NCBI GenBank assembly: GCA_000004985.1
Contig: GG738857.1
Origin: Naegleria gruberi
Lineage: Eukaryota
Strand: one strand, 5' to 3'
Length of the DNA: 64,000 nucleotides
Shown: in pieces, positions 1-64,000 of the stretch
How positions within the stretch are numbered: position 1 is the first letter of the stretch
Layout of the letters: each line of letters opens with the position of its first letter
Program-made: the position numbers and the translations under genes
The notes under the pieces: generated by a model
Databases searched by the model: none
The model's input: the letters and a program-made list of their open reading frames with translations, nothing else
What the model was told of the DNA's origin: nothing

Positions 1-325
1 TTGGAAAGTCTAGGACATAAGGCAGATGCTGTATGTGATGGTGAAGAGTTGGTTCAGCAATTCGATCCACAAAGACACAAAATTGTGCTTACTGACTTGG
101 TAAGTTTGTTGATTCAAATTTTTTTAACATTCTGAAAAATAGAATATGCCCAACTTGAATGGAATCAAAGCAGCACAAGAATTGAGAAAAAGATTTGGAA
201 ATGATTTCAAAATTTATCTGCTCACAGGAAATGTCATGGCTTGTGAAGAAGACTATTCTTCAATTATTGACAAGGTGGTAATCAAGCCAGTTTCTAAAAC
301 AAATTTAAAGCATTTAATATCGTAA
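1..325 (+). CDS. 3' end of a two-component-type receiver (REC) domain protein, probably the C-terminus of a hybrid histidine kinase or response regulator; 5' partial. Exons 1-99 and 143-325, intron 100-142 (43 bp, GTAAGT...AG).
   Basis: Spliced translation LESLGHKADAVCDGEELVQQFDPQRHKIVLTDL|NMPNLNGIKAAQELRKRFGNDFKIYLLTGNVMACEEDYSSIIDKVVIKPVSKTNLKHLIS*. It contains the REC hallmarks: acidic-pocket Asp followed by MP..G, then the conserved KP, ending near the canonical domain end. The frame is open from base 1 and the stop is at 323-325. Confidence 0.7.
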
Positions 326-522
326 ACCCACAAAACTAGTAATTCTATTATTGTAGAATGCAATTGGAAGTTTAAGATCTTGCGGAAAACATTGGTTGTT
401 TATCATTACAGTGAAAGGTGAAATAAATCACCTCATCAAGGAACTCTATTTACAATATTAGCGTATTATACAATGTAATTATCTCAAAATTATTGACCTA
501 ATAAAGTTGCAAAATTATAAAA

Positions 523-2449
523 TTATGGTGTAAGAGATGTTAGAGAAACAAAATCATCCTTCCAATCATTCTCATATTTCTCAATTAAGAATTTCCAACC
601 TCCTGTCAAATCTACAAGAAGACTATTATATTTATCCGGACCTGCCACTCCATTCAAATCATTATGTCCATCCTTTCCTCTCCACTTGTATCCAAACGTT
701 GGTGAAAAGTGTGGTGATTTAGCTGAGAGACTGTGATATCCTCCTGATTGATCGTATTTACTATATTCTGAACCCTCCACACCAACTATATAAAGATTAA
801 TAAATTATTAAATTATATATATCACTTACTCAATAGTCCACCAAATCTTCCCTTCTTTGGTGATTGGTAATAAATATACATGTGGCCATGTTCTCCATTG
901 GCCTCAATCTTCTTTCCTGTCAATGAACGATTCTCTGCTCCTCCTAAAGGTAAATTCATTCCCCAATCTTGAATAATGCTATTTTAATTGAATTGTGAAT
1001 GAAAACTTACGTCTGTGATGTTTCAAAAATCCATCAGTCGTTCCAAACAACTTGGTATCTCTGAAAGTTATTCCAATAGTTTTGGTTTCATGCAAAACCT
1101 TCTTCTTTCCCATTGGTAAGCTAAAATTGTACTTGTCGTCTATTATTTTCTTTGGCAGTTGTATTGGCGGTTCTTCCATCATTTTACTGACATCTCTCAT
1201 AACTCGTCGTTGTCTATAATGACCATTTGATTGTGATTCATTCTCTAGGAATTTATCTATCATATTGGTTGGTAATTCTTCATCATTAGTGATCTCTAGT
1301 TCGATTGGCTTATCCAAAATGAGTTGATCAGATGCTTGTGGCTTGTAGTAATCTAAAGCATGTGTAGCTCCCAATCTTCTAAAAATCACCTTTCCATCAA
1401 TTCTTGCCTCATCTAAAATTAAATGTTCACACAATTTAAATTCCATTAAAAACTTACTTCCACTCGTTTTGGTTGAAATTATCTTTGATAAATCTCCATC
1501 CACAGTTCCACTGAATTATTATTATAAAGTTATTAATCCTTCATTATTAATCAATTAGAAAACCTACGTAACGAGCCATTTCCAAAATGAATGTTCATCC
1601 TCTCCATGTGTTTTCCTATCCATACTGTCCAACTGTATTATCACTCTACTTCCATGTGACAGGACACTTGCAATTGGATATCTGGTAGTGTTCCACAATT
1701 TCCAATCCTCCACCTTTGCATCCTGTCTATACATTAATCCTCCATATCTCAACACACAAAATACTCTCCTCAGAATATTTCCTAGAGAGTCATACTCTGG
1801 ATTTTCCAAAGTTCTCCTCCACAGAATGGCATCTCTCTTACATTGTGAAATTACTCCACTCTCATTATATTCCTTTTCGATAATTTGTTTTAATCTCTCA
1901 ACTTGACTCAGAAAGAGAGGATCCGAATATTCAACATCATCTGGAATGAGTGCATATTCAAAATGATCAATAAATATCACTGATTTTGGATCNNNNNNNN
2001 NNNNNNNNNNNNNNNNNNNNNNNNNNNNNNNNNNNNNNNNNNTTCAGCTATTGTAGATTTGAAGGCAAACTTGTGCAAACTGTTGAGCTCCTCATACGGG
2101 TTATTACTACATAATCATCATAGTCATTGAGTGAAAGTGAATCAAAATTTTTCACACTCTGGCTGGTTTGATGATGGTAATGATGATTGGAAAGGTCTTC
2201 CGATAGAGTTGACCTTGTATTTGATGGTGATAGTGTTGCTTGATGATTATCACCAACATCAGCCGACAATGATGAGGTTGTTGATGAAGAGGAATTTCTA
2301 AAATATTCTTGTTGATGATGAGGAGAGGTTGTAGTGGTGGCGGATGAGTCAACAACCTTTGAAATTTGTGTGTCTGTTATTGTTTCTTCTCCACCTTCTG
2401 CCACATTAGTATCAACACCTGTCGAGTCAGTATTGTAATGAAATTCCAT
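523..2449 (-). CDS. Hypothetical multi-exon gene of unrecognised family. Exons (minus strand): 2449-2043 (runs into the N gap 1993-2042), 1980-1568, 1510-1011, 967-830, 785-523. Introns are 57, 43 and 44 bp.
   Basis: Consecutive minus-strand ORFs (2048-2449, 1564-1980, 979-1503, 523-780) join in frame through short GT-AG introns: GTAGGT..TTCAG, GTAAGT..TCAAG and GTAAGT..TATAG. The joined translation is continuous (...HSFWKWLVTGTVDGDLSK..., ...FLKHHRHWGMNLPLGGAENRS..., ...RFGGLLIGVEGSEYSKYDQSGG...). The N-terminal region is Ser/Thr/His-rich. No family was recognised by eye. Confidence 0.45.
1993..2042. other. Assembly gap (50 N).
   Basis: Run of n characters interrupting the minus-strand gene above. 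Confidence 0.99.
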
Positions 2450-2664
2450 TTTTTTGATTGATGACTGCCTTCCAAACAGTTAGCGGAAACGAAAGATAAT
2501 TGCCTAATGTAACGGTCGCTGATTGCTAGCCCTATTGTGAAAGACAATAAACTGAGTTTATTGTGAAATGTAATTAATGTTCATGTCCTCAACTGGGACA
2601 TAATTAGAGAACTCGAATTGTTAATGAATTGTTAATACTGTATAAATTAATTTTTTGGTGTTAT

Positions 2665-3519
2665 TTACACAACACATTGACACTTTTTAGAATCGTGTTG
2701 ATTTGGAGTTTGAGTTTGAGTTTTTGAGAGATTAATATTTGTAGAGGACCCATGATCTCGTTCTTTGGATTCTCTTTCAGCAAAGCAAACTACCAAAAAA
2801 AGAAATAGTTCAAAAATTAAAACCAATTTGGAATGCTAGTAATACTTACGAACTGCATTTAAAAAAGCTTCATTCACTCCATTATTTGTTGATACAGAAC
2901 ATTCGTAAAAGGCATCCAATTCCAATTCCTTCTTTAAAATTTCACCTTCCTCCCTGCTCACCACTCTTTGATCTCGCAAGTCCATTTTGTTCCCAACTAG
3001 TGTTATATAAGGAGGACATGTATCTGAATTGCTATATGTTTGAAAATCAAGTAACCAACTTTTAACACTCTCAAATGATTTCCTAGATGTTACATCATAG
3101 ACCAGAAATACCAAATGAGAAGCTCTATAGTAATTACTCGTAACTGTTCTGAATCGTTCCTGTCCAGCACTGTAAATATTTGGTGGTTGATATCATCAAT
3201 TCTAATAAAACATACGTATCGTAAATTGTTACTTTATACACTTTATCATCCTTTGTAATACTTTTAATTTTCATTTCCACTCCGATCGTTGGTTTTGTTT
3301 CCTTCTTTTCATTGGTAATACACATCATGAAACAACTCTTCCCAACCTGTGTATCTCCCAATACAATCGCTAATTAGTTTCATCATCCACATATTCATCA
3401 GAATTTAAATTCAATCCAATTAATAATAATTACAATAATAAATTTTTATAATTGATGATCAAAATTCCATCACGATCAAATTATTCCTATTTACCTTTAA
3501 AAACCCTCACTTCGCTCAT
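2665..3519 (-). CDS. Rab-family small GTPase. Exons (minus strand): 3519-3495, 3369-3216, 3169-2850 and a proposed terminal exon 2789-2665. Introns: 3370-3494 (125 bp), 3170-3215 (46 bp), 2790-2849 (60 bp).
   Basis: Spliced product MSEVRVFKAIVLGDTQVGKSCFMMCITNEKKETKPTIGVEMKIKSITKDDKVYKVTIYDTAGQERFRTVTSNYYRASHLVFLVYDVTSRKSFESVKSWL...LVGNKMDL...ECSVSTNNGVNEAFLNAV... It carries Rab G1 (GDTQVGKS), G3 (DTAGQE) and G4 (GNKMDL) motifs. The first two introns restore the motif DTAGQERF, which the raw ORFs break. The last exon is in frame through GTAAGT...TTGGTAG and ends ...DSKKCQCVV*, a polybasic, Cys-containing tail as expected for a prenylated Rab. Without it the protein would end RKYY with no cysteines. 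Confidence 0.75.
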
Positions 3520-4524
3520 ATTTCCTCAAGGTAATAATGATGATGATAATATCAATTCCAATGTATCTTTTCTCCACACAACACTGTCTTTTCAACAACC
3601 AACAGACACAAAACAATAACAAACTCTCCCAACCGACAAAATCAATTCTCGTTGTTGGCCAAACTAGAATGTTGTTGTGGTCGACCAATAATTTTTTTAA
3701 GAGAATTTTATTGCAGTGATGCTTAATATCAAAGGAGAAAGCGCGAAAAAAATACTGCACAACAAAGGCTTCATACAGTATGAAAGAGTTTTCCTTCTCG
3801 GAAGGGCGGTGTTTAGATGTTGATGGTTGAGAAACAAAATTGAGATTGGCATGACGAGGACGAGTATGAATGAGGGGTAGACTTTTGGGGAGTTTGTGCT
3901 ACATCCAACACAATTTAATGATGATTGCTTGTTTTAGATTGGTGAACATTCACGAATAGCCTTAATAATGGCTTCTATTAGGATTGGACATAGGAAATGA
4001 TCCAGATGAGGAACTCTTATGAAACTTTTCATAAGTACAGTCTGTATCTCGAAAGAAGCAAAATGATCCAACATTCCTTGTCAGATTTATTAAATGTGAA
4101 TTAACTTCTGACAAGTCATTGTCATAATATCATCATTCAACAACTGGTGGTACCAATACAGGATCAACTTCAAGCTACAATGATGAAATTATTGAAATGT
4201 TTGTTAAACACTTATGAAAATGATAGAAACACCAATAATAGCTAAAACGAGAAAGTGAACAAGTTAATAATGATTCTCGAAAATTGGTCAACCACAATAT
4301 TTCTTAACAAAGAAAATTTTAGATAATTGTTGTAAAAGTTTAATGTAATAAAAAGGATATTGGTCGGATTATGTTAATTGTTCAGTCATTCTCCGCCTTA
4401 AACTCCTTTTGGTCTCGATATCATTTTTGGCATGTCCATTACAATTTGCATAAGATGAGGGAACTGAATTGGCCAAGAATTGGTCAAAAAAACAAACAAA
4501 AAACCAAGCTTCTAAGAATCGGCA

Positions 4525-6045
4525 ATGATTTCGTCCACTTCTACTACACCAGACCAAATTTCTGGGACCACGGTCCCGGTCTTGAGCAAGACAGAAGTCT
4601 TTGAAGAAGCAACCAATTTTGTAACATTACTTTATACAGAGTTGAAGAAGAAACCAGAAGAAATTGATGAAAGATTGCAAATAATCAAGGCAGAGATTGA
4701 TAGGACTGGAACTTATGTTCATACCAGTGAAGAATTAACCTATGGCTGCAAGGTTGCTTGGAGAAATTCAGTGAGTTGGTAAGTTAAAAGTTTCGAATAA
4801 TGATAGTAACAAGAATTAAAGTATTGGAAAGGTTCACTGGCAAGTATTAGCCGTCCATGACAAGAGACATTGCAAAACAGAGGAAGAAATAGCTCAAGCA
4901 CTAAAGGAACATGCCAAATTTGCCTTCAATGATGGTAATGTGAGATCTAGTGTTACCCTCTTTCGTCAAGTTTCCAATCCAGATGGAAGTGATGAAATTC
5001 GTATTCACAATCCACAAATCATTCGTTATGCAGGTTATAAAAACAATGATGGAAGTGTTTTAGGTGATCCAGATCATGTTGCCTTGACTGAACATGCACT
5101 TTCTCTTGGTTGGAGGAAAGATCAACCAAAATCAAGATTTGACATTCTTCCACTCCTGATTCAAATTGGAGTTCAAGGAAAGACTAAATATTTCGATTTG
5201 GAACCTGAATACACAACTGAGGTTCATCTCGAACATCCAAAATATCCACAAACAAGTGACATGGCTTTACGTTGGCATGGATTGCCAGCTATTACCAATA
5301 TGAGATTCGAATTGGGAGGTGTTTTTTATACTGCAGCTGCATTCAATGGATGGTAAGTTTCTAAGAATTAATTGTTTGAATGAAAACAAAATATTCGAAT
5401 CAAAGGTACATGACAACTGAAATTACAAGAAACTTTTTGGATGATTTTAGATATAATCTCTTAGATGAATTTGGAAGAGTTATTGGTGTGCGGCCTGATT
5501 CAGATGCCGAATCAAAAAAGAATCCATTCTGGAAAGATATTGCCTCTGCCGAATTCAATGTCATGGTTCAACATTCATTCGATAAACAAAATGTCAAGAT
5601 GGTTGATCATCACACTGCAGGTAAACAATTTGTAAAGCATATGCAAAATGAGGAAAAGAAAGGAAGAGAATGTCCTGCACGTTACAGTTGGATTGTTCCA
5701 CCAAGTGCTGCTCACACAAATCCAGTTTTTCACACAAGGATGAAGGAAATTTGGTTGAAACCAACCATTTCTTATCAACCTGAGATTTTTGATGGAAGTT
5801 TTAGAAATGTTATGGCAAGAGGAGAGGTTTTACCTTCAGATCCTGATTGGAATGTTAAGGAAAGTGTTCCTTCCACACCAACTCAAAGGAGCAAGGCAAC
5901 CTCAAGTCAAAAATCAACGACAGCCAAATCATCCACAAAACAAGTAAGAAGTAATTCTAGTGATAGAGTTCTGGTTAAGATTTTGGCAATTCTTGTGGTC
6001 TTGTTAGCAATCTTATTGGCGTACAATTCTTCACAACACCAATAA
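4525..6045 (+). CDS. Nitric oxide synthase oxygenase-domain protein (NOSoxy-like) with no reductase domain, followed by a Ser/Thr-rich linker and a C-terminal hydrophobic transmembrane tail. Exons 4525-4778, 4822-5352, 5406-6045. Introns 43 and 53 bp.
   Basis: Spliced product contains ...FVTLLYTELKKKPEEIDERLQIIKAEIDRTGTYVHTSEELTYGCKVAWRNSVSCIGKVHWQVLAVHDKRHCKTEEE...NDGNVRSSVTLFRQVSNPDGSDEIRIHNPQIIRYAGYKNNDGSVLGDPDHVALTEHALSLGWRKDQPKSRFDILPLLIQ...[49 protein letters not shown]...VMVQHSFDKQNVKMVDHHTAGKQFVKHMQNE...WIVPPSAAHTNPVFH...YQPEIF. It aligns block by block with the animal and bacterial NOS oxygenase domain (AWRNxxRCIGRIQW, IRYAGYK..DGSxxGDP, RFDxLPLL, VDHH, WIVPP). The heme-thiolate Cys in the WRN..C.G motif is restored only by splicing the 43-bp intron 4779-4821 (TG|gtaagt...aaag|T gives TGT). 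The product ends ...DRVLVKILAILVVLLAILLAYNSSQHQ*. The next gene downstream is on the opposite strand, so no flavodoxin, FAD or NADPH-binding domain follows. Confidence 0.85.
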
Positions 6046-6145
6046 ATTTTAAGCAAATGCTTTTGAACATTTCAACTATTAATGTTTTCTAAATTTGTAA
6101 TATTGATTATGAACATACAATCAAATAAGCTTTACTATCAAGAAA

Positions 6146-9100
6146 TTATCTCTTTGTTAACTTTTTTGGTGGATCAATACTCTTATCAGATTCCTTTCTC
6201 TTTCTGTTGGCAGTATTAGTCGATGGAGATGATGAAGAACTTGCAGCCCTGTTTTGATTGGTATGTTTTGGAGCTGTTGAAGAGCTTGAACTTGCTTGTC
6301 CACTTTTAACAGATTGAACATTCTTTTCAATATTAGAAATTGATGAACTTGTTGCTTTCTTTCTATTTGATGTAGGATTTGATGTAGGGGTGTTTTCAAT
6401 AATTTCTTTTACCTTCTTTTCTTTTTTCACTGGTAACTTATTCAACTCTAACTTTACAATAGGTGATGAGGATGAAGAACTTGATGCTTGTTGTTTCTTA
6501 TTTCCCTTAACTTGTGGTGATTTTTGAGTAGGAGATTTAACCTTCTTATCTGTCAATTTTTTATGTGGAAATTGTCTATTTGCATTCTTTCTTAAACCTC
6601 CACTATATTTGAAAGCATAGATTTGGAATCCACCAATACCATATAATAACATTTGTCTGATAAAGTATTCATCTGAGGAATTGTTTCCTTCCTTGAATGA
6701 TTCATGATCTTTCTTAACAACATCCTTTGATGAAATACCATCGAATAGAACCATATCTGAGACTGGATGAATTCCAATCATATTAGGACCATAGAATGTA
6801 CTGATATTACCTCTTGCAGATGAAACAAAATGAGTTGTTTTTTGTAATTTGTCAACTTCATTACTAAGGAATTTTGATTGAGCAGTTCTAACATTCCACA
6901 ATGAGACATGACCTACATGATTTCTCTTATCAAACTTTTCATTATATAGCTTCTTATACTTTGAAAGAATTTGTTTACCTTCCTTTGTTAGATGTGCCTT
7001 GGTCTCCTCAAGAATAGTCCACAATTCTCTTGGATCTTCAATGCACTTTTTTCTGAATTCTTCAAAGGTTTTAAACATTCTCAATCGATCACTATCACCT
7101 ATTTTACCACAAGTATAATGTGATCTTATCAATGGATTTTCTTCCGTGACATAGGTTAGAAATTCCTTAATTACTTCTTCTTTTTGTTGATAATCATAAC
7201 TTGAATGTAATTCAAAGTAAATGATGGCCTCTGCAAATATGAGATATCTTGCCAATGCGTTATTGTGTCGAACAAAAATAGGTTTCTTATACTCTTCAGC
7301 ATGAATGAAATTATCTTCCATGACATGATAAATTTCCAATTCGAAATGTTCTGCCAATAACATACAAAGTTTCTTCTTCTTTCCAATATTGATAAATATT
7401 TCAGTATCAATACTGACAAATACATAGTTAGGTGCCTTTTCTACCTCATTCATGGCTTCATTTAGGAATGAACGAGCCTTTTCCAAAAATGCATTTTCAA
7501 CCATGATGAAAATTAAATAATCTTGACTTCCATTTTTGGAATGTTTAATACAACAATCATGAACATGTCTCTCTAAAAAGTTTGGAGATGTTTCTTCAAA
7601 ATATTCTGGAAGAGTTGTAATGAAAATTGGAGCAATTCGTTGTCGACTATGACTCTTATTACCACCCATAGTTCCAATTAAGGCATCAGTGGAGAGCAAG
7701 GATTTAAATTTTGCCAGTTTAGTTTCCTTCAATTCCTTTTCATAGGAAACAAGAACTTGTTTTTCATTTCTATCAATTTCCATGAGGACCAGTTGACCTT
7801 TTTGATATAATTTCTTTTGTTCTTCAGATAAACCTGCATCAATACTTTCCTTTTCAACTCTTGTCAAACTAATGCTACTTTTTGGTAATTTTTGAACATT
7901 ACCAAATTTTTCACTGGGTGAAAGAACTTTTGCTCTTTTAAGCTCTCTAATGGTGTTATATTCCTTATCAGGAATAATCATACAACCCTTTCCTGATTTA
8001 CATGCAGGTGATGGATAACGATTTGAAAGACCTAAATGTTCGGCTTTAAGAGGTTTAGTTTTTTCCTTTTTCAAAAGCACTCTCATATCATCAATTAACT
8101 TGAATTTCTCAATTGCTAATTTGAGATATTCTTCAGATTCTAATTGACCTCTAATATGTAAGAGTTCATCTGCACAATTACTCAAATACTCTTTCATTGA
8201 ATTCAAAATTGAGTAAAATATATCAAAACTTCCATAATCTTCAATGCGTTCATTTGGTGAAACAAAATTCATAGAGTGGAAAATATCATCAACAATTTCA
8301 ACTAATTCTCCCTTAAAAGTATTCATTTCTTCTTCCTTAGTTGCTAAATCCTTCTTTTGTTTTGCCATTAATGAATCAATCTTCTTTTCAATAAATTCAA
8401 ACATTTGATTCTTGTACATGTCAATTCTATATCTAATTTTTCTGTTTCTTTCATAGAAATAAGTTGTAAACTCAATCCAATTATCATATTCAATTAATTG
8501 ACTTTGAATATTACAATCTAAGGTTTCGTGAGGTGAAAATGTTTCAATGGGTTCTTCACTCTGTCTCTGTTCAATATTTCTACATTTCTTTTCAGTTCTT
8601 TTAATACTTTTCATCAATGTCTTGACACATGTTGATAATTCAAAGTAAGTTTCCTTGAGAATGGTTTTAATTGCTGCTCTTGCATCTACTGCTGCCTTGA
8701 TTGGAAATTGAGATTTGTAAAGAGTTGCAATTTGTAAAGCATATCTCAATCCCTGAAAAACTAAAAAATTAGTTTCAATAGTCTTTCTCATTTCAATTAT
8801 TTCACCAAGTTGTTTGAAGAATATATTCCATCTCTCCTTATCTGTTTTATGTGGGATTGTTAAATTAGTGGCTCGATTAGCTACTGCAACAACAAAATCA
8901 TACTTTCCAAAGAAATCAACATCCTTCCTCTTGGACTCTTCAATCTTTCCAAGTTGTGAAATATTTTCATTCAAGATCAACATCGAAGAAATCACTCAAA
9001 TTACTCTTAAAATCTGTTAAATATTTTTCATGAAGTTCTGTCAATTCTTTGTATGGATTCTTCTCTTTAGCTATTGTCTGACATAGTGATGTCAAAACAA

Positions 9101-10136
9101 TGGTTGGTGGATTATCAGTATTCTTTTCAAATACCTTGTAGGTCCATAAATCAGGGACACAATCAACACCAACAATTTGTCTTACACTTTCTAAACCCTT
9201 AAGAATGACATTACAATTAGAAATAACCTCTTCAATTAACATGGAAAGAATTTCACTATTATTCTGTTCACCATAACCAGGAATGTCCCATATTGCCACT
9301 TTACCATATCTACTTTTCAAGATTTCACTATTATAACAGAGAACAAATTTGTCAACCATCAAGAGTCTTTCCTTTGATTGAAGTCTTTCCTTCTCAAAGA
9401 CTGACATTACAGCTTTGTCATCTGAAACTTGAAATTCAATTTGTAAATCTCCTTCTTGTTCAAATTTTAAAAGTTCAGCATAACATGTCTTGAGTTCACT
9501 TTGATCGAGACCACAATTAGAAACTGGATTGGATTCTGCTTTTCTAGGTAGAATACATTCTTCTTGTTCATCATTGTAATCATCATCATCTGAACTTTCT
9601 TCATTAGAACCCAATGATGGACTCTCATCAGCAGCAACATCTTGATAATCATCAAGCAATTGATCTTCATTACGATCACTAGAGAGTAAATCAGCAATTA
9701 TCGTATTATCTTCATTCTTCTTTGAGAGACGAATAATTCTATCTACGTACTTCTTAGGTGAGCAATAAACCTTTAATAGACGTAATTTATCAGAATATTT
9801 AATCTCAGTACAAAACAAAGTTTCACCTGAACCAAATTTAGAAGATGCCTTCATTGGATAATCATCTTTTCCAGATAGTATCATATTCAATGTGCTTGTT
9901 TTACCAAATCCAGGTTCTGATAATAAACCTATTGAAATTTCAGGTCCTTTTTCAATCTTTTCATAAATCTTTTCATAATTGTCAAAGGCTTCTTTCACAA
10001 ACTTGTTAGACTGATTCTGCTTTGAAGAAGTTCCAAAATCCTTGACAATTTTATCAAGAAATTGTCTCTTGATTCTCTCTTCTTTAACAACATTGACGTG
10101 GTTAATCTTTGAGTCAGCAGGTGTTTGAGGAATCAT
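6146..10136 (-). CDS. Paralog A of a giant protein family: N-terminal septin/IRG-like P-loop GTPase-type domain with a degenerate G1, then an acidic insert, a helical middle region and a conserved C-terminal domain of unknown function. The coding frame is broken by a 1-nt frameshift near 8966-8996, so this is either a possible pseudogene or a sequencing error.
   Basis: ORF 8967-10136 (LLSEPGFGKTSTLNMILSGKDDYPMKAS..GSGETLFCTEIKYS...VAIWDIPGYGEQN...LSDFFDVDLE*) and ORF 6146-8995 (..DVDFFGKYDFVVAVANRATNLTIPHKTDK...GGNKSHSRQRIAPIFITTLPEYFEE..FLERHVHDCC...RHNNALARYLIFAEAIIYFELHSS...RNHVGHVSLWN...HFVSSARGNISTFYGPNMIGIHPVSDMVLFDG...DEYFIRQMLLYGIGGFQIYAFKY) overlap by 29 nt in different frames. Both segments are collinear with the intact paralog at 10348-13953. 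The 949-aa ORF begins at a GTG, not at an ATG. No plausible GT-AG intron bridges the two frames. Confidence 0.6.
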
Positions 10137-10347
10137 TTTTTTCTTTTTTCAATATTAACAAGCGTTGAGTTTTATGTGAGGTGATGGCAAAGGTTAAGAA
10201 GTGTTGGAGAAGTGAGAAATGACGTGTGGTGCATTTATCATGGTAAATTTGAAATTCAAAATTTAGAAGAGAAATTTGAATCCATGAAGCTTAACAAACA
10301 CGACGAGGTGTAACATTTTAAAAACTCGAATGACATGATGTAAAAAA

Positions 10348-13300
10348 ATGTCAACATCGCTATTGCCAAGTGCCTCCTTTGACCTATTCGATTCTGAATT
10401 ACATAATGTAATTGATGAAGAAAGGGATCGGAAACATATTTTGCAGCAATGTCTACATAAATTAAATGAAAATAATTATGTGACGAAAGCTTTTGCAAAA
10501 TATTCGAATATATTCGAAACTATTGACAAAGGACCTGAAGTTTCTGTTTGTTTATTATCAGAACCTGGATTTGGTAAAACAAGCACATTGAATATGATAC
10601 TATCTGGAAATGACAATTCTCCAATGAAGGCATCCGATAGATTAGGTTCAGGTGAAACTTTAGTCTGTACACAAATTAAATATTCGAAAGACATTCGAGT
10701 TACAAAAGTTTATTGTACAGCTGAAAAGTATGAAGAAAGAATTATGAAATTAATGAAAACAAAAGATTCAGAAGATGAACAAACATCACCAACGCCACTC
10801 ACAGATGGTTTAAGTTTAGTTTCGTCTTCAAGTTTCGAATTTCAAGACGATGATGATGATGAAGAAACTGATTGCGAAGATTCAGCATCAGATGAAGCAA
10901 ATTCACTTTTACTTCCAGAGAAATTAAATGTAGAAACTTCAAGTGTAAGATTAAGTGAAGATCATTTCGTATTTCTTAATGGAAAGGCAGATAGAAATGA
11001 ATTAGAAGAAACATTTACGTTTCAATCTGTTCATGATATTCATAACTATTTTGAAAAGGAAAGAAAAAGAGATGAATGCAATAGAGATGACATTTTAATG
11101 GTTGACAAATATATTTTATACTATCCGTGTGAATTACTTAAAAGTGAATATGGAGAAGTGATATTATGGGATATTCCTGGTTATGGTGAACAAAATTATG
11201 GTGATATTCAAGCTATGCTTGTTGAAGAAGTTGTTTCTAATTGTAATGTCATCTTAATGGCATTGACAGGTAACAGAAATATCCTATCTTTAAATTGTTC
11301 ATCTAATTTATGGAAATATAAGGCATTTGAAAAAAGAAAAGATAATCCACCTACTATTGTCTTAACTTCAAGATGTCCAATAGAAAATTCAAATCATTAT
11401 TCAGAATTAATCAAATGTCATAATTCCTATATTAGGGAATTTAAAGAAAATTTAAGTGATTTTTTCAATGTTGATTTTGAATCTAATCCAAAACCTAAAA
11501 AGAAAGAATTGAAAGAAGAAAATGAAGACGAACCTAAAATAATTGACTTTTTTGGAAAGTATGATTTTGTTGTAACAGTTTCAAATTATGCAACAAATAT
11601 TACAATACCACATTTAACGGATAAAAATAATTGGACTATATTTAAGGATGAATTTTCAAAAATAATTGAAATGAGAAAGAGAATTGAAACTGATTATTCA
11701 ATTTTTAAGGGATTGAGATATGCTTTACAAATTGTAACACTTTACAGAACTCAATTTCCTGTCAATTTTCAAAAATTATGTAAAACAGAGACAGATAAAA
11801 TTGCAGATGAAACTTTAAAAACTTTACTACAATATATTGAAACTTTGGAATCAAATATTCAAAGAGCAATTTCAAGAGGTGAAAAATTAGAGAAGAAAAT
11901 TGAAAATTCTTTCAGTTTTGGAAATGAAAATTCATTGACTGATAAAATTCAGAGAAGATTATTCGAATCACATACAAGAGATGTCATGATTGCTTACTAT
12001 AGTGAAAGAATGAAAAAAATCAGTACAAGAATTGAAATGTTCAGAATTCAATTACATTTTCTATTGGAAACTAAAATTTTAGCAGCACAAAGTCATGAAA
12101 AATGTTTTGATTTTACAAATTTTAAAAACATGTTGTCAGATCATATTGATGAGATATTCGATTCTTTAAAAGCAATTATTCCAAACGAAATGACAGATGA
12201 TTCTAGAATGAAACTTGATTCGTATCATGAATCTTTTAAATCAATGAAAGGAATTTCAGAACAATCTAAAATTTTATTGAAAACTTTAACTAAATCAGGA
12301 TTCAAAAAAATAACCAAAACAGATGATAAGGAACTTTCATTATATGAAAAAGCAGAGAGAGTGAAAAGAGATTTTAAAAAGAAGAACTTCAAGTCCTATG
12401 AAGATGAAATCAAAATTCCAAGTCTTTCTAATGCCTATATGAATCCTTCTCGTAGAACAGGTAATATTCTAATTCCACTAAAAGAATACGAAACTATTAA
12501 GGAATTGAAAGAAAATTTCATTTTACCATCAGTAGGTGAGAAATTTGAAGAAAATATTGGAAAAATAGAAAAACAATCAAAAAGTGAATTGGAATTGGTA
12601 TATCGTTCAGATGAAATTAGTGGAAATATCATTTCCTTACAAATCGACAAATCACAGAGAAGAATTACAGTTTCGTATAATGAAAGTTTGCAAAAATCAA
12701 TTCAAAGTTTTAAAAAACTATTGACCACTGATTCACTCATTGGAACTAAGGGTGGAAACAAGAGTCATAGCCGACAACGAATTGCTCCAATTTTCATTAC
12801 TGCAGTTCCAGAATATTTCAATGATTTCACTCCAAACTTTTTAGAGAGACATGTTCATGATTGTTGTGTTAAATCAGATGTCAATCATATCATTTTCATT
12901 ATGATTGAGTCAATTTATTTGGAAAAAGCTCAATCATTCCTTAATCAGAATTTAAGTTTGTTGAATAATGAATATTCAAAGAAAAAATTGAATTATGTAT
13001 TTATCAGTATTGATACTGAACTTCCTGTAAATATTGGAAAGAAGAAGAAACTTTGCATGTTGGTGGCAGAACATTTCGAATTGGAAATTTATCATGTCAT
13101 GGAAGATAACATACTTCACGTTGAGGAATATATCAAACCAATCTTTTTCAGACATAACAATGCATTGGCAAGATATCTCATCTATGCAGAGGCCATTCTC
13201 TATTTTGAACTTTATTCAAGCATGGATTACACTCAGAAAAAAGGAATTATTAAGGAATTGCATGATTTTTTCTTGGATGAACCTTTAACGAGACGATACT

Positions 13301-13953
13301 ATTTGGAAAACAAGATTTCAGATTCAGATCCACTCAGGAAATTTAACACAGATGAGAAGATTAGAGAGAAGTATATTCACGATCCGAGACAATTATTATT
13401 TGCTTTTAATTATTTGAAACCTAAACTAAATGAAGATGGATTACAAATCGTTCACCAATATGAGGTGAAATTTAATGAATTCTTTAATAGGAGAGATCAT
13501 GTAGGTCATATTTCATTGTGGAATACTCAAAGTTCTCAATCAAAATCACTGAGCTCATTTATTGACAGCACTCAAAAAACAACTCATTTTGTTTCACCTA
13601 TGAGAGGAAATATCAGTACATTTTATGGACCGAATACGAAAGGAATTCATCCAGTTTCGGATAATGTTCTATTTGATGGGATGGCAGAAACATCACCATC
13701 TCCATTGACTCCTACATCAAAAAGAAGAACTAAGTTCGATATGTTGGAATCTTTTTTATGTGGAAATAGTTTCTCTGATGATTACTTTATTAGGCAAATG
13801 TTATTGCATGGAATTGGTGGATTTCAAATTTATGCTTTTAGATATCTTGCTGGAAACAGAGCTAGAATTAAGGATCGCAAAAAGAATTCGAAACGAAAGG
13901 ATATGGAATCGATCAAAAATGTTTCCCAACAGAAAAAGAAGAAGAATAAATGA
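10348..13953 (+). CDS. Paralog B (intact, 1201 aa, no introns). It has a septin/IRG-like GTPase-type N-domain with S.PGFGKTST in place of G..G.GKS and a WDIPGYG DxxG motif, then an acidic D/E-rich insert, a long helical region, a conserved C-terminal domain of unknown function shared with paralog A, and a basic C-terminal tail.
   Basis: Single 3606-nt ORF starting at an ATG. G1-like LLSEPGFGKTSTLNMILSG and G3-like VILWDIPGYGEQNYGD resemble septin (GESGLGKST / DTPGFGD) and IRG (GETGSGKSS / WDLPGIG) motifs. Blocks in the C-terminal ~420 aa are conserved with paralog A: LIGTKGGNKSHSRQRIAPIFIT, ERHVHDCC, GKKKKLCML.AEHFELEIYHVMEDN, RHNNALARYLI.AEAI.YFEL, HVGH.SLWN, RGNISTFYGPN..GIHPVSD.VLFDG, YFIRQMLL.GIGGFQIYAF.Y. 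It is transcribed divergently from paralog A, with only 211 bp between the two start codons. Confidence 0.75.
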   Translation: MSTSLLPSASFDLFDSELHNVIDEERDRKHILQQCLHKLNENNYVTKAFAKYSNIFETIDKGPEVSVCLLSEPGFGKTSTLNMILSGNDNSPMKASDRLGSGETLVCTQIKYSKDIRVTKVYCTAEKYEERIMKLMKTKDSEDEQTSPTPLTDGLSLVSSSSFEFQDDDDDEETDCEDSASDEANSLLLPEKLNVETSSVRLSEDHFVFLNGKADRNELEETFTFQSVHDIHNYFEKERKRDECNRDDILMVDKYILYYPCELLKSEYGEVILWDIPGYGEQNYGDIQAMLVEEVVSNCNVILMALTGNRNILSLNCSSNLWKYKAFEKRKDNPPTIVLTSRCPIENSNHYSELIKCHNSYIREFKENLSDFFNVDFESNPKPKKKELKEENEDEPKIIDFFGKYDFVVTVSNYATNITIPHLTDKNNWTIFKDEFSKIIEMRKRIETDYSIFKGLRYALQIVTLYRTQFPVNFQKLCKTETDKIADETLKTLLQYIETLESNIQRAISRGEKLEKKIENSFSFGNENSLTDKIQRRLFESHTRDVMIAYYSERMKKISTRIEMFRIQLHFLLETKILAAQSHEKCFDFTNFKNMLSDHIDEIFDSLKAIIPNEMTDDSRMKLDSYHESFKSMKGISEQSKILLKTLTKSGFKKITKTDDKELSLYEKAERVKRDFKKKNFKSYEDEIKIPSLSNAYMNPSRRTGNILIPLKEYETIKELKENFILPSVGEKFEENIGKIEKQSKSELELVYRSDEISGNIISLQIDKSQRRITVSYNESLQKSIQSFKKLLTTDSLIGTKGGNKSHSRQRIAPIFITAVPEYFNDFTPNFLERHVHDCCVKSDVNHIIFIMIESIYLEKAQSFLNQNLSLLNNEYSKKKLNYVFISIDTELPVNIGKKKKLCMLVAEHFELEIYHVMEDNILHVEEYIKPIFFRHNNALARYLIYAEAILYFELYSSMDYTQKKGIIKELHDFFLDEPLTRRYYLENKISDSDPLRKFNTDEKIREKYIHDPRQLLFAFNYLKPKLNEDGLQIVHQYEVKFNEFFNRRDHVGHISLWNTQSSQSKSLSSFIDSTQKTTHFVSPMRGNISTFYGPNTKGIHPVSDNVLFDGMAETSPSPLTPTSKRRTKFDMLESFLCGNSFSDDYFIRQMLLHGIGGFQIYAFRYLAGNRARIKDRKKNSKRKDMESIKNVSQQKKKKNK

Positions 13954-13978
13954 ACAACTTGGTAAACAAAAATGCAAC

Positions 13979-14051
13979 CGCCCCACGTGGGGCTCGAACC
14001 CACGACCGTTGGATTAAAAGTCCAACGCTCTACCGACTGAGCTAGCGGGGC
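13979..14051 (-). tRNA. tRNA-Lys (anticodon UUU), 73 nt, no intron.
   Basis: Minus-strand sequence GCCCCGCTAGCTCAGTCGGTAGAGCGTTGGACTTTTAATCCAACGGTCGTGGGTTCGAGCCCCACGTGGGGCG folds as a cloverleaf. The 7-bp acceptor stem has one G-U pair. The D-arm is GCTC/GAGC, the anticodon stem TTGGA/TCCAA with loop CTTTTAA (anticodon TTT), and the T-arm GTGGG-TTCGAGC-CCCAC. The T loop has the eukaryotic GTTCGAG consensus. The gene lies 26 nt past the stop of paralog B. Confidence 0.9.
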
Positions 14052-14346
14052 TGCTAATGTAAAGTAATTGGTAATGGTTCTTGAGGCTATTGACGAAACT
14101 GTTTATTATGTACCTTTGTAAGTGATGATTACTCTGAAAATACAACTATTTTTGAAAATGTTAATTTGTTGGGATGGGCAGTATAAATAAGATTAGCCTT
14201 AACTGTTCAGATTTATAGTGACCGAGAAGCAACTTGGTAGTGTCAGAAGACCAACAAGCCTAAGCGAGGAATCATTTTTGCGAATGATTGGACTAACTAA
14301 CCTAAATATTATTTCGTTTCTAGAAAATTTTCTTGTTTAATTGAAA

Positions 14347-16488
14347 TTACAAGTCTTCATCACTCTCATCAAGTGTATATTCTTGGATGCCTTGAGGTTT
14401 GTTTTGACTTGGTTCTGTTTGTTGCTCTCTTTCTAAAAAGTGTGGTTCATCTTCTAATTCTTCATCTTCCCCCCCATTGATTGGATCATGATGAGAAATA
14501 ATTGATCTATCTCCATACAAAGCCAAATATTCCTTTCTGTGTCTTCCAAGGAAACAAAAAACAAGCATTAATAAACCAATAATTGTTACCAAGGAAATAA
14601 CACCATATGTAATCATGATTGGATAAAGTCCACGATCTGAAACTAAGGCATTTTCATAGTATTCGCAAATACTTCCACTATATCTATCTTCACATTTACA
14701 CTATTATTATGAATGAATAAATATGAGTTTCAAATCAACTTACTTCATTGTAATCTACGCATGCACCTTTACCTCCACAAACCTTGCCAGTTGTTGAAAT
14801 TGAAGGAACTCCAAAGCAATATGTATGTTCGCATTCATTTCCAAAATATTCAGCCTTACATTTACAAGTATTTTCTGACAAACATTCTCCCCTCTTTACA
14901 CCTCCACAAACACTTGATGAATTAGCTGGTAATCCATAACATTTGTGAACTATTCCGTGATTATGATAAATTGGTGAAATTAATTTTAGCCACTTACTCT
15001 TTAGGTCACTGCAATACTTTCCTTCAAATTTGGCAGTGCATTTCTCACATTTTTCTCCATCAAAATTACCTTTACATTTGCAAATATTCTCTGCAACACA
15101 CTCTCCATTACCACTACACACATCAGAGTCTGTGTTTTTAAAACCATGGCAACTGACAGGAGGCTTGAGTGCAAATTTCAGTAACATGGGATTACTGCTG
15201 TCGGCATGTACCAAAATTGCAAACTCAAAATCTTTATACTTCAATGGTAAGAGCATATAATCCCAATTGCCTTTATCGTCATTATCAGTGTCCTCAATTA
15301 GGGTAAAAACTTTTTCTTTTCCATCCATTCTTTTGACAGAACAGATACCGCCGAGAGTTGTACAAGTTTTGAATACCAAATTACCATTATTGAAAGTTAA
15401 AATATTTTGAGCATCTCCTCCAGTGTAGATAGTATCAACTTCATTAAAAGTATCTCTAACAACTGCAAATGAGATAATATTTCCATCCTTGATATAAAAT
15501 CCTAATCCATCATTAATAAACAAGCTCATTACTGCGTCATTGATTTTTTGGAGCTTGTCATTCAAATGTATGTAGAGAGACTTTTTGTTTCCAATAATAT
15601 TTTTTCCCATAACAGTAGTTTGGTAAGATGGTTTGCCATCGAATAAATTTGAGTACTTTCCATCATCTGAGGTGACAATAGTTTTGAGGCCATCAAAATA
15701 AAACGTAAGGGATGTTCCTTGAACCATTGAATCGGATTGATAAGTAAGGTTTTTTACCCAAGTAATATTCAATGCTAATGGATCCAATTTTCCAATAGAT
15801 AAGACCTCTCCATTTTGGTAAAGGACGTTGACATCTCCTTCATAATCTTTGGAAAATGTAAGAGGGAAATATACTTTGTCTCCTTTCCTTTCAAAATTTT
15901 CTTTAACATTGTAACTTTTGTCGACACTTAACAATCCTTCACTGTTTGCTCCAATGAATAAATTTTTTGTAAGAATTGATGAAAGGGTGTCTACTTCCTT
16001 GATTGATTTAATTGCATTTGCGTTAAAGTTAGCTTTGTATAATCCTTGCTTCCTGTCAGTACCGATGGCACCATCAAAAAGAAGATCATTTTCATTCAAG
16101 AAAATGAGTTGATTCATTTCAGATATTTCTGTGTCACTGATAATATTAGCAGAGTCGTCATTTTTCAAATAAACGAGTCTAACACCCTTATATCCATTAG
16201 TATTCTTTAACAACCATGATTAGTGAATATATTCATTTCAAAACATACTTGATTTGGAGCGTAGTGTGCTTTAAAGTAAACAGTGCTTCCATCGGGTTTA
16301 ACAATATAGTTTTTAAAATCATCTTGATCATTGTCTTCTTGTAAAACTGTAAAATTATCAGTATCTTTTCTTTCTTGTCTGTAAACGTTGTCTGTTGGTG
16401 TTGAAATTGAATAGACGAAACTAATTCCGGCCATCAAATTGACAACCAAAAAAACGGCAATCAACAAACTTGCCAGATTTTTAAACAT
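14347..16488 (-). CDS. Type I membrane protein with a signal peptide, several EGF-like cysteine-rich repeats, one transmembrane helix and an acidic cytoplasmic tail. Exons (minus strand) 16488-16251, 16206-14744, 14700-14347. Introns 44 and 43 bp.
   Basis: Exon 1 MFKNLASLLIAVFLVVNLMAG... is a signal peptide. It joins ...YAPNQ|NTNGYKGVRL... through GTATGT..TTAAAG (16207-16250). The large exon ends with EGF-like modules (CSGNGECVAENICKCKGNFDGEKCEKC, CGGVKRGECLSENTCKCKAEYFGNECE, CGGKGACVDYNE). The last exon follows GTAAGT..AATAG (14701-14743) and encodes CKCEDRYSGSICEYYENALVSDRGLYPIMITYGVISLVTIIGLLMLVFCFLGRHRKEY...DESDEDL*. Confidence 0.7.
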
Positions 16489-16861
16489 TTTTTTTTAAAA
16501 TGAATAAAGAATTGATTGCGTCATTTCAATCCACAATCCATTGAGGGTTATGAAGGCGATTGAACAACGTGTTTAATGCCAATTTTCTTCCTTTTGATTA
16601 TGTTACTTATTCAAAACTCGCTAATATAGATCGAGAATCATTCTGTTGAAATCCAACACAATATTATTCCGACCATCAAATTAGTTGAACTAGTTGCATC
16701 GCCTTACATTAATCAGTATTTTCTCTCCACAAAAACTACAGCCAAACAGCTAGTTGATGAAGGTTGTTCCAAACACTGTGGTGAGCCATTTTTTTGATAA
16801 ATGTTCTTTAATATTTTGGCGCCAATCAAACTACAACACGTTATTGATACTTAATAAAAAA

Positions 16862-17536
16862 ATGTCTAAAAAACCAACCTCAGCAAAGAAACCCACCGAT
16901 CCAAAGAAAGCAGCAACACCAGTGATAAAGATAAATCCTCATTCATTCTTTCTATTTGAACAAGATGACGGAACAACACAAGAGGAAATAGGAAAGGTAA
17001 TATTTGAATTATATGAGGATAAGGTTCCTAAAACAGTGGCCAATTTTAAAAGTTTATGTTTAGGAGATAAGGGAAAAACCAAACCATTGAAGGAATTTAA
17101 TAATATTACAGCAACATTGCACTATAAAGGAACGAATGTAAATAGGATAGCTAGAGGATTTTTAATACAAGGAGGTGATGTTGTTTTAAATAATGGGAAT
17201 TCAGGTCATTCAGTGACAAGTAAGGTCTTGGAAGATGAAAATTTTGAATTGAAACATGAACCATTCGTGTTGACATGTCCAAATTATGGCCCAAATACTA
17301 ATACAAGTCAGTACGCCATTACACTTTCTAAATGTCCATGGCTCGATGACCAACATGTTGTATTTGGGAGAGTGAAAGAAGGATTTGAAGTGCTGAAGAA
17401 GATTGAATCGTTTGGGAGCGACTCAGGTAAGATAGTGATTGGAACGTTGAGGATCAAGGATTGTGGGTTATTAACAGAACAAGAGCTGCAAAAATATGCT
17501 CCTCCTTCCAGACCTCAAACACCTTCAAATCAATGA
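16862..17536 (+). CDS. Cyclophilin-type peptidyl-prolyl cis-trans isomerase with a Lys/Pro-rich N-terminal extension.
   Basis: From the ATG at 16862: MSKKPTSAKKPTDPKKAATPVIKINPHSFFLFEQDDGTTQEEIGKVIFELYEDKVPKTVANFKSLCLGDKG...YKGTNVNRIARGFLIQGGD...GNSGHSV...LKHEPFVLTCPNYGPNTNTSQYAITLSKCPWLDDQHVVFGRVKEGFEVLKKIE. These are cyclophilin-like domain signatures. The ORF-track start at 16754 is a TTG artefact. Confidence 0.85.
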   Translation: MSKKPTSAKKPTDPKKAATPVIKINPHSFFLFEQDDGTTQEEIGKVIFELYEDKVPKTVANFKSLCLGDKGKTKPLKEFNNITATLHYKGTNVNRIARGFLIQGGDVVLNNGNSGHSVTSKVLEDENFELKHEPFVLTCPNYGPNTNTSQYAITLSKCPWLDDQHVVFGRVKEGFEVLKKIESFGSDSGKIVIGTLRIKDCGLLTEQELQKYAPPSRPQTPSNQ

Positions 17537-17647
17537 TGATTTATTGCTTGTCTTTCCGAAGGTACTCATCAATCAATTGTCATCCAATTGCAATTTTCAA
17601 TAAAAAAAATTAACAAATCACCACTCCATCAACAAAACCTGATAGAG

Positions 17648-18983
17648 ATGTCAACTAGAGACGAAATTTTGGATCAAATTGAATCCTTACAAAACCTTCT
17701 TGATGATGGTATCATGGACGAAGAACAATTCTCTGCTGCCAAAGATAAACTCCTCAAGAAATTAGAAGAACTCGAAAATGAAGAAGCTGAAGCCAATCAC
17801 CACAACGATGAAGATGATTATCCACCACGTGGTGCTAGTTCTCGTAATAATAGAGGAGGAGATGATGAAGAAGAAGGTGATCCATACGCAGATGCCTACG
17901 GTGATGAAGATATTGCAGGAGCAGGTGCTGAAGGTGATGATGTTGTTGAATCATACTTGGATACTCACGAAAGATTGTTGGCCACCATGAAGAATACAAA
18001 GGCTAATGAACAAACTAGATGGGGAAAGTCAGGTCAAATTTATGTAAGTATTGAAAAGGTCATTGATATTTATACTTTTTTACTTGTTTTTATATATGTT
18101 GATAATGATAATATTATTATGATTGTTATTGTTGTTCATATTGTTATAACACAACTAATAATGTGTGTATTAATACTTTTTGTATTGAATACATTGAATG
18201 GGTAATATTTATTATTATTATTACTACTACTACTATACTGCTGACGTCAAATTTAATATTTGTTGTTGTTGTTGATGTGCTGTTGTTGTGTTACTGTGTG
18301 TAATTACACTATTGTGTAATGATAATGTAACAATCTATTATTGTAAAATTACATTACAATGAATTCTAACACGTATTTATATTCGAATAGGATGAAAACA
18401 AACTCACTTGGGGTAGTTATTTGGACACTCACGAAAAGGACTCATCCAGCAGAAAGGAAACCAAATTCCGTTCTGGTGCTCAATGGGGTAAAAGTGCTGA
18501 TGTTGTCTATGTAAGTTTCTAACACTATTTAAACAAGTTTCTAATAATTTTAATTACTAATTACTACCACAATTTGTTGTTATCCACTTACAATTTAACA
18601 CAAATGTTCACACACTGCTACTATTGCTATTGTTCATATACTACAAAAAAAAACAGGATGAAACCAAGTTGACATTCGGTTCTTATCTCAAGAGTGAAGA
18701 AGAAAAGAAGAAGAAGATTGAAGAAGAAGAAGCCAAAAAGAAGATGGAAACCATTGATGCTATTAAGAAGAAGAAGGATGGTGAATTCTTAGATCCAAGA
18801 AATGCCAAGTTCAAGCTTGAAGAACTGCAAGGAAAGTTCCCTAAGGGAGTTGATCCAATTAAGAAGGAACTCTACTTGTCTTCTGAAGATTTCAAAAAGC
18901 ACTTTGGCATGACATTGACTGAATATGTTAAATTGGGTGCTTTCCAAAAGAAGAAGCTCAAGAAGCAACTTGATTTGTTCTAA
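17648..18983 (+). CDS. Villin-headpiece (VHP) domain protein with an N-terminal SHOCT-like helix and three copies of a short repeat. Exons 17648-18043, 18391-18510, 18657-18983. Introns 347 and 146 bp.
   Basis: The C-terminus LSSEDFKKHFGMTLTEYVKLGAFQKKKLKKQLDLF* matches the villin headpiece consensus (LSDEDF..VFGMT...LP.WKQ..LKK..GLF). The exons encode ...TRWGKSGQIY | DENKLTWGSYLDTHEK...AQWGKSADVVY | DETKLTFGSYLKSEEEKKKK..., with donors TAT|GTAAGT in the same phase. The N-terminus has GIMDEEQFSAAKDKLLKKLEE. Confidence 0.7.
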
Positions 18984-19685
18984 ATTGACTTCAATGATTC
19001 CAAATCATTTCTTATATCAACCTTGTTTATCACTCAGGGTTTTCACAAATTGTACATTTTTTCAAGTTTTGTTAATTATTTCTATTATTCAATTCAAATC
19101 ATTGAATTTGACAAGTTATTTAATGACATTGTGATATTTCAATAAATGAAATGTCATGTAAAATTATAAATTAAAAATTATGTTAATCTTTTTGTTCATC
19201 TGTGGTTCCTAATAAGTCAGATTTTAATGTCAAGTGAAAAAATTGACTTTTATTGATGTCATCTCTCTGTCATCTTTGACAGGTCTTCAATCTACTTCTG
19301 TTACTTGATATTATTTAATGAATTCATCATGAATTTAATGACATTCTAAACTTTATGGGAACTTCACAATAAGCAAAACAACAACAACTCTGTCTCAAGT
19401 AATCAATTTTTACTCTAAAAATCTTGTCACTTGTTAGGTACAAAGAAACTGTTCAGTGTGGTTGTAGGTTGTTTTTTCTTCGCCTTTTTGAGCTTATTTC
19501 CTGTAAGGTAGGAATCTCGCCATTGAGGATTGTTGTCAGGCTCAAAATAGGCAGTAAAACAATTATGAAAGATGCCAATTTTTTAAAGACAACTGACACC
19601 AATTAGTCAATGAAAAGGACTAAAACCTATTAGGTCACTTTTCCCCTCATCATGCAAAATAGAGTCTCCAAGATAATCAACCAAT

Positions 19686-20645
19686 TTGCCAGCTAAAGAA
19701 CTCTCCAACACCAAAAAAACGACAACACTCAAACTCATGGGCCACAAGCATTCTCATCACAACAACAACTCCTCATCGACCATGATGATGAGCGAACACG
19801 AACAAGATTTCCATTCAAACTCTTCGCCGAATAGTGCAAGATTCAACCATTCATCCTCTTCTTCGCCACGAGCAAACAACTTTACATGTAATAGTCATGG
19901 ACAATTGGATACTTGTCAGACATGCAAGGATAGCAATACGAATTGCGTGAAGAGCAAGCAGGAGAGAAGATTCGCTCAGCTCTTAATGTTATGTCAGGCA
20001 TTTGAAGAGCAGTATCCTGAGGTGTGGAAACAATTTGTGATTCAATATTACTTGACTGCCAATTTCAAGTTTCCACAAAAGAGAAAGAGAAGGATGAGCT
20101 CTTCTATAGATTCAGCACCTGGAAAATTGGTGTCTTCTTCTTTGGATTCTCAAAATGTTATGTATTCGAATAGTGGCAATTCGTTCAAAGTGAGCTCGCT
20201 GCCTAGTGAGTCGAATCCTTCCACAAATCAAATTGCTCAGGTACCAACCACTTTTGTACATCATTCATACTCTTTGGGAAGTTTAAATGATAATCCAAAT
20301 TCGAATATAATGGTAAATTCGAATGATGCAATGATAACAGACAAGGTTGTCCATTTACCAGAATCAGCGAGGAAAGAAATTGAAAAGATTGATAGGAAAA
20401 TGTGTTGTACATCATCTCAGGATTTTGACCTTTCCTCTGACGATGAAATGTTTCCCAATGTTGATCTTGGAAACAATATAGCATGCGAGGGAGGAGATAG
20501 AAATCCACAATATGGTCAAGTGATGGATCAATTCATGAGGGAATTTATAGAATATAATCTTAAACACTGGAAAATACCAAACAAATTGGAAGATATTAAT
20601 ATGGTTAAAATATTTGAGGATTTTCTAAAGAATATCAATAAATGA
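19686..20645 (+). CDS. Hypothetical Ser/Asn/His-rich protein. The start is uncertain; the first in-frame ATG is near 19737.
   Basis: Long ORF with low-complexity N-terminal half (HSHHNNNSSS, SSSSP) and a more complex C-terminal half (..FAQLLMLCQAFEEQYPEVWKQFVIQYYLTANFKFPQKRKRR..). No family recognised. Confidence 0.35.
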   Translation: MPAKELSNTKKTTTLKLMGHKHSHHNNNSSSTMMMSEHEQDFHSNSSPNSARFNHSSSSSPRANNFTCNSHGQLDTCQTCKDSNTNCVKSKQERRFAQLLMLCQAFEEQYPEVWKQFVIQYYLTANFKFPQKRKRRMSSSIDSAPGKLVSSSLDSQNVMYSNSGNSFKVSSLPSESNPSTNQIAQVPTTFVHHSYSLGSLNDNPNSNIMVNSNDAMITDKVVHLPESARKEIEKIDRKMCCTSSQDFDLSSDDEMFPNVDLGNNIACEGGDRNPQYGQVMDQFMREFIEYNLKHWKIPNKLEDINMVKIFEDFLKNINK

Positions 20646-20715
20646 AAATGGAATTTTCTGAAAAAGCAATACTCCAAATTCGTCTTGTTCAATTTGCTTT
20701 GAATAATGATAAAAA

Positions 20716-21345
20716 ATGATTAGTTTGCAGAATAAGAGGTTGTATCTGTGGATATTCCTTGTGTTTTCCATTTCTTTCCTTTCTTTTTCCATGTTCTTAT
20801 TGGTTACTTCAACATTGTTAGTCAACCGAATTAATGATTTTCCTCCAATCAAGACAAGTGTTAAAACAACTTGTACCATTATCAATCCAAACATATATTG
20901 TGAAAAAACCTCTGTTCAAGATTACGTTGTTTTACACGGTACTTCCAAACAAGATCAAAGTGAAATCTTGAATTGCCATGCCTTACTCAAATACACCACT
21001 CAATCAGTTTACACACCAACTCTAGAGAGTGTTTCCTATTTTCCTCATTCATCCACCAGTTCCCAACATTCCTACAAGGAGGGAGAAGTGGTTGAATGTT
21101 TCTATGATCATCTTCGTCCTCAAATTGTCAGCTATTATCATACCATTGTAGTGGAGGATAAAACCACTTGGTACAAGGTTAAGGAAATTGGCTATGTTGG
21201 TTTGGCTGCTTGTGCTATCCTTGCACTCACTAGTGTCGTTTGTATGTTTGCTTCATGTTGGTGTTCCTTCTTGTATAATAGAGAGGTGAGGAGGTATGGT
21301 AATGCTGATGTTGGAGTTAAGGAGTTTCCGTACAGCAATGGATAA
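20716..21345 (+). CDS. Hypothetical membrane protein with an N-terminal transmembrane helix, a Cys-containing lumenal or extracellular domain and a C-terminal transmembrane helix.
   Basis: ATG-initiated 209-aa ORF. Hydrophobic segments: LWIFLVFSISFLSFSMFLLVTSTLLV and YVGLAACAILALTSVVCMFASCWCSFL. Confidence 0.4.
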   Translation: MISLQNKRLYLWIFLVFSISFLSFSMFLLVTSTLLVNRINDFPPIKTSVKTTCTIINPNIYCEKTSVQDYVVLHGTSKQDQSEILNCHALLKYTTQSVYTPTLESVSYFPHSSTSSQHSYKEGEVVECFYDHLRPQIVSYYHTIVVEDKTTWYKVKEIGYVGLAACAILALTSVVCMFASCWCSFLYNREVRRYGNADVGVKEFPYSNG

Positions 21346-21856
21346 CTAGATAATTCTAGTTTAGTAATATATTGTTGTTTTCTAATTGAAACATTCATCA
21401 TCATCTTCATCAATAAATAGATAAATTAATAATTTCTCAACTGATAATTTTGTTCAATCATTAAGGACACATATCGCAAAGAAATTCCTTCCAAATTTCA
21501 ATCCTTAATCATCAGCCAACATATTATGGCAAGAAGTATATTAGTAATTCAACTCAATTTTTTCATCATCAATTTTTCACCATTTATTAACAATAGCTGT
21601 TTATGAGCTTCTTCGAACGGACGGGATTATTGAATATTTTATGAATGGACATTCTTGTTCTAAATGAACCCAAATATGGATAATAAGCGTTCTTTGGTAT
21701 CAAATCCAATTCTTCTCTTGTAGTGATACTCCATCGAACTCTTCGAAGATTTGAAAAATCCCCTCATCCGAAGCTAAGAAATAAAAAAATATCGCATTGT
21801 GACTACTGGTATTACATAGCCGAACAAGAATCCAACTGTAAATAATCAAAGAAGTA

Positions 21857-22841
21857 ATGAAAAGTAAAAGGCAACAAGAATATTCTCTGAAGGGAATTCG
21901 AATAATTGTAGTTTTGATGATGGTGATGATAGGTTTCTTCGGAATAATATCTTGTAAGGATGATTTTCGGGAAACAAGTAATGAATTGGCTTTGGAGTTC
22001 TTTCCTCTTGATAAATTGATTATGAAGAGTATTGTATTGGATGAATACAATAATGAACTTGTTTATAATATGGTCAATTTGACGAATAATGATTCCATGA
22101 CAAATGGAACAGATAGTAACAATTCGAGTGGGATTGAAGATAATCTTTTTTGGGTTATTGTCAAGTCAATTTATTTCAATGCATTTGGAAGTGGAGTGTT
22201 TGCTGGTTTGGTGACAATTGCTATCACTGTCATTATTGAAAAGTTTGGACCTCAGGTTGGAGGTGTTATTGGTACGTTGTAAACCAATTAGTTCAATTTT
22301 TTTAAATCAACTTTTAAATCAATAATAGGCACCTTACCAAGTACAATTATTCCAGCAACAATTGGGTTCTCAATTGAGGCAGATAAGAATTACGGAACAG
22401 ATCCAGAATTGAGGAAACACATGCTCATCCAGCAATTCTTTGTGATACCTTTGGCTGTTTTCTGCAATTGTCTCTTTTTGGTTATTTGGAAATATTCGCC
22501 ACACATTATTGATAGGATTAAACTTTTAATTGATAGGAAGAGAGGGAAGAGCAAGCAAATCAATATTGTTGCTTCTCATGAGGCAAGCGTTCAAGAAATG
22601 AATGAGATTCCATTTGAAGAAAACCATGATATACACGATGCAGATGAGGGACATCATCGTCCTTCTGTTGAGCTCCTCACTGCTGCACAAGGCACTGATG
22701 AACATAGTACCACTGAGCTCCAAACAGAAAGCCAACCAAGCAGAAAGTACCTTGTTGGAAAAATGTTTATTGTAATGACATTGTCATTGGTGGTATGGTT
22801 TACATTGGCTATTGTGATTGTGACAGTTACTAAGGTCGAAA
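21857..22841 (+). CDS. Multi-pass membrane protein. Exons 21857-22271 and 22329-22841 (intron 22272-22328, 57 bp, GTACGT..AATAG). The 3' end is lost in the assembly gap.
   Basis: ...FGPQVGGVIG|TLPSTIIPATIGFSIEADKNYGTDPELRKHMLIQQFFVIPLAVFCNCLFLVIWKY... is continuous after splicing and has several hydrophobic helices. The pre-gap part of the ORF-track 1523-aa ORF (22409 onward) belongs to this gene, not to the PPR gene. Confidence 0.5.
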
Positions 22842-23128
22842 NNNNNNNNNNNNNNNNNNNNNNNNNNNNNNNNNNNNNNNNNNNNNNNNNNNNNNNNNNN
22901 NNNNNNNNNNNNNNNNNNNNNNNNNNNNNNNNNNNNNNNNNNNNNNNNNNNNNNNNNNNNNNNNNNNNNNNNNNNNNNNNNNNNNNNNNNNNNNNNNNNN
23001 NNNNNNNNNNNNNNNNNNNNNNNNNNNNNNNNNNNNNNNNNNNNNNNNNNNNNNNNNNNNNNNNNNNNNNNNNNNNNNNNNNNNNNNNNNNNNNNNNNNN
23101 NNNNNNNNNNNNNNNNNNNNNNNNNNNN
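22842..23128. other. Assembly gap (287 N).
   Basis: N run. The length is not a multiple of 3, so frame continuity across it in the ORF track is an artefact. The gap probably arises from the near-identical PPR repeat units. Confidence 0.99.
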
Positions 23129-26100
23129 AACATGATCAAACAGTCAAACATTTCCAGCGTAACACTTGATGGCATACTAATCAAGTTTTATACAAAGTGT
23201 GGACACGAGGAAATGGCAATAGAGCTCTATAGAGATATCATTTCACAAAATAAGCCAATAGATGTCATAACTTTTACTTGTGTCATTCAAGCATTTGCTC
23301 AACAAAAACAAATAGAACAAGCAATAGGCGCTTTGGAGGAAATGAAAAAGAGAAATATTAACCCAAATAGTGTAACATTTACTATATTAATTAGGTTGTG
23401 TGCAGAAAATCAATATTACAAAGAAGGTGTGAAATTACATGAAATGATCAAAATATCGAAAATTTCGAGTTTAGAATTGAGTAACTCATTAATGAATTTT
23501 TACACAAAATGTGGTAAACCTGATGTTGCCCTTCAACTATTTGAACAACTCAAAGTTGGCAAAATGAAATTGAATGTAGCTTCTTGGTCATGTGCAATTC
23601 AGGCCCTTGGAGAGAAAAAAGACATCAGAGGAGCAATTGGTTTATTGGAAGAAATGCAAGCCAATAATATCAAAGCAGATTCTATTCTATTTACCATATT
23701 ATTATCTCTATGTGCAGACAATCAACTTTATGAAGAAGGAGTGAAATTACATGAAATTATCAACGTATTGAAAATTTCTAGTTTAGGATTGTCGAACACA
23801 TTAATGAATTTTTATAACAAATGTGATCAAACCAGTATATCACTTGAAATATTTGAAGAACTTAAAAAAGAAAACAAGACAAATGTTGTATCATGGAATT
23901 GTGCAATTCAAGCTCTTGCTAAACAGAAACATTTCAAAAAAGCTATTGATTTATTGGAAGAAATGGAATCAAACAAAGTCAAACCAGACACTATTACATT
24001 CACAATACTTATTAGTTTCTGCGCGGAAAATCAGCTCTATGAGGAAGGTGTAAAATTGCATGAGTTCATACAAAGGTTAAATGTATCGAGTTTGGAATTG
24101 AGCAATACATTGATGACCTTTTACACCAAATGTCACAAACCTGAAGTTTCACTCGCGATGTTTGAACATCTTACAAAAGAAAACAAAGCTGATAACGTAT
24201 CTTGGAATTGTGTAATTCAAGCACTTATCCAAAAAGAAGATATAACAAAGGTAACCGAGCTACTGGATAGTATGGCAAAAACCAATATTATGGTTGATGT
24301 TTCCATGTTAGTAGCTGTAGTGAATAAGTGCACAGAACGAAAATTGTTAAAGGAGGGAGTTTTGTTTCACAAGCAGATGAGAATACACAAAATTGAAAAT
24401 GTAGAATTGAGTAATTCCTTAATGAATTTTTACACTAAGTCTGGCCAACCTAATTTATCACTTGAAATATTTGAAGAACTTAAAAAAGAAAACAAGACGA
24501 ATGTTATATCATGGAATTGTGCAATCCAAGCTCTTGGACAAAAAAAAGACATCAACAAAGCTATTGATTTGTTAAAGGATATGCAAATCAATTCTGTTAA
24601 ACCAGACTTCGTAACATTTACTACATTAGTTAGTTTATGCGCAAAGAATCAGCTCTATAGCGAAGGAGTAACATTACATACAATTATCAAAAGCCTTGGT
24701 ATGGAAAATATAGAATTGTCAAACACATTAATGAATTTTTACACAAAATGTGGTAAACCTGATGTTGCCCTTCAACTATTTGAACAGCTCAAAATTGGCA
24801 AAATGAAATTGAATGTAGCTTCTTGGTCATGTGCAATTCAGGCCCTTGGAGAGAAAAAAGATATCAGAGGAGCAATTGGTTTATTGGAGGAAATGCAAGC
24901 CAATAATATCAAAGCAGATTCTATTTTATTTACCATATTATTATCTCTATGTGCAGACAATCAACTTTATGAAGAAGGAGTGAAATTACATGAAATAATC
25001 AAAGTATTGAAAATTTCTAGTTTGGAATTGTCACACACATTAATGAATTTTTACACAAAATGTGGCCACACTAACGTTGCGCTTCAGCTATTTGAGGACT
25101 TGAAAAAAGAAAATAATACCAATGCTATTTCTTGGAACAGTGCTATTCAAGCCTTAGTGCTAGCTAAAGACACCCAGAAAGCAATAGACCTTCTTGCAGA
25201 AATGCAATTGCTCAATGTTAAACCAGATACTATTACGTTCACTATATTAATTGGTCTGTGTGCAGAAAATCAATATTACAAAGAAGGAGTGAAATTACAT
25301 GAAATGATCAAAGTATTGAACATTTCAAGTTTAGAATTGAGTAATTCATTAATGAATTTTTACACAAAATGTGGTCAACCTGATGTTGCACTTCAACTAT
25401 TTGAACAGCTTAAAATTGACAAGATGAAAATGAATGTAGTTTCTTGGTCATGTGCAATTCAGGCCCTTGGAGAGAAAAAAGACATCAGAGGAGCAATTGG
25501 TTTATTGGAAGAAATGCAAGCCAATAATATCAAAGCAGATACTATTTTATTTACTATTTTACTAACTTTATGTGCAGACAATCAACTTTATGAAGAAGGA
25601 GTGAAATTACATGAAATAATCAAAGTATTGAAAATTTCAAGTTTGGAATTGTCAAATACATTAATGAATTTTTACACAAAATGTGGACAAACCAGTATAT
25701 CACTTGAAATATTTGAAGAACTTAAAAAAGAAAACAAGACAAATGTTGTATCATGGAATAGTGCAATCCAAGCTCTGCGATCTAGGAAAGATATTACAAG
25801 AGCCTTTGAATTGCTAGAGGAAATGAAAAAACTCAACATTGAACCAGATGAAATAACATATGTTAGCCTTCTTACTCTATGTGCAGACAGTGTTGCCATT
25901 AAGCAGGGAGAGGAGGTGGTGCAGCAGTTCAAAACAAAACATATAGCAAAAAGTGTCTTTTGGATTGGTGCAACTATAAGCTTTCATGCAAAAGTTGGAA
26001 GATTGGAAAGAGCAGAATCAGTATTCAATGAATATTTATCTAACAACCCACCATTTGATCCAATCTTGACAAGTGTTATGATAGATGCTTATGCCAAACA

Positions 26101-26980
26101 TGGAAAAGGAAAAGAGGCTGTTTATTTGTATCAACAAATAATTGATAGAAACCAACTCCCAAGTGCAGAGGCTGTTACAAGTGTTTTAACCGCTTGTAGT
26201 CATGCAGGGTTAGTTGATGAGGCAAGAAGAATTTACAAGTCAATTGAAAATACACAAGTATGTACACCAAGTCACAAAGCTTGTATGGTAGATGTTTTGG
26301 CCAGAAGTGGATATTTGGAGGAGGCTGAACAATTTATTGGTTCATCAAGAGATGTAGTTAGTTGGGTAACACTACTGGGAGCATGCAGAATTCATACGAA
26401 TGTTGAAATAGCTGAAAGAACGTTTGATATTCTCTTAGAAATAGACAATGAACAAGCTTCCCACTATGTACAAATGTCACATATTTACAATCAAATGGGA
26501 CAAATTGACAAGGCAAACGAAGTAAGGGAATTAATGAAACGTAATAATGCAACGAAAATTCCTGGAATTACCACTATTGAGGTTGATGGTGAGACCCATA
26601 ATTTTGTGTCAGATGATTCATACCACCCTAGAATGCAAGAAATTAACCAAGAGTTAGAAAAGCTGAATAAGGAAATGTTAGATGCTGGTTATGCTCCAGA
26701 TACTAGATGGGTAACAAGGTTAGATGTTGATCCAAATGATGAAAAAAAGAAGAAAGAATTATTATGTAGACACTCCGAAAGAATAGCAATGGCATTTGCT
26801 TTTATTTCATTACCAAAAGATGAACCAATTGTGATGAGAAAGAATTTGAGAGTGTGTGGCGATTGCCATACAGCTACCAAATTCATTTCCAAAATAAGAA
26901 AAAGGGAAATAATTGTGAGAGATGCCAGTAGGCATCATCATTTTAAAGATGGCAAATGCTCATGTGGTGACTTCTTCTAA
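23129..26980 (+). CDS. DYW-type PLS-class pentatricopeptide repeat protein, a plant-type organellar C-to-U RNA editing factor family. It is 5' partial because it starts inside the gap. It has at least 8 near-identical ~105-aa PLS triplet units, then E motifs and a DYW cytidine-deaminase-like domain.
   Basis: Repeating units ..LSNSLMNFYTKCGKPDVALQLFEQLK.GKMKLNVASWSCAIQALGEKKDIRGAIGLLEEMQANNIKAD.ILFTILL.LCADNQLYEEGVKLHEII.. recur with a period of about 600-1260 nt. The C-terminus KKELLCRHSERIAMAFAFISLPKDEPIVMRKNLRVCGDCHTATKFISKIRKREIIVRDASRHHHFKDGKCSCGDFF* carries the DYW-domain HSE and CxDCH zinc and deaminase signatures. It ends DFF in the position of the canonical DYW. Confidence 0.85.
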   Translation, partial: NMIKQSNISSVTLDGILIKFYTKCGHEEMAIELYRDIISQNKPIDVITFTCVIQAFAQQKQIEQAIGALEEMKKRNINPNSVTFTILIRLCAENQYYKEGVKLHEMIKISKISSLELSNSLMNFYTKCGKPDVALQLFEQLKVGKMKLNVASWSCAIQALGEKKDIRGAIGLLEEMQANNIKADSILFTILLSLCADNQLYEEGVKLHEIINVLKISSLGLSNTLMNFYNKCDQTSISLEIFEELKKENKTNVVSWNCAIQALAKQKHFKKAIDLLEEMESNKVKPDTITFTILISFCAENQLYEEGVKLHEFIQRLNVSSLELSNTLMTFYTKCHKPEVSLAMFEHLTKENKADNVSWNCVIQALIQKEDITKVTELLDSMAKTNIMVDVSMLVAVVNKCTERKLLKEGVLFHKQMRIHKIENVELSNSLMNFYTKSGQPNLSLEIFEELKKENKTNVISWNCAIQALGQKKDINKAIDLLKDMQINSVKPDFVTFTTLVSLCAKNQLYSEGVTLHTIIKSLGMENIELSNTLMNFYTKCGKPDVALQLFEQLKIGKMKLNVASWSCAIQALGEKKDIRGAIGLLEEMQANNIKADSILFTILLSLCADNQLYEEGVKLHEIIKVLKISSLELSHTLMNFYTKCGHTNVALQLFEDLKKENNTNAISWNSAIQALVLAKDTQKAIDLLAEMQLLNVKPDTITFTILIGLCAENQYYKEGVKLHEMIKVLNISSLELSNSLMNFYTKCGQPDVALQLFEQLKIDKMKMNVVSWSCAIQALGEKKDIRGAIGLLEEMQANNIKADTILFTILLTLCADNQLYEEGVKLHEIIKVLKISSLELSNTLMNFYTKCGQTSISLEIFEELKKENKTNVVSWNSAIQALRSRKDITRAFELLEEMKKLNIEPDEITYVSLLTLCADSVAIKQGEEVVQQFKTKHIAKSVFWIGATISFHAKVGRLERAESVFNEYLSNNPPFDPILTSVMIDAYAKHGKGKEAVYLYQQIIDRNQLPSAEAVTSVLTACSHAGLVDEARRIYKSIENTQVCTPSHKACMVDVLARSGYLEEAEQFIGSSRDVVSWVTLLGACRIHTNVEIAERTFDILLEIDNEQASHYVQMSHIYNQMGQIDKANEVRELMKRNNATKIPGITTIEVDGETHNFVSDDSYHPRMQEINQELEKLNKEMLDAGYAPDTRWVTRLDVDPNDEKKKKELLCRHSERIAMAFAFISLPKDEPIVMRKNLRVCGDCHTATKFISKIRKREIIVRDASRHHHFKDGKCSCGDFF

Positions 26981-27258
26981 TTTGATATGAAATTATATTG
27001 CTGGAAATAATTTGGATACTTTTTGTGGATAAAATTCTTAAATAGTTTCAAAATTGACTAATTTTAATTTATTCTTATTAGAAAAATAAAATTCGAAATC
27101 TTAATAAATGGTGCACAGAATTATTGCTTGTGAACATTTCAGTTTGAGTCATTAGTGCTTTTTGATTATTGTAAACAGTTGACTCTTTTGGTTCGATCTG
27201 TCAACTTGAACCATTTTTCACAAGGTCACCATCTTTCGAATAGATTGCAGAACTCAAA

Positions 27259-27663
27259 CTACTCATCCATTCCAAATTCCTCTCTCTTTTGATAAAATCC
27301 ATCCTTTGGATGATTTCTGTGCCACTTCTTATGATTAGTATCTCTATTATGATCATGTCTATAATGTTTCCACTTTTGTTGGTGATGTTCCTCTGCTGTT
27401 TTAATATATTCAACTCTTCTATATCCCTTCTCACTATTATACTTGTGATAGGAATTTGTAATGACCTCTTCCGATGATGAAGTGGCACTTGTCTTGTGCA
27501 ATCGATAGGCTCCACTCTTATATTGTAAATTGGTCGATGATTTAATTCGGAATTTACATCTTCCCTGTTGTGAGTAGGAATGATCAGTGTTGGTTTTATT
27601 GACTCGTGGAGTCATGCTGAATTTTACTAAACCAGCACGACATAGGGAACCCATCATCTTCAT
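27259..27663 (-). CDS. Hypothetical His/Lys-rich small protein.
   Basis: 134-aa ORF (..EEHHQQKWKHYRHDHNRDTNHKKWHRNHPKDGFYQKREEF..). Weak call with no recognisable domain. Confidence 0.25.
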   Translation of the reverse strand: MKMMGSLCRAGLVKFSMTPRVNKTNTDHSYSQQGRCKFRIKSSTNLQYKSGAYRLHKTSATSSSEEVITNSYHKYNSEKGYRRVEYIKTAEEHHQQKWKHYRHDHNRDTNHKKWHRNHPKDGFYQKREEFGMDE

Positions 27664-27929
27664 GATTATTTGTTTTTTTCTTCTTGATTTTTATTATTAG
27701 ATTTCAGAAGATGTGGAGAAATTTAGAGAAAATGTTCGGAAGAGTTCTTGTTTTTGTAATGTTGTGGAAAATTACAAAGAAATACAGTGTTAAATCCAAT
27801 ACTCTTCATCTTGATCCTATTGAATGTGTTACTACTAGTATTACACGAAAAAAATGTCCCAACATCAAGTGTATGATGAGTTGAAGAAGGTAAGGACATG
27901 ATGAATAAGCTTATCTCTAAAAAAGCAAA

Positions 27930-29474
27930 TTGCAACACATACGGAAGAAGAGTAGAGATAATCAAAAGTGGGAAGAAAATCGTAAAATATTGAGAAATTC
28001 GTTCATTCCGATCGAGTTTAGAAATGATCGTGATTATGTAAAGAGGAATGTCGAAATGTACAGTAGAACCTTTGAATGGGCTTCTGAGGAATTGAGATCC
28101 GATAAGAAATTAATCATGGAAGCATTGGTAAAGATGAGTTCCTTTCCGGCGTTGGAATTCATCTCTGATTCATTGAAGAAGGATCAGGAATTTATTAGTA
28201 AGATGATTGAACAAAATCCAATCTTGATGGATGGAGCCAGTGAATATAACATTAATTTTATTAAGGAGGCAATTAGAAAGGGGTTGAAGAAATTTCCTCC
28301 AAAGAAAGTAGCAGTTGTGGATAGGAAAGAAATGTTGGAAAAGTTCAAAAAGAAGGAGATTGAATTTTGGGATTTACCTGAAAAGTTTAAAAAGGATGAT
28401 GAATTTTGCTTGATTGCAATTCAGAGGAGTTTGAATATAATGCAGGAAATTGGGCCAAATCTGAGTAGAGAAATGATTATTAAGGCAGTGAGGGAAGCAT
28501 CGTTCCTTGCATTCTATCATGCTGATGAAAATTTAAAGAAGGATAAGTTGCTTATTGGAAGATTGATTAAAATAGATCCTCATGTATTATTATTTGCTGA
28601 TAAGGAGGTAAGAAAAGATAGAACAATTATATCAGATGCTGTTAAATTGGATGTTGAAACATTGAATTATGCCACAAATGATATTTTGAAAGATGTCCAA
28701 TTTGTACAGAAAATCAAGTCAACTGGAGGTTCAAAAGACTCTAAAAATCACAAAGAAGTCATTTTGTTAGCACTCTCTTATGCTCCAGAAATTGCTGCCA
28801 TCATACCCCTTTCTTTGAAGAAGAATAAGGAATTCATGCTTCAAGCAATCAATGCTGGAGGTTCAGAGGTGCTACATCATCTTCACGAATCATTGAAGGA
28901 TGATAAGGAATTCATACTAAAAGCAATCAAATCAATTGAATATTGTTCAATGTTGGCAGAATGCCTCCCAGAAAGTTTACTCTCAGATAAGGAAATTGTT
29001 TTGGCAGTTGTAGAGAAGGATCCAGGAAGTTTCAATCACTTTAAAAACTTGTCAGACATTCCATTCACTAGAGAGATGATTCTAAAAGTTGTGAAAGAAA
29101 GTGCAAGTGCATACAAGGGAATTCCAGAAGAATTCAAAAAAGATAAGGAAATTGCTTTAGAAACAATGAAGGGAGGCCTAGCCTACCTTATCAGTAAAGT
29201 ACCTGATGAATTAAAGAAAGATAGAGAATTTATTTTGAAATGTTCACAAGAGAATCCTGAAGTGGTTAGATATTGCATTGATGATTTCAGATTCGATTCA
29301 GAATTTTGTTTGCAAGCTATACGATTGAATGGATGTGTTCTTGGTAAGGTCCTGATAGACAAGACAAGAGAAATGGAAATTGAGGCTGTAAAACAGAATG
29401 GGTTCTTTCTTCCATCTAGTGAAATTCTGGGCGAATTGCTAAAGATTAGAATGGAACATTTCAACAGTATTTAA
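27930..29474 (+). CDS. DUF4116-type repeat protein (tandem ~35-aa repeats). The start is uncertain; the first in-frame ATG is at 28056.
   Basis: Repeated motifs ..LK.DKEF.L.A..(N/S)...L..(A/V).. occur more than 10 times, for example LKKDQEFISKMIEQNP, FKKDDEFCLIAIQRS, LKKDKLLIGRLIKIDP, LKKNKEFMLQAINAG, LKDDKEFILKAIKS, FKKDKEIALETMKG, LKKDREFILKCSQENP, FRFDSEFCLQAIRLNG, and end with REMEIEAVKQNGFFLPSS. This is typical of the DUF4116 repeat family. The ORF-track start is a TTG. Confidence 0.6.
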   Translation: MQHIRKKSRDNQKWEENRKILRNSFIPIEFRNDRDYVKRNVEMYSRTFEWASEELRSDKKLIMEALVKMSSFPALEFISDSLKKDQEFISKMIEQNPILMDGASEYNINFIKEAIRKGLKKFPPKKVAVVDRKEMLEKFKKKEIEFWDLPEKFKKDDEFCLIAIQRSLNIMQEIGPNLSREMIIKAVREASFLAFYHADENLKKDKLLIGRLIKIDPHVLLFADKEVRKDRTIISDAVKLDVETLNYATNDILKDVQFVQKIKSTGGSKDSKNHKEVILLALSYAPEIAAIIPLSLKKNKEFMLQAINAGGSEVLHHLHESLKDDKEFILKAIKSIEYCSMLAECLPESLLSDKEIVLAVVEKDPGSFNHFKNLSDIPFTREMILKVVKESASAYKGIPEEFKKDKEIALETMKGGLAYLISKVPDELKKDREFILKCSQENPEVVRYCIDDFRFDSEFCLQAIRLNGCVLGKVLIDKTREMEIEAVKQNGFFLPSSEILGELLKIRMEHFNSI

Positions 29475-29674
29475 CCAGCTCTCTTCATCCTATTATTACA
29501 TGTGACAATGTTCCAAATCTGTGTGATATGCGAAATATGCCAAACTTGTCAATGGATGAATATAAACCACTCCTGGAGTTATAGGTCCTATCTTATTATT
29601 GTAATCTCAATCTTTTCTGAACAATGCTGAACTAGTAGCTGTAATAATAAATTAGACCATTGTAACAAGACCCT

Positions 29675-30532
29675 TTATTTTCTCATCAATGTTCCATAAA
29701 TAATGTCTCCAACAAAAGAAACAGGAGTACAAAGAATTGAATAAGTCATAGAGGCAGCAAAACCAGAATAGAATCTACGTAAACCTTCACTCTTAATGGC
29801 CTTTACAGTTTCTGGTACTGATTGTTGTTCTGATTTCTTTTGAGCTTGTATACGTCTGGTAACTGTTAATAAAGGATAGGTAATAAGGCTTGTCAAAATA
29901 GTTGTCAATGTTCCACAAATTAATTCATCAGTAAATGAAGAACCTGTTGCAAGTGATTTACGTTTCAATAGTGGAGCCAAGGCACTATGAATAATAAGAT
30001 AAAATACAGAATGAATTTCGTTACCAATAACTTGAAGAAGGAAACCCCTATATAATCCTAATAATCCTTCTTCATTAAATACCTTCTTTAATCCAGTAAA
30101 AACATTATCATTAGTCATTGATGGATCGGAAACCAATTTTACATAAACTGTACTGAATGGTAAAGATAACAATGGACTAATTACATGTCCCAAGAAATTA
30201 TTATTTGGTACAATAGCAGAACAAAGACGTTTTCCTAAAACCTTTGCCCAAGCGTTCAGCAAACTTGCATCAAGTCCTCTATACAAAGCCAAACCATTAA
30301 TAACTTTCTTTTCCGAAGCTACAGTAGTAGATGTTGAATTATTCGTCGATGATGATAAAGATGATGTTGAATCATCAGTCTTTTTAGTGGTAACAATTTT
30401 AATCAGAACATGAAAGGCATTTCCCTGTACGGTACGTGTTTGTTGGGCAACTTGAATACGCTGTATTGGAGAACAAACAACTCGGGCCAGTGTTTGAGTA
30501 AAGACTTCTCTAGTGATGGAAATATCCTGCAT
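29675..30532 (-). CDS. Mitochondrial carrier family (solute carrier 25-like) protein.
   Basis: ATG at 30532. The 285-aa product shows tripartite carrier-like repeats with hydrophobic helices and G..LYRG motifs (GLALYRGLDASLL, EGLLGLYRGFLLQVIGNEIHSVFYLII, RRFYSGFAASMTYSILCTPVSFV). Confidence 0.6.
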   Translation of the reverse strand: MQDISITREVFTQTLARVVCSPIQRIQVAQQTRTVQGNAFHVLIKIVTTKKTDDSTSSLSSSTNNSTSTTVASEKKVINGLALYRGLDASLLNAWAKVLGKRLCSAIVPNNNFLGHVISPLLSLPFSTVYVKLVSDPSMTNDNVFTGLKKVFNEEGLLGLYRGFLLQVIGNEIHSVFYLIIHSALAPLLKRKSLATGSSFTDELICGTLTTILTSLITYPLLTVTRRIQAQKKSEQQSVPETVKAIKSEGLRRFYSGFAASMTYSILCTPVSFVGDIIYGTLMRK

Positions 30533-30788
30533 CTTTTGTTTTTGAATATTTTTTTAAATATAAAGTGCGCCAATTTTAAATCAAAATCAATTTCTTTTTT
30601 AGCCCTCAGTCAATAGTTCAATTCTGTGTTATGATGATTGTTTTATTATTAAGATGAGTATTAGTACTGATTGTTGTTGATTTTTAATGTTGTACAGGTA
30701 ATAGTGGGTAGGAAATGAATTTTTGAAAGTCCGATTTCAATGTCCTCTCTTAAGGATTACAATAAGGAATTCATGATATTGTGTGGAT

Positions 30789-32711
30789 TTATTGGATTGG
30801 ACATGTGGAATGAGGTAAAACAGAGTTACAGGAAGAAGGAAGTGTTGCACATCTAATGCTAGATGATGGATGGAAAGTTTGATCACATTCTCCACTTTCT
30901 GAATTCCACACTCGAATGGTATTATCATCTGAAAAACTAATAATACTGAGATTATTGACAATTACCTCATAGACAAAGTTTTTGTGACTTCTCAATGCCT
31001 TTGATTGTTGTCCATCAAATTTGGCGATGGTAACTTGTCTATCTGTTGAACCAGTTACTATATAGTTCATACTCAAATCTGATGAGAGCAACATGACATC
31101 AACGGCATAAACAAATCCATTGGATACTTCAATTTTCTTGACTTGTACAAAATGGGCATCAGAAATATCCCACAAAACTACAGACCTATCGCATGAGGCA
31201 CTCAATAAATAATCCTTATGATCAATAGTGACCCGTTTTAAATAGAGTACAGCATCCGTGTGTGATCTTTTTACATCCCATTCCTCCGATAAGTTTCCAG
31301 CATACCACATCTTTACTGCACCATTAACTAGACCTGCAATTAAATAATCTCCAAAGAGACAAACACAACGAACATTTGAAGTATCTGCCTTTCTTTCGAA
31401 TTGCACTTCCTTAAATATTGGAGTAGGATCTGTTGGTGAGCTAATCGAAATATCAAAAATATGAATAGACCCTACACTTGAGTTTACAACCAAAAAATTA
31501 TCATTCAAGTCCATGGTGAGGACTGGCGATTCTAATTTAAAACTGGTCAATTGTTCCAATATTGAATGATCATTAGAACATCGGGAAAGTATAACATGAC
31601 CATCCTCTCCACATGTGAAAATATAATTTTGATTCTCCCTTTTAAAGGTTTTGATATCGTGTATAATATTGGAATGCACTTTCAATGAGGTGACGCATTT
31701 TTCTCTGTAGAGATCCCAAACTTCGATATATCCACTTATAGATCCACAATACACAATCGATTGAATGTAGGTTCGTGGCTCCAATTCTGAATAGTTCTTG
31801 AGTCGGTTGTTTTGCATTTCATTTTTTAAATTTTCACTTATGGTTGAATTGCTCATGAGCTCCTCAAATTCCTGATTACTAAGACTACAAACTCTCAATG
31901 ATTTCCACAAATTATCCCTTTCAACTTGATTAATCTCTGGATGTGATTCGATGAACCAAGAAATAGCTCGATACACTTGATATTCCGAATAAATTCCTAT
32001 CTTTTCATTAGATAACAAGGAAATAAATGAAAAGATATCAAAACCAAGCAAGAGTTGAAGGCACCTCTTTCTATTCTTTTCTAAAAGGAATTTGTTAATA
32101 CCAATCACAAATCTCTCATAGTGATAATTGATATAATATGTGTCAATAACAAATGTTGGATGTTCTGTAAAGAAAACCCTCAAAAAGTATTCCGTATGTT
32201 GATCCAAACATTCTGATTTCAACCTAATTGACTTGAAAGAATACAATTCATCTAATTCCTTCTTAACAGCTTGTTTCCAACCTTCCATCTGCAAATAATC
32301 AAAGAAATTATAAGCAATTACCAAATCTAATCCTCTACAGATCGAAGTACGTTTCGATCCATATAAACATGGAATAATTATCTTCTCAAAAACAGCCAGT
32401 TCATTCGGAATCATCAAACCAATGGTTGTAGATTTTTCCATCACATCAGAAAATTCAAAAGCATTTCTAATCAAATCACCAAACAATTCACTATAATTTT
32501 TCAAAGCCTCCTGATGAAGATGATAAGTTTTGATCTGCTCTCCTCCGTTCAATACAAAATTAATCTTCCAAAATTGATCAATTGCATCATCCGAAATATT
32601 CAAATCACCATTATTAATAGAAAAGGCTTGTTTTAATAATTCGGCAAACTTTGGATCTGTCTCCTCTTGATAGGGATGTGTAAGATCAGCGAGAGGGAGT
32701 GTTTCTGTCAT
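30789..32711 (-). CDS. BTB/POZ-like N-terminal region plus a WD40 repeat beta-propeller protein.
   Basis: ATG at 32711, 640 aa. The C-terminal half has WD-type repeats (GYIEVWDLYREKCVTSLKVHSNIIHDI, DRSVVLWDIS, NTIRVWNSESGEC, GHVILSRCSND). The N-terminal ~250 aa is BTB/BACK-like (..DLNISDDAIDQFWKINFVLNGGEQIKTYHLHQEALKNYSELFGDLI..). Confidence 0.55.
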   Translation of the reverse strand: MTETLPLADLTHPYQEETDPKFAELLKQAFSINNGDLNISDDAIDQFWKINFVLNGGEQIKTYHLHQEALKNYSELFGDLIRNAFEFSDVMEKSTTIGLMIPNELAVFEKIIIPCLYGSKRTSICRGLDLVIAYNFFDYLQMEGWKQAVKKELDELYSFKSIRLKSECLDQHTEYFLRVFFTEHPTFVIDTYYINYHYERFVIGINKFLLEKNRKRCLQLLLGFDIFSFISLLSNEKIGIYSEYQVYRAISWFIESHPEINQVERDNLWKSLRVCSLSNQEFEELMSNSTISENLKNEMQNNRLKNYSELEPRTYIQSIVYCGSISGYIEVWDLYREKCVTSLKVHSNIIHDIKTFKRENQNYIFTCGEDGHVILSRCSNDHSILEQLTSFKLESPVLTMDLNDNFLVVNSSVGSIHIFDISISSPTDPTPIFKEVQFERKADTSNVRCVCLFGDYLIAGLVNGAVKMWYAGNLSEEWDVKRSHTDAVLYLKRVTIDHKDYLLSASCDRSVVLWDISDAHFVQVKKIEVSNGFVYAVDVMLLSSDLSMNYIVTGSTDRQVTIAKFDGQQSKALRSHKNFVYEVIVNNLSIISFSDDNTIRVWNSESGECDQTFHPSSSIRCATLPSSCNSVLPHSTCPIQ

Positions 32712-32982
32712 GTGTTGTTAATTTTTTTTTTGTAAACTGAACTTGCGATAACTTTTAACTTGTAGAAAAACAGTTTTAGGTTCAGTTCAAGGAAGTGCAA
32801 TCGGTAGTGTACCGAATTTTCCCTTGATTTTGAGGATTTTCAGAGACTGTGCAGGAAATTTTACAAATTTTGAATATTTGTAATCAATTTTCACTCGATA
32901 CGCTAGGAAAGAAAAGGGAGTAAAAACTTGCCATGATTAAGACGAACTAGATCAAACAAAGGATTACAATAATTTATGAAAA

Positions 32983-34743
32983 ATGGCGCAACACCTTCCT
33001 GCAGAGATTCTGTTTCATATTTTTACTTCCTTCACATCACCCGATCAGTATTTAAATAATTTAATGCTCGTCTGTCGGGATTGGTATCAAACAACTAATT
33101 ATGAAATGTTTTGGTTGGCCTCTTTAAAGCGTATGATGAAACAACAAATACTTGATTGTGCCAGTGAAACATTAGAAAATTGTATTACTTATGCCTATCC
33201 GGAATATCTTGTTATCAAGAAAAATGATATTCTCAAGGAGAGGCAGCACTATGTGTCCAGTTTGAAAAATAGAGAGAAAATTCTGGTGGTGGACATGAAG
33301 CCATTCACAAAAAGGAAAGAAACTAATGATGACATTTATGGAGATTCATACAAGACGAAATGCATTCAGTTTATAAGGGAGAGAAGAAAGAGATTGATTG
33401 CTTTGGAAATGGCAAAATTGGCCATCACTTTTGAACAACCTTCTTTATTTCAAGACAAATCCGAATGGACGCAAATCATGAAACTTATTGAAAATAATCA
33501 ATTTTTCGATAAGAAGGTGGTTGCAAATTTGGGAATTTTCAATACTTCAACAACAATATTTCACATTTTTATCAAACAAGCACTAATTCATCAAGTTATT
33601 GGAGAGGAAGAGTTTTTTGACACAGTTGCGTCATTCTTTATATGTGATTGTGGACTAAATGTCTCCACATATATTGAACCATTAATTGAGTCTAGGAAAA
33701 TAAGATCTTTCTTGAAAGAGCGGAATAATTCTGAGACATTCTTTGAAAAATATAAGAATGAAGTGAAATCTACTGCTAAGTCAGGAGTACCTGCTTATTT
33801 GTTAAAATTAATAGTTTCAAGAGTATCAATGAATAATGAATCACATATTGAATTTGTAGGAAAATGTGTTGAGCTATTCAAGAGTAAGAAATTGATAAAA
33901 TTTAAGGAGAGTATGGTAGAGCCGTACACTAATATTTATATGAATGCTTTATATCCTAATTGGAAAAATATTGAATTATACCTAAAAGATATGAAACTGA
34001 TGGAGTGTAATGGATTTGATCATTATGAATTCATTGATAGTATTATCAGAAAGGGTGTATTTTTTATGAATGAGGATGAGCATGAGGATTTAATTATAGA
34101 ACTTTTACAACGAGCTCACCAAGAGTTTGGACTCAAATTAGACGTTCCTCTTCCCATGTCTCTCACTGATACTAGAACGACAAAAACCCTCAAATTTCTC
34201 GTAGAGAATGGAGTTGATATTAATTATTTATTGCCCAATGGCACATCTCCACTTGCACAATTCATAAGGCATAAATCAAATATTGATGCCATTTTGTACC
34301 TGATTGAGAGAGGAGCCACTATTCCACCAATTGAGACTGCAACTACGATCAACAAATTAGACAAGCTTTTTGATTACATTTCAGACATTGATGAGTCTAA
34401 ATTCATGTCAACATTGAAAATTCTTGTGGAAAAGTTTGGACCAAGATTTTCAGGAGTTGCAATTGAAAATCTCTCTGTTGTGCATTTAAGTATGGATAAT
34501 TTATTTGCATTGTTACTATTGTTGAAACAAAGTACACATTTCAATGAAGATGAATCCACCTCCCTAGCACTCACAAGGTTTTATTGTAAATGGTACAACT
34601 ATAATGGAATTAATTTTGATAAGAAGGAGGAATTCAGAAATTTTGTGGAAAATGAATTGGGTATTCAATTAATTCAAGCAATTATTGATGAGAGCAATAT
34701 TGGTGGCGAAATTGACGAAGAGGATGAAGAATTTTTGTTATGA
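32983..34743 (+). CDS. F-box-like protein with ankyrin-like C-terminal repeats.
   Basis: The N-terminus MAQHLPAEILFHIFTSFTSPDQYLNNLMLVCRDWYQTTN fits the F-box consensus (LP.EIL..IF..L....L.....VC..W). A later segment, LVENGVDINYLLPNGTSPLAQFIRHKSNIDAILYLIERGATI, is ankyrin-like. Confidence 0.5.
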   Translation: MAQHLPAEILFHIFTSFTSPDQYLNNLMLVCRDWYQTTNYEMFWLASLKRMMKQQILDCASETLENCITYAYPEYLVIKKNDILKERQHYVSSLKNREKILVVDMKPFTKRKETNDDIYGDSYKTKCIQFIRERRKRLIALEMAKLAITFEQPSLFQDKSEWTQIMKLIENNQFFDKKVVANLGIFNTSTTIFHIFIKQALIHQVIGEEEFFDTVASFFICDCGLNVSTYIEPLIESRKIRSFLKERNNSETFFEKYKNEVKSTAKSGVPAYLLKLIVSRVSMNNESHIEFVGKCVELFKSKKLIKFKESMVEPYTNIYMNALYPNWKNIELYLKDMKLMECNGFDHYEFIDSIIRKGVFFMNEDEHEDLIIELLQRAHQEFGLKLDVPLPMSLTDTRTTKTLKFLVENGVDINYLLPNGTSPLAQFIRHKSNIDAILYLIERGATIPPIETATTINKLDKLFDYISDIDESKFMSTLKILVEKFGPRFSGVAIENLSVVHLSMDNLFALLLLLKQSTHFNEDESTSLALTRFYCKWYNYNGINFDKKEEFRNFVENELGIQLIQAIIDESNIGGEIDEEDEEFLL

Positions 34744-35607
34744 GCAAGAGAATGAAGAGAACTTAATTGAAGTGTTGAATAGGTGAGATTGTAATATTTG
34801 GATTGGACAATAACTGTATATTAAGAAACAGTGAAACAGGCGGCAATTACACTGCCACAAATACATTGCTTCCACAACTTTGTTGAAACTCTTTTACATC
34901 ACATATTAGGCCAGCTGTTGATAAAATAAATCATGTCCAGGGGTTACAACGACCCACCATTCTTTCTCAAATATGGAAATTTTGAATGGATTAGGATGGT
35001 GCACACAATCCTCCAAATCATTCAACACTTTCCAAGTTGATAATAAAAAACTAGCAAGGAAGGAAAATCTTGAAAAAAATTGAATTGTTTATCAGTCCAA
35101 TCAATTCATTCAAAATTGAGTACCCATGTTTCATCTACTGTTTAGTTTCAATTCATCAACATTGTTCGAAACATAAGAATGACAAGAATCGCCTGCTCTT
35201 CACATTCATGATTGGAGGATCATTGTAAATGTAGAACACTGTTTGATTCTCAATTAAGAATCACGGCATCATGGGTTGTTAGTCGTTACAAATTTGAAAA
35301 TATTTTTGACCCAGACGAATGTGGACGATAACATTTATGTGTTAGAATCTCACATTTCATTGTGATAGCTTCCCCAACAAGGCGATTTTTTTCAAAAACA
35401 AGACACACCACTAAAGAGTGCTCATAATACCATTGTCGAATAATAAATTGCAATCCGAAACTCTCAAAATCTTCTCCGCACACATCCATCTGGAAAATTC
35501 AACACAAAAAATTGAACACACAACACAATATCCAATATCTACTAATATTTCATTCAACTCCACCTTCAAAACTATTCGAAACACAAACAAGAACAAACAA
35601 TAACAAT

Positions 35608-36756
35608 ATGGGCAATCATCATAGCACCAGAAATAACCCGCCAAATTTTCATTCTTCGAAGAATCCAAAAAAACAAAACAACAAACAGCAGCGACACTCT
35701 ACCGGCGATTGTAGTGCAACAATAACAACAAATTCTTGCAAGAATGTAAAAGTTCAAGCAACATCATTATCGGCTGCTTCTGTTGGACAACATCATCCAC
35801 TGGTGAAACCTTTGGCTTTGAATTTACTTCAACAACAACAACAACAAAATGTTGGTTCGGGAGATTGTAAGCAGTCGAGTAGTTGGCAATATCAGCACTT
35901 GATGAGGGAAGATTCGAGAAGATCGACCGTAACAGAGAATGAAGGAAGTTTTTCTCTTGGTAATAATGGTCGTCAATTGTTGGTCGATTTTCATGCTAGT
36001 GCCAAGACTCCACGTCACGTAAGAACTATTATTGATGATGAAGAGGATGATAACATTGAAGAATCGTTTGTAATGATGAGATCTGGAATGATTTATTCAC
36101 ATGATGCTGATAATGGAGAACAATGTGAGAATCCGCAGGCTTCTCCTTCCTCAGTAAGAACTGCCAACATACCAATTCATTCACACATCCACACACAATT
36201 ACCGACCTCTCCTGTTTCACCTCATTCTGATAAGAAAGCTTCCTCCATGCCAAACCTTGGTGTTAATTCTCCATCTCCTAAGAAAAAGCAAGCTCTCAAA
36301 TTGCTTGCCAAAATCAAGAACAAATTCCATCACACCAATAGTGAACGAACAAGTCCTACTGCCTTACAACCTTCCTTGTCAGACAGTGCTCTTTCTTCTC
36401 GTTCTGCTGCCTCTTGTAATAACATTCAACAACAATTATCGAGTTCTTCCCTTTTAAAGATTGATTCCCATCGTTCTATACAATCCTATGCTACAACTAA
36501 TTCCAACAATAATTCATCTGCCACCTTGGTTACTAATGGTCAACCAAACCATAAACCATTGAAAATGAACGAAGATGGTGAGTATGTTGATGAAGATACA
36601 TACTCTAATAGTAGCAGTGAGAGCTTGGACGTCTCTGATAGCGAGCATGGAGACGACGAGGATTACATTGAACAATTTATTCAAGGTACTATGGTACAAA
36701 CCATTGATGATTCCATTTCCTACCTTAAAAATTCAATGAGAAATCAATTGGCTTAA
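35608..36756 (+). CDS. Low-complexity Ser/Asn/Gln-rich protein with an MG....S N-terminus (candidate N-myristoylation site) and an acidic C-terminus.
   Basis: The ATG at 35608 gives MGNHHSTRNNPPNFHSS.... The track's earlier start is a TTG. The protein has poly-Q, poly-S and poly-N stretches and ends ...DSEHGDDEDYIEQFIQGTMVQTIDDSISYLKNSMRNQLA*. Confidence 0.45.
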   Translation: MGNHHSTRNNPPNFHSSKNPKKQNNKQQRHSTGDCSATITTNSCKNVKVQATSLSAASVGQHHPLVKPLALNLLQQQQQQNVGSGDCKQSSSWQYQHLMREDSRRSTVTENEGSFSLGNNGRQLLVDFHASAKTPRHVRTIIDDEEDDNIEESFVMMRSGMIYSHDADNGEQCENPQASPSSVRTANIPIHSHIHTQLPTSPVSPHSDKKASSMPNLGVNSPSPKKKQALKLLAKIKNKFHHTNSERTSPTALQPSLSDSALSSRSAASCNNIQQQLSSSSLLKIDSHRSIQSYATTNSNNNSSATLVTNGQPNHKPLKMNEDGEYVDEDTYSNSSSESLDVSDSEHGDDEDYIEQFIQGTMVQTIDDSISYLKNSMRNQLA

Positions 36757-37045
36757 TTTTTTGACTAATTTCCCTAACGTTATAGTTTATCGAGCTAAGC
36801 TGGCGTGAGTAGTGTCAGCGATTTTGAATAAAAACACAATAAAGAGTTATAATTCCATTCTACATCACAACTATTTCAACTGAAGGCTTCTTAACTGCTT
36901 AAGCATGTGATTTACATGATTTAGATCATTAAATCTTGTAATGGACATTATTAAAGTCTGGAAAACTTTCCTTTTATTTTTTTGGGAAAGGTATTGAGGA
37001 ACGAGGATCATTAAAGCCATTCAAAATCTGAAGATTATTAAATTC

Positions 37046-38212
37046 TTAGTAATACGTTCTTGATTCCTCTCTGACGAGTTTAACAATCCTTCCATCCTCC
37101 TCAATGTTGAACATAACATTTACAATATCGTATGAACCTCCTCCAGCATTGTAATAGAGTGGAAAGACATAGTGATCCAAATGTTTCATTTCAGCACTGT
37201 GGTCATCTAGTAATTGCAGTTTGTTCTTGATTGTTTCGATATCTGACAGAGACAACCACCGCAAGTCTACAATCTCAATGTTTGGACATAATTGAATATT
37301 TGATGAGAGTCCATCTCTTCTAATGCTTTCCATGAGAAGAGATGGTGTTACTTGAGATGGAACAGGATGAGGACTCGACTTGACATAAATCACATCAGAT
37401 AGCTTTATCTTGAGTAAGATATCATTCTTGAACCACCTTTCCAAAATTTCATCTCCATTCTCTTGTAATGTACACAACAGAACAGCTGCAATTGATTCTT
37501 CCAAGGTGAAATTATCCAAGCATAGTTCATCAAACGTGTCCGAAGAAGGTATCACTCGTATTATATCATTGTACAAGTTTGGAACGTAATCACCAACAGA
37601 CAATAATTCATAGACAAGGCAAGTAACATAAATTCCTGTCAATTTCTTCCTCACTGTTTCACTATCGTTGTACTTTTCAATAATTTCACTTCTCAAATCG
37701 AATGGAAATTCATAAAACGAGACACTGTGAGGTAATCTCACATCACCAATTTCCATTGAGATTGGATCTGAATCAAATGGAGAATTCCAATCCTTAACCA
37801 AATCAACATTTCCATAATTCTCTCTAGAAAGACTCTTAATTGAAAATTCCTCCTCATTAATTTCTTTAATTCCAGTCTTTATCTTTTTAGGAAGTTTTGC
37901 AAATTGTAATTGGAGAATTCTGAGCCAATCCACTTCTTCCCTCTGTTCTCCCACTCGTAAATATTCATCACTATTGGTACTACTATTATTACTAAACTCT
38001 AGCTCGGTGATAATTGTATTCATCCCGAATATTTGATCAATTTTTAAAAAATCAATCAAGGCTTGTTTGAACAAAAATTGCATAGATTGAATGGCACGGA
38101 ACCAATCGGAACAAACTCTGAGTGATCTTAATTGTTCATCCAGTGGAAGATAACCCATGATCACTGTGATGATATCACCACAGAGTATGTGAGAGGAATT
38201 GCTTTGCTTCAT
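37046..38212 (-). CDS. F-box-like domain protein.
   Basis: The N-terminus MKQSNSSHILCGDIITVIMGYLPLDEQLRSLRVCSDWFRAIQ matches the F-box pattern. The remainder was not recognised. Confidence 0.45.
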   Translation of the reverse strand: MKQSNSSHILCGDIITVIMGYLPLDEQLRSLRVCSDWFRAIQSMQFLFKQALIDFLKIDQIFGMNTIITELEFSNNSSTNSDEYLRVGEQREEVDWLRILQLQFAKLPKKIKTGIKEINEEEFSIKSLSRENYGNVDLVKDWNSPFDSDPISMEIGDVRLPHSVSFYEFPFDLRSEIIEKYNDSETVRKKLTGIYVTCLVYELLSVGDYVPNLYNDIIRVIPSSDTFDELCLDNFTLEESIAAVLLCTLQENGDEILERWFKNDILLKIKLSDVIYVKSSPHPVPSQVTPSLLMESIRRDGLSSNIQLCPNIEIVDLRWLSLSDIETIKNKLQLLDDHSAEMKHLDHYVFPLYYNAGGGSYDIVNVMFNIEEDGRIVKLVREESRTYY

Positions 38213-38278
38213 TTTTTTTGAACTTGTTTTGTAAACAGAATTGACAACTTGCTGAAATAGATTGGTATTGAGAATTGT

Positions 38279-40534
38279 TTATTCAAGATGAGCAATGGAA
38301 TCTGAAATAATCTTTCTTGTCTTTTCCAATTCTTCATCACTCACCTTACAGTTAGTCAACTTGGATCTCTGCAAGAGAATATTTACCAACTTGTTACTCT
38401 CTTTATCATATTCGAACAAGTAAAAATACTTGTTAAAATCTAGCAATGTAATCTGGTGGCAGATATATGGAATGTTTGCTTCCTTAGAGTAGGGTGAGTT
38501 AATCTGACTTGCCAAATATCTCAATAACTGCTGCTTTGGATTGTTCAGTCTTTCTTCGCTAATTGGAACACCATTTCTTTCATCTTCATCTTGATAAATG
38601 GCATCCAACATTGATACATAGTACTCATAAATTGTTCCTTCCTTTCTTCCATAGCAAACTTGTAATGGAATTATATTTTCACTTGGAGGGGTGTATTCTG
38701 GCAATGTAGCATCTCCCTCATCATTCCACATATGTCCAATAGATATTTCATTTGTTTGGGTCTTCAGTCTTTGCCAAACTTCAAAATCATCAAATGGATA
38801 TGCAAAGCACTTTAAAAACTTGTCCTTCAAATCACAAACAAATCCATTGGCCTGCAAATGGAAGTAATTCACACGATCAATCTTTTTCAATTCCTCTCTG
38901 TTCAGATAGAGAACATTTACAAAGGACTGTCTCTCTGAGTCAACACATGAAATGCTCTCCACAAAAATCTTCTTGTACTTTTCCAAAATTTCCAACTTTT
39001 CTGCATAGCTCACATTCTCGTCTCTGTACAAGTGAGCCTTCAATTCTGGATAAAATTCACTAATTTCACTCTTGGAATATAATTCACAACCATATAACAC
39101 TAGGGCAAGTGTTTGACCCAATCTGAAAGCCATAAATTTTAAATCATCTGGATGCAGTTTGCTGGTGAGCTTTGTAAAGTCCATCTCAGCCAAGGATAAT
39201 CGCTTCAATTTGAATGAAGGAACATTGAGTGCCTTGATGCAAAAGCTTCTCACCTCCTTACATCTTCTTACCTTACCAATTAAATTGACAAGTGTCATGC
39301 AAACCTTTAGTGGAACCAATCTTCTGACACGTCCTCTGATTTGACATGGATACTTTTGTTCATGGAGAGGATAAGTTGTGAAAAGAGCATTATTGGCCTC
39401 ATCAACCAATCCCTTAAACACATCAACCAAATATCCCTTATCAGTGTCACTTTTCAATTCGCTATAATCTTCTGATCGAATCAAAACTAAATTTCTATCC
39501 TCAGTTCCAGATGCTCTAATAAACAAATTACAATCATTTTCAGGAGGTAACTTATCCTTGAAAATATAAATGATGTCAACATCAGAGGAATCCTTTGAGC
39601 CATGATGGTAAAATGGCACCTCAACAGCTGTTGGTTGAGCAGAAGAGTTGATAACTTCCTGAGCTGTACTTGTTCCTTCAAACTTGGTAAGAAAATCATT
39701 CAATGAAAATTCCAAATTCCAGCTCTTCTTCCAATCCTTCCATCCCTTCATGACAGAGAAGGTTCTATCTGTATTTCTTGAACTCTCAACTAGTTTGTTC
39801 CATTCCCCAGTCTTGAATAAATCCTGATTGTCAGTTGTCTTGATAATTATAATTTCCTGATTCTTATCTGTAGCATTCAATTCTGAAACAAGTGGATAAC
39901 CCAAAATCAGCAAGTCAGCACAATTCAGAACTGAACTCGTCTCATTGGTTAAATCTTCCTCCAGAAACATAATCTTATTCAACCAATTCTTCTTATGACC
40001 CAATAATTTACAAACCCAATTTATCTTTGTGGTCATTATTCTAATACATTCATCCCTATCAATACTGAGCGAGTACTTTCCATCATCATTTCCACTAACC
40101 TCATCATTAAAGAATGAAATCTGTGGAATTCTCTTAAAATACACTGAACTATTCACAGGATTCAAAGTTGTGAATAATTTAAAATCAATGGTCTTGTACT
40201 TTTCCTCATACTGATAAACTTCCAACAAAATCCCCTTTGTGTTATCCACTGTCAAATCCTCCTTCGAAAAGAAGTCCCGATCCATCAAAATTTGACTCAA
40301 TTTATACTGATCACCCTTTTCCAAATGAAAACCAGCAGGCTTCCTCATCATTTCAAGTGGTGATGGAATTTTCTTTCCGAATTTTTCGCAATATCTTTCA
40401 TAAAGCACCTGATCCAGCCTATATAAACAATTATCCATGTTGATAAATATTTTTCTTCTTTTTGTATTCTTTGTTGTGGAGCCTGATGAGCTGCACGAGT
40501 GGGTGTGATTGCTGTCAGAGGCCATGTTGAGCAT
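38279..40534 (-). CDS. Large hypothetical protein (~750 aa) of unrecognised family. The probable start is an ATG at 40534 or 40525.
   Basis: The 817-aa ORF begins with TTG. The in-frame ATGs give MLNMASDSNHTHSCSSSG.... It contains Cys/His-rich stretches (..KYPCQIRGRVRRLVPLKVCMTLVNLIGKVRRCKEVRSFCIKAL..). Confidence 0.45.
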   Translation of the reverse strand: MLNMASDSNHTHSCSSSGSTTKNTKRRKIFINMDNCLYRLDQVLYERYCEKFGKKIPSPLEMMRKPAGFHLEKGDQYKLSQILMDRDFFSKEDLTVDNTKGILLEVYQYEEKYKTIDFKLFTTLNPVNSSVYFKRIPQISFFNDEVSGNDDGKYSLSIDRDECIRIMTTKINWVCKLLGHKKNWLNKIMFLEEDLTNETSSVLNCADLLILGYPLVSELNATDKNQEIIIIKTTDNQDLFKTGEWNKLVESSRNTDRTFSVMKGWKDWKKSWNLEFSLNDFLTKFEGTSTAQEVINSSAQPTAVEVPFYHHGSKDSSDVDIIYIFKDKLPPENDCNLFIRASGTEDRNLVLIRSEDYSELKSDTDKGYLVDVFKGLVDEANNALFTTYPLHEQKYPCQIRGRVRRLVPLKVCMTLVNLIGKVRRCKEVRSFCIKALNVPSFKLKRLSLAEMDFTKLTSKLHPDDLKFMAFRLGQTLALVLYGCELYSKSEISEFYPELKAHLYRDENVSYAEKLEILEKYKKIFVESISCVDSERQSFVNVLYLNREELKKIDRVNYFHLQANGFVCDLKDKFLKCFAYPFDDFEVWQRLKTQTNEISIGHMWNDEGDATLPEYTPPSENIIPLQVCYGRKEGTIYEYYVSMLDAIYQDEDERNGVPISEERLNNPKQQLLRYLASQINSPYSKEANIPYICHQITLLDFNKYFYLFEYDKESNKLVNILLQRSKLTNCKVSDEELEKTRKIISDSIAHLE

Positions 40535-40758
40535 TTTTTTTTGTAAGGAAATGGTAAAGTTGACAAACGAATGTAATAGATTCGAACTTAACGAGAGATT
40601 GGAAATTGCACTTGATAAAGATAGTTTCAATTGATAATAGCATATCACTAATATAATGAGTGCAACATCAAATAAAAAATGAACTACTGTGGGGAAAAAG
40701 CAAATAATTTGGCGCCAAAAACAATCGACCAAAAATTGGAATTTTTCAAAAACAAAAA

Positions 40759-42464
40759 AAATGCTTAAAAGGTAGGTTCATAATGTTCGGAACCAACAAG
40801 AACACATTTGTTTTAGAAAATCATGTTTTGACTTTACAGGCGTTTCTGATATTTCCAATTTATTGCCACATTATGTGGTTGCGATCGATAATTTTGAACA
40901 GAGTAAATTGCTTTCATCATCACCAAAACAAAAAGAAAATCACATGAACAATCAATTGCAGCAACATCAATTTAAATATTATCAATATTACTTTTTGAGC
41001 CATTGTCATAGTGATCACTTTAAAGGGCTTGATGATAGATTCTTTCAGAATGCATCGGCAAGTGATGAGACATGCATTGTTTGTCATCCGATAACTAGAA
41101 ATTTGCTTCTTGCACTTTATCCAAAATTAGATAAGGATAGAATATTGGCTATCGATTTATTGCAACCTACTTTATTGACTGTGAGAGGTGCATCTTCTAA
41201 GGAACCAAAACATTTCATGTGCACATTATTAAGCTCTAATCATTGCCCTGGTTCCTGTATGTTTCTATTTGAAATTGCCAAGCCAGGTTCTCCAAATGAA
41301 GTGGAAAGTATATTGTATTGTGGTGACTTTAGGGATCCACCATCAGACACTATACAATATTTGAAATCAAAGAAAATTTCAAAGGTTTATATTGATGACA
41401 CTTTTTGTGACCCTTCTAATTTCCTTAATTTACCAAAGCGATCTGATAGTATCAAGGAGCTTATCAAATTAATAGAAAAGGAAAGAGCAAAACAAAGAGC
41501 TGTTTATATTGCACTTGATTTATTGGGAACGGAAAGAGTTTTATTCGAATTAGTAAGCCATTTCAAGACTAAATTATTTTGTGATTATGAGAATTTGAAT
41601 CCTAAAAGAAGAAAGGAAATTGATTGTATGAAATCACTCAAAGAAAATATTTTCACACGAGATAAGGAGAAAACTTTCATTAGAGTTGTTTCCAAAACCA
41701 CCATCAAATCACTAGCTGAATTACTGAAAAAGGAAGATGACTGCCCACTTTTGATATGTATCTCTACAATGTTTCTCAAATATTTGAATAAGGATACTCG
41801 TGGAATGTCCTCTAGTTTTGATAGAGGATCTAGCACTTATTTCCAGGATGGTATTTTTAAAATATTGTATTCATTCCATTCATCTCACAAGGAAATTCTC
41901 AAATTCTTAGAACAAGTATTTGGATCGAATGTGAAGGAGTATCCTTCCATCATTTCTCTCAATCCTCACCAAACATCCTCTAAAAACAATAAGAATCTTC
42001 TCGATGACATTCGTAAAGGAACCTCTTCCACTAAGGTTGAAGATGATTCCAAAGATTATGGATTCTTTTCAGACACTGAAACCCTTTTCAAGGAGGAACA
42101 TGTTGTCATTAAGGACAACTTTCTTGAGACCCTCATTGAAAAGAGGAGAAGCAGTTCACAGAGAGATGACGAAGAATTATTCTCTTCTCTTGAAACAGAA
42201 CCATACACAGCCATACCAGAGGAAGATCTGGATGCAGAAAAACTCTTCGAAGAATTCAACTCTCAACAGGACGAGCTCGTCACACCAACCACTTCTCATC
42301 CAATAACCTTCTCGCTGATGAGTCCCTTCACTCCTCAGCCACCATCATCACAAAAGAAGAGACTCAACTCATCATCAAACGATGAGTCTTTCAACATGTT
42401 AAATCTCAGTGAAGATGACAATACACCAAAACAATCGGAAAAGAAGAAGAAAAAATTGGAGTGA
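40759..42464 (+). CDS. SNM1/PSO2/Artemis-family metallo-beta-lactamase (DRMBL) nuclease. Exon 1 is 40759-40769 (11 nt: ATG CTT AAA AG) and exon 2 is 40817-42464. The intron is 47 bp.
   Basis: After splicing: MLKRKSCFDFTGVSDISNLLPHYVVAIDNF....YYFLSHCHSDHFKGLDD......LYCGDFRD.... It carries the beta-lactamase HxHxDH motif and downstream SNM1-like blocks. No in-frame ATG exists upstream of the conserved VVAIDNF block within the ORF, and the intron GTAGGT...TTTTAG (40770-40816) supplies a start. The acidic, Ser-rich C-terminus ends KKKKKLE*. Confidence 0.6.
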
Positions 42465-43382
42465 GCCAAGAAACGATTTTTAGGTCTTGACCGCCAAATT
42501 TTGGAAAGATAACCGTTGCAGGTATGATTGAAAATTTTGAAATTCAAAAAATGGCTTCAAAACTTGCCCTTCTTGAAACACTTCTTATTGAACACATTCC
42601 AGAGGAAAAACTTCTTTCACTTGCCAGCAAATTGGACAAACAGGCCACCACGGTCATGACAAAGGAGCAATGTTGTAAATTATTATTGGCAGGTTGAGTG
42701 TAAAAAAGAAGGAAGCTATTGTTGTTCCGAAGCCAGTGCCAGAACCACAACAGGATGACACAGAAGATGAGGGTTATGAATCTAGAAAGTATCCCATTGT
42801 GAGAGTGATGCCTCCAGAAGTGCACATTAGGTTATCAAGACTTCATGGGTAAGTAATTTATACTTGGAATACAATTTGATGATAATTAACTTCTCAGTAT
42901 GAAATTAATCAAGAGACAACAGATAAGTACATGGTAAATATTGGTACAACCCCTAGCTGTAACTGTCCAGTTTTCACCCATTCATCATTGATTCATATCA
43001 ACATGTTAAAAAGCTCTTTGTCTATCTTAATGTACTGAACATTCCAAAAACCTCCTACATTATCTATCAAGAAGCTCTCTTAAAAAGAGAATGGAAGGGC
43101 ATATTCATGGAAAAATACCTTCCAATGAAGGTGGTGAAATGGATGATGAGTCTGGAGAGTTTGTTTCATACGATCCTGTTGATAACTATCAGGAGGAGTT
43201 AATGAGAGGAAAGAGAAAGAATTATGGAAGATCTGGTTTTTCCTCTTCTAAGAAAAGAAGATAGAGAAATTGAGGCAAACTTTTGAGAGAAGATTTCAAA
43301 AAACCATATTTGTTCTATTATTGGTCAATTTTCATCAACTTTCAGACTAATCCAGTTACACCATCGAATAGTCAAGAAAAAA

Positions 43383-45071
43383 ATGTCTCTTCACTTTCCA
43401 TCTGCTTTGCCTGATAACTTTTCATCACAACACAAAGCATCAACGCCAGACTATCACACTCTCTCGTGGTATCAACAAGAAATACAATCCGAAACTGTTC
43501 GACAACAGAATAAAACAATTCCTACTCTTCCACCAAAAACCTCACCTAGAAGAGTCAACAAACATCCAGTCACTAATCATGGTTGCATAGTATTGGACAA
43601 TGGAACAGAAAATATTAAAATTGGTTTATCAGGAACTGATTTTCCACAATTTATTATACCAACCATCATTGGTAAACATCAGAAATATGCACATTACAAT
43701 ACCTATGGAGAAGATGCACTCCATGCTCAGAGAGAAGCTAGTAGCACCTCTCAGAAACGTAGATCTGAAACCAACCCTTCACCAAATTATCAATTCATTT
43801 GTCCAATTGAGAAGGGAGTTGTAATTTCAATTGAAGAGATGGAAAACTTTTGGAATCACCTTTTTAAAGATAAGATGAGAGTGAATTTGAGAGAAAATGG
43901 GGTGGTCATGAATGAGAATATATCCATTTATCATTCTTTGGAATCTATTGGAGCTGTAGAAAAGTATAGAGAAGATTTGACTCAATTAATGTTTGAGAAA
44001 TTTGAAATTCCATTTTTGTATATGGCCATTCCTCAAGTCATGTCTCTGTATTCGAAAGGAAAAACAAGTGGATTTTGTGTGGATATGGGTCATTCATTGA
44101 CGAGTGGTATTTCTGTGTTGGATGGTATTGCATATTTTCAAGAAAATCAATCGAATAGTTATCCTACCTCTCTGACTCTTTCTCCATCAGAAAAGACCTA
44201 TTTCAATATTAATATAGGAGGCAGGGAACTATCAGAACACTTCTCCAAACTCATTCAAGACAATCCTCTCAACAATAATTTAAGAATTAGCACAAGTGCT
44301 GAAAGAGAATTCATTGAAGGATTGAAGAAACGTTCATGTTACTTGGCCACTGATTTTTCAAAGGAAGTTGCTAAATATCCGTCACCATACGATGACCAAG
44401 CAGCTATCTCTCCCAGAGGTCAATTATTGGAAGATGATGCCTTTCAACTTCCTGATGGAAAAACAATTTGGATTGGAAAGGAAAAATTTGTCTGTTGTGA
44501 AATGTTCTTCCAACCATCTCTGTACAATTTATCAAATGTTCACTCCTCGAGTACAACCTGTGCTCCAATGACAAGGAGAGGCAGATCCAGTTCAATCAAG
44601 AGGAGACTCACTTTAACAAACAGTTCTAAGGAAATGATAACCAAAGGCATGCATGAAATGATTCATGAATCCATATCTAATTTCTCCTCTCCAGATAAGA
44701 ATGAAGAAGATTACATACCTATTCAAGAAACATTATTGGGAAATATTCATGTATTTGGTGGAACCAGTTTGATGAAAGGTCTGGAGAATCGTTTATTGAG
44801 AGATGTCAAGAGAGAGTTAGCTCTTAGAAAGAGAATTTCAGTTTCTCAAACCAAAGTCAAAGTATTTTCACCTGATTCTTCATCAACTTGTGCTTCGACT
44901 TGTGATTTGGAGAATAGTGCATGGATTGGATCATCGATTTTATCAAGCTTTAATGATTTTCTTAATATGGATCAAGATTCAAGTCAATTTTCACATAATT
45001 TTGCCATGACAAGACGAGTTTATGAAGAAGAAGGCGCTCAAGCCATTCACAAGTATTACAATACTTGTTAA
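43383..45071 (+). CDS. Actin-related protein (divergent Arp with insertions).
   Basis: Actin-fold motifs: VLDNGTENIKIGLSG, DMGHSLTSGISVLDGIAY, VFGGTSLMKGLENRLLRDV and SAWIGSSILSSFNDF, corresponding to the phosphate-1, phosphate-2, adenosine and C-terminal actin motifs. Confidence 0.7.
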   Translation: MSLHFPSALPDNFSSQHKASTPDYHTLSWYQQEIQSETVRQQNKTIPTLPPKTSPRRVNKHPVTNHGCIVLDNGTENIKIGLSGTDFPQFIIPTIIGKHQKYAHYNTYGEDALHAQREASSTSQKRRSETNPSPNYQFICPIEKGVVISIEEMENFWNHLFKDKMRVNLRENGVVMNENISIYHSLESIGAVEKYREDLTQLMFEKFEIPFLYMAIPQVMSLYSKGKTSGFCVDMGHSLTSGISVLDGIAYFQENQSNSYPTSLTLSPSEKTYFNINIGGRELSEHFSKLIQDNPLNNNLRISTSAEREFIEGLKKRSCYLATDFSKEVAKYPSPYDDQAAISPRGQLLEDDAFQLPDGKTIWIGKEKFVCCEMFFQPSLYNLSNVHSSSTTCAPMTRRGRSSSIKRRLTLTNSSKEMITKGMHEMIHESISNFSSPDKNEEDYIPIQETLLGNIHVFGGTSLMKGLENRLLRDVKRELALRKRISVSQTKVKVFSPDSSSTCASTCDLENSAWIGSSILSSFNDFLNMDQDSSQFSHNFAMTRRVYEEEGAQAIHKYYNTC

Positions 45072-45281
45072 ATTATAAGTGATATTCTCATTACAATCAA
45101 TTTTGTAAATATATTTGTACATTTTTCACATGAAACGAGTTCTTTTAAACAATTCATAACATTAAACAATTTGCATTATCATTGTAATGCATCCACTGAG
45201 AATCTTTGAAAATCATGAAAATTCCACAAACAATTTCCATTCAAAATAAAAAAATTAAAATTTCACAACAATTAAAAAAAA

Positions 45282-46796
45282 ATGCAACAAGCTGGAAAGG
45301 GAATTTTTCATCAAATTTTAAAAAAACAATTTGCCTCTCATCATCTCGATCAAATCATCATCGGAGGAGAAGGAGGCCTGAGATGTTTTTCATCATGTCT
45401 CAACAAAACATCAGCAAAGGCTAAAATTTCCAAAAGAGCCACAGCCTTGGAAGAATCCATCTGGTCAACATACACTCCACTAGCTATTCAAACACAAAGT
45501 ATTAATTTGGCTCAAGGTTTTCCTGATTGGCCAGTTGATGATTTTGTTACACAAGCTTTTGCTAATCAAGCTTCTCAACCTTGTCATCAATATGCCAAAG
45601 CTCATGGTGATCCAGTGTTGATTAATGCTTTGCAAAGATTGTACAATGATAGATCATTGTCTGGATTTGAATATGGAAAGTATAGTCCTGATGAAATTTT
45701 GGTTACAAATGGTGCTTCCGATGCTCTTTATATTGCAATCATGTCAATTACAAATCCAGGAGATGAGGTTATTATTATTGAACCATTCTATGATGCTTAC
45801 AAGGTGAGTTTTTTGTGTTTTACATGATTGTGACTTGAATTTGTCAAGTCTGCTGTTGAATTGGCTGGTGCTAAACCAGTTTATATTCCATTGAGAGCTC
45901 CAGAAAAGGTAGGTGAAATAGTGTGGAAATTTAATTGACCATTAATAATATTTAACATGTAATAATTATCATCATCATGACATAAATAGTATTCGGATGA
46001 AAAAAGAAGTTCTCAAGAGTGGAAATTGGATTTGGATGAATTACGTTCCAAGATTACAAAGAAGACAAGAGCTATCATTCTCAATACTCCACACAATCCA
46101 ACTGGTAAAGTTTTTGATAGAAAGGAATTGGAAGAACTCTCACAAGTTGTTCTCCAACATAAGAATCTCTATGTTCTCAGTGATGAAGTTTATGAATTTT
46201 TGACATTTAACAGACCATATTGTGAAAGAATTTCTAATATTGACGGAATGTTTGATAGAACTCTTACCATTAGTTCAGTTGGTAAGACATTCTCAGTTAC
46301 TGGTTGGAAGATTGGTTGGATTTTGGGTAGTAAAAAACTCATGGATGCTTGTTACCTTGTCAACCAATATATCAAGTTCTGTATTTCAACACCACTCCAA
46401 AGATCCACAGCTGAATGTATTAATCATGCCATTGATAATGATTATTTCAATGTTGTTAGAAATAGATTGAGAGAAAGACGTGACTTGCTTTCAAACATGT
46501 TAATTGCCAACAATCTCAAACCACTCACACCTGAAGGAGGTTATTTCTTAATGACTGATGTTTCGAATGTTAAATTCCCATACGATCCAAATAATACTGA
46601 TACTAAGGATGTCCAATTCTGTAAATGGTTGCCCCAATCTGATGTTAGATTGGCTGCTATTCCACCATCTGCTTTCTATGGACCTGAAGACAAGCACTTG
46701 GCTAAGGAATATGCTAGATTCTGTTTCTGTAAGAAGGAAGATACTATTTTGTCTGCTGAAAAGCGTTTTGAAGTTCTCAAGAATTATACTTTATAA
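45282..46796 (+). CDS. Kynurenine/glutamine transaminase K-type class I aminotransferase (KAT/CCBL-like). Exons 45282-45803, 45849-45908, about 45990-46796. Introns 45 and about 81 bp.
   Basis: The spliced product aligns end to end with KAT I: LAQGFPDWPVDDF, DEVIIIEPFYDAYK|SAVELAGAKPVYIPLRAPEK|YSDEKRSSQEWKLDLDELRSKITKKTRAIILNTPHNPTGKVFDRKELEEL...LSDEVYEFLTF...RTLTISSVGKTFSVTGWKIGWILGS (the PLP-lysine SxGKTFSxTGW motif) ...YFLMTDVS...RLAAIPPSAFY...ARFCFCKKEDTILSAEKRF. A ~50-aa N-terminal extension may be a targeting peptide. Coordinates near 45990-46030 are uncertain by 1 nt. Confidence 0.8.
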
Positions 46797-47086
46797 ATCC
46801 TTGTCAAATATATTTGTTAATTCATTAAAGAATCGAATATTAATCTTCATTCTTTAAATTTGATTCATCTTGTGGTTGTTTCAAATCTGCCACCAACAGA
46901 GAATTATCTGCTTCCTCTCCAATAGTGTCTCCATTGAAACTCTTCATTGCAATTCTATAATGTTCCTTAGCCCACTGAGATACATTCCAAAACACTCCAA
47001 CCAAATTGAAATATAATCCTCTATACAATGGAGGAACCACTTTACAATTTTCATAGAATTTTCAGAATTTCCTCCAAATCAATAAT

Positions 47087-47800
47087 TCACTTACCCAAGA
47101 AATTAATAAAATTTGCAACTGGAACATATTTCATTCCATTCTGATGCACATCTCTAAATTCATTCTCAATTCGTTCCCTTAATTCTTTGGGAAAATTGTC
47201 AAATTTTTGATGGAATGCCTTTCCCTCCTCTTGTTCCTTCTCAAAATCATCAAATAATAAATCCAATGCACTCGTGGCAACAAAGAACATGAACGTAACC
47301 AATACTGAATAAGTAAATTGTTCCAGAACAACTCGTTTGGCACTCCATTTAAGGTGATCTTTTGAAAATTTGTTCATCCAATCCAAATGCAAGACTTTCA
47401 TCCACTTTTTAGAGTTTCCACTATTACCATTCAATGTTTCAGATGCAATATACTTGTTTAGGAAGGGAATTTTTCTGAATGGCAAAGTAATTGTCTGATG
47501 ATTCGTTGTTGAGTTTATCACAATTCTTGGTAGCATTCTATCCAGAGCTCGAAACCAAAAATGCAGAGAAGGACCAAGTAATATCGTCCCATAGGTAAAT
47601 AATTTTATGGAACGCAGTATTTCATGTGTATGGGAATCGACTTGTTTCGTCTCTCTATCCGAAATAAATTGTTTATGTTGAGTGAAAGCATCGGAAGTGG
47701 TAATGCAAACACCACAAGTGAGTCCTTTCGTTGTGATTGGATACTTGATGAGCATTTGTGAGTAGAAATCCCAAGATTTACGAAAGAAAGAGGTGGACAT
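47087..47800 (-). CDS. Mpv17/PMP22-family peroxisomal or mitochondrial inner-membrane protein-like.
   Basis: ATG at 47800, 237 aa. MSTSFFRKSWDFYSQMLIKYPITTKGLTCGVCITTSDAFTQ resembles the Mpv17/PMP22 N-terminal signature (Y...L...P..T...T.G.L...GD...Q). It has four predicted hydrophobic helices. Confidence 0.5.
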   Translation of the reverse strand: MSTSFFRKSWDFYSQMLIKYPITTKGLTCGVCITTSDAFTQHKQFISDRETKQVDSHTHEILRSIKLFTYGTILLGPSLHFWFRALDRMLPRIVINSTTNHQTITLPFRKIPFLNKYIASETLNGNSGNSKKWMKVLHLDWMNKFSKDHLKWSAKRVVLEQFTYSVLVTFMFFVATSALDLLFDDFEKEQEEGKAFHQKFDNFPKELRERIENEFRDVHQNGMKYVPVANFINFLGK

Positions 47801-48080
47801 GCTTGTGTGAATTTTTTCTTCTGATTCTTTCGAACCATTTCGTTAACATTCAACTGATTTTCCTCCAATTTTCTCTAAAATGGAAATTTTAAAAAGGAGG
47901 GTCTATTGAAGGAGCAATGGATTAATGTAGCTTTGTTTCCATTACATGTATTTGCAAACATTAGTTTAATTTCCAATAATTTTAAAAAATTAAAAATGAA
48001 TTGATTCGAACTTTAGTTTAATTTCCAATAATTTTTAAATTAATTTATTAATGTCCAATGAATTCATTAAAATTGTGTAC

Positions 48081-48629
48081 TTAATTAGCAAAAGACAAGG
48101 CACAAACTTGATTCCTCATCACATAGTACACCTTTTGATCAACCAAAACTCTATACGAATAATCATCCTTAGCCGAAACATAAATTGGTTCACTCAAAAC
48201 CAAAGCAACTTGTCCAGCACTCAACAAACCTTGAGAAACTTGCACTGCAGCACTTGAAAACAAACTAGCTCCACCATTATTACATGATTTTACAACATCT
48301 CCACTTCTATAAATTCTGTCATATGCATTACAGGCATATTTGACAGATAAATATCCACTGACACCGAATGCATCGACATGATAATAACTCTCTCCACAGG
48401 AACCTTTGATTGGTAAGCTGGTTACATTGACACGAGTGAGAGGAGCTACGGAAATGTGAAAATCTTGGGAGCATGGTGTGTCGAGAATTGGAATGAAATT
48501 GTCCTTGGTTTCGTGTGGACACACTTCAAGGAATGAGAATGGGAGTTGGGCAGTGATGAAGGTAGTGGTGATGAGCAATGTAATGGCCAATAGAATGGAG
48601 AGTTTCATGTTAATGGTGAAGGAATGCAT
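48081..48629 (-). CDS. Small secreted Cys-containing protein with a signal peptide.
   Basis: MKLSILLAITLLITTTFITAQ is a signal-peptide-like N-terminus. The ~170-aa product has several cysteines. No family recognised. Confidence 0.4.
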   Translation of the reverse strand: MHSFTINMKLSILLAITLLITTTFITAQLPFSFLEVCPHETKDNFIPILDTPCSQDFHISVAPLTRVNVTSLPIKGSCGESYYHVDAFGVSGYLSVKYACNAYDRIYRSGDVVKSCNNGGASLFSSAAVQVSQGLLSAGQVALVLSEPIYVSAKDDYSYRVLVDQKVYYVMRNQVCALSFAN

Positions 48630-49021
48630 TTTGTGTTGTTTCTTTTTTGTTGTGTGAAAAATTCGAGTTGGGTTTTTGTTGCATCTTTCGAGTTTACTGT
48701 GAGAAAACGATGCTATCGAAGTGGGTACCAGATAAAGATGCGACCTTGAAAGTGGTTTACGGTTGTGTTGTAAGCTAAATGAGTTGCTAAATATGGAAGA
48801 GTGAATAGTTCAGAGATAATTGATGAAGGCGTGCAATATTTAAATGTTGGGTATTTGATTGATATTATGTGTTAAGCATGTTGTAATGCAATAGATTTTT
48901 CATTGATATTTTCACAACCATCTAAAAAGGAAAGAATGAGAGCTGAAGTGCAACTCTGCAACTTTGATATTCTCCGTATTACATATTACAGGTGTATTTG
49001 TAGATGTTAAAACTGTACAAT

Positions 49022-50554
49022 TTATAAACCTAAGAGTTTCTTGACTTCTGTAATCAATTTTGGATCACTGGATTGCAGAGCTTGCATACCTGGTCCAGAA
49101 GTAAATGTCTTGGCATCAGAGATGAGAGCTTGGGCAATTTCCTTAATTTCAGAGGAGCCAGATGTTGATGATTTGGCAATTCTGTACATGCTCAGAAGCA
49201 TCTTGTGGGCGACATCCTTACTCTTCTCTGCTGTAATGTATTCCAACATGGAGGAGAGTAATTGAATTTCTTCATCTGAGTTTTGGTGAGATAAATAGAG
49301 AGTGAGATTGCATGATAAACTGGCAGCAGTTAATCTGACACCTTCCAATTCTGAGCCCAACGATGTCGAAATGATATCAACAACTTTGGCTAATCTTGTT
49401 GAATCCTTGGTAATATATTTTACAGTGTCTGGTGTTAATGATTGTGCACTATAGTACTTGTCAAAAATGTTACAATACAATCTGAGAACCATCAATTGGG
49501 TTGGCATTGAACAGGAAGACCATTTAGAAACAAATCTCTCCTCAATAATATCCATCAATGCCTTGTGTTCACCAATAGTAATGGCCTTGGAAAACTTGCT
49601 TGTCAATACCAACAATCTGACCAAATCCAAAATTGGGAAGACTTCATTTTCCTTAGCTCCTCCAATTAATTTCTTCAACAATTCAAATGTTTCATTATTT
49701 ACAAGTGTGCTCTTGGTATCATCTTGTTGTGGTAATTGCAAGTATTGTTCCAATTGGTTCAAAACTCTAATATCTCCCTTCAATTCATCCAAAAGACTGG
49801 CCTGTGTTGTCTTTAACTTGGCAACAACTTGTGGCACATTGGATTTGTTATATTTGTAAATTTCAGCTGGATCATTATAGGTATCAATAGGTGGTGGAGT
49901 TGCTTGTGGAGTAGAATTAGAACCACCATAAGGATTATAATTTCCAGTATTCATTCCTCCCATGAATTGATTCATCATTTGTGACACCATTGGATTATTC
50001 ATCATTTGAGATAAAAATTGTGGATCCATCATATTGCCCATATTTCCCATATTTCCCAAACCACCAGGTAAACCTCCTTGTTGTTGTTGAGGGCTGGATG
50101 AACCACCCATCATGTTATCAATCATTGGTCTAACCATTTGTCCCAAAGGTGTTTCAAAGAATTCTCTTGGCAATCCTAAAATATCATCTGGAATATTCTT
50201 GCCCAAAAGGAAGTTTGAGCATTCATTGGAGAAATTATTACAATTATTTTCAAATAAATTATATTGATCCATTCTAAATCTCTCTGATCCGATAGCTTGA
50301 ACATATTCTTCAAAAAGTGGTTTTTGAATTTGAGTATCACCCAAATGAATTCTTCTCACAGGTTGTCCATACGGAGTAGTAAGAGGTTGCATCACTTGAA
50401 CACCTCCTCCGAAGAAGTACTCGCTACCATACACGACAATACTTGTATGCCAAATACCTGGAAAATGTTTACCAGTAAATTGTTGAGAAAATGTTGCTGC
50501 AAGACCCATGGAAAGATCATAGACATACAACTCGACTCGGAATGTTTGACTCAT
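49022..50554 (-). CDS. PPPDE/DeSI-type (desumoylating isopeptidase-like) peptidase domain protein with a Q/G/M-rich linker and a C-terminal helical-repeat region.
   Basis: The N-terminus MSQTFRVELYVYDLSMGLAATFSQQFTGKHFPGIWHTSIVVYGSEYFFGGG...NCNNFSNECSNFLLG matches the PPPDE fold, with the catalytic His in GIWHTSIVVYG and the Cys in NCNNFSNE. The C-terminal 300 aa are alpha-helical and armadillo/PUL-like. Confidence 0.6.
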   Translation of the reverse strand: MSQTFRVELYVYDLSMGLAATFSQQFTGKHFPGIWHTSIVVYGSEYFFGGGVQVMQPLTTPYGQPVRRIHLGDTQIQKPLFEEYVQAIGSERFRMDQYNLFENNCNNFSNECSNFLLGKNIPDDILGLPREFFETPLGQMVRPMIDNMMGGSSSPQQQQGGLPGGLGNMGNMGNMMDPQFLSQMMNNPMVSQMMNQFMGGMNTGNYNPYGGSNSTPQATPPPIDTYNDPAEIYKYNKSNVPQVVAKLKTTQASLLDELKGDIRVLNQLEQYLQLPQQDDTKSTLVNNETFELLKKLIGGAKENEVFPILDLVRLLVLTSKFSKAITIGEHKALMDIIEERFVSKWSSCSMPTQLMVLRLYCNIFDKYYSAQSLTPDTVKYITKDSTRLAKVVDIISTSLGSELEGVRLTAASLSCNLTLYLSHQNSDEEIQLLSSMLEYITAEKSKDVAHKMLLSMYRIAKSSTSGSSEIKEIAQALISDAKTFTSGPGMQALQSSDPKLITEVKKLLGL

Positions 50555-51306
50555 TGTTTAACCTTCAATTAATAATAATATACTGTTATTTGATTAAATT
50601 TGAAAAACAAAAATTCGTCGTCGGTAAGATTCGAAGATGTTTTTGCTTTTTTTTTAAAATTTAAATTTAGAAAAGAAATCCGAGTCAAGTTTTGAGGTAA
50701 CAAAGTTTATGCGCTTAATTGTACGCTAGTGAATTTGAAAGAAAGTGGAATGGTTCAAGTCAATTGAATGGTTTTCAATCAAAAACATGGACATTTTGTT
50801 AAGGATTTAAATTTGGTTGTTCCTTTAATCATTAGAAATTTGAAAAACTGTAAATACTCATTTTGTGAGTTTCCTCTCTTGAGTGCCCTATTGATGAGTA
50901 ACCTTCTTAAACTCATACAAGTGATTTCATCATCCTCTATATGTACTGGATAGAAATCACTGCTTAGATTCTCTATATGTACTGGACAGGAATGAAGAAC
51001 TAACACTCAATACATTGTAATTGTCAGTAATATTGTCCTTGCTTTTGTTCGATTTTTGTTCGGGTTGCTTCACATCGATTAAGGACCAACCAACTAACGC
51101 CACTTCCAATTAATTAACCTTCTTAATATCAACGGTCATATAACCTCATAATCATGCGATGTTATTTTTCACCGCGTTTCATTCTTGCTTGTTTTTCAAT
51201 TTGTAAACTCACGTTAAAAAAAATACAATAACATCAACAACACCACATATCAACAACAACAACATGAGCAACAACAAAATCAAAACAAAACAAACAAGTA
51301 TTTTCT

Positions 51307-52068
51307 ATGGTCACCAACAAAACAGAAGTAACGTTTGAAGTATACAGGTTGAGCAAAAGTAAGAGGGTAGCTATGAATAAATCGTTGGAGAAGAATAACA
51401 ATACAAACAAAATACGTTTTGTTGTAGAGAAGGTTGATGATTTGAAAACAGCTAAACGCCAAGTAACAAACATTCTTGAAGGCAGTGAAGAGAGTAAGAA
51501 AGTGAACATACCATTAGAGAAAAGACAACAACTTGAATACTTTTTTGATACTTCCCTACCAACAATAACACTGCGTGAGATAATGGATGAAAAATATTCT
51601 GATGAATATTATGCAACAAGATACCTAAAGGTACTTCCGAGAACTATTGAGGAGGTAGTTATTAGAAATGCTCAGCCAGATACAACCCATAATGTCAAGT
51701 GGCATCATCAACATTATGTTTCTGTAACAGATGATCACGAAGCAAAGCTATTCTTTGATTATCAAATACAAAAGGCGAAACCATATAGCATTTTAAAAGA
51801 AGAGATGTTGATTGAGGGTGGCATTGCAAGGGAAGGAAGAATAGTTCCAAAGATAACATATCATTGGTTGTTTGCTGGAAATTATAGCCTTCCTCCTTTG
51901 TTTAGTGATAAGTGGTATGCATTTAAATGGAAGCATGATGGTATTTTATGGAAATTTGGAATTAATCAATTTAAATTAATTTACAAACCTGAAGAGAAGA
52001 TGATTAGAATTGAATTTGATTATTTCTGCTCTATGCTTGATGAATCTGTTAAATGGAATAAATATTAA
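51307..52068 (+). CDS. Hypothetical protein (253 aa), family unrecognised.
   Basis: ATG-initiated ORF with reasonable amino-acid complexity (..KWHHQHYVSVTDDHEAKLFFDYQIQKAKPYSILKEEMLIEGGIAREGRIVPKITYHWLFAGNYSLPPLF..). Confidence 0.4.
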   Translation: MVTNKTEVTFEVYRLSKSKRVAMNKSLEKNNNTNKIRFVVEKVDDLKTAKRQVTNILEGSEESKKVNIPLEKRQQLEYFFDTSLPTITLREIMDEKYSDEYYATRYLKVLPRTIEEVVIRNAQPDTTHNVKWHHQHYVSVTDDHEAKLFFDYQIQKAKPYSILKEEMLIEGGIAREGRIVPKITYHWLFAGNYSLPPLFSDKWYAFKWKHDGILWKFGINQFKLIYKPEEKMIRIEFDYFCSMLDESVKWNKY

Positions 52069-54510
52069 ACAATTATTATAATTTAAATTATTCCTTTTAT
52101 TGTATAAAAAGGAGTTTGGTGATGGATTGGAGGATGAAAAGAATGAAAATGGAGATGTTGGTTGGTTATTGGAATTTTGGGAAGGATTGAATTGTTAAAT
52201 TATTTGTTAGTGGAGGTTGAGTTGAAGAGGATGAATATATATAGGAGGTGAGGAGTGTTGATTGTGTAATGCAAGTGAATTAAAATTATCTGGAAGTGGA
52301 GGTTGTAATAGGGAACTTGTAATAATATTAGAAGTCTCAGCAAGGATCTTCAATTCATTAAGAATTCTTTTGCTGTCATAAAGCAAAGAATCATAAGGAT
52401 GTCTTAAGCCACCATTAAATCCAAATGAAACATGACACTTCCTTCTTAAAGAATTTTTAGATTCAGATCCAATGTTTGACGTTGTTATGAATGATTCTTC
52501 TACTTCATCGAACACAATATCTGCATGTTGATGAATATGTAAATGTTCTGATATTCTTCCTAAAATATCTTTTATCCAAACCTTATTTAAATTCTTAAAT
52601 ATTAACAATGGCTCTTGATATCCAGTTTTCTTCCATTCTAACCATTAAAAGGATTGACAAACTTGTAATTGTTTGTTTTCTCGATGTGAACCAATGAGGA
52701 TACCAAACATCTATTGTCATTGGGAAGAATGTCTTCATCTTCAATGGTACATATAGTAGTCCATTAAACAAACTCTGATGTTTTTTTTAAAATGTTTGAA
52801 GTAGCTCTTTTCTTTTGTTCAATCAGCCAAAGTGTTTGTTAAGCCAATCAACATGAATGTGAAGTTATTAATATTAATACAAAACTGAAAACCAGTTGCC
52901 AAAATGCCCATCCATTGTTGTTTAACCACTATTCAAGCACTAAATCTCTGCCCCAAACGCAAGACATATGCCTCTGCGTTGAAATGGAAAGCATAGTTGT
53001 TTAGCACCTTGTTAGTGATGTTGTTTTAGTACAACTTGGAATAATTAAGCACTGATATAGTGAATGTTGATTGAAATTGTCTTTGTTTGAGTAATTGGAA
53101 CAGTTGATGAAGTAGTATACACTACAACACCTAAGGTAATGTTACTATTACCCCACAAAGATTACCCGCAGAAGCTTTGGACTACAATTTTGCACTCAGC
53201 AGCAATAAGAGTTACAAATGTCCTCCTTGCATCATATTTACGTGAATACTGAAACATAACATCTTAAACCAAATAAGCCCATGATTCTTGAAACGTAAAC
53301 CTAGAAGTTGAATAATAGGGTGGTAGTGTGACAACAAACAAAAAGTATATCTGAAATATCATTAGCCAGCTCAGCACTAGTGAACTTGGCATCTCGTATT
53401 GGATCGAACAAGTAGATTTCACTACTAGTAGCCAACTCTACATAGTAATAATACCCAGTGTCCTCTTTGGAGATATGATTCAATCATGATTGGAATGAAA
53501 ACACTGGTGTTGAATTGCACTCGAAACATTACAGCCTGAACAAAAGCATACAACATATTATTATTAAAAGTGGACAAAAACAACAGATATATGACTCATG
53601 CTACTTGTATAGATGAATTCTTTTTGATAGGGTTTTGGTTAAGGTTTGGTATTGAGAGTGGAATCACCAGCAGCATCTTTTGTTTGGTTATTGGAAATAT
53701 TAAAAAAGCCTCCACATATGCAATTACTGGAGCAACCAATACAAGTAGCCAGAAAAAGATCTATCACATTCAATGTGAAACATCACTGATTTCTAAATGT
53801 GCATTCTTTCAACATTGAATAGGGTGGGTTTGATTGTGGAGAAAGAATTTAATGTTGAGAAATATTTTGAACCCAACAATTACAATGCATGTTAACTTCT
53901 GAATAATTTCCTAATGATTTTTCAATATTGATATAAGTTGATTGCTGTCATGGCATCCTCTTTTTTTGCAAGATGGATAAGAATTATGTTAGTCGTTGAA
54001 AACCATCTGAATCATCAAAGTAAAACAATTACTTTACAATAGCTCCGAATACCTGATGTTGTTGAAAATCAACAGCCTGATCATTAGATATATTCTTCTT
54101 GGGTGAGAGATTGATTATATGAACATTGCCATCAATTATCAAACATTCAAGATAATGAAAAGAATAAATTGTCAATGCATAGTAGTTGAATGATCTTTCC
54201 TGTTGATTAATATGATGTACGGAAGAACAGAGTAAACAGAAAAACTTTGGACAGAAGGAAAAGGAATTAAAATAACGTCATCAACTCACAACAACAACAC
54301 TAATTATACTCCTACAAGAGGATGTATAAGTGTGTTATTATCAAATCAAGCCCACCGAGAGTGCTTTCATCTATTACTGTTGTGCTTCTCGAATAAAATT
54401 CGAGGTTAAAGTGTGGAGACATTTTTTTAATACAATTAAATTATTTATAAAAATTATTTAAAATTTAATGATTTTATTCTTAATACTTTTCTCTCCTCTA
54501 TATCATGGTT

Positions 54511-54644
54511 TTACCCCAAGTCTGCTCTATGAGTAAAGAATACAACGGAATATCTAAGATCATCTTTACCATGAGGTGATTCAACAGCATGTAAATTGTT
54601 CTTACCATCAAACAATAAAACATCTGCTGATTGAAACAATTAAA
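54511..54644 (-). CDS. Terminal exon fragment resembling the C-terminus of a 2OG-Fe(II) (AlkB-like) dioxygenase. Gene model incomplete.
   Basis: Minus-strand translation ..DVLLFDGKNNLHAVESPHGKDDLRYSVVFFTHRADLG* shows a His followed by R.S..F, as in the AlkB-family C-terminal motif. Upstream exons were not resolved. Confidence 0.25.
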
Positions 54645-55314
54645 CAATAGTATTGGTAATTGTTTTATTGTTTAATATTTTGTTGTTGGGCAGAATCAAC
54701 ACTGGTAGAATGAAATTCCGTCAAACAAAGTTTTATATCATACTATTGTCCATTTCCACAACAATGCCACATTGACAGTTTTCCAACTTTTCCATTAAAT
54801 CCAACGGTGAAAATTTGACTTGTCCTAATTTAATATATTAATTTCCACAAATAAAATTATTATATTGATATGGAAAACAACAATAATGTTGGTTGGTGAA
54901 ATGTTCTGATGATGATTCATCAACTTGTGATTTTTCATCACGAAAAATAAATTCCAAAATAATGATGAAAATACTCCAATAAAAATTACTATTATTACTA
55001 CTAAATTGATGTCTAGATGATGTGAAAGTTTGGTACTTTCTTGCTGAGAAACCACTTCGAAAATCAGCAAGGTGGCAAAGAGCCATTTTCTCAATTTTTT
55101 TACGAATATTTTGGTGGGGAATAACCTAACTTGAATCTTTCTACAATTCCTTGGCAAACTTGTGAAACATCAATAGTAAAGAAGGCAAAATCATATGCAA
55201 CCTTTTTGATATCTCTACTCATTTCCCTACCATCGACAAGAGCATTGAAATTATAATCCAAACGATTACTGAAACACTATTCACAATTCTCAAAAACACT
55301 GTCTTTGACCAATA

Positions 55315-55900
55315 TTATCCAGTATTAGCCATGACAGAAATTGTACAGGTTGCACTTGTTAACATTTTGAGGGTGTGTGTTACTTCTCCATCCTCACCAA
55401 CTGCAATACTTGTTGGGGCAATAGTTGCATTGAAGTAGGAACAGGAGTTGCAATTATTGCAAGACCATTGACAATCTTGATGTAAAACTTGTAGGCAATG
55501 TATCTGGAATGGTGTTAATTGAAGCATGTTCAGAATTCTGAAAAAAGCAAGTCCTGTTGGTTGAGTAAGAAGAGTATCAGTAATATTGATACCATTTCCA
55601 AAGTTCCTTCTTGTCCACCAATAAGTAATGATAGTCTTATTGGTAATTGATAGCTTTCTAATTCTAAAGTTATGAGTATCTACTATATAGATAAACTCAT
55701 CCATACCTTCCACTGAGTAGACAATTTGACTTGAGTAAAAACTCAAGAGTTGAAAGAACATCATCAGTGCAAACAGAGTCCAAATTGTTGATAGCAAATG
55801 TTGGAAAGTGTAAATCTTTTTGATAAATCAATTGCTTTCTATTGCCTCTTTCTCCTCTGTATGTGTAAGAGAACCATCTATTGTAAATGTCTACACTCAA
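55315..55900 (-). CDS. Exon fragments of an NHL-repeat (beta-propeller) protein. Gene model incomplete.
   Basis: ..FIYIVDTHNFRIRKLS.. and ..LLTQPTGLAFF.. resemble NHL repeat motifs (YV.D..N.RI.KF and NP.GIAV). Neighbouring ORFs 55697-55900 and 55930-56100 give related peptides, implying several short exons. Confidence 0.3.
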
Positions 55901-57232
55901 ATCAAACGGTAAAATCAGCTTTTAATCAGTGAGAATGAACATAGTTTCCCTTGGAGGATCATATTTCAAAATGAATTCACCTTCAGAGTTGTAAGGATTT
56001 AGATGGCAACAGTTGCTGTTGTGTAGACAACCTTAATACTTGCTAAATCTTCTAAAACAGTTCCATCAACAACAGTTACTATTTCTTGCATCACAGTTTC
56101 TAATTAATGGCAGGACTTTAAGTCTTGATAGAATGTATAGCACCAACCAAATTGAAATGTGAAGAGATTACACTCATAAACATCAAATTCTCTGACATCA
56201 TTTTCCAAAACTGATTATTTCAAATTATTATTTTGGTGAAGATTTCACCTTAAATGTTCCATGGTGTCAATTATGAAATGGAATTAAGGTAAAATTTCAA
56301 ATAAATCGTAGGTACTTACATTTATTACCCTGTTGCTGCTCCCACTCCAACTTATTAATTAAACACATCACAATCATATATAATACCCAACAAGATAGCA
56401 ACGTATTCAGGAGTAAATAACAAAAAGCAACAGCAAGTGATGAGGTAGGAGCCAAACAAGCAGCATACTTTTTCTCCTTTTCAGTACCAGTTGATCTAAA
56501 CTAATACTTCATTCAAATGCGTGCGGAATCATCGTAAAAGCCTGCTGTTGGTTGTTATTTCACAATCCTCCGATATACTTGAAAATAGTCATGATGATTC
56601 ATCAATAGAATTTAGTGATGAAAAAAAGGAGACCCTCTTTGATGAAGTTTTCCATAGACGATTACTTGCTGTTGGTGTTGAAGTGGTGTGTTTGTATGTT
56701 GCAGTATTAAATCATTTTTTGTTTGATCTCTCTAAATTATTGTTGAAAATCATAGGTTCTTCTTCTAAATAAATCATTCCTTACTAGATGTTTTCTGACA
56801 TAATAAGAAACATTACATCCCAAAACACAACATCATCTCCTTGAGAATTTGTTGTGAGTTTACCTCGTAGTAAAACAATTACTTCAATTTTGGAATAATT
56901 ATAAAACACCTCTACATGAAAAGAACTTTCTTATAAAAGAACTCAACCTAAGAGACGAGGTAGGATGTGATGTTACTAATTATTGTTGGGAGGTAATAAT
57001 TTTTGGTCGTTGGTTTGTCAGTTGGTGATGGTATTTTTTTCGATAAAGCTATCCAACGTCATAACTTTACAACTTTTATTACAAAAAGCAAAATGAAACG
57101 CGGTGCTTATTATGTAACGTACTACCGGTTGCTCAACTCTAGAAATAGAGTGTTGCACTTATCTTTAATTTAAAAAAACTACTAGGTCATAACCACACGG
57201 AGCACAAAAAAAACAGCAAGAGTGGAAAACAG

Positions 57233-60200
57233 ATGAAACACCACAACAAGGTCCTATTCACCACGATTTTATTGTGTTGCTTCTACTTTTATTGGAAATC
57301 ATCATTTGTTTCATCATCAATATTATCAACTGTATCACCTTCTTCTGGTTTTAATCCTCATCACCAAACACCCATTAACAGTAAAATACTAATACCAGAT
57401 ATTTATCGAGAATTTAGTGATGCACATAGAGAAGCTGCTGTAGCGGATTCACAATTTCCTTCTACTTTTGAATATTATCAAGAAGAACAACATTATGTAA
57501 ATAGTACCCTTGTAGATAACTTAAAGAAACGTTATGAACAGTTGGCACATGATCATGGCAGAAGAAGATCTTTGGAAGGTTCTAATGATGAAAGTAATTA
57601 TCTGGCATCAGAAGAATTGTGGACAGAATATATCAAGACGACTATTTATTTGAATTATACCTTCTACATGTCAGCGAATGGGGGTGGTAGTGCCGATCAA
57701 CCAAATTGTACAATGGAATTTCCTTGTGCAAGCATTGCTGATTTAATGAAAGGAATTGATAAGAGAGTGTTTGTCAAGTCGAATGAATACTTTCTCTACT
57801 TGTTCTCAATGAAGAGATTTATCATTGTTAATGTAGTTTTCATGGATGACATGCTGCAGTTGGAATGTGATTCTCCAAAAAACTCATTCCTTCGATTGCC
57901 AATTATGAATGTCATGTTCATGTTTAGATTTAGTAGTTTTAGTAATTTAGAGAGGAGGACAATTTCATGTGGTGAGAAACAGGGACTTTTATTCGATAGT
58001 ACTAGAAGAGACATTTTAATGATCTTGGTTTCAAACCTTAATTTACGATTTGTCTATTTTAGAAATGATTACTTTCTCAATTTTGGAATTCATCATAGCT
58101 CAAGTTTTGTACTTTTTGTTGTCAACGTGGATATACAAAACCCAAAACATCTAATTGTGGAATATTGTGATCTTGAGCAGTCAGCATTTGCTTACAGAAA
58201 ATCAGATCTTGCAGTATTTTCCTTTTCCAAATTCACATACTACAATACTATTAGTCTGTATGCAGCAGCAGATATTCAGATGGCTGTTTTGGAAGTGAGT
58301 GGTATTTTGAAAACTGACTTTTTGAATGTGCAACAATTCTTGCTTTATAGATCCAATTTCAAACGTCATTCAATCATTTTCTTTATTACAGGTAGTGGAA
58401 TTATTCATGTTGAAGATTGCCGTTTTGAAGATCAATCAGTTCAGAGTGTCATGTTTGATGTCACTAAAGGGCAAACTTTCCAATTTTTCAATAACTATGT
58501 GAAAGGAAATATTGTTGTCTTGGATGTTAAGGCTCAGACTCTTATATCAATTATTAATTCTACCTTCATTGAGAATGATATACCAACACTAAATAATTCA
58601 AAACGGTTCCAACTGTATCAGTCTTACAATTCTCCTGTAAATTTTAAAAGTAGTTTAATTCTTTCCATTCAAAATTCAACATTTGACAATAATTTTGGAG
58701 AGAAAGGAGCACATGCTTATGTACAAGATGTAATAGAAATACGTGTTGAAGGATCCAAGTTCTTGAATGGAAGAGGCAGTGCTTTGGTAATTGACACAAT
58801 GCCATCTTCTGACTTGTATAGATATTTAATCTTTGTTTCCAACTCTTTATTCGAAAATAATGAATCACCAGATTATGGTGGTGCTTTTAGAATCTTATAC
58901 TCAATTCAAGCAAACTTCATGAATTGTATCTTTAGAAATAATGTGGCTTATTATGCTGGTGGTGCTCTCAATTTTTTGTTGGCAAATGTGATTACTCTTA
59001 ATGGAACAATATTTGAAAGAAATAGGGCCTTATTTGGAGAAGAAACACCTGACAATGAGCTTTTTTATCGAGGTTCTGGTGGCGCAATTTCTATCTCTCG
59101 ATCACCTCAACCACTTAATATTAATGGTGCAACTTTCATTGAAAATGAAGCATATGCAGGAGGTGCCTTATTTTTCACTGGTGTTGGAGTTGATACTGTC
59201 TCAAATTGTTTATTCAGAAAGAATAGAGCTACGAATACAGGAGGGGCAATTTTCCATTTTGCACAACTCAATATGACACAGCCCAAGTTCAGTAATGTGA
59301 TATTTGATCAAAACAGTGCTGCAGTTTATGGTAATGACTTTTTCGCATCAGTCAATGAAATGATGAAGGAAGAAACTTACCTTTCCATCTATCCAGGACA
59401 AACAATTTTCATACCAATGACCACTTTTACAAATAATGTACAGGTGCCTTGCAATGTAGATCGTTTCGTTGTTGCTTCTGCAGAGTATCCAGATCTTTAT
59501 TTCCATGTTAAGGAATTGGCTGAGGGTTTAAATATTACCCTTTTAATTTTAAATGGTACACTGCCAGAGTATGCTGGAATAGCTTTGAATACCACAGTTA
59601 AAGTGGAACAAACCTATGAAAGTGGATGGTTTTCAGAGTTTACCATTCTTCCTTGTCCAGATGGATACGAGTACAAGTTCAGTAACAATTTTGGAGTTGC
59701 TGCCTATATGTGTGTATCTGGTAATGCCCTAACTTGGAAGGAAATTGTTGCTATTACTGTTCCAGCAGGTTTTGCATTCTTTATTATGGGAACTTTTTCT
59801 GGAATTTTTGTTCTTTTTATGTTTATGAAAATTGTGAGACGATTGAGAATTTTGTCAAGCAAAGAAAAAGCAGAAAAGGCAGTAGCTCAAAGAATTATTG
59901 ACAAGAGAATTGTTTTTGGAAGTGATTATGAGCCATCCAAATCTAATGACACCAATTATTTTGATACTCTTTCTGCACCATTGTTGGCTTCAAATGAAGT
60001 TGAACTGAAAATCAGCAGACGAGTACGAGATTTCCTTATTCCTATCGAAGCCATAGAAATCATCTCAAAGGTTGCTGAAGGTGGACAAGGTGTAGTTTAT
60101 GTTGCCCTCTTGTATGGAAAGACAAAGGTTGCTGTGAAATCTTTGAAAAAACTAATGAGTGATGGAAATGATGTTAATGATACAGATGACGAGTTTGAGA

Positions 60201-61018
60201 AGGAAGTCTCAATTTTATACAGTCTTAGACATCAAAATATTTTAAAGTTTTTTGGAATTGCATTGACAGAGGATAGCAAATACATGATTACTGAATATTT
60301 GGAGAATGGTTCACTGGAAAGAATGATTTATAAATTAAGAATTGGAAAGGCATCTCTCACATTAAAGCAAAAGCTAATCATCTTGCAAGATATTTGCTCT
60401 GGATTGGAATATTTACACTCTCTTGAACCACCAATAGTTCACAGAGATTTGAAACCAGGCAATGTCCTTTTTGATTCAGATTATAGATGTAAGATTTGTG
60501 ATTTTGGATTGAGTAGAGCTGTTGGTAATTTAAACACTAACAATTCAATGACCAGAGGAATAGGTACATTACTTTATTCAAGTCCAGAGAGTTGGACCTC
60601 TTCGACGAGTGATATTGGAAATTCACAGGACAAGATACTGAAAGCTACCAAGGGAGATGTCTACAGCTTTGGAATAATGATGCACGAGCTATTCTTTGAA
60701 TTATCTCCCTATTCACAATCTTCAAAAATTGGTAGCAATCTTACGGATGACCAAAACATGATTAATGTCCTAGCTCATGTTGCTAGAGGAAACAGACCTC
60801 TCATTCCATTCAAAAACGCAGATCAAGTTAGAGAATGGTTACAACTCTATCCTTTACAACCGTACACAGTGAGTATGAGTCTTTGTCAAATAGTATTGGA
60901 CTATTTCAAATTGACTGCTCAATGTTGGGATGAAAAGCCAGAAATGAGACCTTCAATCAAGGAAGTGGGTGATGAACTTAAAAGACTTTTATTTGAATTA
61001 TCAGCAAATTGTGAATAA
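57233..61018 (+). CDS. Receptor-type protein kinase. It has a signal peptide, a large ectodomain with parallel beta-helix (PbH1/pectin-lyase-like) repeats, a single transmembrane helix and a cytoplasmic TKL-like kinase domain.
   Basis: The 1261-aa ORF starts at an ATG. The signal peptide is MKHHNKVLFTTILLCCFYFYW. Ectodomain repeats include NNVAYYAGGALNF, GSGGAISISRS, NEAYAGGALFFTG, NRATNTGGAIFHF and NSAAVYGNDFFAS. The transmembrane helix is VAITVPAGFAFFIMGTFSGIFVLFMFMKIV. The kinase subdomains are GGQGVVYVA, VAVKSLKK, HRDLKPGNVLF, DFGLSR and SPE. Confidence 0.8.
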   Translation: MKHHNKVLFTTILLCCFYFYWKSSFVSSSILSTVSPSSGFNPHHQTPINSKILIPDIYREFSDAHREAAVADSQFPSTFEYYQEEQHYVNSTLVDNLKKRYEQLAHDHGRRRSLEGSNDESNYLASEELWTEYIKTTIYLNYTFYMSANGGGSADQPNCTMEFPCASIADLMKGIDKRVFVKSNEYFLYLFSMKRFIIVNVVFMDDMLQLECDSPKNSFLRLPIMNVMFMFRFSSFSNLERRTISCGEKQGLLFDSTRRDILMILVSNLNLRFVYFRNDYFLNFGIHHSSSFVLFVVNVDIQNPKHLIVEYCDLEQSAFAYRKSDLAVFSFSKFTYYNTISLYAAADIQMAVLEVSGILKTDFLNVQQFLLYRSNFKRHSIIFFITGSGIIHVEDCRFEDQSVQSVMFDVTKGQTFQFFNNYVKGNIVVLDVKAQTLISIINSTFIENDIPTLNNSKRFQLYQSYNSPVNFKSSLILSIQNSTFDNNFGEKGAHAYVQDVIEIRVEGSKFLNGRGSALVIDTMPSSDLYRYLIFVSNSLFENNESPDYGGAFRILYSIQANFMNCIFRNNVAYYAGGALNFLLANVITLNGTIFERNRALFGEETPDNELFYRGSGGAISISRSPQPLNINGATFIENEAYAGGALFFTGVGVDTVSNCLFRKNRATNTGGAIFHFAQLNMTQPKFSNVIFDQNSAAVYGNDFFASVNEMMKEETYLSIYPGQTIFIPMTTFTNNVQVPCNVDRFVVASAEYPDLYFHVKELAEGLNITLLILNGTLPEYAGIALNTTVKVEQTYESGWFSEFTILPCPDGYEYKFSNNFGVAAYMCVSGNALTWKEIVAITVPAGFAFFIMGTFSGIFVLFMFMKIVRRLRILSSKEKAEKAVAQRIIDKRIVFGSDYEPSKSNDTNYFDTLSAPLLASNEVELKISRRVRDFLIPIEAIEIISKVAEGGQGVVYVALLYGKTKVAVKSLKKLMSDGNDVNDTDDEFEKEVSILYSLRHQNILKFFGIALTEDSKYMITEYLENGSLERMIYKLRIGKASLTLKQKLIILQDICSGLEYLHSLEPPIVHRDLKPGNVLFDSDYRCKICDFGLSRAVGNLNTNNSMTRGIGTLLYSSPESWTSSTSDIGNSQDKILKATKGDVYSFGIMMHELFFELSPYSQSSKIGSNLTDDQNMINVLAHVARGNRPLIPFKNADQVREWLQLYPLQPYTVSMSLCQIVLDYFKLTAQCWDEKPEMRPSIKEVGDELKRLLFELSANCE

Positions 61019-61096
61019 GGTCATTACGTATTTCTAATGGAATCAATACAATTAAACAATTTAATTGATAAAAACAAGATTCAATTATTTCTTGAA

Positions 61097-62782
61097 TTAT
61101 TTTGAGGTTAGTTTGCCCATTAGATATTCTAATGTGTGAGGAGAGAAGGTTTCTTCGTGAGAGTTTGGTTCAATGTACTCTGAATACATATTCTCTAGAA
61201 GATTGTAAATTTTTTGAACTGTTACATTATGCTTTTCACAAAATTCCAAAAAGTCTTTGAATTTTCTTGCCAGTTCAGTATTTTTGAAGGTATAATAATA
61301 CATTGGTTTTTCGCAATGGCAAGTGACAATTAATTGAATGATAAACTTGAGTTCGTGATCACTATTGAATGCTCCACCTCCCCAGTTACCTGTAGAAATA
61401 TTCGAATAGAAATTCAATCCATAATTCTTTCTAATAGAACAGAATGCAGAATAGGCCTTGATAATTTCTCTATCTATACAATCAATCTTCCACTGTTTCA
61501 ATTTTTCATTCGTATAGTAATATTTAGAATCGAATGCAACAATTTGTGATTTGAAGCAAAATAGATGTTCGCTTTCCTTCTCATAATTTCCATCAATAAA
61601 GTCTCCCTTATAGAGGAGTGATTTGGCATATCCTTGATGTGAACTAAACTGCTCTGTTCCACAAATTAATAATGACTCATTATTCGAAAGCTTTTCAACA
61701 ATCAACCTAGAGATGATACATTCAGGACTGAGTGCAAATCTAATTTCCTCCTGAACGGCTCCTCCTCTTAAAACTCCTCCTCCAATGTACTTGTTTGCAA
61801 AGTCACTGTGAATGGCATTTTCACAATCCTCAATTGATCCTTCTGGAAGAACAATCACTTGATTGTTTGATATTTCAACAGTTGATTGTTGAATTTGACA
61901 AATGACTTGATATGGCTCTACTTTCTTTCTAATAAATGTCACATAGCCAAATCTTTTAATTTCCTCAATTCCTCTCTCACATAATCTCTCAAAATAATGG
62001 ATAATCATCAAGAGTTTGGAGCTACTTGCAATGTATGGATTGATAAACAGAGTATCCATGTTAATACTTGTAATTTTCAAGGTTCCTTCCTTTACATCTC
62101 CCAATCTTGAAAATGTACAAAAGAAACTATTTGCCAATATACAAGCACATTCCAATTTAGTCAATTTCACAGCTCTTGATTCATTATTAATTGATGACTT
62201 GTTCAATTCCTCCAATATTGGCAGTAATCCTTCATTCAACACTATAGTTGACTGTCTCTGACATTCATGTTCATACAAATCACCAGCATACGATCCAAGA
62301 ATGCTCTCAGATTTCAAAACCAACTCAATGATGAATGGCAATGTTTCAGTAAAAAACTTTGGACGTCCTTCCCACTTTGCACTACTCTTCTCATCCAATA
62401 ACATACTCAATAGATTAATATCTTGAACTAGAACTGATTCCACTTGTTTCTTATCATGTGATTGATAGGAAATTTTCTGAATTTTCCTCACAATTGCAGC
62501 AAATTCAGCACTTGATGAAATTTCGCTCTCTTTCAAAATATTTGCAATTTCCGTCCATGAATTCTTCATCATGAAGGGAAATACAACATGTGCTGAAGAG
62601 GAAAAATTGTATTTCCCTTCCGAATTTGTAAATTTTTGTTTGGTAAATTGTGAATTATATTTCCTAGAATTTGCTTTGAATTTTTCTGATTTTTCTTCAT
62701 GTTCTTCTTGCTGTGTTGTGATCAAATCTGACAAATCGCGTTTCTTCTCCGAAGCATGATGCAACGACCTGAATAACGGCAT
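61097..62782 (-). CDS. Poly(ADP-ribose) glycohydrolase (PARG).
   Basis: ATG at 62782 (MPLFRSLHHASEKK...). The catalytic-domain signature DFANKYIGGGVLRGGAVQEEIRFALSPECIISRLIVEKLSNNESLLICGTEQFSSHQGYAKSLLYKGDF matches the PARG GGG-x6-8-QEE motif and flanking blocks. Confidence 0.85.
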   Translation of the reverse strand: MPLFRSLHHASEKKRDLSDLITTQQEEHEEKSEKFKANSRKYNSQFTKQKFTNSEGKYNFSSSAHVVFPFMMKNSWTEIANILKESEISSSAEFAAIVRKIQKISYQSHDKKQVESVLVQDINLLSMLLDEKSSAKWEGRPKFFTETLPFIIELVLKSESILGSYAGDLYEHECQRQSTIVLNEGLLPILEELNKSSINNESRAVKLTKLECACILANSFFCTFSRLGDVKEGTLKITSINMDTLFINPYIASSSKLLMIIHYFERLCERGIEEIKRFGYVTFIRKKVEPYQVICQIQQSTVEISNNQVIVLPEGSIEDCENAIHSDFANKYIGGGVLRGGAVQEEIRFALSPECIISRLIVEKLSNNESLLICGTEQFSSHQGYAKSLLYKGDFIDGNYEKESEHLFCFKSQIVAFDSKYYYTNEKLKQWKIDCIDREIIKAYSAFCSIRKNYGLNFYSNISTGNWGGGAFNSDHELKFIIQLIVTCHCEKPMYYYTFKNTELARKFKDFLEFCEKHNVTVQKIYNLLENMYSEYIEPNSHEETFSPHTLEYLMGKLTSK

Positions 62783-62872
62783 TTTTTTTATATAGAGTTT
62801 ACAATCAAATTTACACACAACCTAGTTCAATATTTGTTTCCTCCTTAAATACATGATAAAAATTGATTCTCT

Positions 62873-64000
62873 TTATTTATCCCTATTCAATTTCAACAAT
62901 TCCAACTCTTTCAACTCAGAATCAATTTCCTCTCTCTTTGTATCAATCACTTTTTGCCTCATGAGAATTCTTCCCTTCTCATAATGTTGATCGTCACATC
63001 TTTTCAATTCATAGGTCCAACCAAACAATGACAATGAATAGATAATCCATTTGCCAGGATCGAAATGATACCAACGAACTCCATTTCTATAATCGTATGC
63101 AAATGTGTGATGGAAATTGTGATATCCCTCACCAAATGTTAACAAGCTCACAAAATATGAGTCACGAGCTGTGTGATCGTCGTTGAATGTGGCATCTCCC
63201 CATGAGTGAGCTAAACTATTGATAAAGAAGGTACAATGTTGGAGAATGGTTTTGGATAAAACTCCGGCAATGAGGAAACCACCTTTCCAATCTCCCCAAA
63301 AGTATCCTGCAACGAAAGTTGGACAAACGTAGCCAAAGAAGATGGCCAAATAGGGATAGTATTTGTGTTGGAAGACACAGTATGGATCACTTGTTAAATC
63401 GGGAATATTTGAGTGGTCAACTGGACGATTTTTCATTAACCAACCCATGTGAGCATGAAAGAATGAATTCTTGATATTGTAAGGATCTCTTTCAGTATCA
63501 ATGAACTTGTGATGTCTTCTGTGATCACTATATGAAATTTAGAAATAGTTTCGAATAGAATAAACTTACCTAGACCAACTAATGGCACTTCCTTGAAAGG
63601 CAGCACTTCCAATCAAGAGAAACGCCAAGCGAACAGGAAGATTAGCCTTACACGACAAGTGAGCAAAGAATCTATGATAACCAGTTGAAATTCCAATACC
63701 AGACGAATACATGGAAACAAAGCTCAATAAATATGTTTTCCAATTGAATGGACATGTGAAAATTCCATAAATGGAAACAATGATAGAGCCAATCAAGTAG
63801 ATGGAAATGATATAGTCAATATTACGTAAATCTAAATAATCGACAATATCTGAATAATCGTATTCATGTTGGTTTCCATTAAATGAGACGAAATCTAACC
63901 ATGTAATAGAATCAGATTTTCTACCACCAATCAATTCCAATTGCTTTCCAAACTTTTCTTCCAAAACCTTAACGCTTTCTCTCCATTTAGTTTGTGGAAC
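62873..64000 (-). CDS. Stearoyl-CoA (delta-9) desaturase. Exons (minus strand) 64000-63570 (5' partial, continues beyond the window) and 63527-62873. Intron 63528-63569 (42 bp, GTAAGT..ATATAG).
   Basis: Histidine boxes: GYHRFFAH (box 1, upstream exon), SDHRRHHKF restored across the intron (..ISWS|SDHRRHHKFIDTERDPYN...) and GEGYHNFHHTFAYDYRN (box 3). The frame is open to base 64000. Confidence 0.8.

Follow-up and report, generated by a model that had tools for sequence, protein, structure and literature searches.

Nitric oxide synthases (NOSs) are known in two textbook layouts: an animal-type enzyme with a fused reductase, and a soluble bacterial enzyme that consists of the oxygenase domain only. 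The closest described counterparts of the Naegleria gruberi protein studied here are the bacterial stand-alone enzymes (Bacillus, Deinococcus, actinobacterial and cyanobacterial NOSoxy). Both are oxygenase only and dispense with the hook, zinc site, calmodulin site and reductase; they share 43–48% identity and an isoleucine at the position of iNOS Val346. Like these bacterial counterparts, Naegleria NOS cannot do without a separate reductase acting in trans. However, bacterial NOS is soluble and has no hydrophobic tail, whereas the Naegleria protein adds a 60-residue linker, an RGE motif and a strongly hydrophobic, predicted transmembrane helix. It also differs in having spliceosomal introns, a lysine in the CIGR motif and a tyrosine in place of the first pterin-pocket tryptophan.

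Metazoan-type NOSs (nNOS, iNOS and eNOS, together with the fused enzymes of Physarum and algae) have the oxygenase fold and the catalytic residues in common with the Naegleria protein, which lacks their zinc CxxxxC motif and hook, calmodulin helix and FMN/FAD/NADPH reductase. Their NO-release gate is a valine, in contrast to the isoleucine of Naegleria NOS. Membrane attachment is achieved by acylation in eNOS and by PDZ scaffolding in nNOS; Naegleria NOS would instead rely on its putative transmembrane helix. Among the nearest sequences, at 46–48% identity, are multi-domain NOSs of the Sorangium type (P0133) and from a cyanobacterial MAG (P0130), which illustrate that outside animals NOSoxy is combined with varied partners, including reductase and globin modules, in other orders. 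Unlike Naegleria NOS, these proteins come with redox modules of their own and lack a tail anchor.

Gene structure and oxygenase domain

The NOS gene of N. gruberi NEG-M lies at positions 4525–6045 on the plus strand of the window, by which we mean the whole 64-kb stretch of DNA analysed. It comprises three exons and two introns, arranged as follows.

4525–4778 (+): exon 1, residues 1–84 from the ATG, plus the TG of the Cys85 codon
4779–4821 (+): intron 1, 43 bp, GTAAGT..AAG, phase 2, dividing the codon of the haem ligand Cys85 between TG and T
4822–5352 (+): exon 2, residues 85–262, ending after the second base of the Trp262 codon; contains Ile242 (5291–5293)
5353–5405 (+): intron 2, 53 bp, GTAAGT..AAG, specific to N. 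gruberi
5406–6045 (+): exon 3, residues 262–474 and the TAA stop codon (6043–6045); contains the substrate-binding Glu267 (5419–5421)
4588–5787 (+): NOS oxygenase domain, residues 22–389 (genomic span including both introns), delimited by Pfam PF02898, PDB matches, AF2 and Foldseek

Splicing yields an ORF of 1425 nt that encodes 474 residues followed by TAA, and an in-frame stop is found three codons upstream of the ATG. Both introns follow the pattern GTAAGT...AG, with a GC content of 23%. A previous sequence-only reading of this DNA had described a spliced three-exon gene with a complete NOS oxygenase domain, and the intact ORF, GT..AG introns and full-length Pfam match bear this out. That reading also placed the haem-ligand cysteine across a 43-bp intron, as the divided Cys85 codon confirms. 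Its expectation that automated prediction would easily miss the gene proved wrong. An exact-sequence look-up matched the spliced protein in full to XP_002679491.1 / EFC46747.1 / UniProt D2V8T5: automated annotation had already captured the same 474 residues in the 2010 N. gruberi model. The NOS gene itself is not new, having been in GenBank since 2010 and bearing an automatic NOS name in UniProt.

Profile and structure searches, proposed earlier as a check on the domain, gave concordant answers. The Pfam NO_synthase profile (PF02898) matches residues 22–389 over profile positions 2–360 of 362 (E = 7e-143; 476 bits, with a cutoff of 22.7). NOS haem domains in the PDB match at ~1e-95 with 40–42% identity, the best solved-structure matches being mammalian. 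An AF2 model has pLDDT >90 across residues 20–390, and Foldseek aligned it to the iNOS, nNOS and eNOS oxygenase domains with a target-normalised TM score of 0.85 and an rmsd of 1.7–2.0 Å. All of the motifs named in the sequence-only reading, AWRNSVSCIGKVHW, IRYAGYK..GDP, RFDILPLL, VDHH, WIVPP, YQPEIF and VLVKILAILVVLLAILLAY, were found in the 474-residue product.

We assessed residue conservation against 254 other NOS homologues. The catalytic set is complete (Trp79, Cys85, Phe259, Trp262, Tyr263, Glu267, Arg270, the pterin-stacking Trp357 and Phe370). Within it, the haem-thiolate pair is kept, with Trp79, which hydrogen-bonds the thiolate, and Cys85 both in the WRNxxxC(I/V)G motif; so is the arginine-binding W-Y-x-x-x-E segment (W262, Y263, E267). 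The pterin pocket retains W357 (iNOS W457), R270 (Arg375) and F370 (Phe470), and has Tyr355 at the equivalent of W455, the first pterin-pocket tryptophan position, which is Trp in 225/231 others. Lys88 replaces the near-universal arginine of CIGR, found in 252 of the 254 homologues, to give CIGK. Ile242 occupies the position of iNOS Val346, where isoleucine is present in 127/146 short forms and valine in 52/85 long forms. Asn271, which gives 'RN' and not 'RD', was considered as a bacterial mark and dropped because asparagine is also common in fused NOS (59/85). eNOS carries an asparagine at the matching position.

C-terminal tail and missing modules

Downstream of the oxygenase domain, we distinguished three features before the end of the gene, followed by a neighbouring ORF on the opposite strand.

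5788–5967 (+): linker, residues 390–449, 60 residues, 32% Ser+Thr, predicted disordered
5818–5826 (+): RGE motif, Arg400-Gly401-Glu402, about 10 residues past the domain end, invariant in the tail-anchored clade (alignment A1)
5956–6039 (+): C-terminal hydrophobic helix, about residues 446–473, with the core VLVKILAILVVLLAILLAY at 450–468 followed by six polar residues; putative tail anchor
6146–8995 (−): convergent neighbouring ORF, 949 residues, no Pfam domain, 100 bp from the NOS stop codon

In the AF2 model, pLDDT drops below 50 at linker residues 393–399 and 415–444, and the RGE region is of low confidence; linker length and sequence vary among homologues. Residues 446–473 are modelled as a helix with pLDDT ~92. 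Hydrophobicity profiling identified a single segment above 1.6, at residues 445–473 of 474, with a Kyte–Doolittle 19-residue mean of 3.01, and revealed no N-terminal signal sequence in what is a polar N-terminus. The Ser/Thr-rich linker of ~60 residues and the tail-anchor-like end described from the sequence are thus both present. A single C-terminal transmembrane segment, combined with the lack of a signal peptide or other transmembrane segments, points to a putative tail-anchored protein. We rejected a GPI signal as a reading of the hydrophobic tail because an N-terminal signal peptide is absent.

The modules that typify animal NOS are missing, much as the sequence-only reading had maintained. 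The domain begins after just 21 residues, with no cysteine among them, which leaves no zinc CxxxxC motif and no hook. There is likewise no calmodulin-binding, FMN, FAD or NADPH module: PF02898 is the sole domain, and the C-terminal 85 residues consist of the linker and helix. A tblastn search with ten NOS reductase modules found no reductase homologue within the 64-kb window, and the next gene, as had been pointed out, is on the other strand and converges on NOS. We consider it probable that the locus is a functional nuclear gene of N. gruberi whose product is a stand-alone haem-thiolate NOSoxy, tethered through its linker to a C-terminal transmembrane helix.

The tail-anchored clade and giant viruses

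The tail-anchored layout characterizes a clade of six sequences, recovered by neighbour joining (NJ) with a bootstrap of 100/100. Five further homologues have the same order of domain, variable linker, one hydrophobic helix and stop; an equivalent C-terminal hydrophobic segment is present in 6/6 members, and all six loci end right after the helix. Because these five homologues end alike, the core reading of a eukaryotic, reductase-less, tail-anchored NOSoxy is strengthened. Private to the clade are the C-terminal helix, an invariant RGE after the domain, CIGK and a change of Trp to Tyr or Ile. Three members are Naegleria-like, namely those of N. gruberi, N. lovaniensis (L001) and a Naegleria-like metagenome contig (L002), and have in common the intron within the haem-Cys codon. 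Intron 2 is absent from L001 and L002, in which the reading frame continues.

Among the homologues recovered, the layout was found only in Naegleria and on two giant-virus-like contigs. We saw no comparable hydrophobic tail among other oxygenase-only homologues. When JGI metagenome contigs were scanned with the clade alignment, 80 loci came up, all of them bacterial-like NOSoxy without a hydrophobic tail, and no clade members. The same scan of IMG/VR had a sole match (L009), a soluble bacterial-type NOSoxy that sits on a 134-kb 'viral' contig and falls outside the clade.

Two clade members reside on AT-rich contigs (L003 and L005) with giant-virus neighbours, and in these viral members a glutamine takes the place of Arg270. 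On L003, the gene adjoining NOS has >100 full-length relatives in GVMAG contigs. L005 is extended by an overlapping contig (L170) that bears Erv1/Alr, and the relatives of an L005 neighbour adjoin genes for TFIIS, RNA polymerase Rpb6, SNF2 and E2. The viral nature of L005 is shown via L170 and the contigs of its neighbour's relatives. L005 also contains nine AAAATTGA octamers, six of which are positioned 40–120 bp upstream of ORF starts. Two of its neighbour proteins had no close relatives in IMG/VR, and 0/7 neighbour ORFs scanned had a significant Pfam match.

Naegleria is a host of giant viruses and has genes in common with them, and its giant viruses are reported to have acquired genes from Naegleria-like hosts (PMC11043551). 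The presence of a clade NOS on giant-virus-like contigs, which lay beyond the reach of the sequence-only reading, suggests a concrete route for gene exchange. We tentatively put forward a broader reading, to which we give slightly less than even weight: that these proteins form an undescribed family of tail-anchored, reductase-less NOSs common to heterolobosean amoebae and Mimiviridae-like giant viruses. The family would include the first virus-encoded NOS and would work on the membrane in the manner of a P450 with a host reductase; one partner would have obtained the gene from the other, and the copy in Naegleria would then be a candidate for the long-sought NOS of amoebae.

The deeper position of the clade is less clearly indicated by our tree, which was built by NJ with 100 bootstraps and is too weak for deep branches. 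The clade falls beside multi-domain NOS and then metazoan-like NOS with bootstraps of 9–17%. A phylogeny had been suggested as a check on the origin of the gene; it recovered the six-sequence clade at 100 but provided no supported placement among bacterial or eukaryotic NOS (17% or less). By pairwise identity, all six members are 2–5 points closer to stand-alone bacterial (cyanobacterial-type) or Sorangium-type NOSoxy than to fused NOS.

Proposed function, origin and significance

Naegleria NOS would enter its membrane after translation and keep its catalytic domain on the cytosolic side. That membrane is most likely the ER, given a strongly hydrophobic helix and an uncharged C-terminal tail; such targeting rules come from yeast and mammals and may not hold in Heterolobosea, where the mitochondrial outer membrane and the peroxisome are alternatives. 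A published study of mitochondrial targeting in N. gruberi does not list the protein in its supplements. As in other NOSoxy domains, the enzyme is expected to dimerize, and it would bind a pterin (H4B or H4F) in an open, bacterial-like pocket and convert L-arginine via N-hydroxy-arginine to citrulline and NO. A separate flavoprotein associated with the membrane might supply the electrons in trans; the obvious candidate would be the ER enzyme NADPH-cytochrome P450 reductase (CPR), to which the NOS reductase domain is homologous. On the basis of Ile242, NO release is predicted to be slow, like that of bacterial NOS. Given Lys88 and Tyr355, and the glutamine for Arg270 in the viral members, the enzyme could depart from canonical NOS in its pterin use or its chemistry.

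Such an arrangement would parallel that of microsomal cytochrome P450 and of cytochrome b5, the textbook tail-anchored haem protein: a haem domain on the cytosolic face, one terminal helix and a predicted separate flavoprotein donor. The analogy is functional only, with no homology to Naegleria NOS; P450s are anchored N-terminally, and the partnership with CPR is a conjectural one.

The substitutions raise the alternative that the protein is a membrane-bound haem-thiolate oxidase with a job other than making NO for signalling, for instance nitration, an NO-dioxygenase-like reaction or the sensing of haem or NO, and that the viral copies alter host redox. Bacterial NOSoxy can indeed serve nitration, as in thaxtomin synthesis by TxtD, and the changes of a near-invariant arginine to Lys88, of tryptophan to Tyr355 and, in viruses, of Arg270 to glutamine are compatible with another role, as is a conserved RGE without counterpart in known NOS. 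However, the arginine- and haem-binding residues and the pterin-stacking tryptophan are intact in the Naegleria proteins, whose fold is indistinguishable from that of catalytic NOSoxy, and we judge a non-signalling oxidase improbable. Concerning origin, the sequence-only reading had taken the bacterial-type protein to suggest horizontal acquisition followed by domestication, and these two parts fared differently. Architecture, Ile242 and identities are all bacterial-like, but horizontal transfer is not established, given the 9–17% bootstraps and the mammalian best structures. Domestication is supported, both by the introns, one of which is common to three Naegleria lineages, and by native GC (GC3 is 0.28 for the NOS gene and 0.28 on average for the window).

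Introns and native composition would also suit a degenerate offshoot of canonical fused eukaryotic NOS that descended vertically, lost its reductase and hook and gained an anchor, with no bacterial or viral transfer into Naegleria and with viruses capturing the gene from a heterolobosean host. The mammalian structure matches, the NJ grouping with multi-domain and then metazoan-like NOS and the reported gene uptake by Naegleria giant viruses all lend it some credit. Yet NJ support for that grouping is just 17% and 9%, the identities lean towards stand-alone bacterial and Sorangium-type NOSoxy, Ile242 and the absent hook and zinc region represent the bacterial state, and no intermediate fused form joins the clade; we regard this descent as unlikely, though deserving of more weight than the non-signalling oxidase. 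The possibility that the locus is recently integrated giant-virus DNA, an endogenous viral element with an incidental hydrophobic tail, is largely refuted and strikes us as very improbable. The nearest non-Naegleria homologues of the same architecture do lie on giant-virus-like contigs, and by tblastx no conserved gene order extends past NOS in the window, N. lovaniensis and L002, an absence that is uninformative either way because Naegleria species are so distant from one another. Against integration stand the two spliceosomal introns, including the one of three lineages, the match in GC3, retention of the tail in 6/6 members and ordinary cellular flanking genes (Ras GTPase, PPR-DYW, cyclophilin, actin-related and PARG); for the adjacent ORF at 6146–8995, no relatives were found on viral contigs. 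We infer that the family was exchanged between heterolobosean amoebae and giant viruses, in either direction.

In full-text literature, we found neither this protein nor a NOS in Heterolobosea or giant viruses, although NOS-evolution reviews may contain an earlier mention; architecture, clade and viral link all appear to be undescribed. They would represent a conserved third NOS layout, in which the oxygenase domain is held at the membrane by a C-terminal helix, and they pose the question of how a membrane-held NOS has its haem reduced in trans, with CPR as the natural candidate. According to a 2021 review, NO is produced by N. fowleri, whose NOS 'remains unidentified' (PMC8469197). For NO production in Naegleria, a concrete candidate gene is now at hand; it may not account for the NO reported from N. 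fowleri, as the annotated proteins searched gave no orthologue from that species. The viral members would extend NOS to giant viruses and would provide a clean example of host–virus exchange of a signalling or defence enzyme. If the gene has passed between amoeba and virus, the virus would be able to use its copy to control NO levels in the amoeba it infects.

The N. gruberi gene and its protein

Translation of the spliced coding sequence (1425 nt, 474 aa, then TAA) yielded a three-exon nitric oxide synthase (NOS) gene with an in-frame stop three codons 5' of the ATG and an AT-rich GTAAGT...AG intron at each junction (43 and 53 bp, GC ~23%).

Features of the NOS locus
4525-4778, plus strand: NOS exon 1 (translation of spliced CDS)
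4822-5352, plus strand: NOS exon 2 (translation of spliced CDS)
5406-6045, plus strand: NOS exon 3 (translation of spliced CDS)
6146-8995, minus strand: convergent ORF, 949 aa (ORF scan), beginning 100 bp beyond the NOS stop

All motifs quoted in the sequence-only reading were found in this translation and, as it noted, the haem-ligand codon (Cys85) spans the 43-bp intron 1, which interrupts it between TG and T. Its expectation that automated prediction would miss this codon was wrong, because the spliced product is identical by exact-sequence look-up to an annotated protein (EFC46747.1, XP_002679491.1, UniProt D2V8T5; NAEGRDRAFT_65272). In all, five proteins of the window, NOS among them, gave exact matches to N. 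gruberi NEG-M entries from a 573-kb scaffold. The gene itself, already annotated, is not new; it is named 'predicted protein' in GenBank and 'nitric-oxide synthase (NADPH)' in UniRef. On a 2871-bp ENA metagenome contig, a prokaryote-style gene caller listed an almost identical NOS gene of the N. gruberi type as two proteins (P0122 and P0123), made from its exons 3 and 2; the linker differs by one Ser-to-Gly change. A 211-aa fragment from this pair represents its cluster in the protein collection, which explains the absence of N. gruberi NOS from the first homology listing.

The nearest gene upstream encodes a Ras-family GTPase on the opposite strand. Downstream, the minus-strand ORF already recognized from 6146 onward leaves no space for further NOS exons. 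This ORF overlaps a 389-aa ORF (8967-10136, minus strand) by 29 bp; both lack Pfam domains and may belong to a single gene that a short intron or a frameshift interrupts. Exact look-up of the 389-aa sequence gave no match in the protein collection.

The Pfam and structure searches proposed earlier both recovered a full oxygenase (NOSoxy) domain. Pfam NO_synthase (PF02898) matched residues 22-389 over profile positions 2-360 of 362 (E 7e-143), and a sequence search of solved structures matched the nNOS, iNOS and eNOS haem domains at ~1e-95. An AlphaFold2 model built from 57 aligned homologues had pLDDT >90 over residues 20-390 and superimposed on mammalian NOS oxygenase structures with TM 0.85 (target-normalised) and rmsd 1.7-2.0 Å over ~375 columns. 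Scoring conservation across 260 aligned NOS domains, we found that the Trp79/Cys85 thiolate pair, Phe259, Trp262, Tyr263, the arginine-binding Glu267, Arg270, the pterin-stacking Trp357, and Phe370 are retained. Given these matches, the modelled fold and the intact catalytic residues, the protein shows no sign of being a dead enzyme.

Mammalian fused NOS proteins carry an N-terminal hook/Zn region and a reductase, whereas N. gruberi NOS has neither. Only 21 residues, none of them Cys, precede the domain, and the nNOS alignment opens past the Zn-binding region; the protein therefore lacks both hook and Zn site, as previously proposed. Searching with ten reductase modules from fused NOS proteins (tblastn) returned no reductase homologue in the 64-kb window, and Pfam scans detected no flavodoxin or FNR-type protein among its large ORFs, bearing out the missing FMN/FAD/NADPH module at that scale. 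After YQPEIF, a 60-aa linker (32% Ser+Thr) is modelled as disordered (pLDDT <50 at 393-399 and 415-444), and a confidently predicted helix follows (446-473, pLDDT ~92); the chain ends six polar residues later. The only hydrophobic segment in a Kyte-Doolittle scan of the protein is 445-473 (19-residue mean, KD19, 3.01). With no signal peptide and one transmembrane segment predicted at the extreme C-terminus, N. gruberi NOS has the sequence hallmarks of a tail-anchored protein. The reading of a reductase-less, tail-anchored NOSoxy in a eukaryote, Ser/Thr-rich linker of ~60 aa included, was thus right and the observation real.

A tail-anchored clade in Naegleria and on giant-virus-like contigs

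Large protein searches uncovered five further proteins with the same layout.

Homologues sharing the tail-anchored layout (identity to N. gruberi NOS)
P0001: N. lovaniensis, 62%, 495 aa
P0002: Naegleria-like metagenome contig L002, 69%, 378 aa, partial call
P0004: 1.2-kb JGI contig L004, 53%, 387 aa, partial
P0003: Logan contig L003, 44%, 450 aa
P0131: contigs L005-L008, 44%, 410 aa

Each ends in a variable linker, a single hydrophobic helix (KD19 1.85-2.9) and a stop. No comparable tail occurs among ~265 other NOS homologues, where two seeming exceptions look like translation artefacts. By neighbour joining (NJ), the six sequences form one clade (bootstrap 100/100), within which a bootstrap of 100 also unites the three sequences of Naegleria type and, separately, P0003 with P0131. 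Lys88 (CIGK) is private to the clade (Arg in 252/254 other sequences), the first pterin-pocket Trp is replaced by Tyr, or by Ile in one member (Trp in 225/231 others), and an Arg-Gly-Glu is invariant ~10 residues past the domain end. Intron 1 is identically placed in N. gruberi, N. lovaniensis and L002, whereas intron 2 was found in N. gruberi only. Gene order around NOS is not conserved among these three loci over flanks of ~10 kb or less; the N. lovaniensis neighbours are MeaB-like, TM2 and CNNM genes. What is new here is a conserved tail-anchored NOSoxy family common to Naegleria and giant-virus-like contigs.

Separately, two NOSoxy homologues carry N-terminal hydrophobic segments, several within residues 9-123 of P0272 (605 aa) and at 20-44 and 47-78 of P0184 (499 aa); membrane-bound variants of different topology therefore exist.

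Viral coding and evolutionary origin

Contig L003 (GC 26%) consists of densely packed intronless ORFs, including metacaspase-like and XPG/FEN1-like genes. Adjoining its NOS gene is a 411-aa ORF (4608-5843, minus strand); IMG/VR contigs of up to 385 kb, many labelled GVMAG, encode >100 relatives that match it over the full length at 41-54% identity. This ORF contains an HETFH motif, gave no credible Pfam match and appears to be an uncharacterised gene conserved across many giant viruses. On L005 (8283 bp, GC 28%), none of seven scanned neighbour ORFs had a significant Pfam match; L170, which overlaps it at 99% identity and extends it, also encodes an Erv1/Alr sulfhydryl oxidase and DUF5760. Contigs that are just as compact place relatives of one L005 neighbour next to TFIIS, RNA polymerase subunit Rpb6, an SNF2 helicase and an E2 enzyme. 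L005 also holds nine copies, over two strands, of the octamer AAAATTGA, the Mimiviridae early-promoter motif; six precede ORF starts by 40-120 bp. Its NOS gene lacks the octamer and has a TATA-rich stretch before it. From the gene content, GVMAG relatives and octamers, we conclude that the deep-branching P0003 and P0131 are encoded by Nucleocytoviricota. Giant viruses infecting Naegleria have been described that share ~3% of their genes with Naegleria; NOS goes unmentioned in that study (PMC11043551).

The N. gruberi gene as a raw viral insert is largely ruled out by its introns, its native GC3 (0.28, equal to the window mean), its cellular neighbours (Ras, PPR-DYW, cyclophilin, actin-related and PARG genes) and an adjacent ORF for which no viral relatives were found. 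The reductase-less architecture and absent hook are shared with bacterial stand-alone NOSoxy, as is Ile242, which occupies the mammalian Val346 position and is Ile in 127/146 short forms. The best stand-alone bacterial NOSoxy for each clade member is of cyanobacterial type (a cluster named Lyngbya is one of them) and shares 47-50% identity with it; the figure is ~46-48% for Sorangium-type proteins and 41-47% for proteins with a fused oxygenase and reductase. Architecture, Ile242 and identities lean bacterial, but the horizontal acquisition from bacteria suggested earlier is no more than a possibility: the proposed phylogeny with bacterial and eukaryotic NOS recovers the clade firmly, yet the nodes next beyond it have 17% and 9% support (NJ).

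One further NOSoxy, filed as viral in IMG/VR (IMGVR_UViG_3300027857_000012, 134 kb, GC 42%; 9917-11107, 396 aa), is soluble and bacterial-type, 41% identical to N. gruberi NOS, tail-less and near a response-regulator-like ORF. Its contig may belong to a large phage, or may be bacterial sequence that was binned wrongly.

Proposed membrane context and electron supply

Most likely, the protein would be inserted post-translationally with its catalytic domain facing the cytosol. By yeast and mammalian rules, the ER would be favoured for the Naegleria proteins because the helix is very hydrophobic and the C-terminal stub uncharged. A flexible linker would permit domain dimerisation and contact with a membrane-bound flavoprotein. 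NADPH-cytochrome P450 reductase (CPR) is a homologue of the NOS reductase domain and would therefore be a natural trans donor; CPR supplies electrons in the microsomal P450 system, and the arrangement we propose for N. gruberi NOS would mirror it. Bacterial NOSoxy enzymes are known to draw on non-dedicated cellular reductases. Without the hook, the pterin site would lie open, like that of bacterial enzymes accepting tetrahydrofolate, and Tyr355 and Lys88 may change cofactor handling.

Full-text searches turned up no paper on this protein or on NOS in Heterolobosea or giant viruses, although earlier mention in NOS-evolution reviews is possible. N. fowleri makes NO by an enzyme that 'remains unidentified', according to a 2021 review (PMC8469197).

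Elsewhere in the window, an ORF at 1564-1980 (minus strand) matches Pfam Ntox11 ('novel toxin 11', E 6.5e-12) and seems part of a multi-exon gene on that strand. At 22409-26980 (plus strand), the product of an intronless 1523-aa ORF combines pentatricopeptide repeats with E and E+ domains and a DYW deaminase domain at the C-terminus, the architecture of plant-type RNA-editing factors.

What the first reader, a model, noticed from the sequence alone, without database searches (positions are those of the whole stretch)
6146..13953. Head-to-head pair of giant paralogs: degenerate septin/IRG-like GTPase domain fused to a conserved unknown C-terminal domain
Two divergently transcribed genes, about 1330 aa and 1201 aa, lie with their start codons only 211 bp apart (10136 and 10348). 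They share an architecture. First, an N-terminal TRAFAC-class GTPase-like domain with an atypical P-loop S-E-P-G-F-G-K-T-S-T (Ser in place of the first Gly) and a WDIPGYG G3 motif of the septin/IRG/AIG1 type. Second, a long acidic insert (DDDDDEETDCEDSASDE in one copy, SSDDDDYNDEQEE in the other). Third, a helical middle region. Fourth, a ~400-aa C-terminal domain with strongly conserved blocks (GGNKSHSRQRIAPIFIT, ERHVHDCC, RHNNALARYLI.AEAI.YFEL, HVGH.SLWN, RGNISTFYGPN..GIHPVSD.VLFDG, YFIRQMLL.GIGGFQIYAF.Y). I cannot assign this last domain to any known family. The proteins end in basic, NLS-like tails. Tandem or inverted duplication, rapid divergence and a GTPase N-domain are hallmarks of immunity-related GTPase families in animals and plants. 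A protist family with this fusion is, to my knowledge, undescribed.
Basis: partly seen in the sequence, partly recalled or inferred. Interest (0 to 1): 0.72.

Follow-up and report, generated by a model that had tools for sequence, protein, structure and literature searches.

The report
Paired GTPase–glycosyltransferase fusion genes in Naegleria
Two back-to-back Naegleria gruberi genes encode large proteins that join a dynamin-type GTPase to a glycosyltransferase domain of the kind phages and trypanosomes use to attach sugars to DNA bases, which hints at sugar-modified DNA, or a GTP-controlled glycosylation switch, in amoebae, Hydra, rotifers and a fungus.

Summary
The window is Naegleria gruberi nuclear DNA. 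It carries two divergent paralogues, 49% identical overall, whose start codons lie 211 bp apart. The + copy is an intact 1201-aa ORF that is absent from the protein databases searched. The - copy is broken by a 1-nt frameshift into ORFs of 389 and 949 aa, and the public gene model is a chimera.

The N-domain is a TRAFAC GTPase. Its best match is the dynamin family, not septin or IRG, and that match comes only through the Willaertia orthologue. G1, G2 and G3 are conserved across the family and G4 is lost.

The family is rare but wider than protists: at least 5 copies in N. gruberi, plus Willaertia, Paraphysoderma (a tandem pair), Hydra, Brachionus and Paulinella. Nearly all members have NLS-like basic clusters.

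The most likely function is a nuclear, GTPase-regulated glycosyltransferase acting on TET-generated hydroxymethyl-pyrimidines in DNA. A protein substrate is the main rival. An immune role is untested.

The parts
10348..13953 (+). Intact paralogue A: a 1201-aa single-exon ORF with GTPase, helical middle region, GT-A/TAGT-like domain and basic tail. It is not annotated in the public N. gruberi protein set.
   Evidence: The public model P0001 splices across this gene.
10495..11487 (+). Paralogue A, N-terminal TRAFAC/dynamin-type GTPase domain (about aa 50-380). It includes an acidic insert between G2 and G3 (FQDDDDDEETDCEDSASDE at 10840-10896).
10558..10581 (+). G1/P-loop SEPGFGKT (aa 71-78).
   Evidence: K77 is invariant in the family.
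10645..10659 (+). G2/switch I GSGET (aa 100-104). G100, G102 and T104 are invariant across the family.
11167..11187 (+). G3 WDIPGYG (aa 274-280). D275 and G278 are invariant.
11362..11376 (+). Degenerate G4 position LTSRC (aa 339-343). Only the first residue of (N/T)KxD is kept.
11491..12756 (+). Paralogue A, middle region (aa 382-803). It is predicted to be helical and has no assignable family. It ends in a conserved P...IP.KE.E...L motif (P700 and P710 invariant).
12757..13866 (+). Paralogue A, C-terminal GT-A fold glycosyltransferase domain of the TAGT/JGT lineage (aa 804-1173). It has a helical insert of about 110 aa (model residues 136-248).
13030..13131 (+). Putative active-site signature: NIGKKKK (aa 895-901, K in place of the family R), MEDN (918-921, D920 invariant, equivalent to DDD) and VEEY (925-928, E927 invariant, equivalent to EDY/F).
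   Evidence: Motif definition is from preprint 10.1101/2023.12.21.572611.
13642..13662 (+). GIHPVSD (aa 1099-1105), a family-specific block. D1105 is a candidate catalytic base; this is inference only.
13858..13950 (+). Basic NLS-like tail RARIKDRKKNSKRKD...QQKKKKNK.
8967..10136 (-). Paralogue B, ORF 1 (389 aa): GTPase domain with P-loop at 9897-9920, G2 at 9819-9833, G3 at 9270-9290, LTSLC at 9081-9095 and acidic insert at 9558-9596.
8954..8995 (-). Frameshift junction of paralogue B. Frame 1 ends ...DVDLE-TGA at 8967-8969. Homology continues in the next frame from NENISQ (8971 downwards). Removing one base restores a 1330-aa reading frame.
6146..8995 (-). Paralogue B, ORF 2 (949 aa): middle region, GT-A/TAGT-like domain (about 6587-7660; NIGKKKK 7370-7390, MEDN 7310-7321, AEEY 7289-7300, GIHPVSD 6755-6775) and a Ser/Lys-rich tail of about 145 aa ending NRKRKESDKSIDPPKKLTKR (6149-6208).
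10137..10347 (.). The 211-bp divergent intergenic region, presumed to be a shared promoter. It contains a small palindrome at 10254-10281.

Best explanation
The locus holds two divergently oriented paralogues of a rare eukaryotic protein family. Each member combines four parts:
1. A dynamin-type TRAFAC GTPase domain with a long acidic insert between switch I and G3.
2. A helical middle region of about 420 residues.
3. A C-terminal GT-A-fold glycosyltransferase domain. It belongs to the TET/JBP-associated glycosyltransferase lineage, which contains the kinetoplastid base-J glucosyltransferase and phage 5hmC/5hmU DNA glycosyltransferases.
4. NLS-like basic clusters.

The most likely mechanism has three steps. 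The protein enters the nucleus. The GTPase-plus-helical module dimerises or oligomerises in a nucleotide-dependent way, as large dynamin-like GTPases do, and so controls where and when the enzyme acts. The GT-A domain then transfers a sugar from a nucleotide-sugar donor onto hydroxymethyl-pyrimidines (5hmC/5hmU) that Naegleria's TET-like dioxygenases make in DNA.

Shown here: paralogy, the architecture, the predicted GT-A fold, the affinity to TAGT and phage DNA glycosyltransferases, and conservation of G1-G3 and of the central Asp and Glu of the glycosyltransferase signature.

Inferred: nuclear location, DNA as the acceptor, GTP-dependent assembly and catalytic competence.

My confidence in the domain assignment is about 0.85. 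My confidence that DNA is the substrate is about 0.4.
For: Paralogy and architecture.

The family has the same architecture in N. gruberi (at least 5 copies), Willaertia, Paraphysoderma and Hydra. Homologous C-domain sequences, mostly fragments, also come from Brachionus and Paulinella. Sources: exhaustive profile search and names.

GTPase domain:
- Pfam Dynamin_N scores 43.4 bits (cut-off 27) in the Willaertia orthologue and is hit by 4 of 10 members. MMR_HSR1 is hit by 5 of 10.
- The family profile hits Der/EngA (9e-7), NUG1 (1e-6) and IRG (5e-4) in the PDB.
- K77, G100, G102, T104, D275 and G278 are invariant from amoeba to Hydra.

Glycosyltransferase domain:
- The AF2 model has pLDDT 83.3 and pTM 0.83.
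- The top BFVD hits are phage "TET-Associated Glycosyltransferase" proteins, E=3e-6 to 1e-3 over the full length.
- Pfam TAGT is the only family hit by more than one member (8 of 25, best 1e-6).
- PHROG 842, beta-glucosyl-HMC-alpha-glucosyltransferase, is hit by 6 of 25 members (best 2e-5).
- The R…DDD…EDY/F signature reported for phage GT-A DNA glycosyltransferases and T. cruzi JGT (preprint 10.1101/2023.12.21.572611) aligns with G.GRKRK…DDD…E[EY][YF] in the family.

Location: basic K/R clusters sit at the N or C end of nearly all members (sequences).

Substrate: N. gruberi has TET enzymes that make 5hmC and have minor activity on thymine (PMC4678852).

Constraint: purifying selection is strongest on the GT domain (64% aa identity, dN/dS about 0.3).
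Against: - The two window proteins hit neither Pfam TAGT nor Dynamin_N on their own. The assignment rests on transitive homology and one AF2 model built from 25 sequences.
- The best TAGT score in the full-length scan of family members (27.0 bits) is just under Pfam's cut-off of 27.5.
- In the window copies the signature is K…EDN…EEY. The third Asp and the Arg are substituted, which could weaken metal or donor binding.
- G4 is lost, so guanine specificity is doubtful.
- No TET/JBP gene is among the 25 ORFs of at least 200 aa in the 64-kb window, nor next to the Willaertia or metagenomic orthologues.
- No glycosylated base is known from Naegleria.
- GREB1, the animal protein with a TAGT-related domain, is reported to glycosylate a protein rather than DNA (PMC7968844).
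- One of the two copies carries a frameshift.
Confidence: 0.45

Rival explanations
1. Same architecture, but the acceptor is protein rather than DNA. The enzymes would be GTPase-regulated nuclear or cytoplasmic O-glycosyltransferases, analogous to what has been reported for GREB1. GREB1 also joins an NTPase-type module (a circularly permuted SF2 helicase) to a TAGT-related domain.
For: GREB1 is reported to O-GlcNAcylate ER-alpha, and GREB1-like proteins are said to occur in Naegleria-like Heterolobosea (PMC7968844; PMC6163654). There is no TET/JBP linkage in any locus examined. The active-site signature in the window copies deviates from that of the DNA enzymes.
Against: No family member hits any GREB1 Pfam model. 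The only recurrent hits are TAGT and the phage HMC glucosyltransferase PHROG. The nearest viral structural neighbours are phage TAGT-annotated glycosyltransferases. NLS-like tails fit chromatin as well as protein substrates, so this does not discriminate.
Confidence: 0.25
2. The family would be immunity-related large GTPases, like IRG, GBP or Mx. They would assemble on pathogens or viral factories, and the glycosyltransferase domain would act as the effector, for example by marking foreign DNA or proteins.
For: - Multi-copy family with repeated local duplications: a head-to-head pair here and a tandem pair in Paraphysoderma.
- Patchy phylogenetic distribution.
- Large dynamin-like GTPases are often antimicrobial (established knowledge).
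- TAGT enzymes belong to phage-host DNA conflict systems.
- The family profile has a weak match to IRG (5e-4).
Against: - No PADLOC defence-model hit.
- No sign of positive selection. dN/dS is 0.3-0.6 with saturated dS.
- Willaertia and the closest metagenomic relative have single copies among ordinary housekeeping neighbours.
- No relatives in IMG/VR.
- IIGP and septin Pfam models are not matched at threshold.
- No expression data were available.
Confidence: 0.15
3. The window copies are catalytically dead or decaying. They would be pseudo-enzyme scaffolds, or pseudogenes in the case of the - copy, retained after duplication.
For: Frameshift in the - copy. EDN instead of DDD and K instead of R. 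G4 lost. The + copy is unannotated and the public model is chimeric.
Against: Both halves of the - copy remain completely open for 389 and 949 codons, and the + copy for 1201 codons. The GT domain is the most conserved part (64% identity, dN/dS about 0.3). The same EDN/EEY variant is conserved in the distinct orthologue P0002 at 37% overall identity, which implies selection on that variant. The frameshift is a single base in a Sanger-era assembly and may be an error.
Confidence: 0.12

Closest known systems
TET/JBP-associated glycosyltransferases (Pfam TAGT PF20691): kinetoplastid base-J glucosyltransferase JGT and phage 5hmC/5hmU DNA glycosyltransferases
   Same: GT-A fold. The only recurrent Pfam and PHROG match. 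The nearest structural neighbours in the viral library. A shared R…DDD…E[DE][YF] signature in canonical family members.
   Different: The phage and JGT enzymes are proteins of about 230-310 aa, or proteins without a GTPase. Here the domain sits at the C-terminus of a 1100-1300-aa protein behind a GTPase and a helical region. It carries a helical insert of about 110 aa plus family-specific blocks (H.GH.SLWN, THFVS, GIHPVSD, GVGGFQ). There is no TET/JBP gene linkage. The window copies have K…EDN…EEY.
GREB1 / GREB1L (animal TAGT-related glycosyltransferase fused to a circularly permuted SF2 helicase)
   Same: A large eukaryotic protein that combines an NTPase-type module with a C-terminal TAGT-lineage GT domain.
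   Different: The N-terminal module here is a dynamin-type GTPase, not a cpSF2 helicase. No GREB1 Pfam model is matched.
Dynamin superfamily large GTPases (dynamin, Mx, mitofusin, BDLP)
   Same: A G domain matched by Pfam Dynamin_N in an orthologue. A GSG.T switch-I motif close after the P-loop. A D.PG G3 motif. A long helical region after the G domain.
   Different: G4 (T/N)KxD is lost. A 120-170-aa acidic insert lies between G2 and G3. No recognisable middle, GED or PH domains were detected by sequence. An enzymatic glycosyltransferase domain is fused at the C-terminus, which I do not know from any described dynamin-like protein.
IRG (p47) and septin/AIG1 GTPases
   Same: A WD[IL]PG-type G3 motif and similarity in the P-loop neighbourhood. 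The family profile matches IRG chains at 5e-4. hhalign aligns only the P-loop region.
   Different: The Pfam IIGP score is below its cut-off (12.8 against 24 bits). There is no septin hit. The alignments do not extend beyond the P-loop region.

Membership tests
TAGT (TET-associated glycosyltransferase, PF20691) | Pfam HMM score at or above the gathering cut-off (27.5 bits). | tested here: inconclusive
   The window copies give no hit at E<=1. Among relatives, 8 of 25 hit TAGT and no other GT family. The best E-value is 9.8e-07. In the full-length scan the best score was 27.0 bits, for Paraphysoderma P0011, just under the cut-off.
TAGT (TET-associated glycosyltransferase, PF20691) | GT-A (nucleotide-diphospho-sugar transferase) fold. 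| tested here: met
TAGT (TET-associated glycosyltransferase, PF20691) | Closest structural or profile neighbours are DNA-modifying phage glycosyltransferases rather than generic GT2 or other GT-A families. | tested here: met
   The BFVD top 20 is dominated by [quoted passage not shown] entries. PHROG 842, beta-glucosyl-HMC-alpha-glucosyltransferase, is hit by 6 of 25 members.
TAGT (TET-associated glycosyltransferase, PF20691) | Active-site signature R…DDD…EDY/F, as described for phage GT-A DNA glycosyltransferases and JGT. | tested here: inconclusive
   The signature is present in the Hydra, Paraphysoderma and Willaertia proteins and in metagenomic members (GIGRKRK…DDD…EY/EF). The window copies have GKKKK…EDN…EEY. 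Only the central Asp (D920) and E927 are invariant.
TAGT (TET-associated glycosyltransferase, PF20691) | Genomic association with a TET/JBP dioxygenase. This is the defining context in phages. | tested here: not met
   None of the 25 window ORFs of at least 200 aa, nor the called genes around the Willaertia, Paraphysoderma and metagenomic homologues, carries a TET/JBP domain. TET genes do exist elsewhere in N. gruberi (PMC4678852).
TAGT (TET-associated glycosyltransferase, PF20691) | Transfer of a sugar to 5-hydroxymethyl-pyrimidine in DNA. | not testable with these tools
   This needs biochemistry or nucleoside mass spectrometry.
Dynamin superfamily (Pfam Dynamin_N PF00350) | Pfam HMM at or above the cut-off (27 bits). 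| tested here: inconclusive
   The window copies give no hit. The Willaertia orthologue scores 43.4 bits (E=4.8e-11 for the full protein, 1.5e-12 for the domain alone). In total 4 of 10 members hit at E<=0.5.
Dynamin superfamily (Pfam Dynamin_N PF00350) | G1 GxxxxGK[ST], G2 Thr and G3 DxxG. | tested here: met
   SEPGFGKT has Ser at a position that is A/S/C/G in the family. GSGET has an invariant T104. WDIPG has invariant D275 and G278.
Dynamin superfamily (Pfam Dynamin_N PF00350) | G4 (N/T)KxD guanine-specificity motif. | tested here: not met
   LTSRC and LTSLC in the window copies, and an N followed by non-conserved residues in the other members.
Dynamin superfamily (Pfam Dynamin_N PF00350) | Helical stalk/bundle signalling element and nucleotide-dependent G-domain dimerisation. 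| not tested
The middle-region profile gives only weak matches to helical proteins.
IRG / IIGP (PF05049) | Pfam HMM at or above the cut-off (24 bits), with an alignment spanning the G domain. | tested here: not met
   12.8 bits, E=0.064, over 38 residues around G3 only. The PDB profile hits to IRG cover only the P-loop region. hhalign against Irga6 aligns 34 columns.
Septin (PF00735) | Pfam HMM match and a septin-unique element. | tested here: not met
   No Pfam septin hit in any of 10 members. hhalign against SEPT2 aligns only 31 P-loop columns.
GREB1 family | A circularly permuted SF2 helicase module and GREB1 Pfam domains upstream of the GT domain. | tested here: not met
   No GREB1 or helicase Pfam hit in any full-length member. 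The N-terminal module is a GTPase.

The most novel reading that the evidence does not exclude
These proteins are GTP- or NTP-gated nuclear DNA glycosyltransferases. They would convert TET-generated 5hmC/5hmU into glycosylated, base-J-like bases in Naegleria, and also in Hydra, rotifers, Paulinella and a blastoclad fungus. Sugar-hypermodified nuclear DNA would then exist well outside the kinetoplastids, written by a dynamin-TAGT architecture that has not been described. It might be used to mark or silence foreign or repetitive DNA.
Probability: 0.3. Interest if true: 0.85.

Novelty: new variant of a known kind. Interest (0 to 1): 0.62.

Why it matters
Glycosylated DNA bases in eukaryotes are known only from kinetoplastids (base J). 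The role of the animal TAGT relative GREB1 is still debated. This family is conserved from amoebae to cnidarians. It couples a dynamin-type GTPase to a TAGT-lineage glycosyltransferase and carries nuclear-localisation-like signals. That gives a concrete, testable candidate for DNA or chromatin glycosylation in organisms that have TET enzymes. It would also be the first dynamin-like GTPase I know of that is fused to an enzymatic transferase domain.

On the practical side, the N. gruberi annotation is wrong here. One paralogue is missing and the other is merged with an unrelated EGF-like gene.

Tried and rejected
- Single-sequence searches of the window proteins found nothing useful. Pfam gave no family at E<=1 for the + protein and only sub-threshold chance matches for the - ORFs. 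PHROGs gave only non-significant matches to unannotated families. PADLOC gave nothing. NCBIfam gave only a weak small_GTP hit. PDB gave nothing.
- The word-indexed homologue search performed poorly. It returned 1, 0 and 3 hits. The exhaustive profile search was what opened the family up.
- AF2 on the two-sequence alignment failed, with pLDDT 38. It succeeded only with the 25-sequence alignment.
- The afdb50 fold library was unavailable.
- Viral origin was rejected. There are no relatives in IMG/VR with two pattern sets, no tblastn hit in GenBank phages, and the flanking genes are ordinary Naegleria genes.
- The A5 alignment was too diverse for the locus scan. The metagenome scan gave only 3 short loci.
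- hhalign of the GTPase profile against dynamin-1, Irga6 and SEPT2 aligned only the P-loop and could not discriminate between subfamilies.
- The middle region has no detectable family.
- An intron cannot explain the split of the - copy. The frames overlap by only 29 nt, and the public model's "intron" deletes conserved sequence.
- The paper that defined TAGT (Iyer et al. 2013, NAR 41:7635) and the JGT discovery paper are not in the held library. I therefore could not check whether this GTPase-TAGT architecture was already noted there.

Full report
**What is in the window**

The window is Naegleria gruberi nuclear DNA. The only database protein matching the region is an N. gruberi "predicted protein" (P0001). 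The neighbouring genes are ordinary Naegleria genes: an NO-synthase-like exon, a cyclophilin, a DYW-type PPR protein, a DUF4116 repeat protein, an actin-family protein, a PARG and a kinase.

The + strand carries one uninterrupted 1201-aa ORF at 10348-13953. The - strand carries two ORFs, 8967-10136 (389 aa) and 6146-8995 (949 aa). The two ATGs are 211 bp apart.

The + protein aligns with both - ORFs end to end. BLASTP gives 45% identity with E=5e-94 for the N-terminal third, and 47% identity over 810 aa with E=0.0 for the rest. No third copy lies in the window.

**The frameshift in the - copy**

Frame 1 ends ...FFDVDLE-TGA at 8967-8969. Homology to the + copy resumes in the next frame at NENISQLGKIEESKRKDVDFFGKYDF.

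The overlap of the two frames is only 29 nt, so an intron cannot explain the split. Both halves are otherwise fully open. The frameshift is therefore either an assembly error or a very recent lesion.

**The public annotation is wrong**

P0001 (1662 aa) joins the unrelated EGF-like ORF at 14735-16213 to the - copy. It does so by "splicing" over the entire + gene. It also removes about 136 conserved codons around the frameshift. The + protein itself is not in the 5.8-billion-sequence database. Only a 207-aa fragment from another assembly (P0003) is present.

**Divergence of the pair**

Amino-acid identity is 50% in the N-domain, 37% in the middle region and 64% in the C-domain. Nei-Gojobori dS is about 0.95, which is close to saturation. 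dN/dS is 0.46, 0.64 and 0.31 for the three regions.

This is an old duplication under purifying selection, strongest on the C-domain. It does not demonstrate fast adaptive evolution.

**Finding the family**

Single-sequence searches of the window proteins were essentially blank. Pfam gave nothing at E<=1 for the + protein and only two sub-threshold chance matches for the second - ORF. PADLOC was empty. PHROGs gave only non-significant matches, and the PDB search one non-significant match. The only suggestive hit was NCBIfam small_GTP at E=0.0034.

An exhaustive HMMER search with a profile of the two paralogues against 1.84 billion representatives found 26 proteins at E<=1e-3. The full-length members, 1094-1400 aa with the same architecture, are:
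- three further N. gruberi paralogues: NAEGRDRAFT_49157, _80834 and _74876;
- Willaertia magna KAL9645939;
- the blastoclad fungus Paraphysoderma sedebokerense KAI9136875;
- Hydra vulgaris LOC101240012;
- environmental sequences.

C-domain fragments come from the rotifer Brachionus calyciflorus and from Paulinella micropora. The family is therefore rare and patchy, but it is not restricted to protists.

In Paraphysoderma a second full-length paralogue lies directly upstream of KAI9136875 in the same orientation. It is annotated as two models of 515 and 691 aa. That is an independent local duplication. Willaertia and the closest metagenomic relative have single copies among housekeeping genes.

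**N-terminal domain**

In the nine-sequence full-length alignment, and in the ten-sequence N-domain alignment that adds the - copy, the following positions are invariant:
- the P-loop Lys (K77);
- the GxGxT switch-I motif (G100, G102, T104);
- the DxxG motif (D275, G278).

The first Walker-A position, Ser in the window copies, is A/S/C/G across the family.

The real deviation is G4. Only the first residue of (N/T)KxD survives (LTSRC here, N in most relatives). Guanine specificity is therefore uncertain.

Member-wise Pfam scans give the following:
- Dynamin_N in 4 of 10 members, with the Willaertia orthologue above threshold at 43.4 bits against 27;
- MMR_HSR1 in 5 of 10;
- IIGP only at E=0.064;
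- no septin hit.

The family profile hits TRAFAC GTPases in the PDB: Der/EngA at 9e-7, NUG1 at 1e-6 including the G2 region, and IRG at 5e-4. hhalign against dynamin-1, Irga6 and SEPT2 aligned only the P-loop and does not discriminate.

My conclusion is that this is a genuine TRAFAC GTPase domain, best assigned to the dynamin superfamily. It carries a 120-170-residue acidic insert between G2 and G3.

The following region of about 420 residues has no detectable family. It gives only weak matches to all-helical proteins. It ends in a conserved P...IP.KE.E motif of unknown role.

**C-terminal domain**

An AF2 model from the two-sequence alignment was useless, with pLDDT 38. With a 25-sequence family alignment, the model of aa 804-1173 reached pLDDT 83.3 and pTM 0.83.

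Four lines of evidence then assign the domain:
- **Viral structural neighbours.** Foldseek against viral models puts phage "TET-Associated Glycosyltransferase domain-containing" proteins at the top, with E=3e-6 to 1e-3 over the full length.
- **Profile hits.** TAGT (PF20691) is the only Pfam family hit by more than one member: 8 of 25, best 9.8e-07, and 27.0 bits against a cut-off of 27.5 for the full-length Paraphysoderma protein. PHROG 842, beta-glucosyl-HMC-alpha-glucosyltransferase, is hit by 6 of 25.
- **Active-site signature.** A 2023 preprint reports that phage GT-A DNA glycosyltransferases and T. cruzi JGT share the signature R…DDD…EDY/F (10.1101/2023.12.21.572611). The family has G.GRKRK … [D/E/H/Q]-D-[D/N/S] … E-[E/Y]-[Y/F] at the corresponding β-strand ends. 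The central Asp (D920) and E927 are invariant.

The two window copies, and their nearest orthologue P0002, carry the conservative variant K…EDN…EEY.

The domain also has a helical insert of about 110 residues. It has family-specific C-terminal blocks: H.GH.SLWN, THFVS, GIHPVSD and GVGGFQ.

No GREB1 or helicase models are matched, so the proteins are not GREB1 orthologues. GREB1-like proteins are said to exist in Heterolobosea (PMC7968844).

**How it most likely works**

The following points are shown:
- the architecture is dynamin-type GTPase, helical region, then TAGT-lineage GT-A domain;
- the nucleotide-binding residues and the core acidic residues of the glycosyltransferase are conserved across about a billion years of divergence, my rough estimate for the spread of these taxa;
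- selection is strongest on the GT domain.

The following points are read from sequence and are inferential:
- Almost every member has K/R-rich NLS-like clusters at one end. Examples are KKKKNK and NRKRKESD..PPKKLTKR in the window copies, KKRKKEN…KKKKTRRK in Willaertia, and RKRK or KKRK near the N-terminus of other paralogues and of the Hydra protein.
- N. gruberi encodes TET dioxygenases that make 5hmC and have minor activity on thymine (PMC4678852).

The mechanism I commit to is a nuclear glycosyltransferase that sugar-modifies hydroxymethyl-pyrimidines in DNA. Its recruitment or processivity would be governed by nucleotide-dependent self-assembly of the GTPase and helical module. My confidence in the DNA substrate is about 0.4, and about 0.85 in the domain assignment.

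The main rival is a protein acceptor, as reported for GREB1. It has no direct support: there is no PADLOC hit, no positive-selection signal and no expression data. A decayed or pseudo-enzyme reading is weakened by the conservation of the EDN/EEY variant in a distinct orthologue and by the fully open reading frames.

**Novelty and limits**

I found no paper in the held library that links TAGT to a dynamin-like GTPase. The paper that defined TAGT (Iyer et al. 2013) is not held, so prior mention of this architecture cannot be excluded.

I classify the finding as a new variant of a known kind. The catalytic lineage is known, and the fusion and its phyletic pattern appear to be undescribed.

Key weaknesses:
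- the window proteins reach the TAGT and dynamin assignments only through relatives and one predicted structure;
- the N-terminal and middle regions were not modelled;
- no functional data exist.

Noticed in passing
window 6146-16213: The public N. gruberi gene model P0001 (1662 aa "predicted protein") is a chimera. It joins the EGF-like ORF at 14735-16213 (-) to the - paralogue and treats the whole + gene (10348-13953) as an intron. It also splices out about 136 conserved codons around the frameshift. The + gene is unannotated.
   Followed up: yes
window 8954-8995: A single-base frameshift splits the - paralogue. An in-frame ATG of the downstream frame lies 13 nt before the upstream stop codon. 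I cannot tell whether this is an assembly error, a recent pseudogenisation or a genuinely split gene.
   Followed up: partly
L006 2095-11526 (Paraphysoderma sedebokerense JAHLJZ010000108.1): An independent tandem (head-to-tail) pair of full-length family members, 41-61% identical. The upstream copy is annotated as two separate genes of 515 and 691 aa.
   Followed up: yes
window 22409-26980 (+): A 1523-aa PPR protein with E, E+ and DYW deaminase domains. This is a plant-type RNA-editing factor, known from Naegleria but rare outside plants.
   Followed up: no
window 5380-6045 (+): An ORF matching only the C-terminal part (model positions 235-360) of the nitric-oxide-synthase oxygenase domain (E=5e-42). 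It is presumably one exon of a larger gene, directly downstream of the - paralogue's 3' end.
   Followed up: no
window 17588-18205 (+): A 205-aa ORF with SHOCT and GvpG-like (gas vesicle protein G) matches. These are domains that are mostly bacterial.
   Followed up: no
window 10254-10281: A 10-nt palindrome (ATTCAAAATT / AAATTTGAAT, 8-nt spacer) in the 211-bp divergent intergenic region, about 25 bp to the + gene side of its midpoint. It may be a shared promoter element. Weak evidence.
   Followed up: no
window 8001-14000: G+C content of the gene pair (0.29-0.31) is 3-4 points below most of the window (about 0.33-0.36). The PPR gene region is equally low, so this is not evidence of foreign origin.
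   Followed up: partly
+ protein aa 695-725 (window about 12430-12520) and the equivalent columns of alignment A4: A conserved linker motif, NP....(I/L)P.KE.E....L, with two invariant prolines (P700, P710). It lies between the helical region and the GT domain in all nine full-length sequences aligned in A4, from amoeba to Hydra. Its function is unknown.
   Followed up: no
window 57233-62818: A 1261-aa protein kinase with a right-handed beta-helix region lies next to a poly(ADP-ribose) glycohydrolase gene (61097-62818, - strand).
   Followed up: no

What the first reader, a model, noticed from the sequence alone, without database searches (positions are those of the whole stretch)
23129..26980. 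Plant-type DYW PLS-PPR editing-factor-like gene with near-identical intragenic repeat units and a DFF terminus
DYW-type PPR proteins are the specificity and deaminase factors of organellar C-to-U RNA editing in land plants. Outside plants they occur only sporadically, in a few protists such as heteroloboseans, Physarum and Acanthamoeba, where they are thought to be horizontally acquired. This gene has at least 8 PLS triplets, E motifs and a DYW domain with intact HSE and C..CH zinc/deaminase motifs (CRHSERIAMAF...VCGDCHTATKF). It terminates in GDFF rather than DYW. Several ~105-aa units are almost identical at the nucleotide level; for example the unit starting near 23460 recurs near 24720 and 25320. 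This implies recent unequal crossing-over or gene conversion that could rapidly retarget RNA-binding specificity. It probably also caused the 287-bp gap that removed the 5' end.
Basis: partly seen in the sequence, partly recalled or inferred. Interest (0 to 1): 0.6.

Follow-up and report, generated by a model that had tools for sequence, protein, structure and literature searches.

The report
Known Naegleria DYW-type PPR gene
This is a real but already described gene: one of the plant-like DYW-type PPR (RNA-editing-factor-like) genes of the amoeba Naegleria gruberi, cut at its 5' end by an assembly gap and unusual mainly because several of its 104-residue repeat units are 93-96% identical.

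Summary
Window 23129-26980 (+) is one uninterrupted 1283-codon ORF running out of a 287-N gap. It holds 31 PPR motifs in P-L-S order, then E1, E2 and a complete DYW deaminase domain ending in GDFF. Its last 799 residues are 100% identical to Naegleria gruberi NAEGRDRAFT_32040 (XP_002679496.1), so the organism and gene are known. DYW-type PPR proteins of N. gruberi were published in 2010, and two mitochondrial C-to-U editing sites in 2011. All catalytic and zinc ligands are present, and an AlphaFold model superposes on a solved PPR-DYW structure (TM 0.89). Three PLS units (23477-, 24716-, 25337-) are 93-96% identical in DNA, against 52-73% for the other units. The identity tracts have sharp edges and are mosaic, which points to gene conversion. 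Synonymous divergence is 0.10-0.20 and pN/pS about 0.2, so the copies are real, not brand new, and under selection. Two more annotated N. gruberi PPR proteins, from adjacent genes, share the trait; 54 other PLS proteins do not. The only additions here are a truncated public gene model (484 upstream codons unannotated) and the numbers on repeat homogenisation. The target RNA and the N-terminus could not be tested. Verdict: already known, low interest.

The parts
22842..23128 (.). Assembly gap (287 N) that removes the 5' end of the gene. The same-strand upstream membrane-protein ORF (22409-22841) also runs into it.
23129..26980 (+). 5'-truncated coding sequence of the N. gruberi DYW-type PPR gene NAEGRDRAFT_32040. 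It has 1283 codons plus a TAA stop and needs no intron.
23129..23158 (+). Tail of an L motif (NMIKQSNISS, homologous to the ...EMIKISKISS ends of the later L motifs). This shows that the repeat array continues into the gap.
23159..26353 (+). Array of 31 PPR motifs in the order S-(P-L-S)x9-P2-L2-S2. P motifs are 35 aa, L 34 aa and S 34-35 aa, giving a triplet period of 103-104 aa.
23477..23788 (+). Unit U2, a near-identical PLS unit: 95.8% nt identity to U6 and 92.9% to U8.
24716..25027 (+). Unit U6, a near-identical PLS unit.
25337..25648 (+). Unit U8, a near-identical PLS unit: 93.3% nt identity to U6.
23375..23920 (+). Copied block L-S-P-L-S (546 nt), 91.8% identical to 25235-25780. Identity falls to 44-51% in both flanks.
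25235..25780 (+). Second copy of the L-S-P-L-S block.
24581..24583 (+). Internal ATG (Met485 of the ORF) used as the start of the public 799-aa gene model. The 484 codons upstream of it are PPR-coding but unannotated.
26354..26560 (+). E1 (26354-26455) and E2 (26456-26560) motifs.
26561..26977 (+). DYW cytidine-deaminase domain (139 aa). It contains a PG-box variant PGITTIEVDGETHNF, HSE at 26771-26779, the conserved Lys at 26840-26842, CGDCH at 26855-26869, HHF at 26936-26944, CSC at 26957-26965 and the terminal DFF at 26969-26977.

Best explanation
The region is the nuclear gene NAEGRDRAFT_32040 of Naegleria gruberi. It is one member of that organism's published, lineage-specifically expanded family of plant-type DYW PPR proteins. 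Its 5' end is lost in a scaffold gap, and the public model starts too late, at an internal Met. Inferred mechanism, by homology: the protein is imported into the mitochondrion. Its 31-motif PLS superhelix binds a single-stranded RNA, one nucleotide per motif, read by residue 5 and the last residue of each motif. The E1/E2 motifs and the C-terminal DYW domain place a cytidine about 4 nt downstream of the last S motif in a zinc-dependent deaminase site (His/Cys/Cys plus a catalytic Glu) and convert it to uridine. The array evolved by intragenic patch copying, mostly gene conversion. That copying placed a five-motif L-S-P-L-S block twice and an S-P-L core a third time. The copies have since diverged about 10-20% at synonymous sites under purifying selection. 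What is shown: gene identity, domain architecture, catalytic residues, fold, and the repeat structure and its selection signature. What is inferred: mitochondrial location, RNA target and editing activity.
For: Identity: the C-terminal 799 aa match XP_002679496.1 / EFC46752.1 / D2V8U1 (NAEGRDRAFT_32040) at 799/799.
Context: the neighbours are ordinary eukaryotic genes (DUF4116, WD40, F-box, actin-like, PPPDE/PUL, kinase, PARG). Gene GC is 33.0% against 33.5% for the window.
Architecture: Pfam finds PPR, E_motif and DYW_deaminase, and the motif register is worked out.
Deaminase: the region aligns full-length to the solved synthetic PPR-DYW 9kfx (E 2.3e-65) and to OTP86-DYW 7o4e (E 9.2e-33). The residues equivalent to H892/E894/K915/C920/C923 (Zn1 and catalysis) and H924/H947/C954/C956 (Zn2) are all conserved (residue roles from PMC7611903; invariant columns).
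Fold: the AlphaFold model has pLDDT 91.6. It superposes on 9kfx_A with TMq 0.89 and rmsd 2.2 A, and on 7o4e/7o4f/7w86 with TMt 0.76-0.85.
Literature: N. gruberi was the first non-plant found with DYW-type PPR proteins (10-11 genes), and it has two verified mitochondrial C-to-U sites (PMC4202320; PMC5421314; PMC4758236).
Repeats. pN/pS is 0.18-0.26 with pS 0.10-0.20.
Paralogue: NAEGRDRAFT_45423 begins with a basic stretch that has no acidic residue until about position 35, which looks like a mitochondrial presequence.
Against: The N-terminus lies in the gap, so targeting cannot be predicted. Only two editing sites are known for 10-11 DYW proteins (PMC4202320), so most family members, possibly this one, may have no assigned editing site. 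The PG box deviates from the plant consensus (TT instead of SW) and the terminus is DFF rather than DYW. I could not open the 2010 or 2011 primary papers, so I cannot confirm that this exact accession is on their list.
Confidence: 0.8

Rival explanations
1. The gene is a real, expressed DYW-type PPR gene, but it is not a site-specific editing factor. It could act in RNA stabilisation, cleavage or splicing, or bind a periodic, low-complexity RNA. In that case the deaminase domain would be unused or would act in trans.
For: There are ten to eleven DYW proteins but only two known editing sites in N. gruberi, and the authors themselves suggest other roles (PMC4202320). The three homogenised triplets carry the same code residues (S: N/N, P: S/D, L: T/S). 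The predicted target therefore has a periodic Y-G-N pattern, which is odd for a unique site in a 78% A+T mitochondrial genome (AT content). The paralogue NAEGRDRAFT_45423/45424 is even more homogenised.
Against: Every catalytic and zinc-binding residue, the gating region and the fold are retained. The repeats are under purifying selection. In plants such intact DYW domains are the editing enzyme (PMC7611903).
Confidence: 0.15
2. The near-identical units are an assembly artefact, either a mis-joined or a duplicated repeat, produced by the same problem that left the adjacent gap.
For: A gap directly abuts the repeat array. The paralogous repeat-rich gene is split into two adjacent models in the same assembly.
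Against: The copies differ at 13-22 of 312 positions, and those differences are enriched for synonymous changes (pN/pS ~0.2). Artefactual duplication would not give that pattern. The reading frame is intact across every junction. The 245 nt next to the gap are not part of a high-identity tract.
Confidence: 0.03
3. The gene is a decaying pseudogene or a plant-DNA contaminant.
For: The 5' end is missing and the terminus is DFF. The E2-DYW region is closer to plant-like and metagenome sequences (52-59%) than to the N. gruberi paralogues (44%).
Against: There are 1283 open codons in an AT-rich genome (P ~2e-43) and pN/pS is ~0.2. GC content is identical to the flanks and the neighbours are typical Naegleria genes, including a DUF4116-repeat gene. 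The 103-104-aa triplet period is shared with the N. gruberi paralogues, whereas plant proteins in the sample have 101-102 aa. Best whole-protein similarity is to N. gruberi paralogues (41%) against ~30% for plants.
Confidence: 0.02

Closest known systems
DYW-type PPR protein family of Naegleria gruberi (Knoop & Rudinger 2010, FEBS Lett 584:4287; mitochondrial editing shown by Rudinger et al. 2011, RNA 17:2058; both cited in PMC4202320)
   Same: Same organism. The same deposited protein accounts for the C-terminal 799 aa (NAEGRDRAFT_32040). The PLS-E-DYW architecture is the same, and the family is described as a lineage-specific expansion (PMC3239186).
   Different: Nothing differs in kind. The ORF is at least 484 codons longer than the public model and is still 5'-incomplete. 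I could not open the 2010 paper to confirm that this accession is on its list, or whether it mentions the near-identical units.
Land-plant PLS-class DYW editing factors (e.g. Arabidopsis OTP86, PDB 7o4e/7o4f; DYW1, 7w86; synthetic consensus PPR-DYW, 9kfx)
   Same: P-L-S motif order, E1/E2 motifs, and a DYW deaminase with the HxE...CxxCH site, the structural second-zinc site (H, H, CxC), the gating region and the fold. E2-DYW identity to 9kfx is 54% in the structural superposition (Foldseek).
   Different: The S motifs are 34-35 aa instead of 31, so the triplet period is 103-104 aa against 101-102. Intragenic triplets reach up to 96% nt identity, whereas 54 comparison proteins reach at most 64 identical residues per 100-aa window. 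The PG box has TT in place of SW. The terminus is DFF. The host is a heterolobosean amoeba with only two known editing sites.
N. gruberi paralogues NAEGRDRAFT_45423 + 45424 (adjacent models, probably one gene) and the 536-aa paralogue P0179
   Same: The 104-aa PLS period is shared. 45423/45424 contain at least 9 triplets that are about 90% or more identical in protein, so they show the same homogenisation phenomenon. The C-termini are GGYW and NNYW variants.
   Different: Overall identity to this gene is only 41%, and 44% in the E2-DYW region. The units cluster by gene, so homogenisation happened independently within each gene.
Environmental heterolobosean-like PPR-DYW gene on ENA contig ERZ27315067:k141_310422 (locus L001)
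   Same: It is the best non-N. gruberi match to the N-terminal PLS units (37% identity, E 4.5e-82). It has Naegleria-like LS(N/T)TIMNFY.KCG S motifs, and an E/DYW ORF follows the PPR ORF.
   Different: By eye on its protein sequence (not measured), it has only about 3-4 triplets and they are not near-identical. The called DYW fragment lacks the HxE histidine (reads LYPEK). The source organism is unknown.

Membership tests
PLS-class DYW-type PPR protein (plant-type organellar C-to-U editing factor) | Tandem PPR motifs alternating as P, L and S variants | tested here: met
   Pfam PPR_2 at 3e-140 and PPR at 1.9e-113. The manual register gives 31 motifs in S-(P-L-S)x9-P2-L2-S2 order. The S variant is 34-35 aa rather than the plant 31 aa.
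PLS-class DYW-type PPR protein (plant-type organellar C-to-U editing factor) | E1/E2 (E) motifs between the PPR array and the DYW domain | tested here: met
   Pfam E_motif scores 55.3 bits against a cut-off of 27.3. The region aligns without gaps to the E2 region of 9kfx. The old 'E+' model scores 20.4, below its cut-off of 24.
PLS-class DYW-type PPR protein (plant-type organellar C-to-U editing factor) | DYW deaminase domain with the catalytic HxE...CxxC zinc site and the conserved Lys | tested here: met
   PF14432 scores 124 bits against a cut-off of 24. HSE, KNLRVCGDCH align to H892/E894/K915/C920/C923 of OTP86. These columns are invariant or nearly invariant in 32 homologues.
PLS-class DYW-type PPR protein (plant-type organellar C-to-U editing factor) | Second, structural zinc site (two His plus the C-terminal CxC) | tested here: met
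   CH...HHF...CSC are present and aligned to H924, H947, C954 and C956.
PLS-class DYW-type PPR protein (plant-type organellar C-to-U editing factor) | Cytidine-deaminase fold with the DYW-specific gating insertion | tested here: met
   The AlphaFold model has pLDDT 91.6. Foldseek gives 9kfx_A at E 3e-22 with TMq 0.89 and rmsd 2.2 A over 198 columns, and 7o4e/7o4f/7w86 with TMt 0.76-0.85. This is a predicted, not a solved, structure.
PLS-class DYW-type PPR protein (plant-type organellar C-to-U editing factor) | PG box (PGxSWIEVxGxxHxF) at the start of the DYW domain | tested here: inconclusive
   The sequence is PGITTIEVDGETHNF. The P, G, IEV, G and HxF positions are kept, but SW is replaced by TT.
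PLS-class DYW-type PPR protein (plant-type organellar C-to-U editing factor) | C-terminal Asp-Tyr-Trp tripeptide | tested here: not met
   The terminus is DFF. Among 130 homologues with a complete end, 98 have DYW, 11 DFW, 5 DYF and 2 DFF. OTP86, the factor whose DYW domain was crystallised and used in editing assays, ends in DSW. The literal tripeptide is therefore not strictly required for family membership.
PLS-class DYW-type PPR protein (plant-type organellar C-to-U editing factor) | Organellar (mitochondrial) targeting | not testable with these tools
   The N-terminus lies in the gap. The only support is a presequence-like N-terminus on the paralogue NAEGRDRAFT_45423.
PLS-class DYW-type PPR protein (plant-type organellar C-to-U editing factor) | Sequence-specific C-to-U editing of a cognate organellar transcript | not testable with these tools
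   At organism level, two mitochondrial C-to-U sites are reported (PMC4202320).
Published N. gruberi DYW-PPR gene set | Encoded in the N. gruberi nuclear genome and present in the public gene catalogue with a DYW domain | tested here: met
   There is a 100% match to NAEGRDRAFT_32040 / XP_002679496.1. Whether this accession is explicitly listed in the 2010 paper could not be checked.

The most novel reading that the evidence does not exclude
Long DYW-PPR genes of N. gruberi homogenise their PLS arrays by ongoing intragenic gene conversion, a mode of PPR evolution not seen in 54 plant, rotifer and Physarum comparators. Each homogenised unit carries the same specificity residues (roughly Y-G-N). 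Such arrays would then read a periodic or degenerate RNA rather than a unique editing site. If so, most of the 10-11 Naegleria DYW proteins would not be classical one-site editing factors. The published N. gruberi gene models would also systematically under-represent these genes, being truncated or split at the repeats.
Probability: 0.2. Interest if true: 0.4.

Novelty: already known. Interest (0 to 1): 0.2.

Why it matters
The presence of plant-type DYW PPR editing factors in a heterolobosean amoeba is a well-known curiosity. It led to the discovery of C-to-U editing in Naegleria mitochondria and feeds the debate on horizontal transfer of the editing machinery. Re-finding one family member adds nothing to that story. 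Two practical points follow from this work. The public model of NAEGRDRAFT_32040 is at least 484 codons too short and still lacks its N-terminus. The gene (and the adjacent pair NAEGRDRAFT_45423/45424, probably one gene) also contains PLS units that are 93-96% identical in DNA and under purifying selection. That would matter to anyone applying the PPR code to assign Naegleria factors to the two known editing sites, or studying how PPR arrays expand.

Tried and rejected
1. Genomic context and independent assemblies: look-ups for P0001 and P0002 found nothing on record.
2. Primary papers: Knoop & Rudinger 2010, Rudinger et al. 2011 (PMC3222119) and Schallenberg-Rudinger et al. 2013 (PMC3858438) are not held. 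Searching the library and two supplements for NAEGRDRAFT_32040, XP_002679496 or EFC46752 found no mention. Membership in the published list is therefore inferred.
3. Recovering the missing N-terminus: a search with the first 330 aa found no 100% match. The best hits were a 37% environmental relative and another N. gruberi paralogue.
4. The homologue search with the 198-aa C-terminus returned only short proteins. It did not return P0001 or the Naegleria paralogues, so it could not be used to enumerate the family.
5. Fusion idea: I asked whether the same-strand membrane-protein ORFs upstream of the gap (21857-22282, 22409-22841) are the N-terminus of this gene, as in the rotifer DYW-PPR P0051, which has an N-terminal multi-TM region. 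BLASTP shows no similarity (best E 1.4 and 2.7) and Pfam finds nothing. The idea was rejected for lack of evidence. The in-frame read-through of the gap is meaningless because the gap length is only an estimate.
6. Matching the PPR-code string to the mitochondrial genome was not possible, because N. gruberi mtDNA (NC_002573) is in none of the searchable collections.
7. Assembly artefact, pseudogene and contamination were all considered and rejected (see the rival explanations).


Full report
**What is there.**
The window is AT-rich (about 33.5% GC) eukaryotic nuclear DNA. A run of exactly 287 N occupies 22842-23128. A single ORF starts at the first base after it and runs on the + strand for 1283 codons to a TAA at 26978-26980. 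At this base composition an open stretch of that length has a chance probability of about 2e-43. Pfam finds PPR_2 (3e-140), PPR (1.9e-113), E_motif (7.9e-15; 55 bits against a cut-off of 27) and DYW_deaminase (2e-36; 124 bits against a cut-off of 24).

**Whose gene it is.**
The C-terminal 799 residues are 799/799 identical to 'predicted protein [Naegleria gruberi]', accessions XP_002679496.1 / EFC46752.1 / UniProt D2V8U1, locus NAEGRDRAFT_32040. That public model starts at an internal Met, Met485 of the ORF at nt 24581. The 484 codons upstream are continuous PPR-coding sequence but match no protein in the database at high identity, so they are unannotated.

The ORF begins in the middle of a repeat. 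Its first residues, NMIKQSNISS, correspond to the '...EMIKISKISS' end of the later L motifs. The array, and the true N-terminus, therefore lie in the gap.

The neighbouring ORFs are ordinary eukaryotic genes: a DUF4116-repeat protein, WD40, F-box, actin-like, PPPDE/PUL, a protein kinase and PARG. Gene GC (33.0%) equals that of the window. Contamination or very recent transfer is therefore excluded.

**Anatomy.**
Using the helix-A register, I count 31 PPR motifs in the order S-(P-L-S)x9-P2-L2-S2, followed by:
- E1 at 26354-26455
- E2 at 26456-26560
- a 139-aa DYW domain at 26561-26977

That makes ten complete PLS triplets, plus an S motif and an L-motif tail from an eleventh. P motifs are 35 aa, L motifs 34 aa and S motifs 34-35 aa. 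The triplet period is thus 103-104 aa (TRF period 309 nt). The plant proteins in the comparison set have a period of 101-102 aa. By sequence the 'S' motif is clearly S-like (NxLMNFYTKCG), but it has a longer C-terminal loop.

**The deaminase domain.**
The last 198 residues align end to end with a solved synthetic PPR-DYW protein (9kfx, E 2.3e-65). They also align with the Arabidopsis OTP86 DYW domain (7o4e, E 9.2e-33) and DYW1 (7w86, E 1.8e-32). The residues that the OTP86 structure paper defines are all present:
- catalytic zinc ligands H892, C920, C923
- catalytic Glu E894
- DYW-specific Lys K915
- structural zinc ligands H924, H947, C954, C956

These positions are invariant or nearly invariant in an alignment of 32 homologues. 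An AlphaFold model built from that alignment has mean pLDDT 91.6. It superposes on 9kfx_A with TM 0.89 and rmsd 2.2 A over all 198 columns, and on the three DYW crystal structures with target-normalised TM 0.76-0.85.

There are two deviations. The PG box reads PGITTIEV instead of PGxSWIEV. The terminus is DFF. Among 130 homologues with a complete C-terminus, 98 end in DYW, 11 in DFW, 5 in DYF and 2 in DFF (this protein and one other). OTP86, the factor whose DYW domain was crystallised and used in editing assays, ends in DSW. DFF is therefore a rare but conservative aromatic variant, not a sign of inactivation.

**The repeats.**
Nine in-register units start at 23165, 23477, 23789, 24098, 24407, 24716, 25028, 25337 and 25649. 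Units 2, 6 and 8 are 92.9-95.8% identical in DNA and 91-96% in protein. Every other pair is 52-73% identical in DNA.

The high-identity tracts are:

| Tract | Partner | Length | Identity |
|---|---|---|---|
| 23468-23814 | 24707-25053 | 347 nt | 95.1% |
| 24720-25073 | 25341-25694 | 354 nt | 92.9% |
| 23375-23920 | 25235-25780 | 546 nt | 91.8% |

Identity drops to 44-66% within about 45 nt on either side of each tract.

Motif by motif the pattern is mosaic:
- The S motif of unit 3 is 93% identical to that of unit 9, but their P and L motifs are only 69% and 46% identical.
- The L motif of unit 1 is 88% identical to that of unit 7, but their S and P motifs are only 56% and 60% identical.
- The P motifs of units 2, 6 and 8 are 97-99% identical.

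So a five-motif block (L-S-P-L-S), out of phase with the unit, exists twice, six units apart. Its S-P-L core exists a third time. Short, sharp-edged patches between non-adjacent repeats fit gene conversion better than simple unequal crossing-over, which would duplicate contiguous whole units. This is an inference.

The copies are not brand new. Synonymous divergence is 0.10-0.20 and non-synonymous 0.026-0.038, giving pN/pS of 0.18-0.26. This argues for purifying selection on a functional gene. It also argues against an assembly artefact, which would give identical copies or random differences. None of the differences among the three copies touches position 5 or the last position of a motif. 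The copies therefore specify the same nucleotides, and there is no evidence of 'retargeting' in this gene.

**Is the repeat homogeneity unusual?**
As a control I measured the largest number of identical residues between any two 100-aa windows of the same protein:

| Protein | Max identical residues per 100-aa window |
|---|---|
| This ORF | 97 |
| NAEGRDRAFT_45423 | 98 |
| NAEGRDRAFT_45424 | 92 |
| 54 other PLS/DYW-type proteins from the homology search | 24-64, mostly 30-45 |

The 54 comparators are land plants, Ginkgo, a rotifer and Physarum. The two paralogous models are adjacent genes that look like one gene split in two. Together they contain at least nine nearly identical 104-aa triplets. 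Units cluster by gene, so homogenisation acts within each gene. An environmental Naegleria-like relative (locus L001) does not look homogenised by eye. The trait is thus seen in the three repeat-rich N. gruberi protein models examined (this ORF and the adjacent pair 45423/45424, probably two genes in all). I could not determine whether the 2010 paper already noted it.

**Predicted RNA-recognition code.**
Reading residue 5 and the last residue of each motif gives this string:

GD TN TS NN SD TS NN ND TS ND ND VN NN ND TN NN SD TS HN ND TS NN SD TS NN ND VS GD SS TT AD (E1 VQ, E2 VI).

Under the established PPR code (ND = U>C, NN/NS = C>U, T/S+D = G, T/S+N = A; from established knowledge), this reads roughly as G-A-a-Y-G-a-Y-U-a-U-U-n-Y-U-A-Y-G-a-n-U-a-Y-G-a-Y-U-n-g-a-a-n. 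The edited C is expected four nucleotides downstream of S2.

**Comparison with what is known.**
[quoted passage not shown] Two C-to-U sites were then verified in its mitochondrial transcripts (Rudinger et al. 2011). Both are as cited in PMC4202320, PMC5421314 and PMC4758236. Iyer et al. describe the family as a lineage-specific expansion of the DYW deaminase clade in Naegleria that retains the second metal site (PMC3239186). Fu et al. discuss a horizontal origin from early land plants. They also note that DYW proteins outnumber editing sites, and suggest additional roles.

One further detail. This gene's E2-DYW region is 52-59% identical to the best plant-like or metagenomic sequences, but only about 44% identical to the N. 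gruberi paralogues P0002 and P0179. Its PLS array, in contrast, is closest to the N. gruberi paralogues: 41% over the whole protein against about 30% for plants.

**The gap.**
The assembled 245 nt next to the gap are not part of any high-identity tract, so this cannot be shown. It stays possible if the missing part contains further homogenised units.

A same-strand ORF encoding transmembrane segments (22409-22841, preceded by 21857-22282) also runs into the gap from the other side. It has no Pfam match and no similarity to the N-terminal membrane region of the rotifer DYW-PPR protein. I treat it as a separate gene. The gap would have to hold the end of that gene, an intergenic spacer, and the start of this one, including a presequence and the rest of a triplet. 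The nominal 287 bp is therefore probably an underestimate (inference).

**Verdict.**
However, both the gene and the phenomenon are already in the literature and the databases. The residual value is an improved gene extent and a quantified description of intragenic repeat homogenisation under purifying selection. Novelty: already known. Interest: 0.2.

Noticed in passing
window 23129-24580: These 484 codons are continuous PPR-coding ORF lying upstream of the start of the public gene model NAEGRDRAFT_32040 (Met at 24581). No database protein matches this half at high identity, so the model is truncated.
   Followed up: yes
proteins P0003 + P0002 (NAEGRDRAFT_45423 / 45424, adjacent on a 1.0-Mb N. 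gruberi scaffold): P0003 has a presequence-like N-terminus and ends inside a PLS unit. P0002 starts inside a PLS unit and ends in a DYW domain (GGYW). Together they hold at least 9 almost identical 104-aa triplets. They are probably one gene split into two models.
   Followed up: partly
window 26384-26977 versus P0002 / P0179: The E2-DYW region of this gene is 52-59% identical to plant-like or metagenome sequences but only about 44% identical to the N. gruberi paralogues. The N. gruberi DYW family is therefore internally very divergent, and this member stays close to the plant consensus.
   Followed up: partly
L001 1312-3820 (ENA ERZ27315067:k141_310422): An environmental 7.2-kb contig carries a Naegleria-like PPR-E-DYW gene broken into three frames (1312-1764, 1731-3290, 3326-3820). 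Its DYW part reads LYPEKMAMAF where HxE is expected. It may contain short introns or be degenerate. An EF-hand gene and a DUF7869 gene flank it.
   Followed up: no
window 21857-22282 and 22409-22841 (+): Two same-strand ORFs encode several hydrophobic, transmembrane-like segments and have no Pfam match. The second ORF runs open into the N gap. This is probably an unrelated membrane-protein gene whose 3' end is also lost in the gap.
   Followed up: partly
window 27930-29474 (+): A 514-aa ORF made of 13 DUF4116 repeats (Pfam 2e-68) lies directly downstream of the PPR gene.
   Followed up: no
window 1993-2042: A second assembly gap, 50 N long.
   Followed up: no
window 6146-8995 (-), 10348-13953 (+), 14735-16213 (-), 38279-40732 (-): Four long ORFs (491-1201 aa) have no Pfam match at E <= 1e-5.
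   Followed up: no
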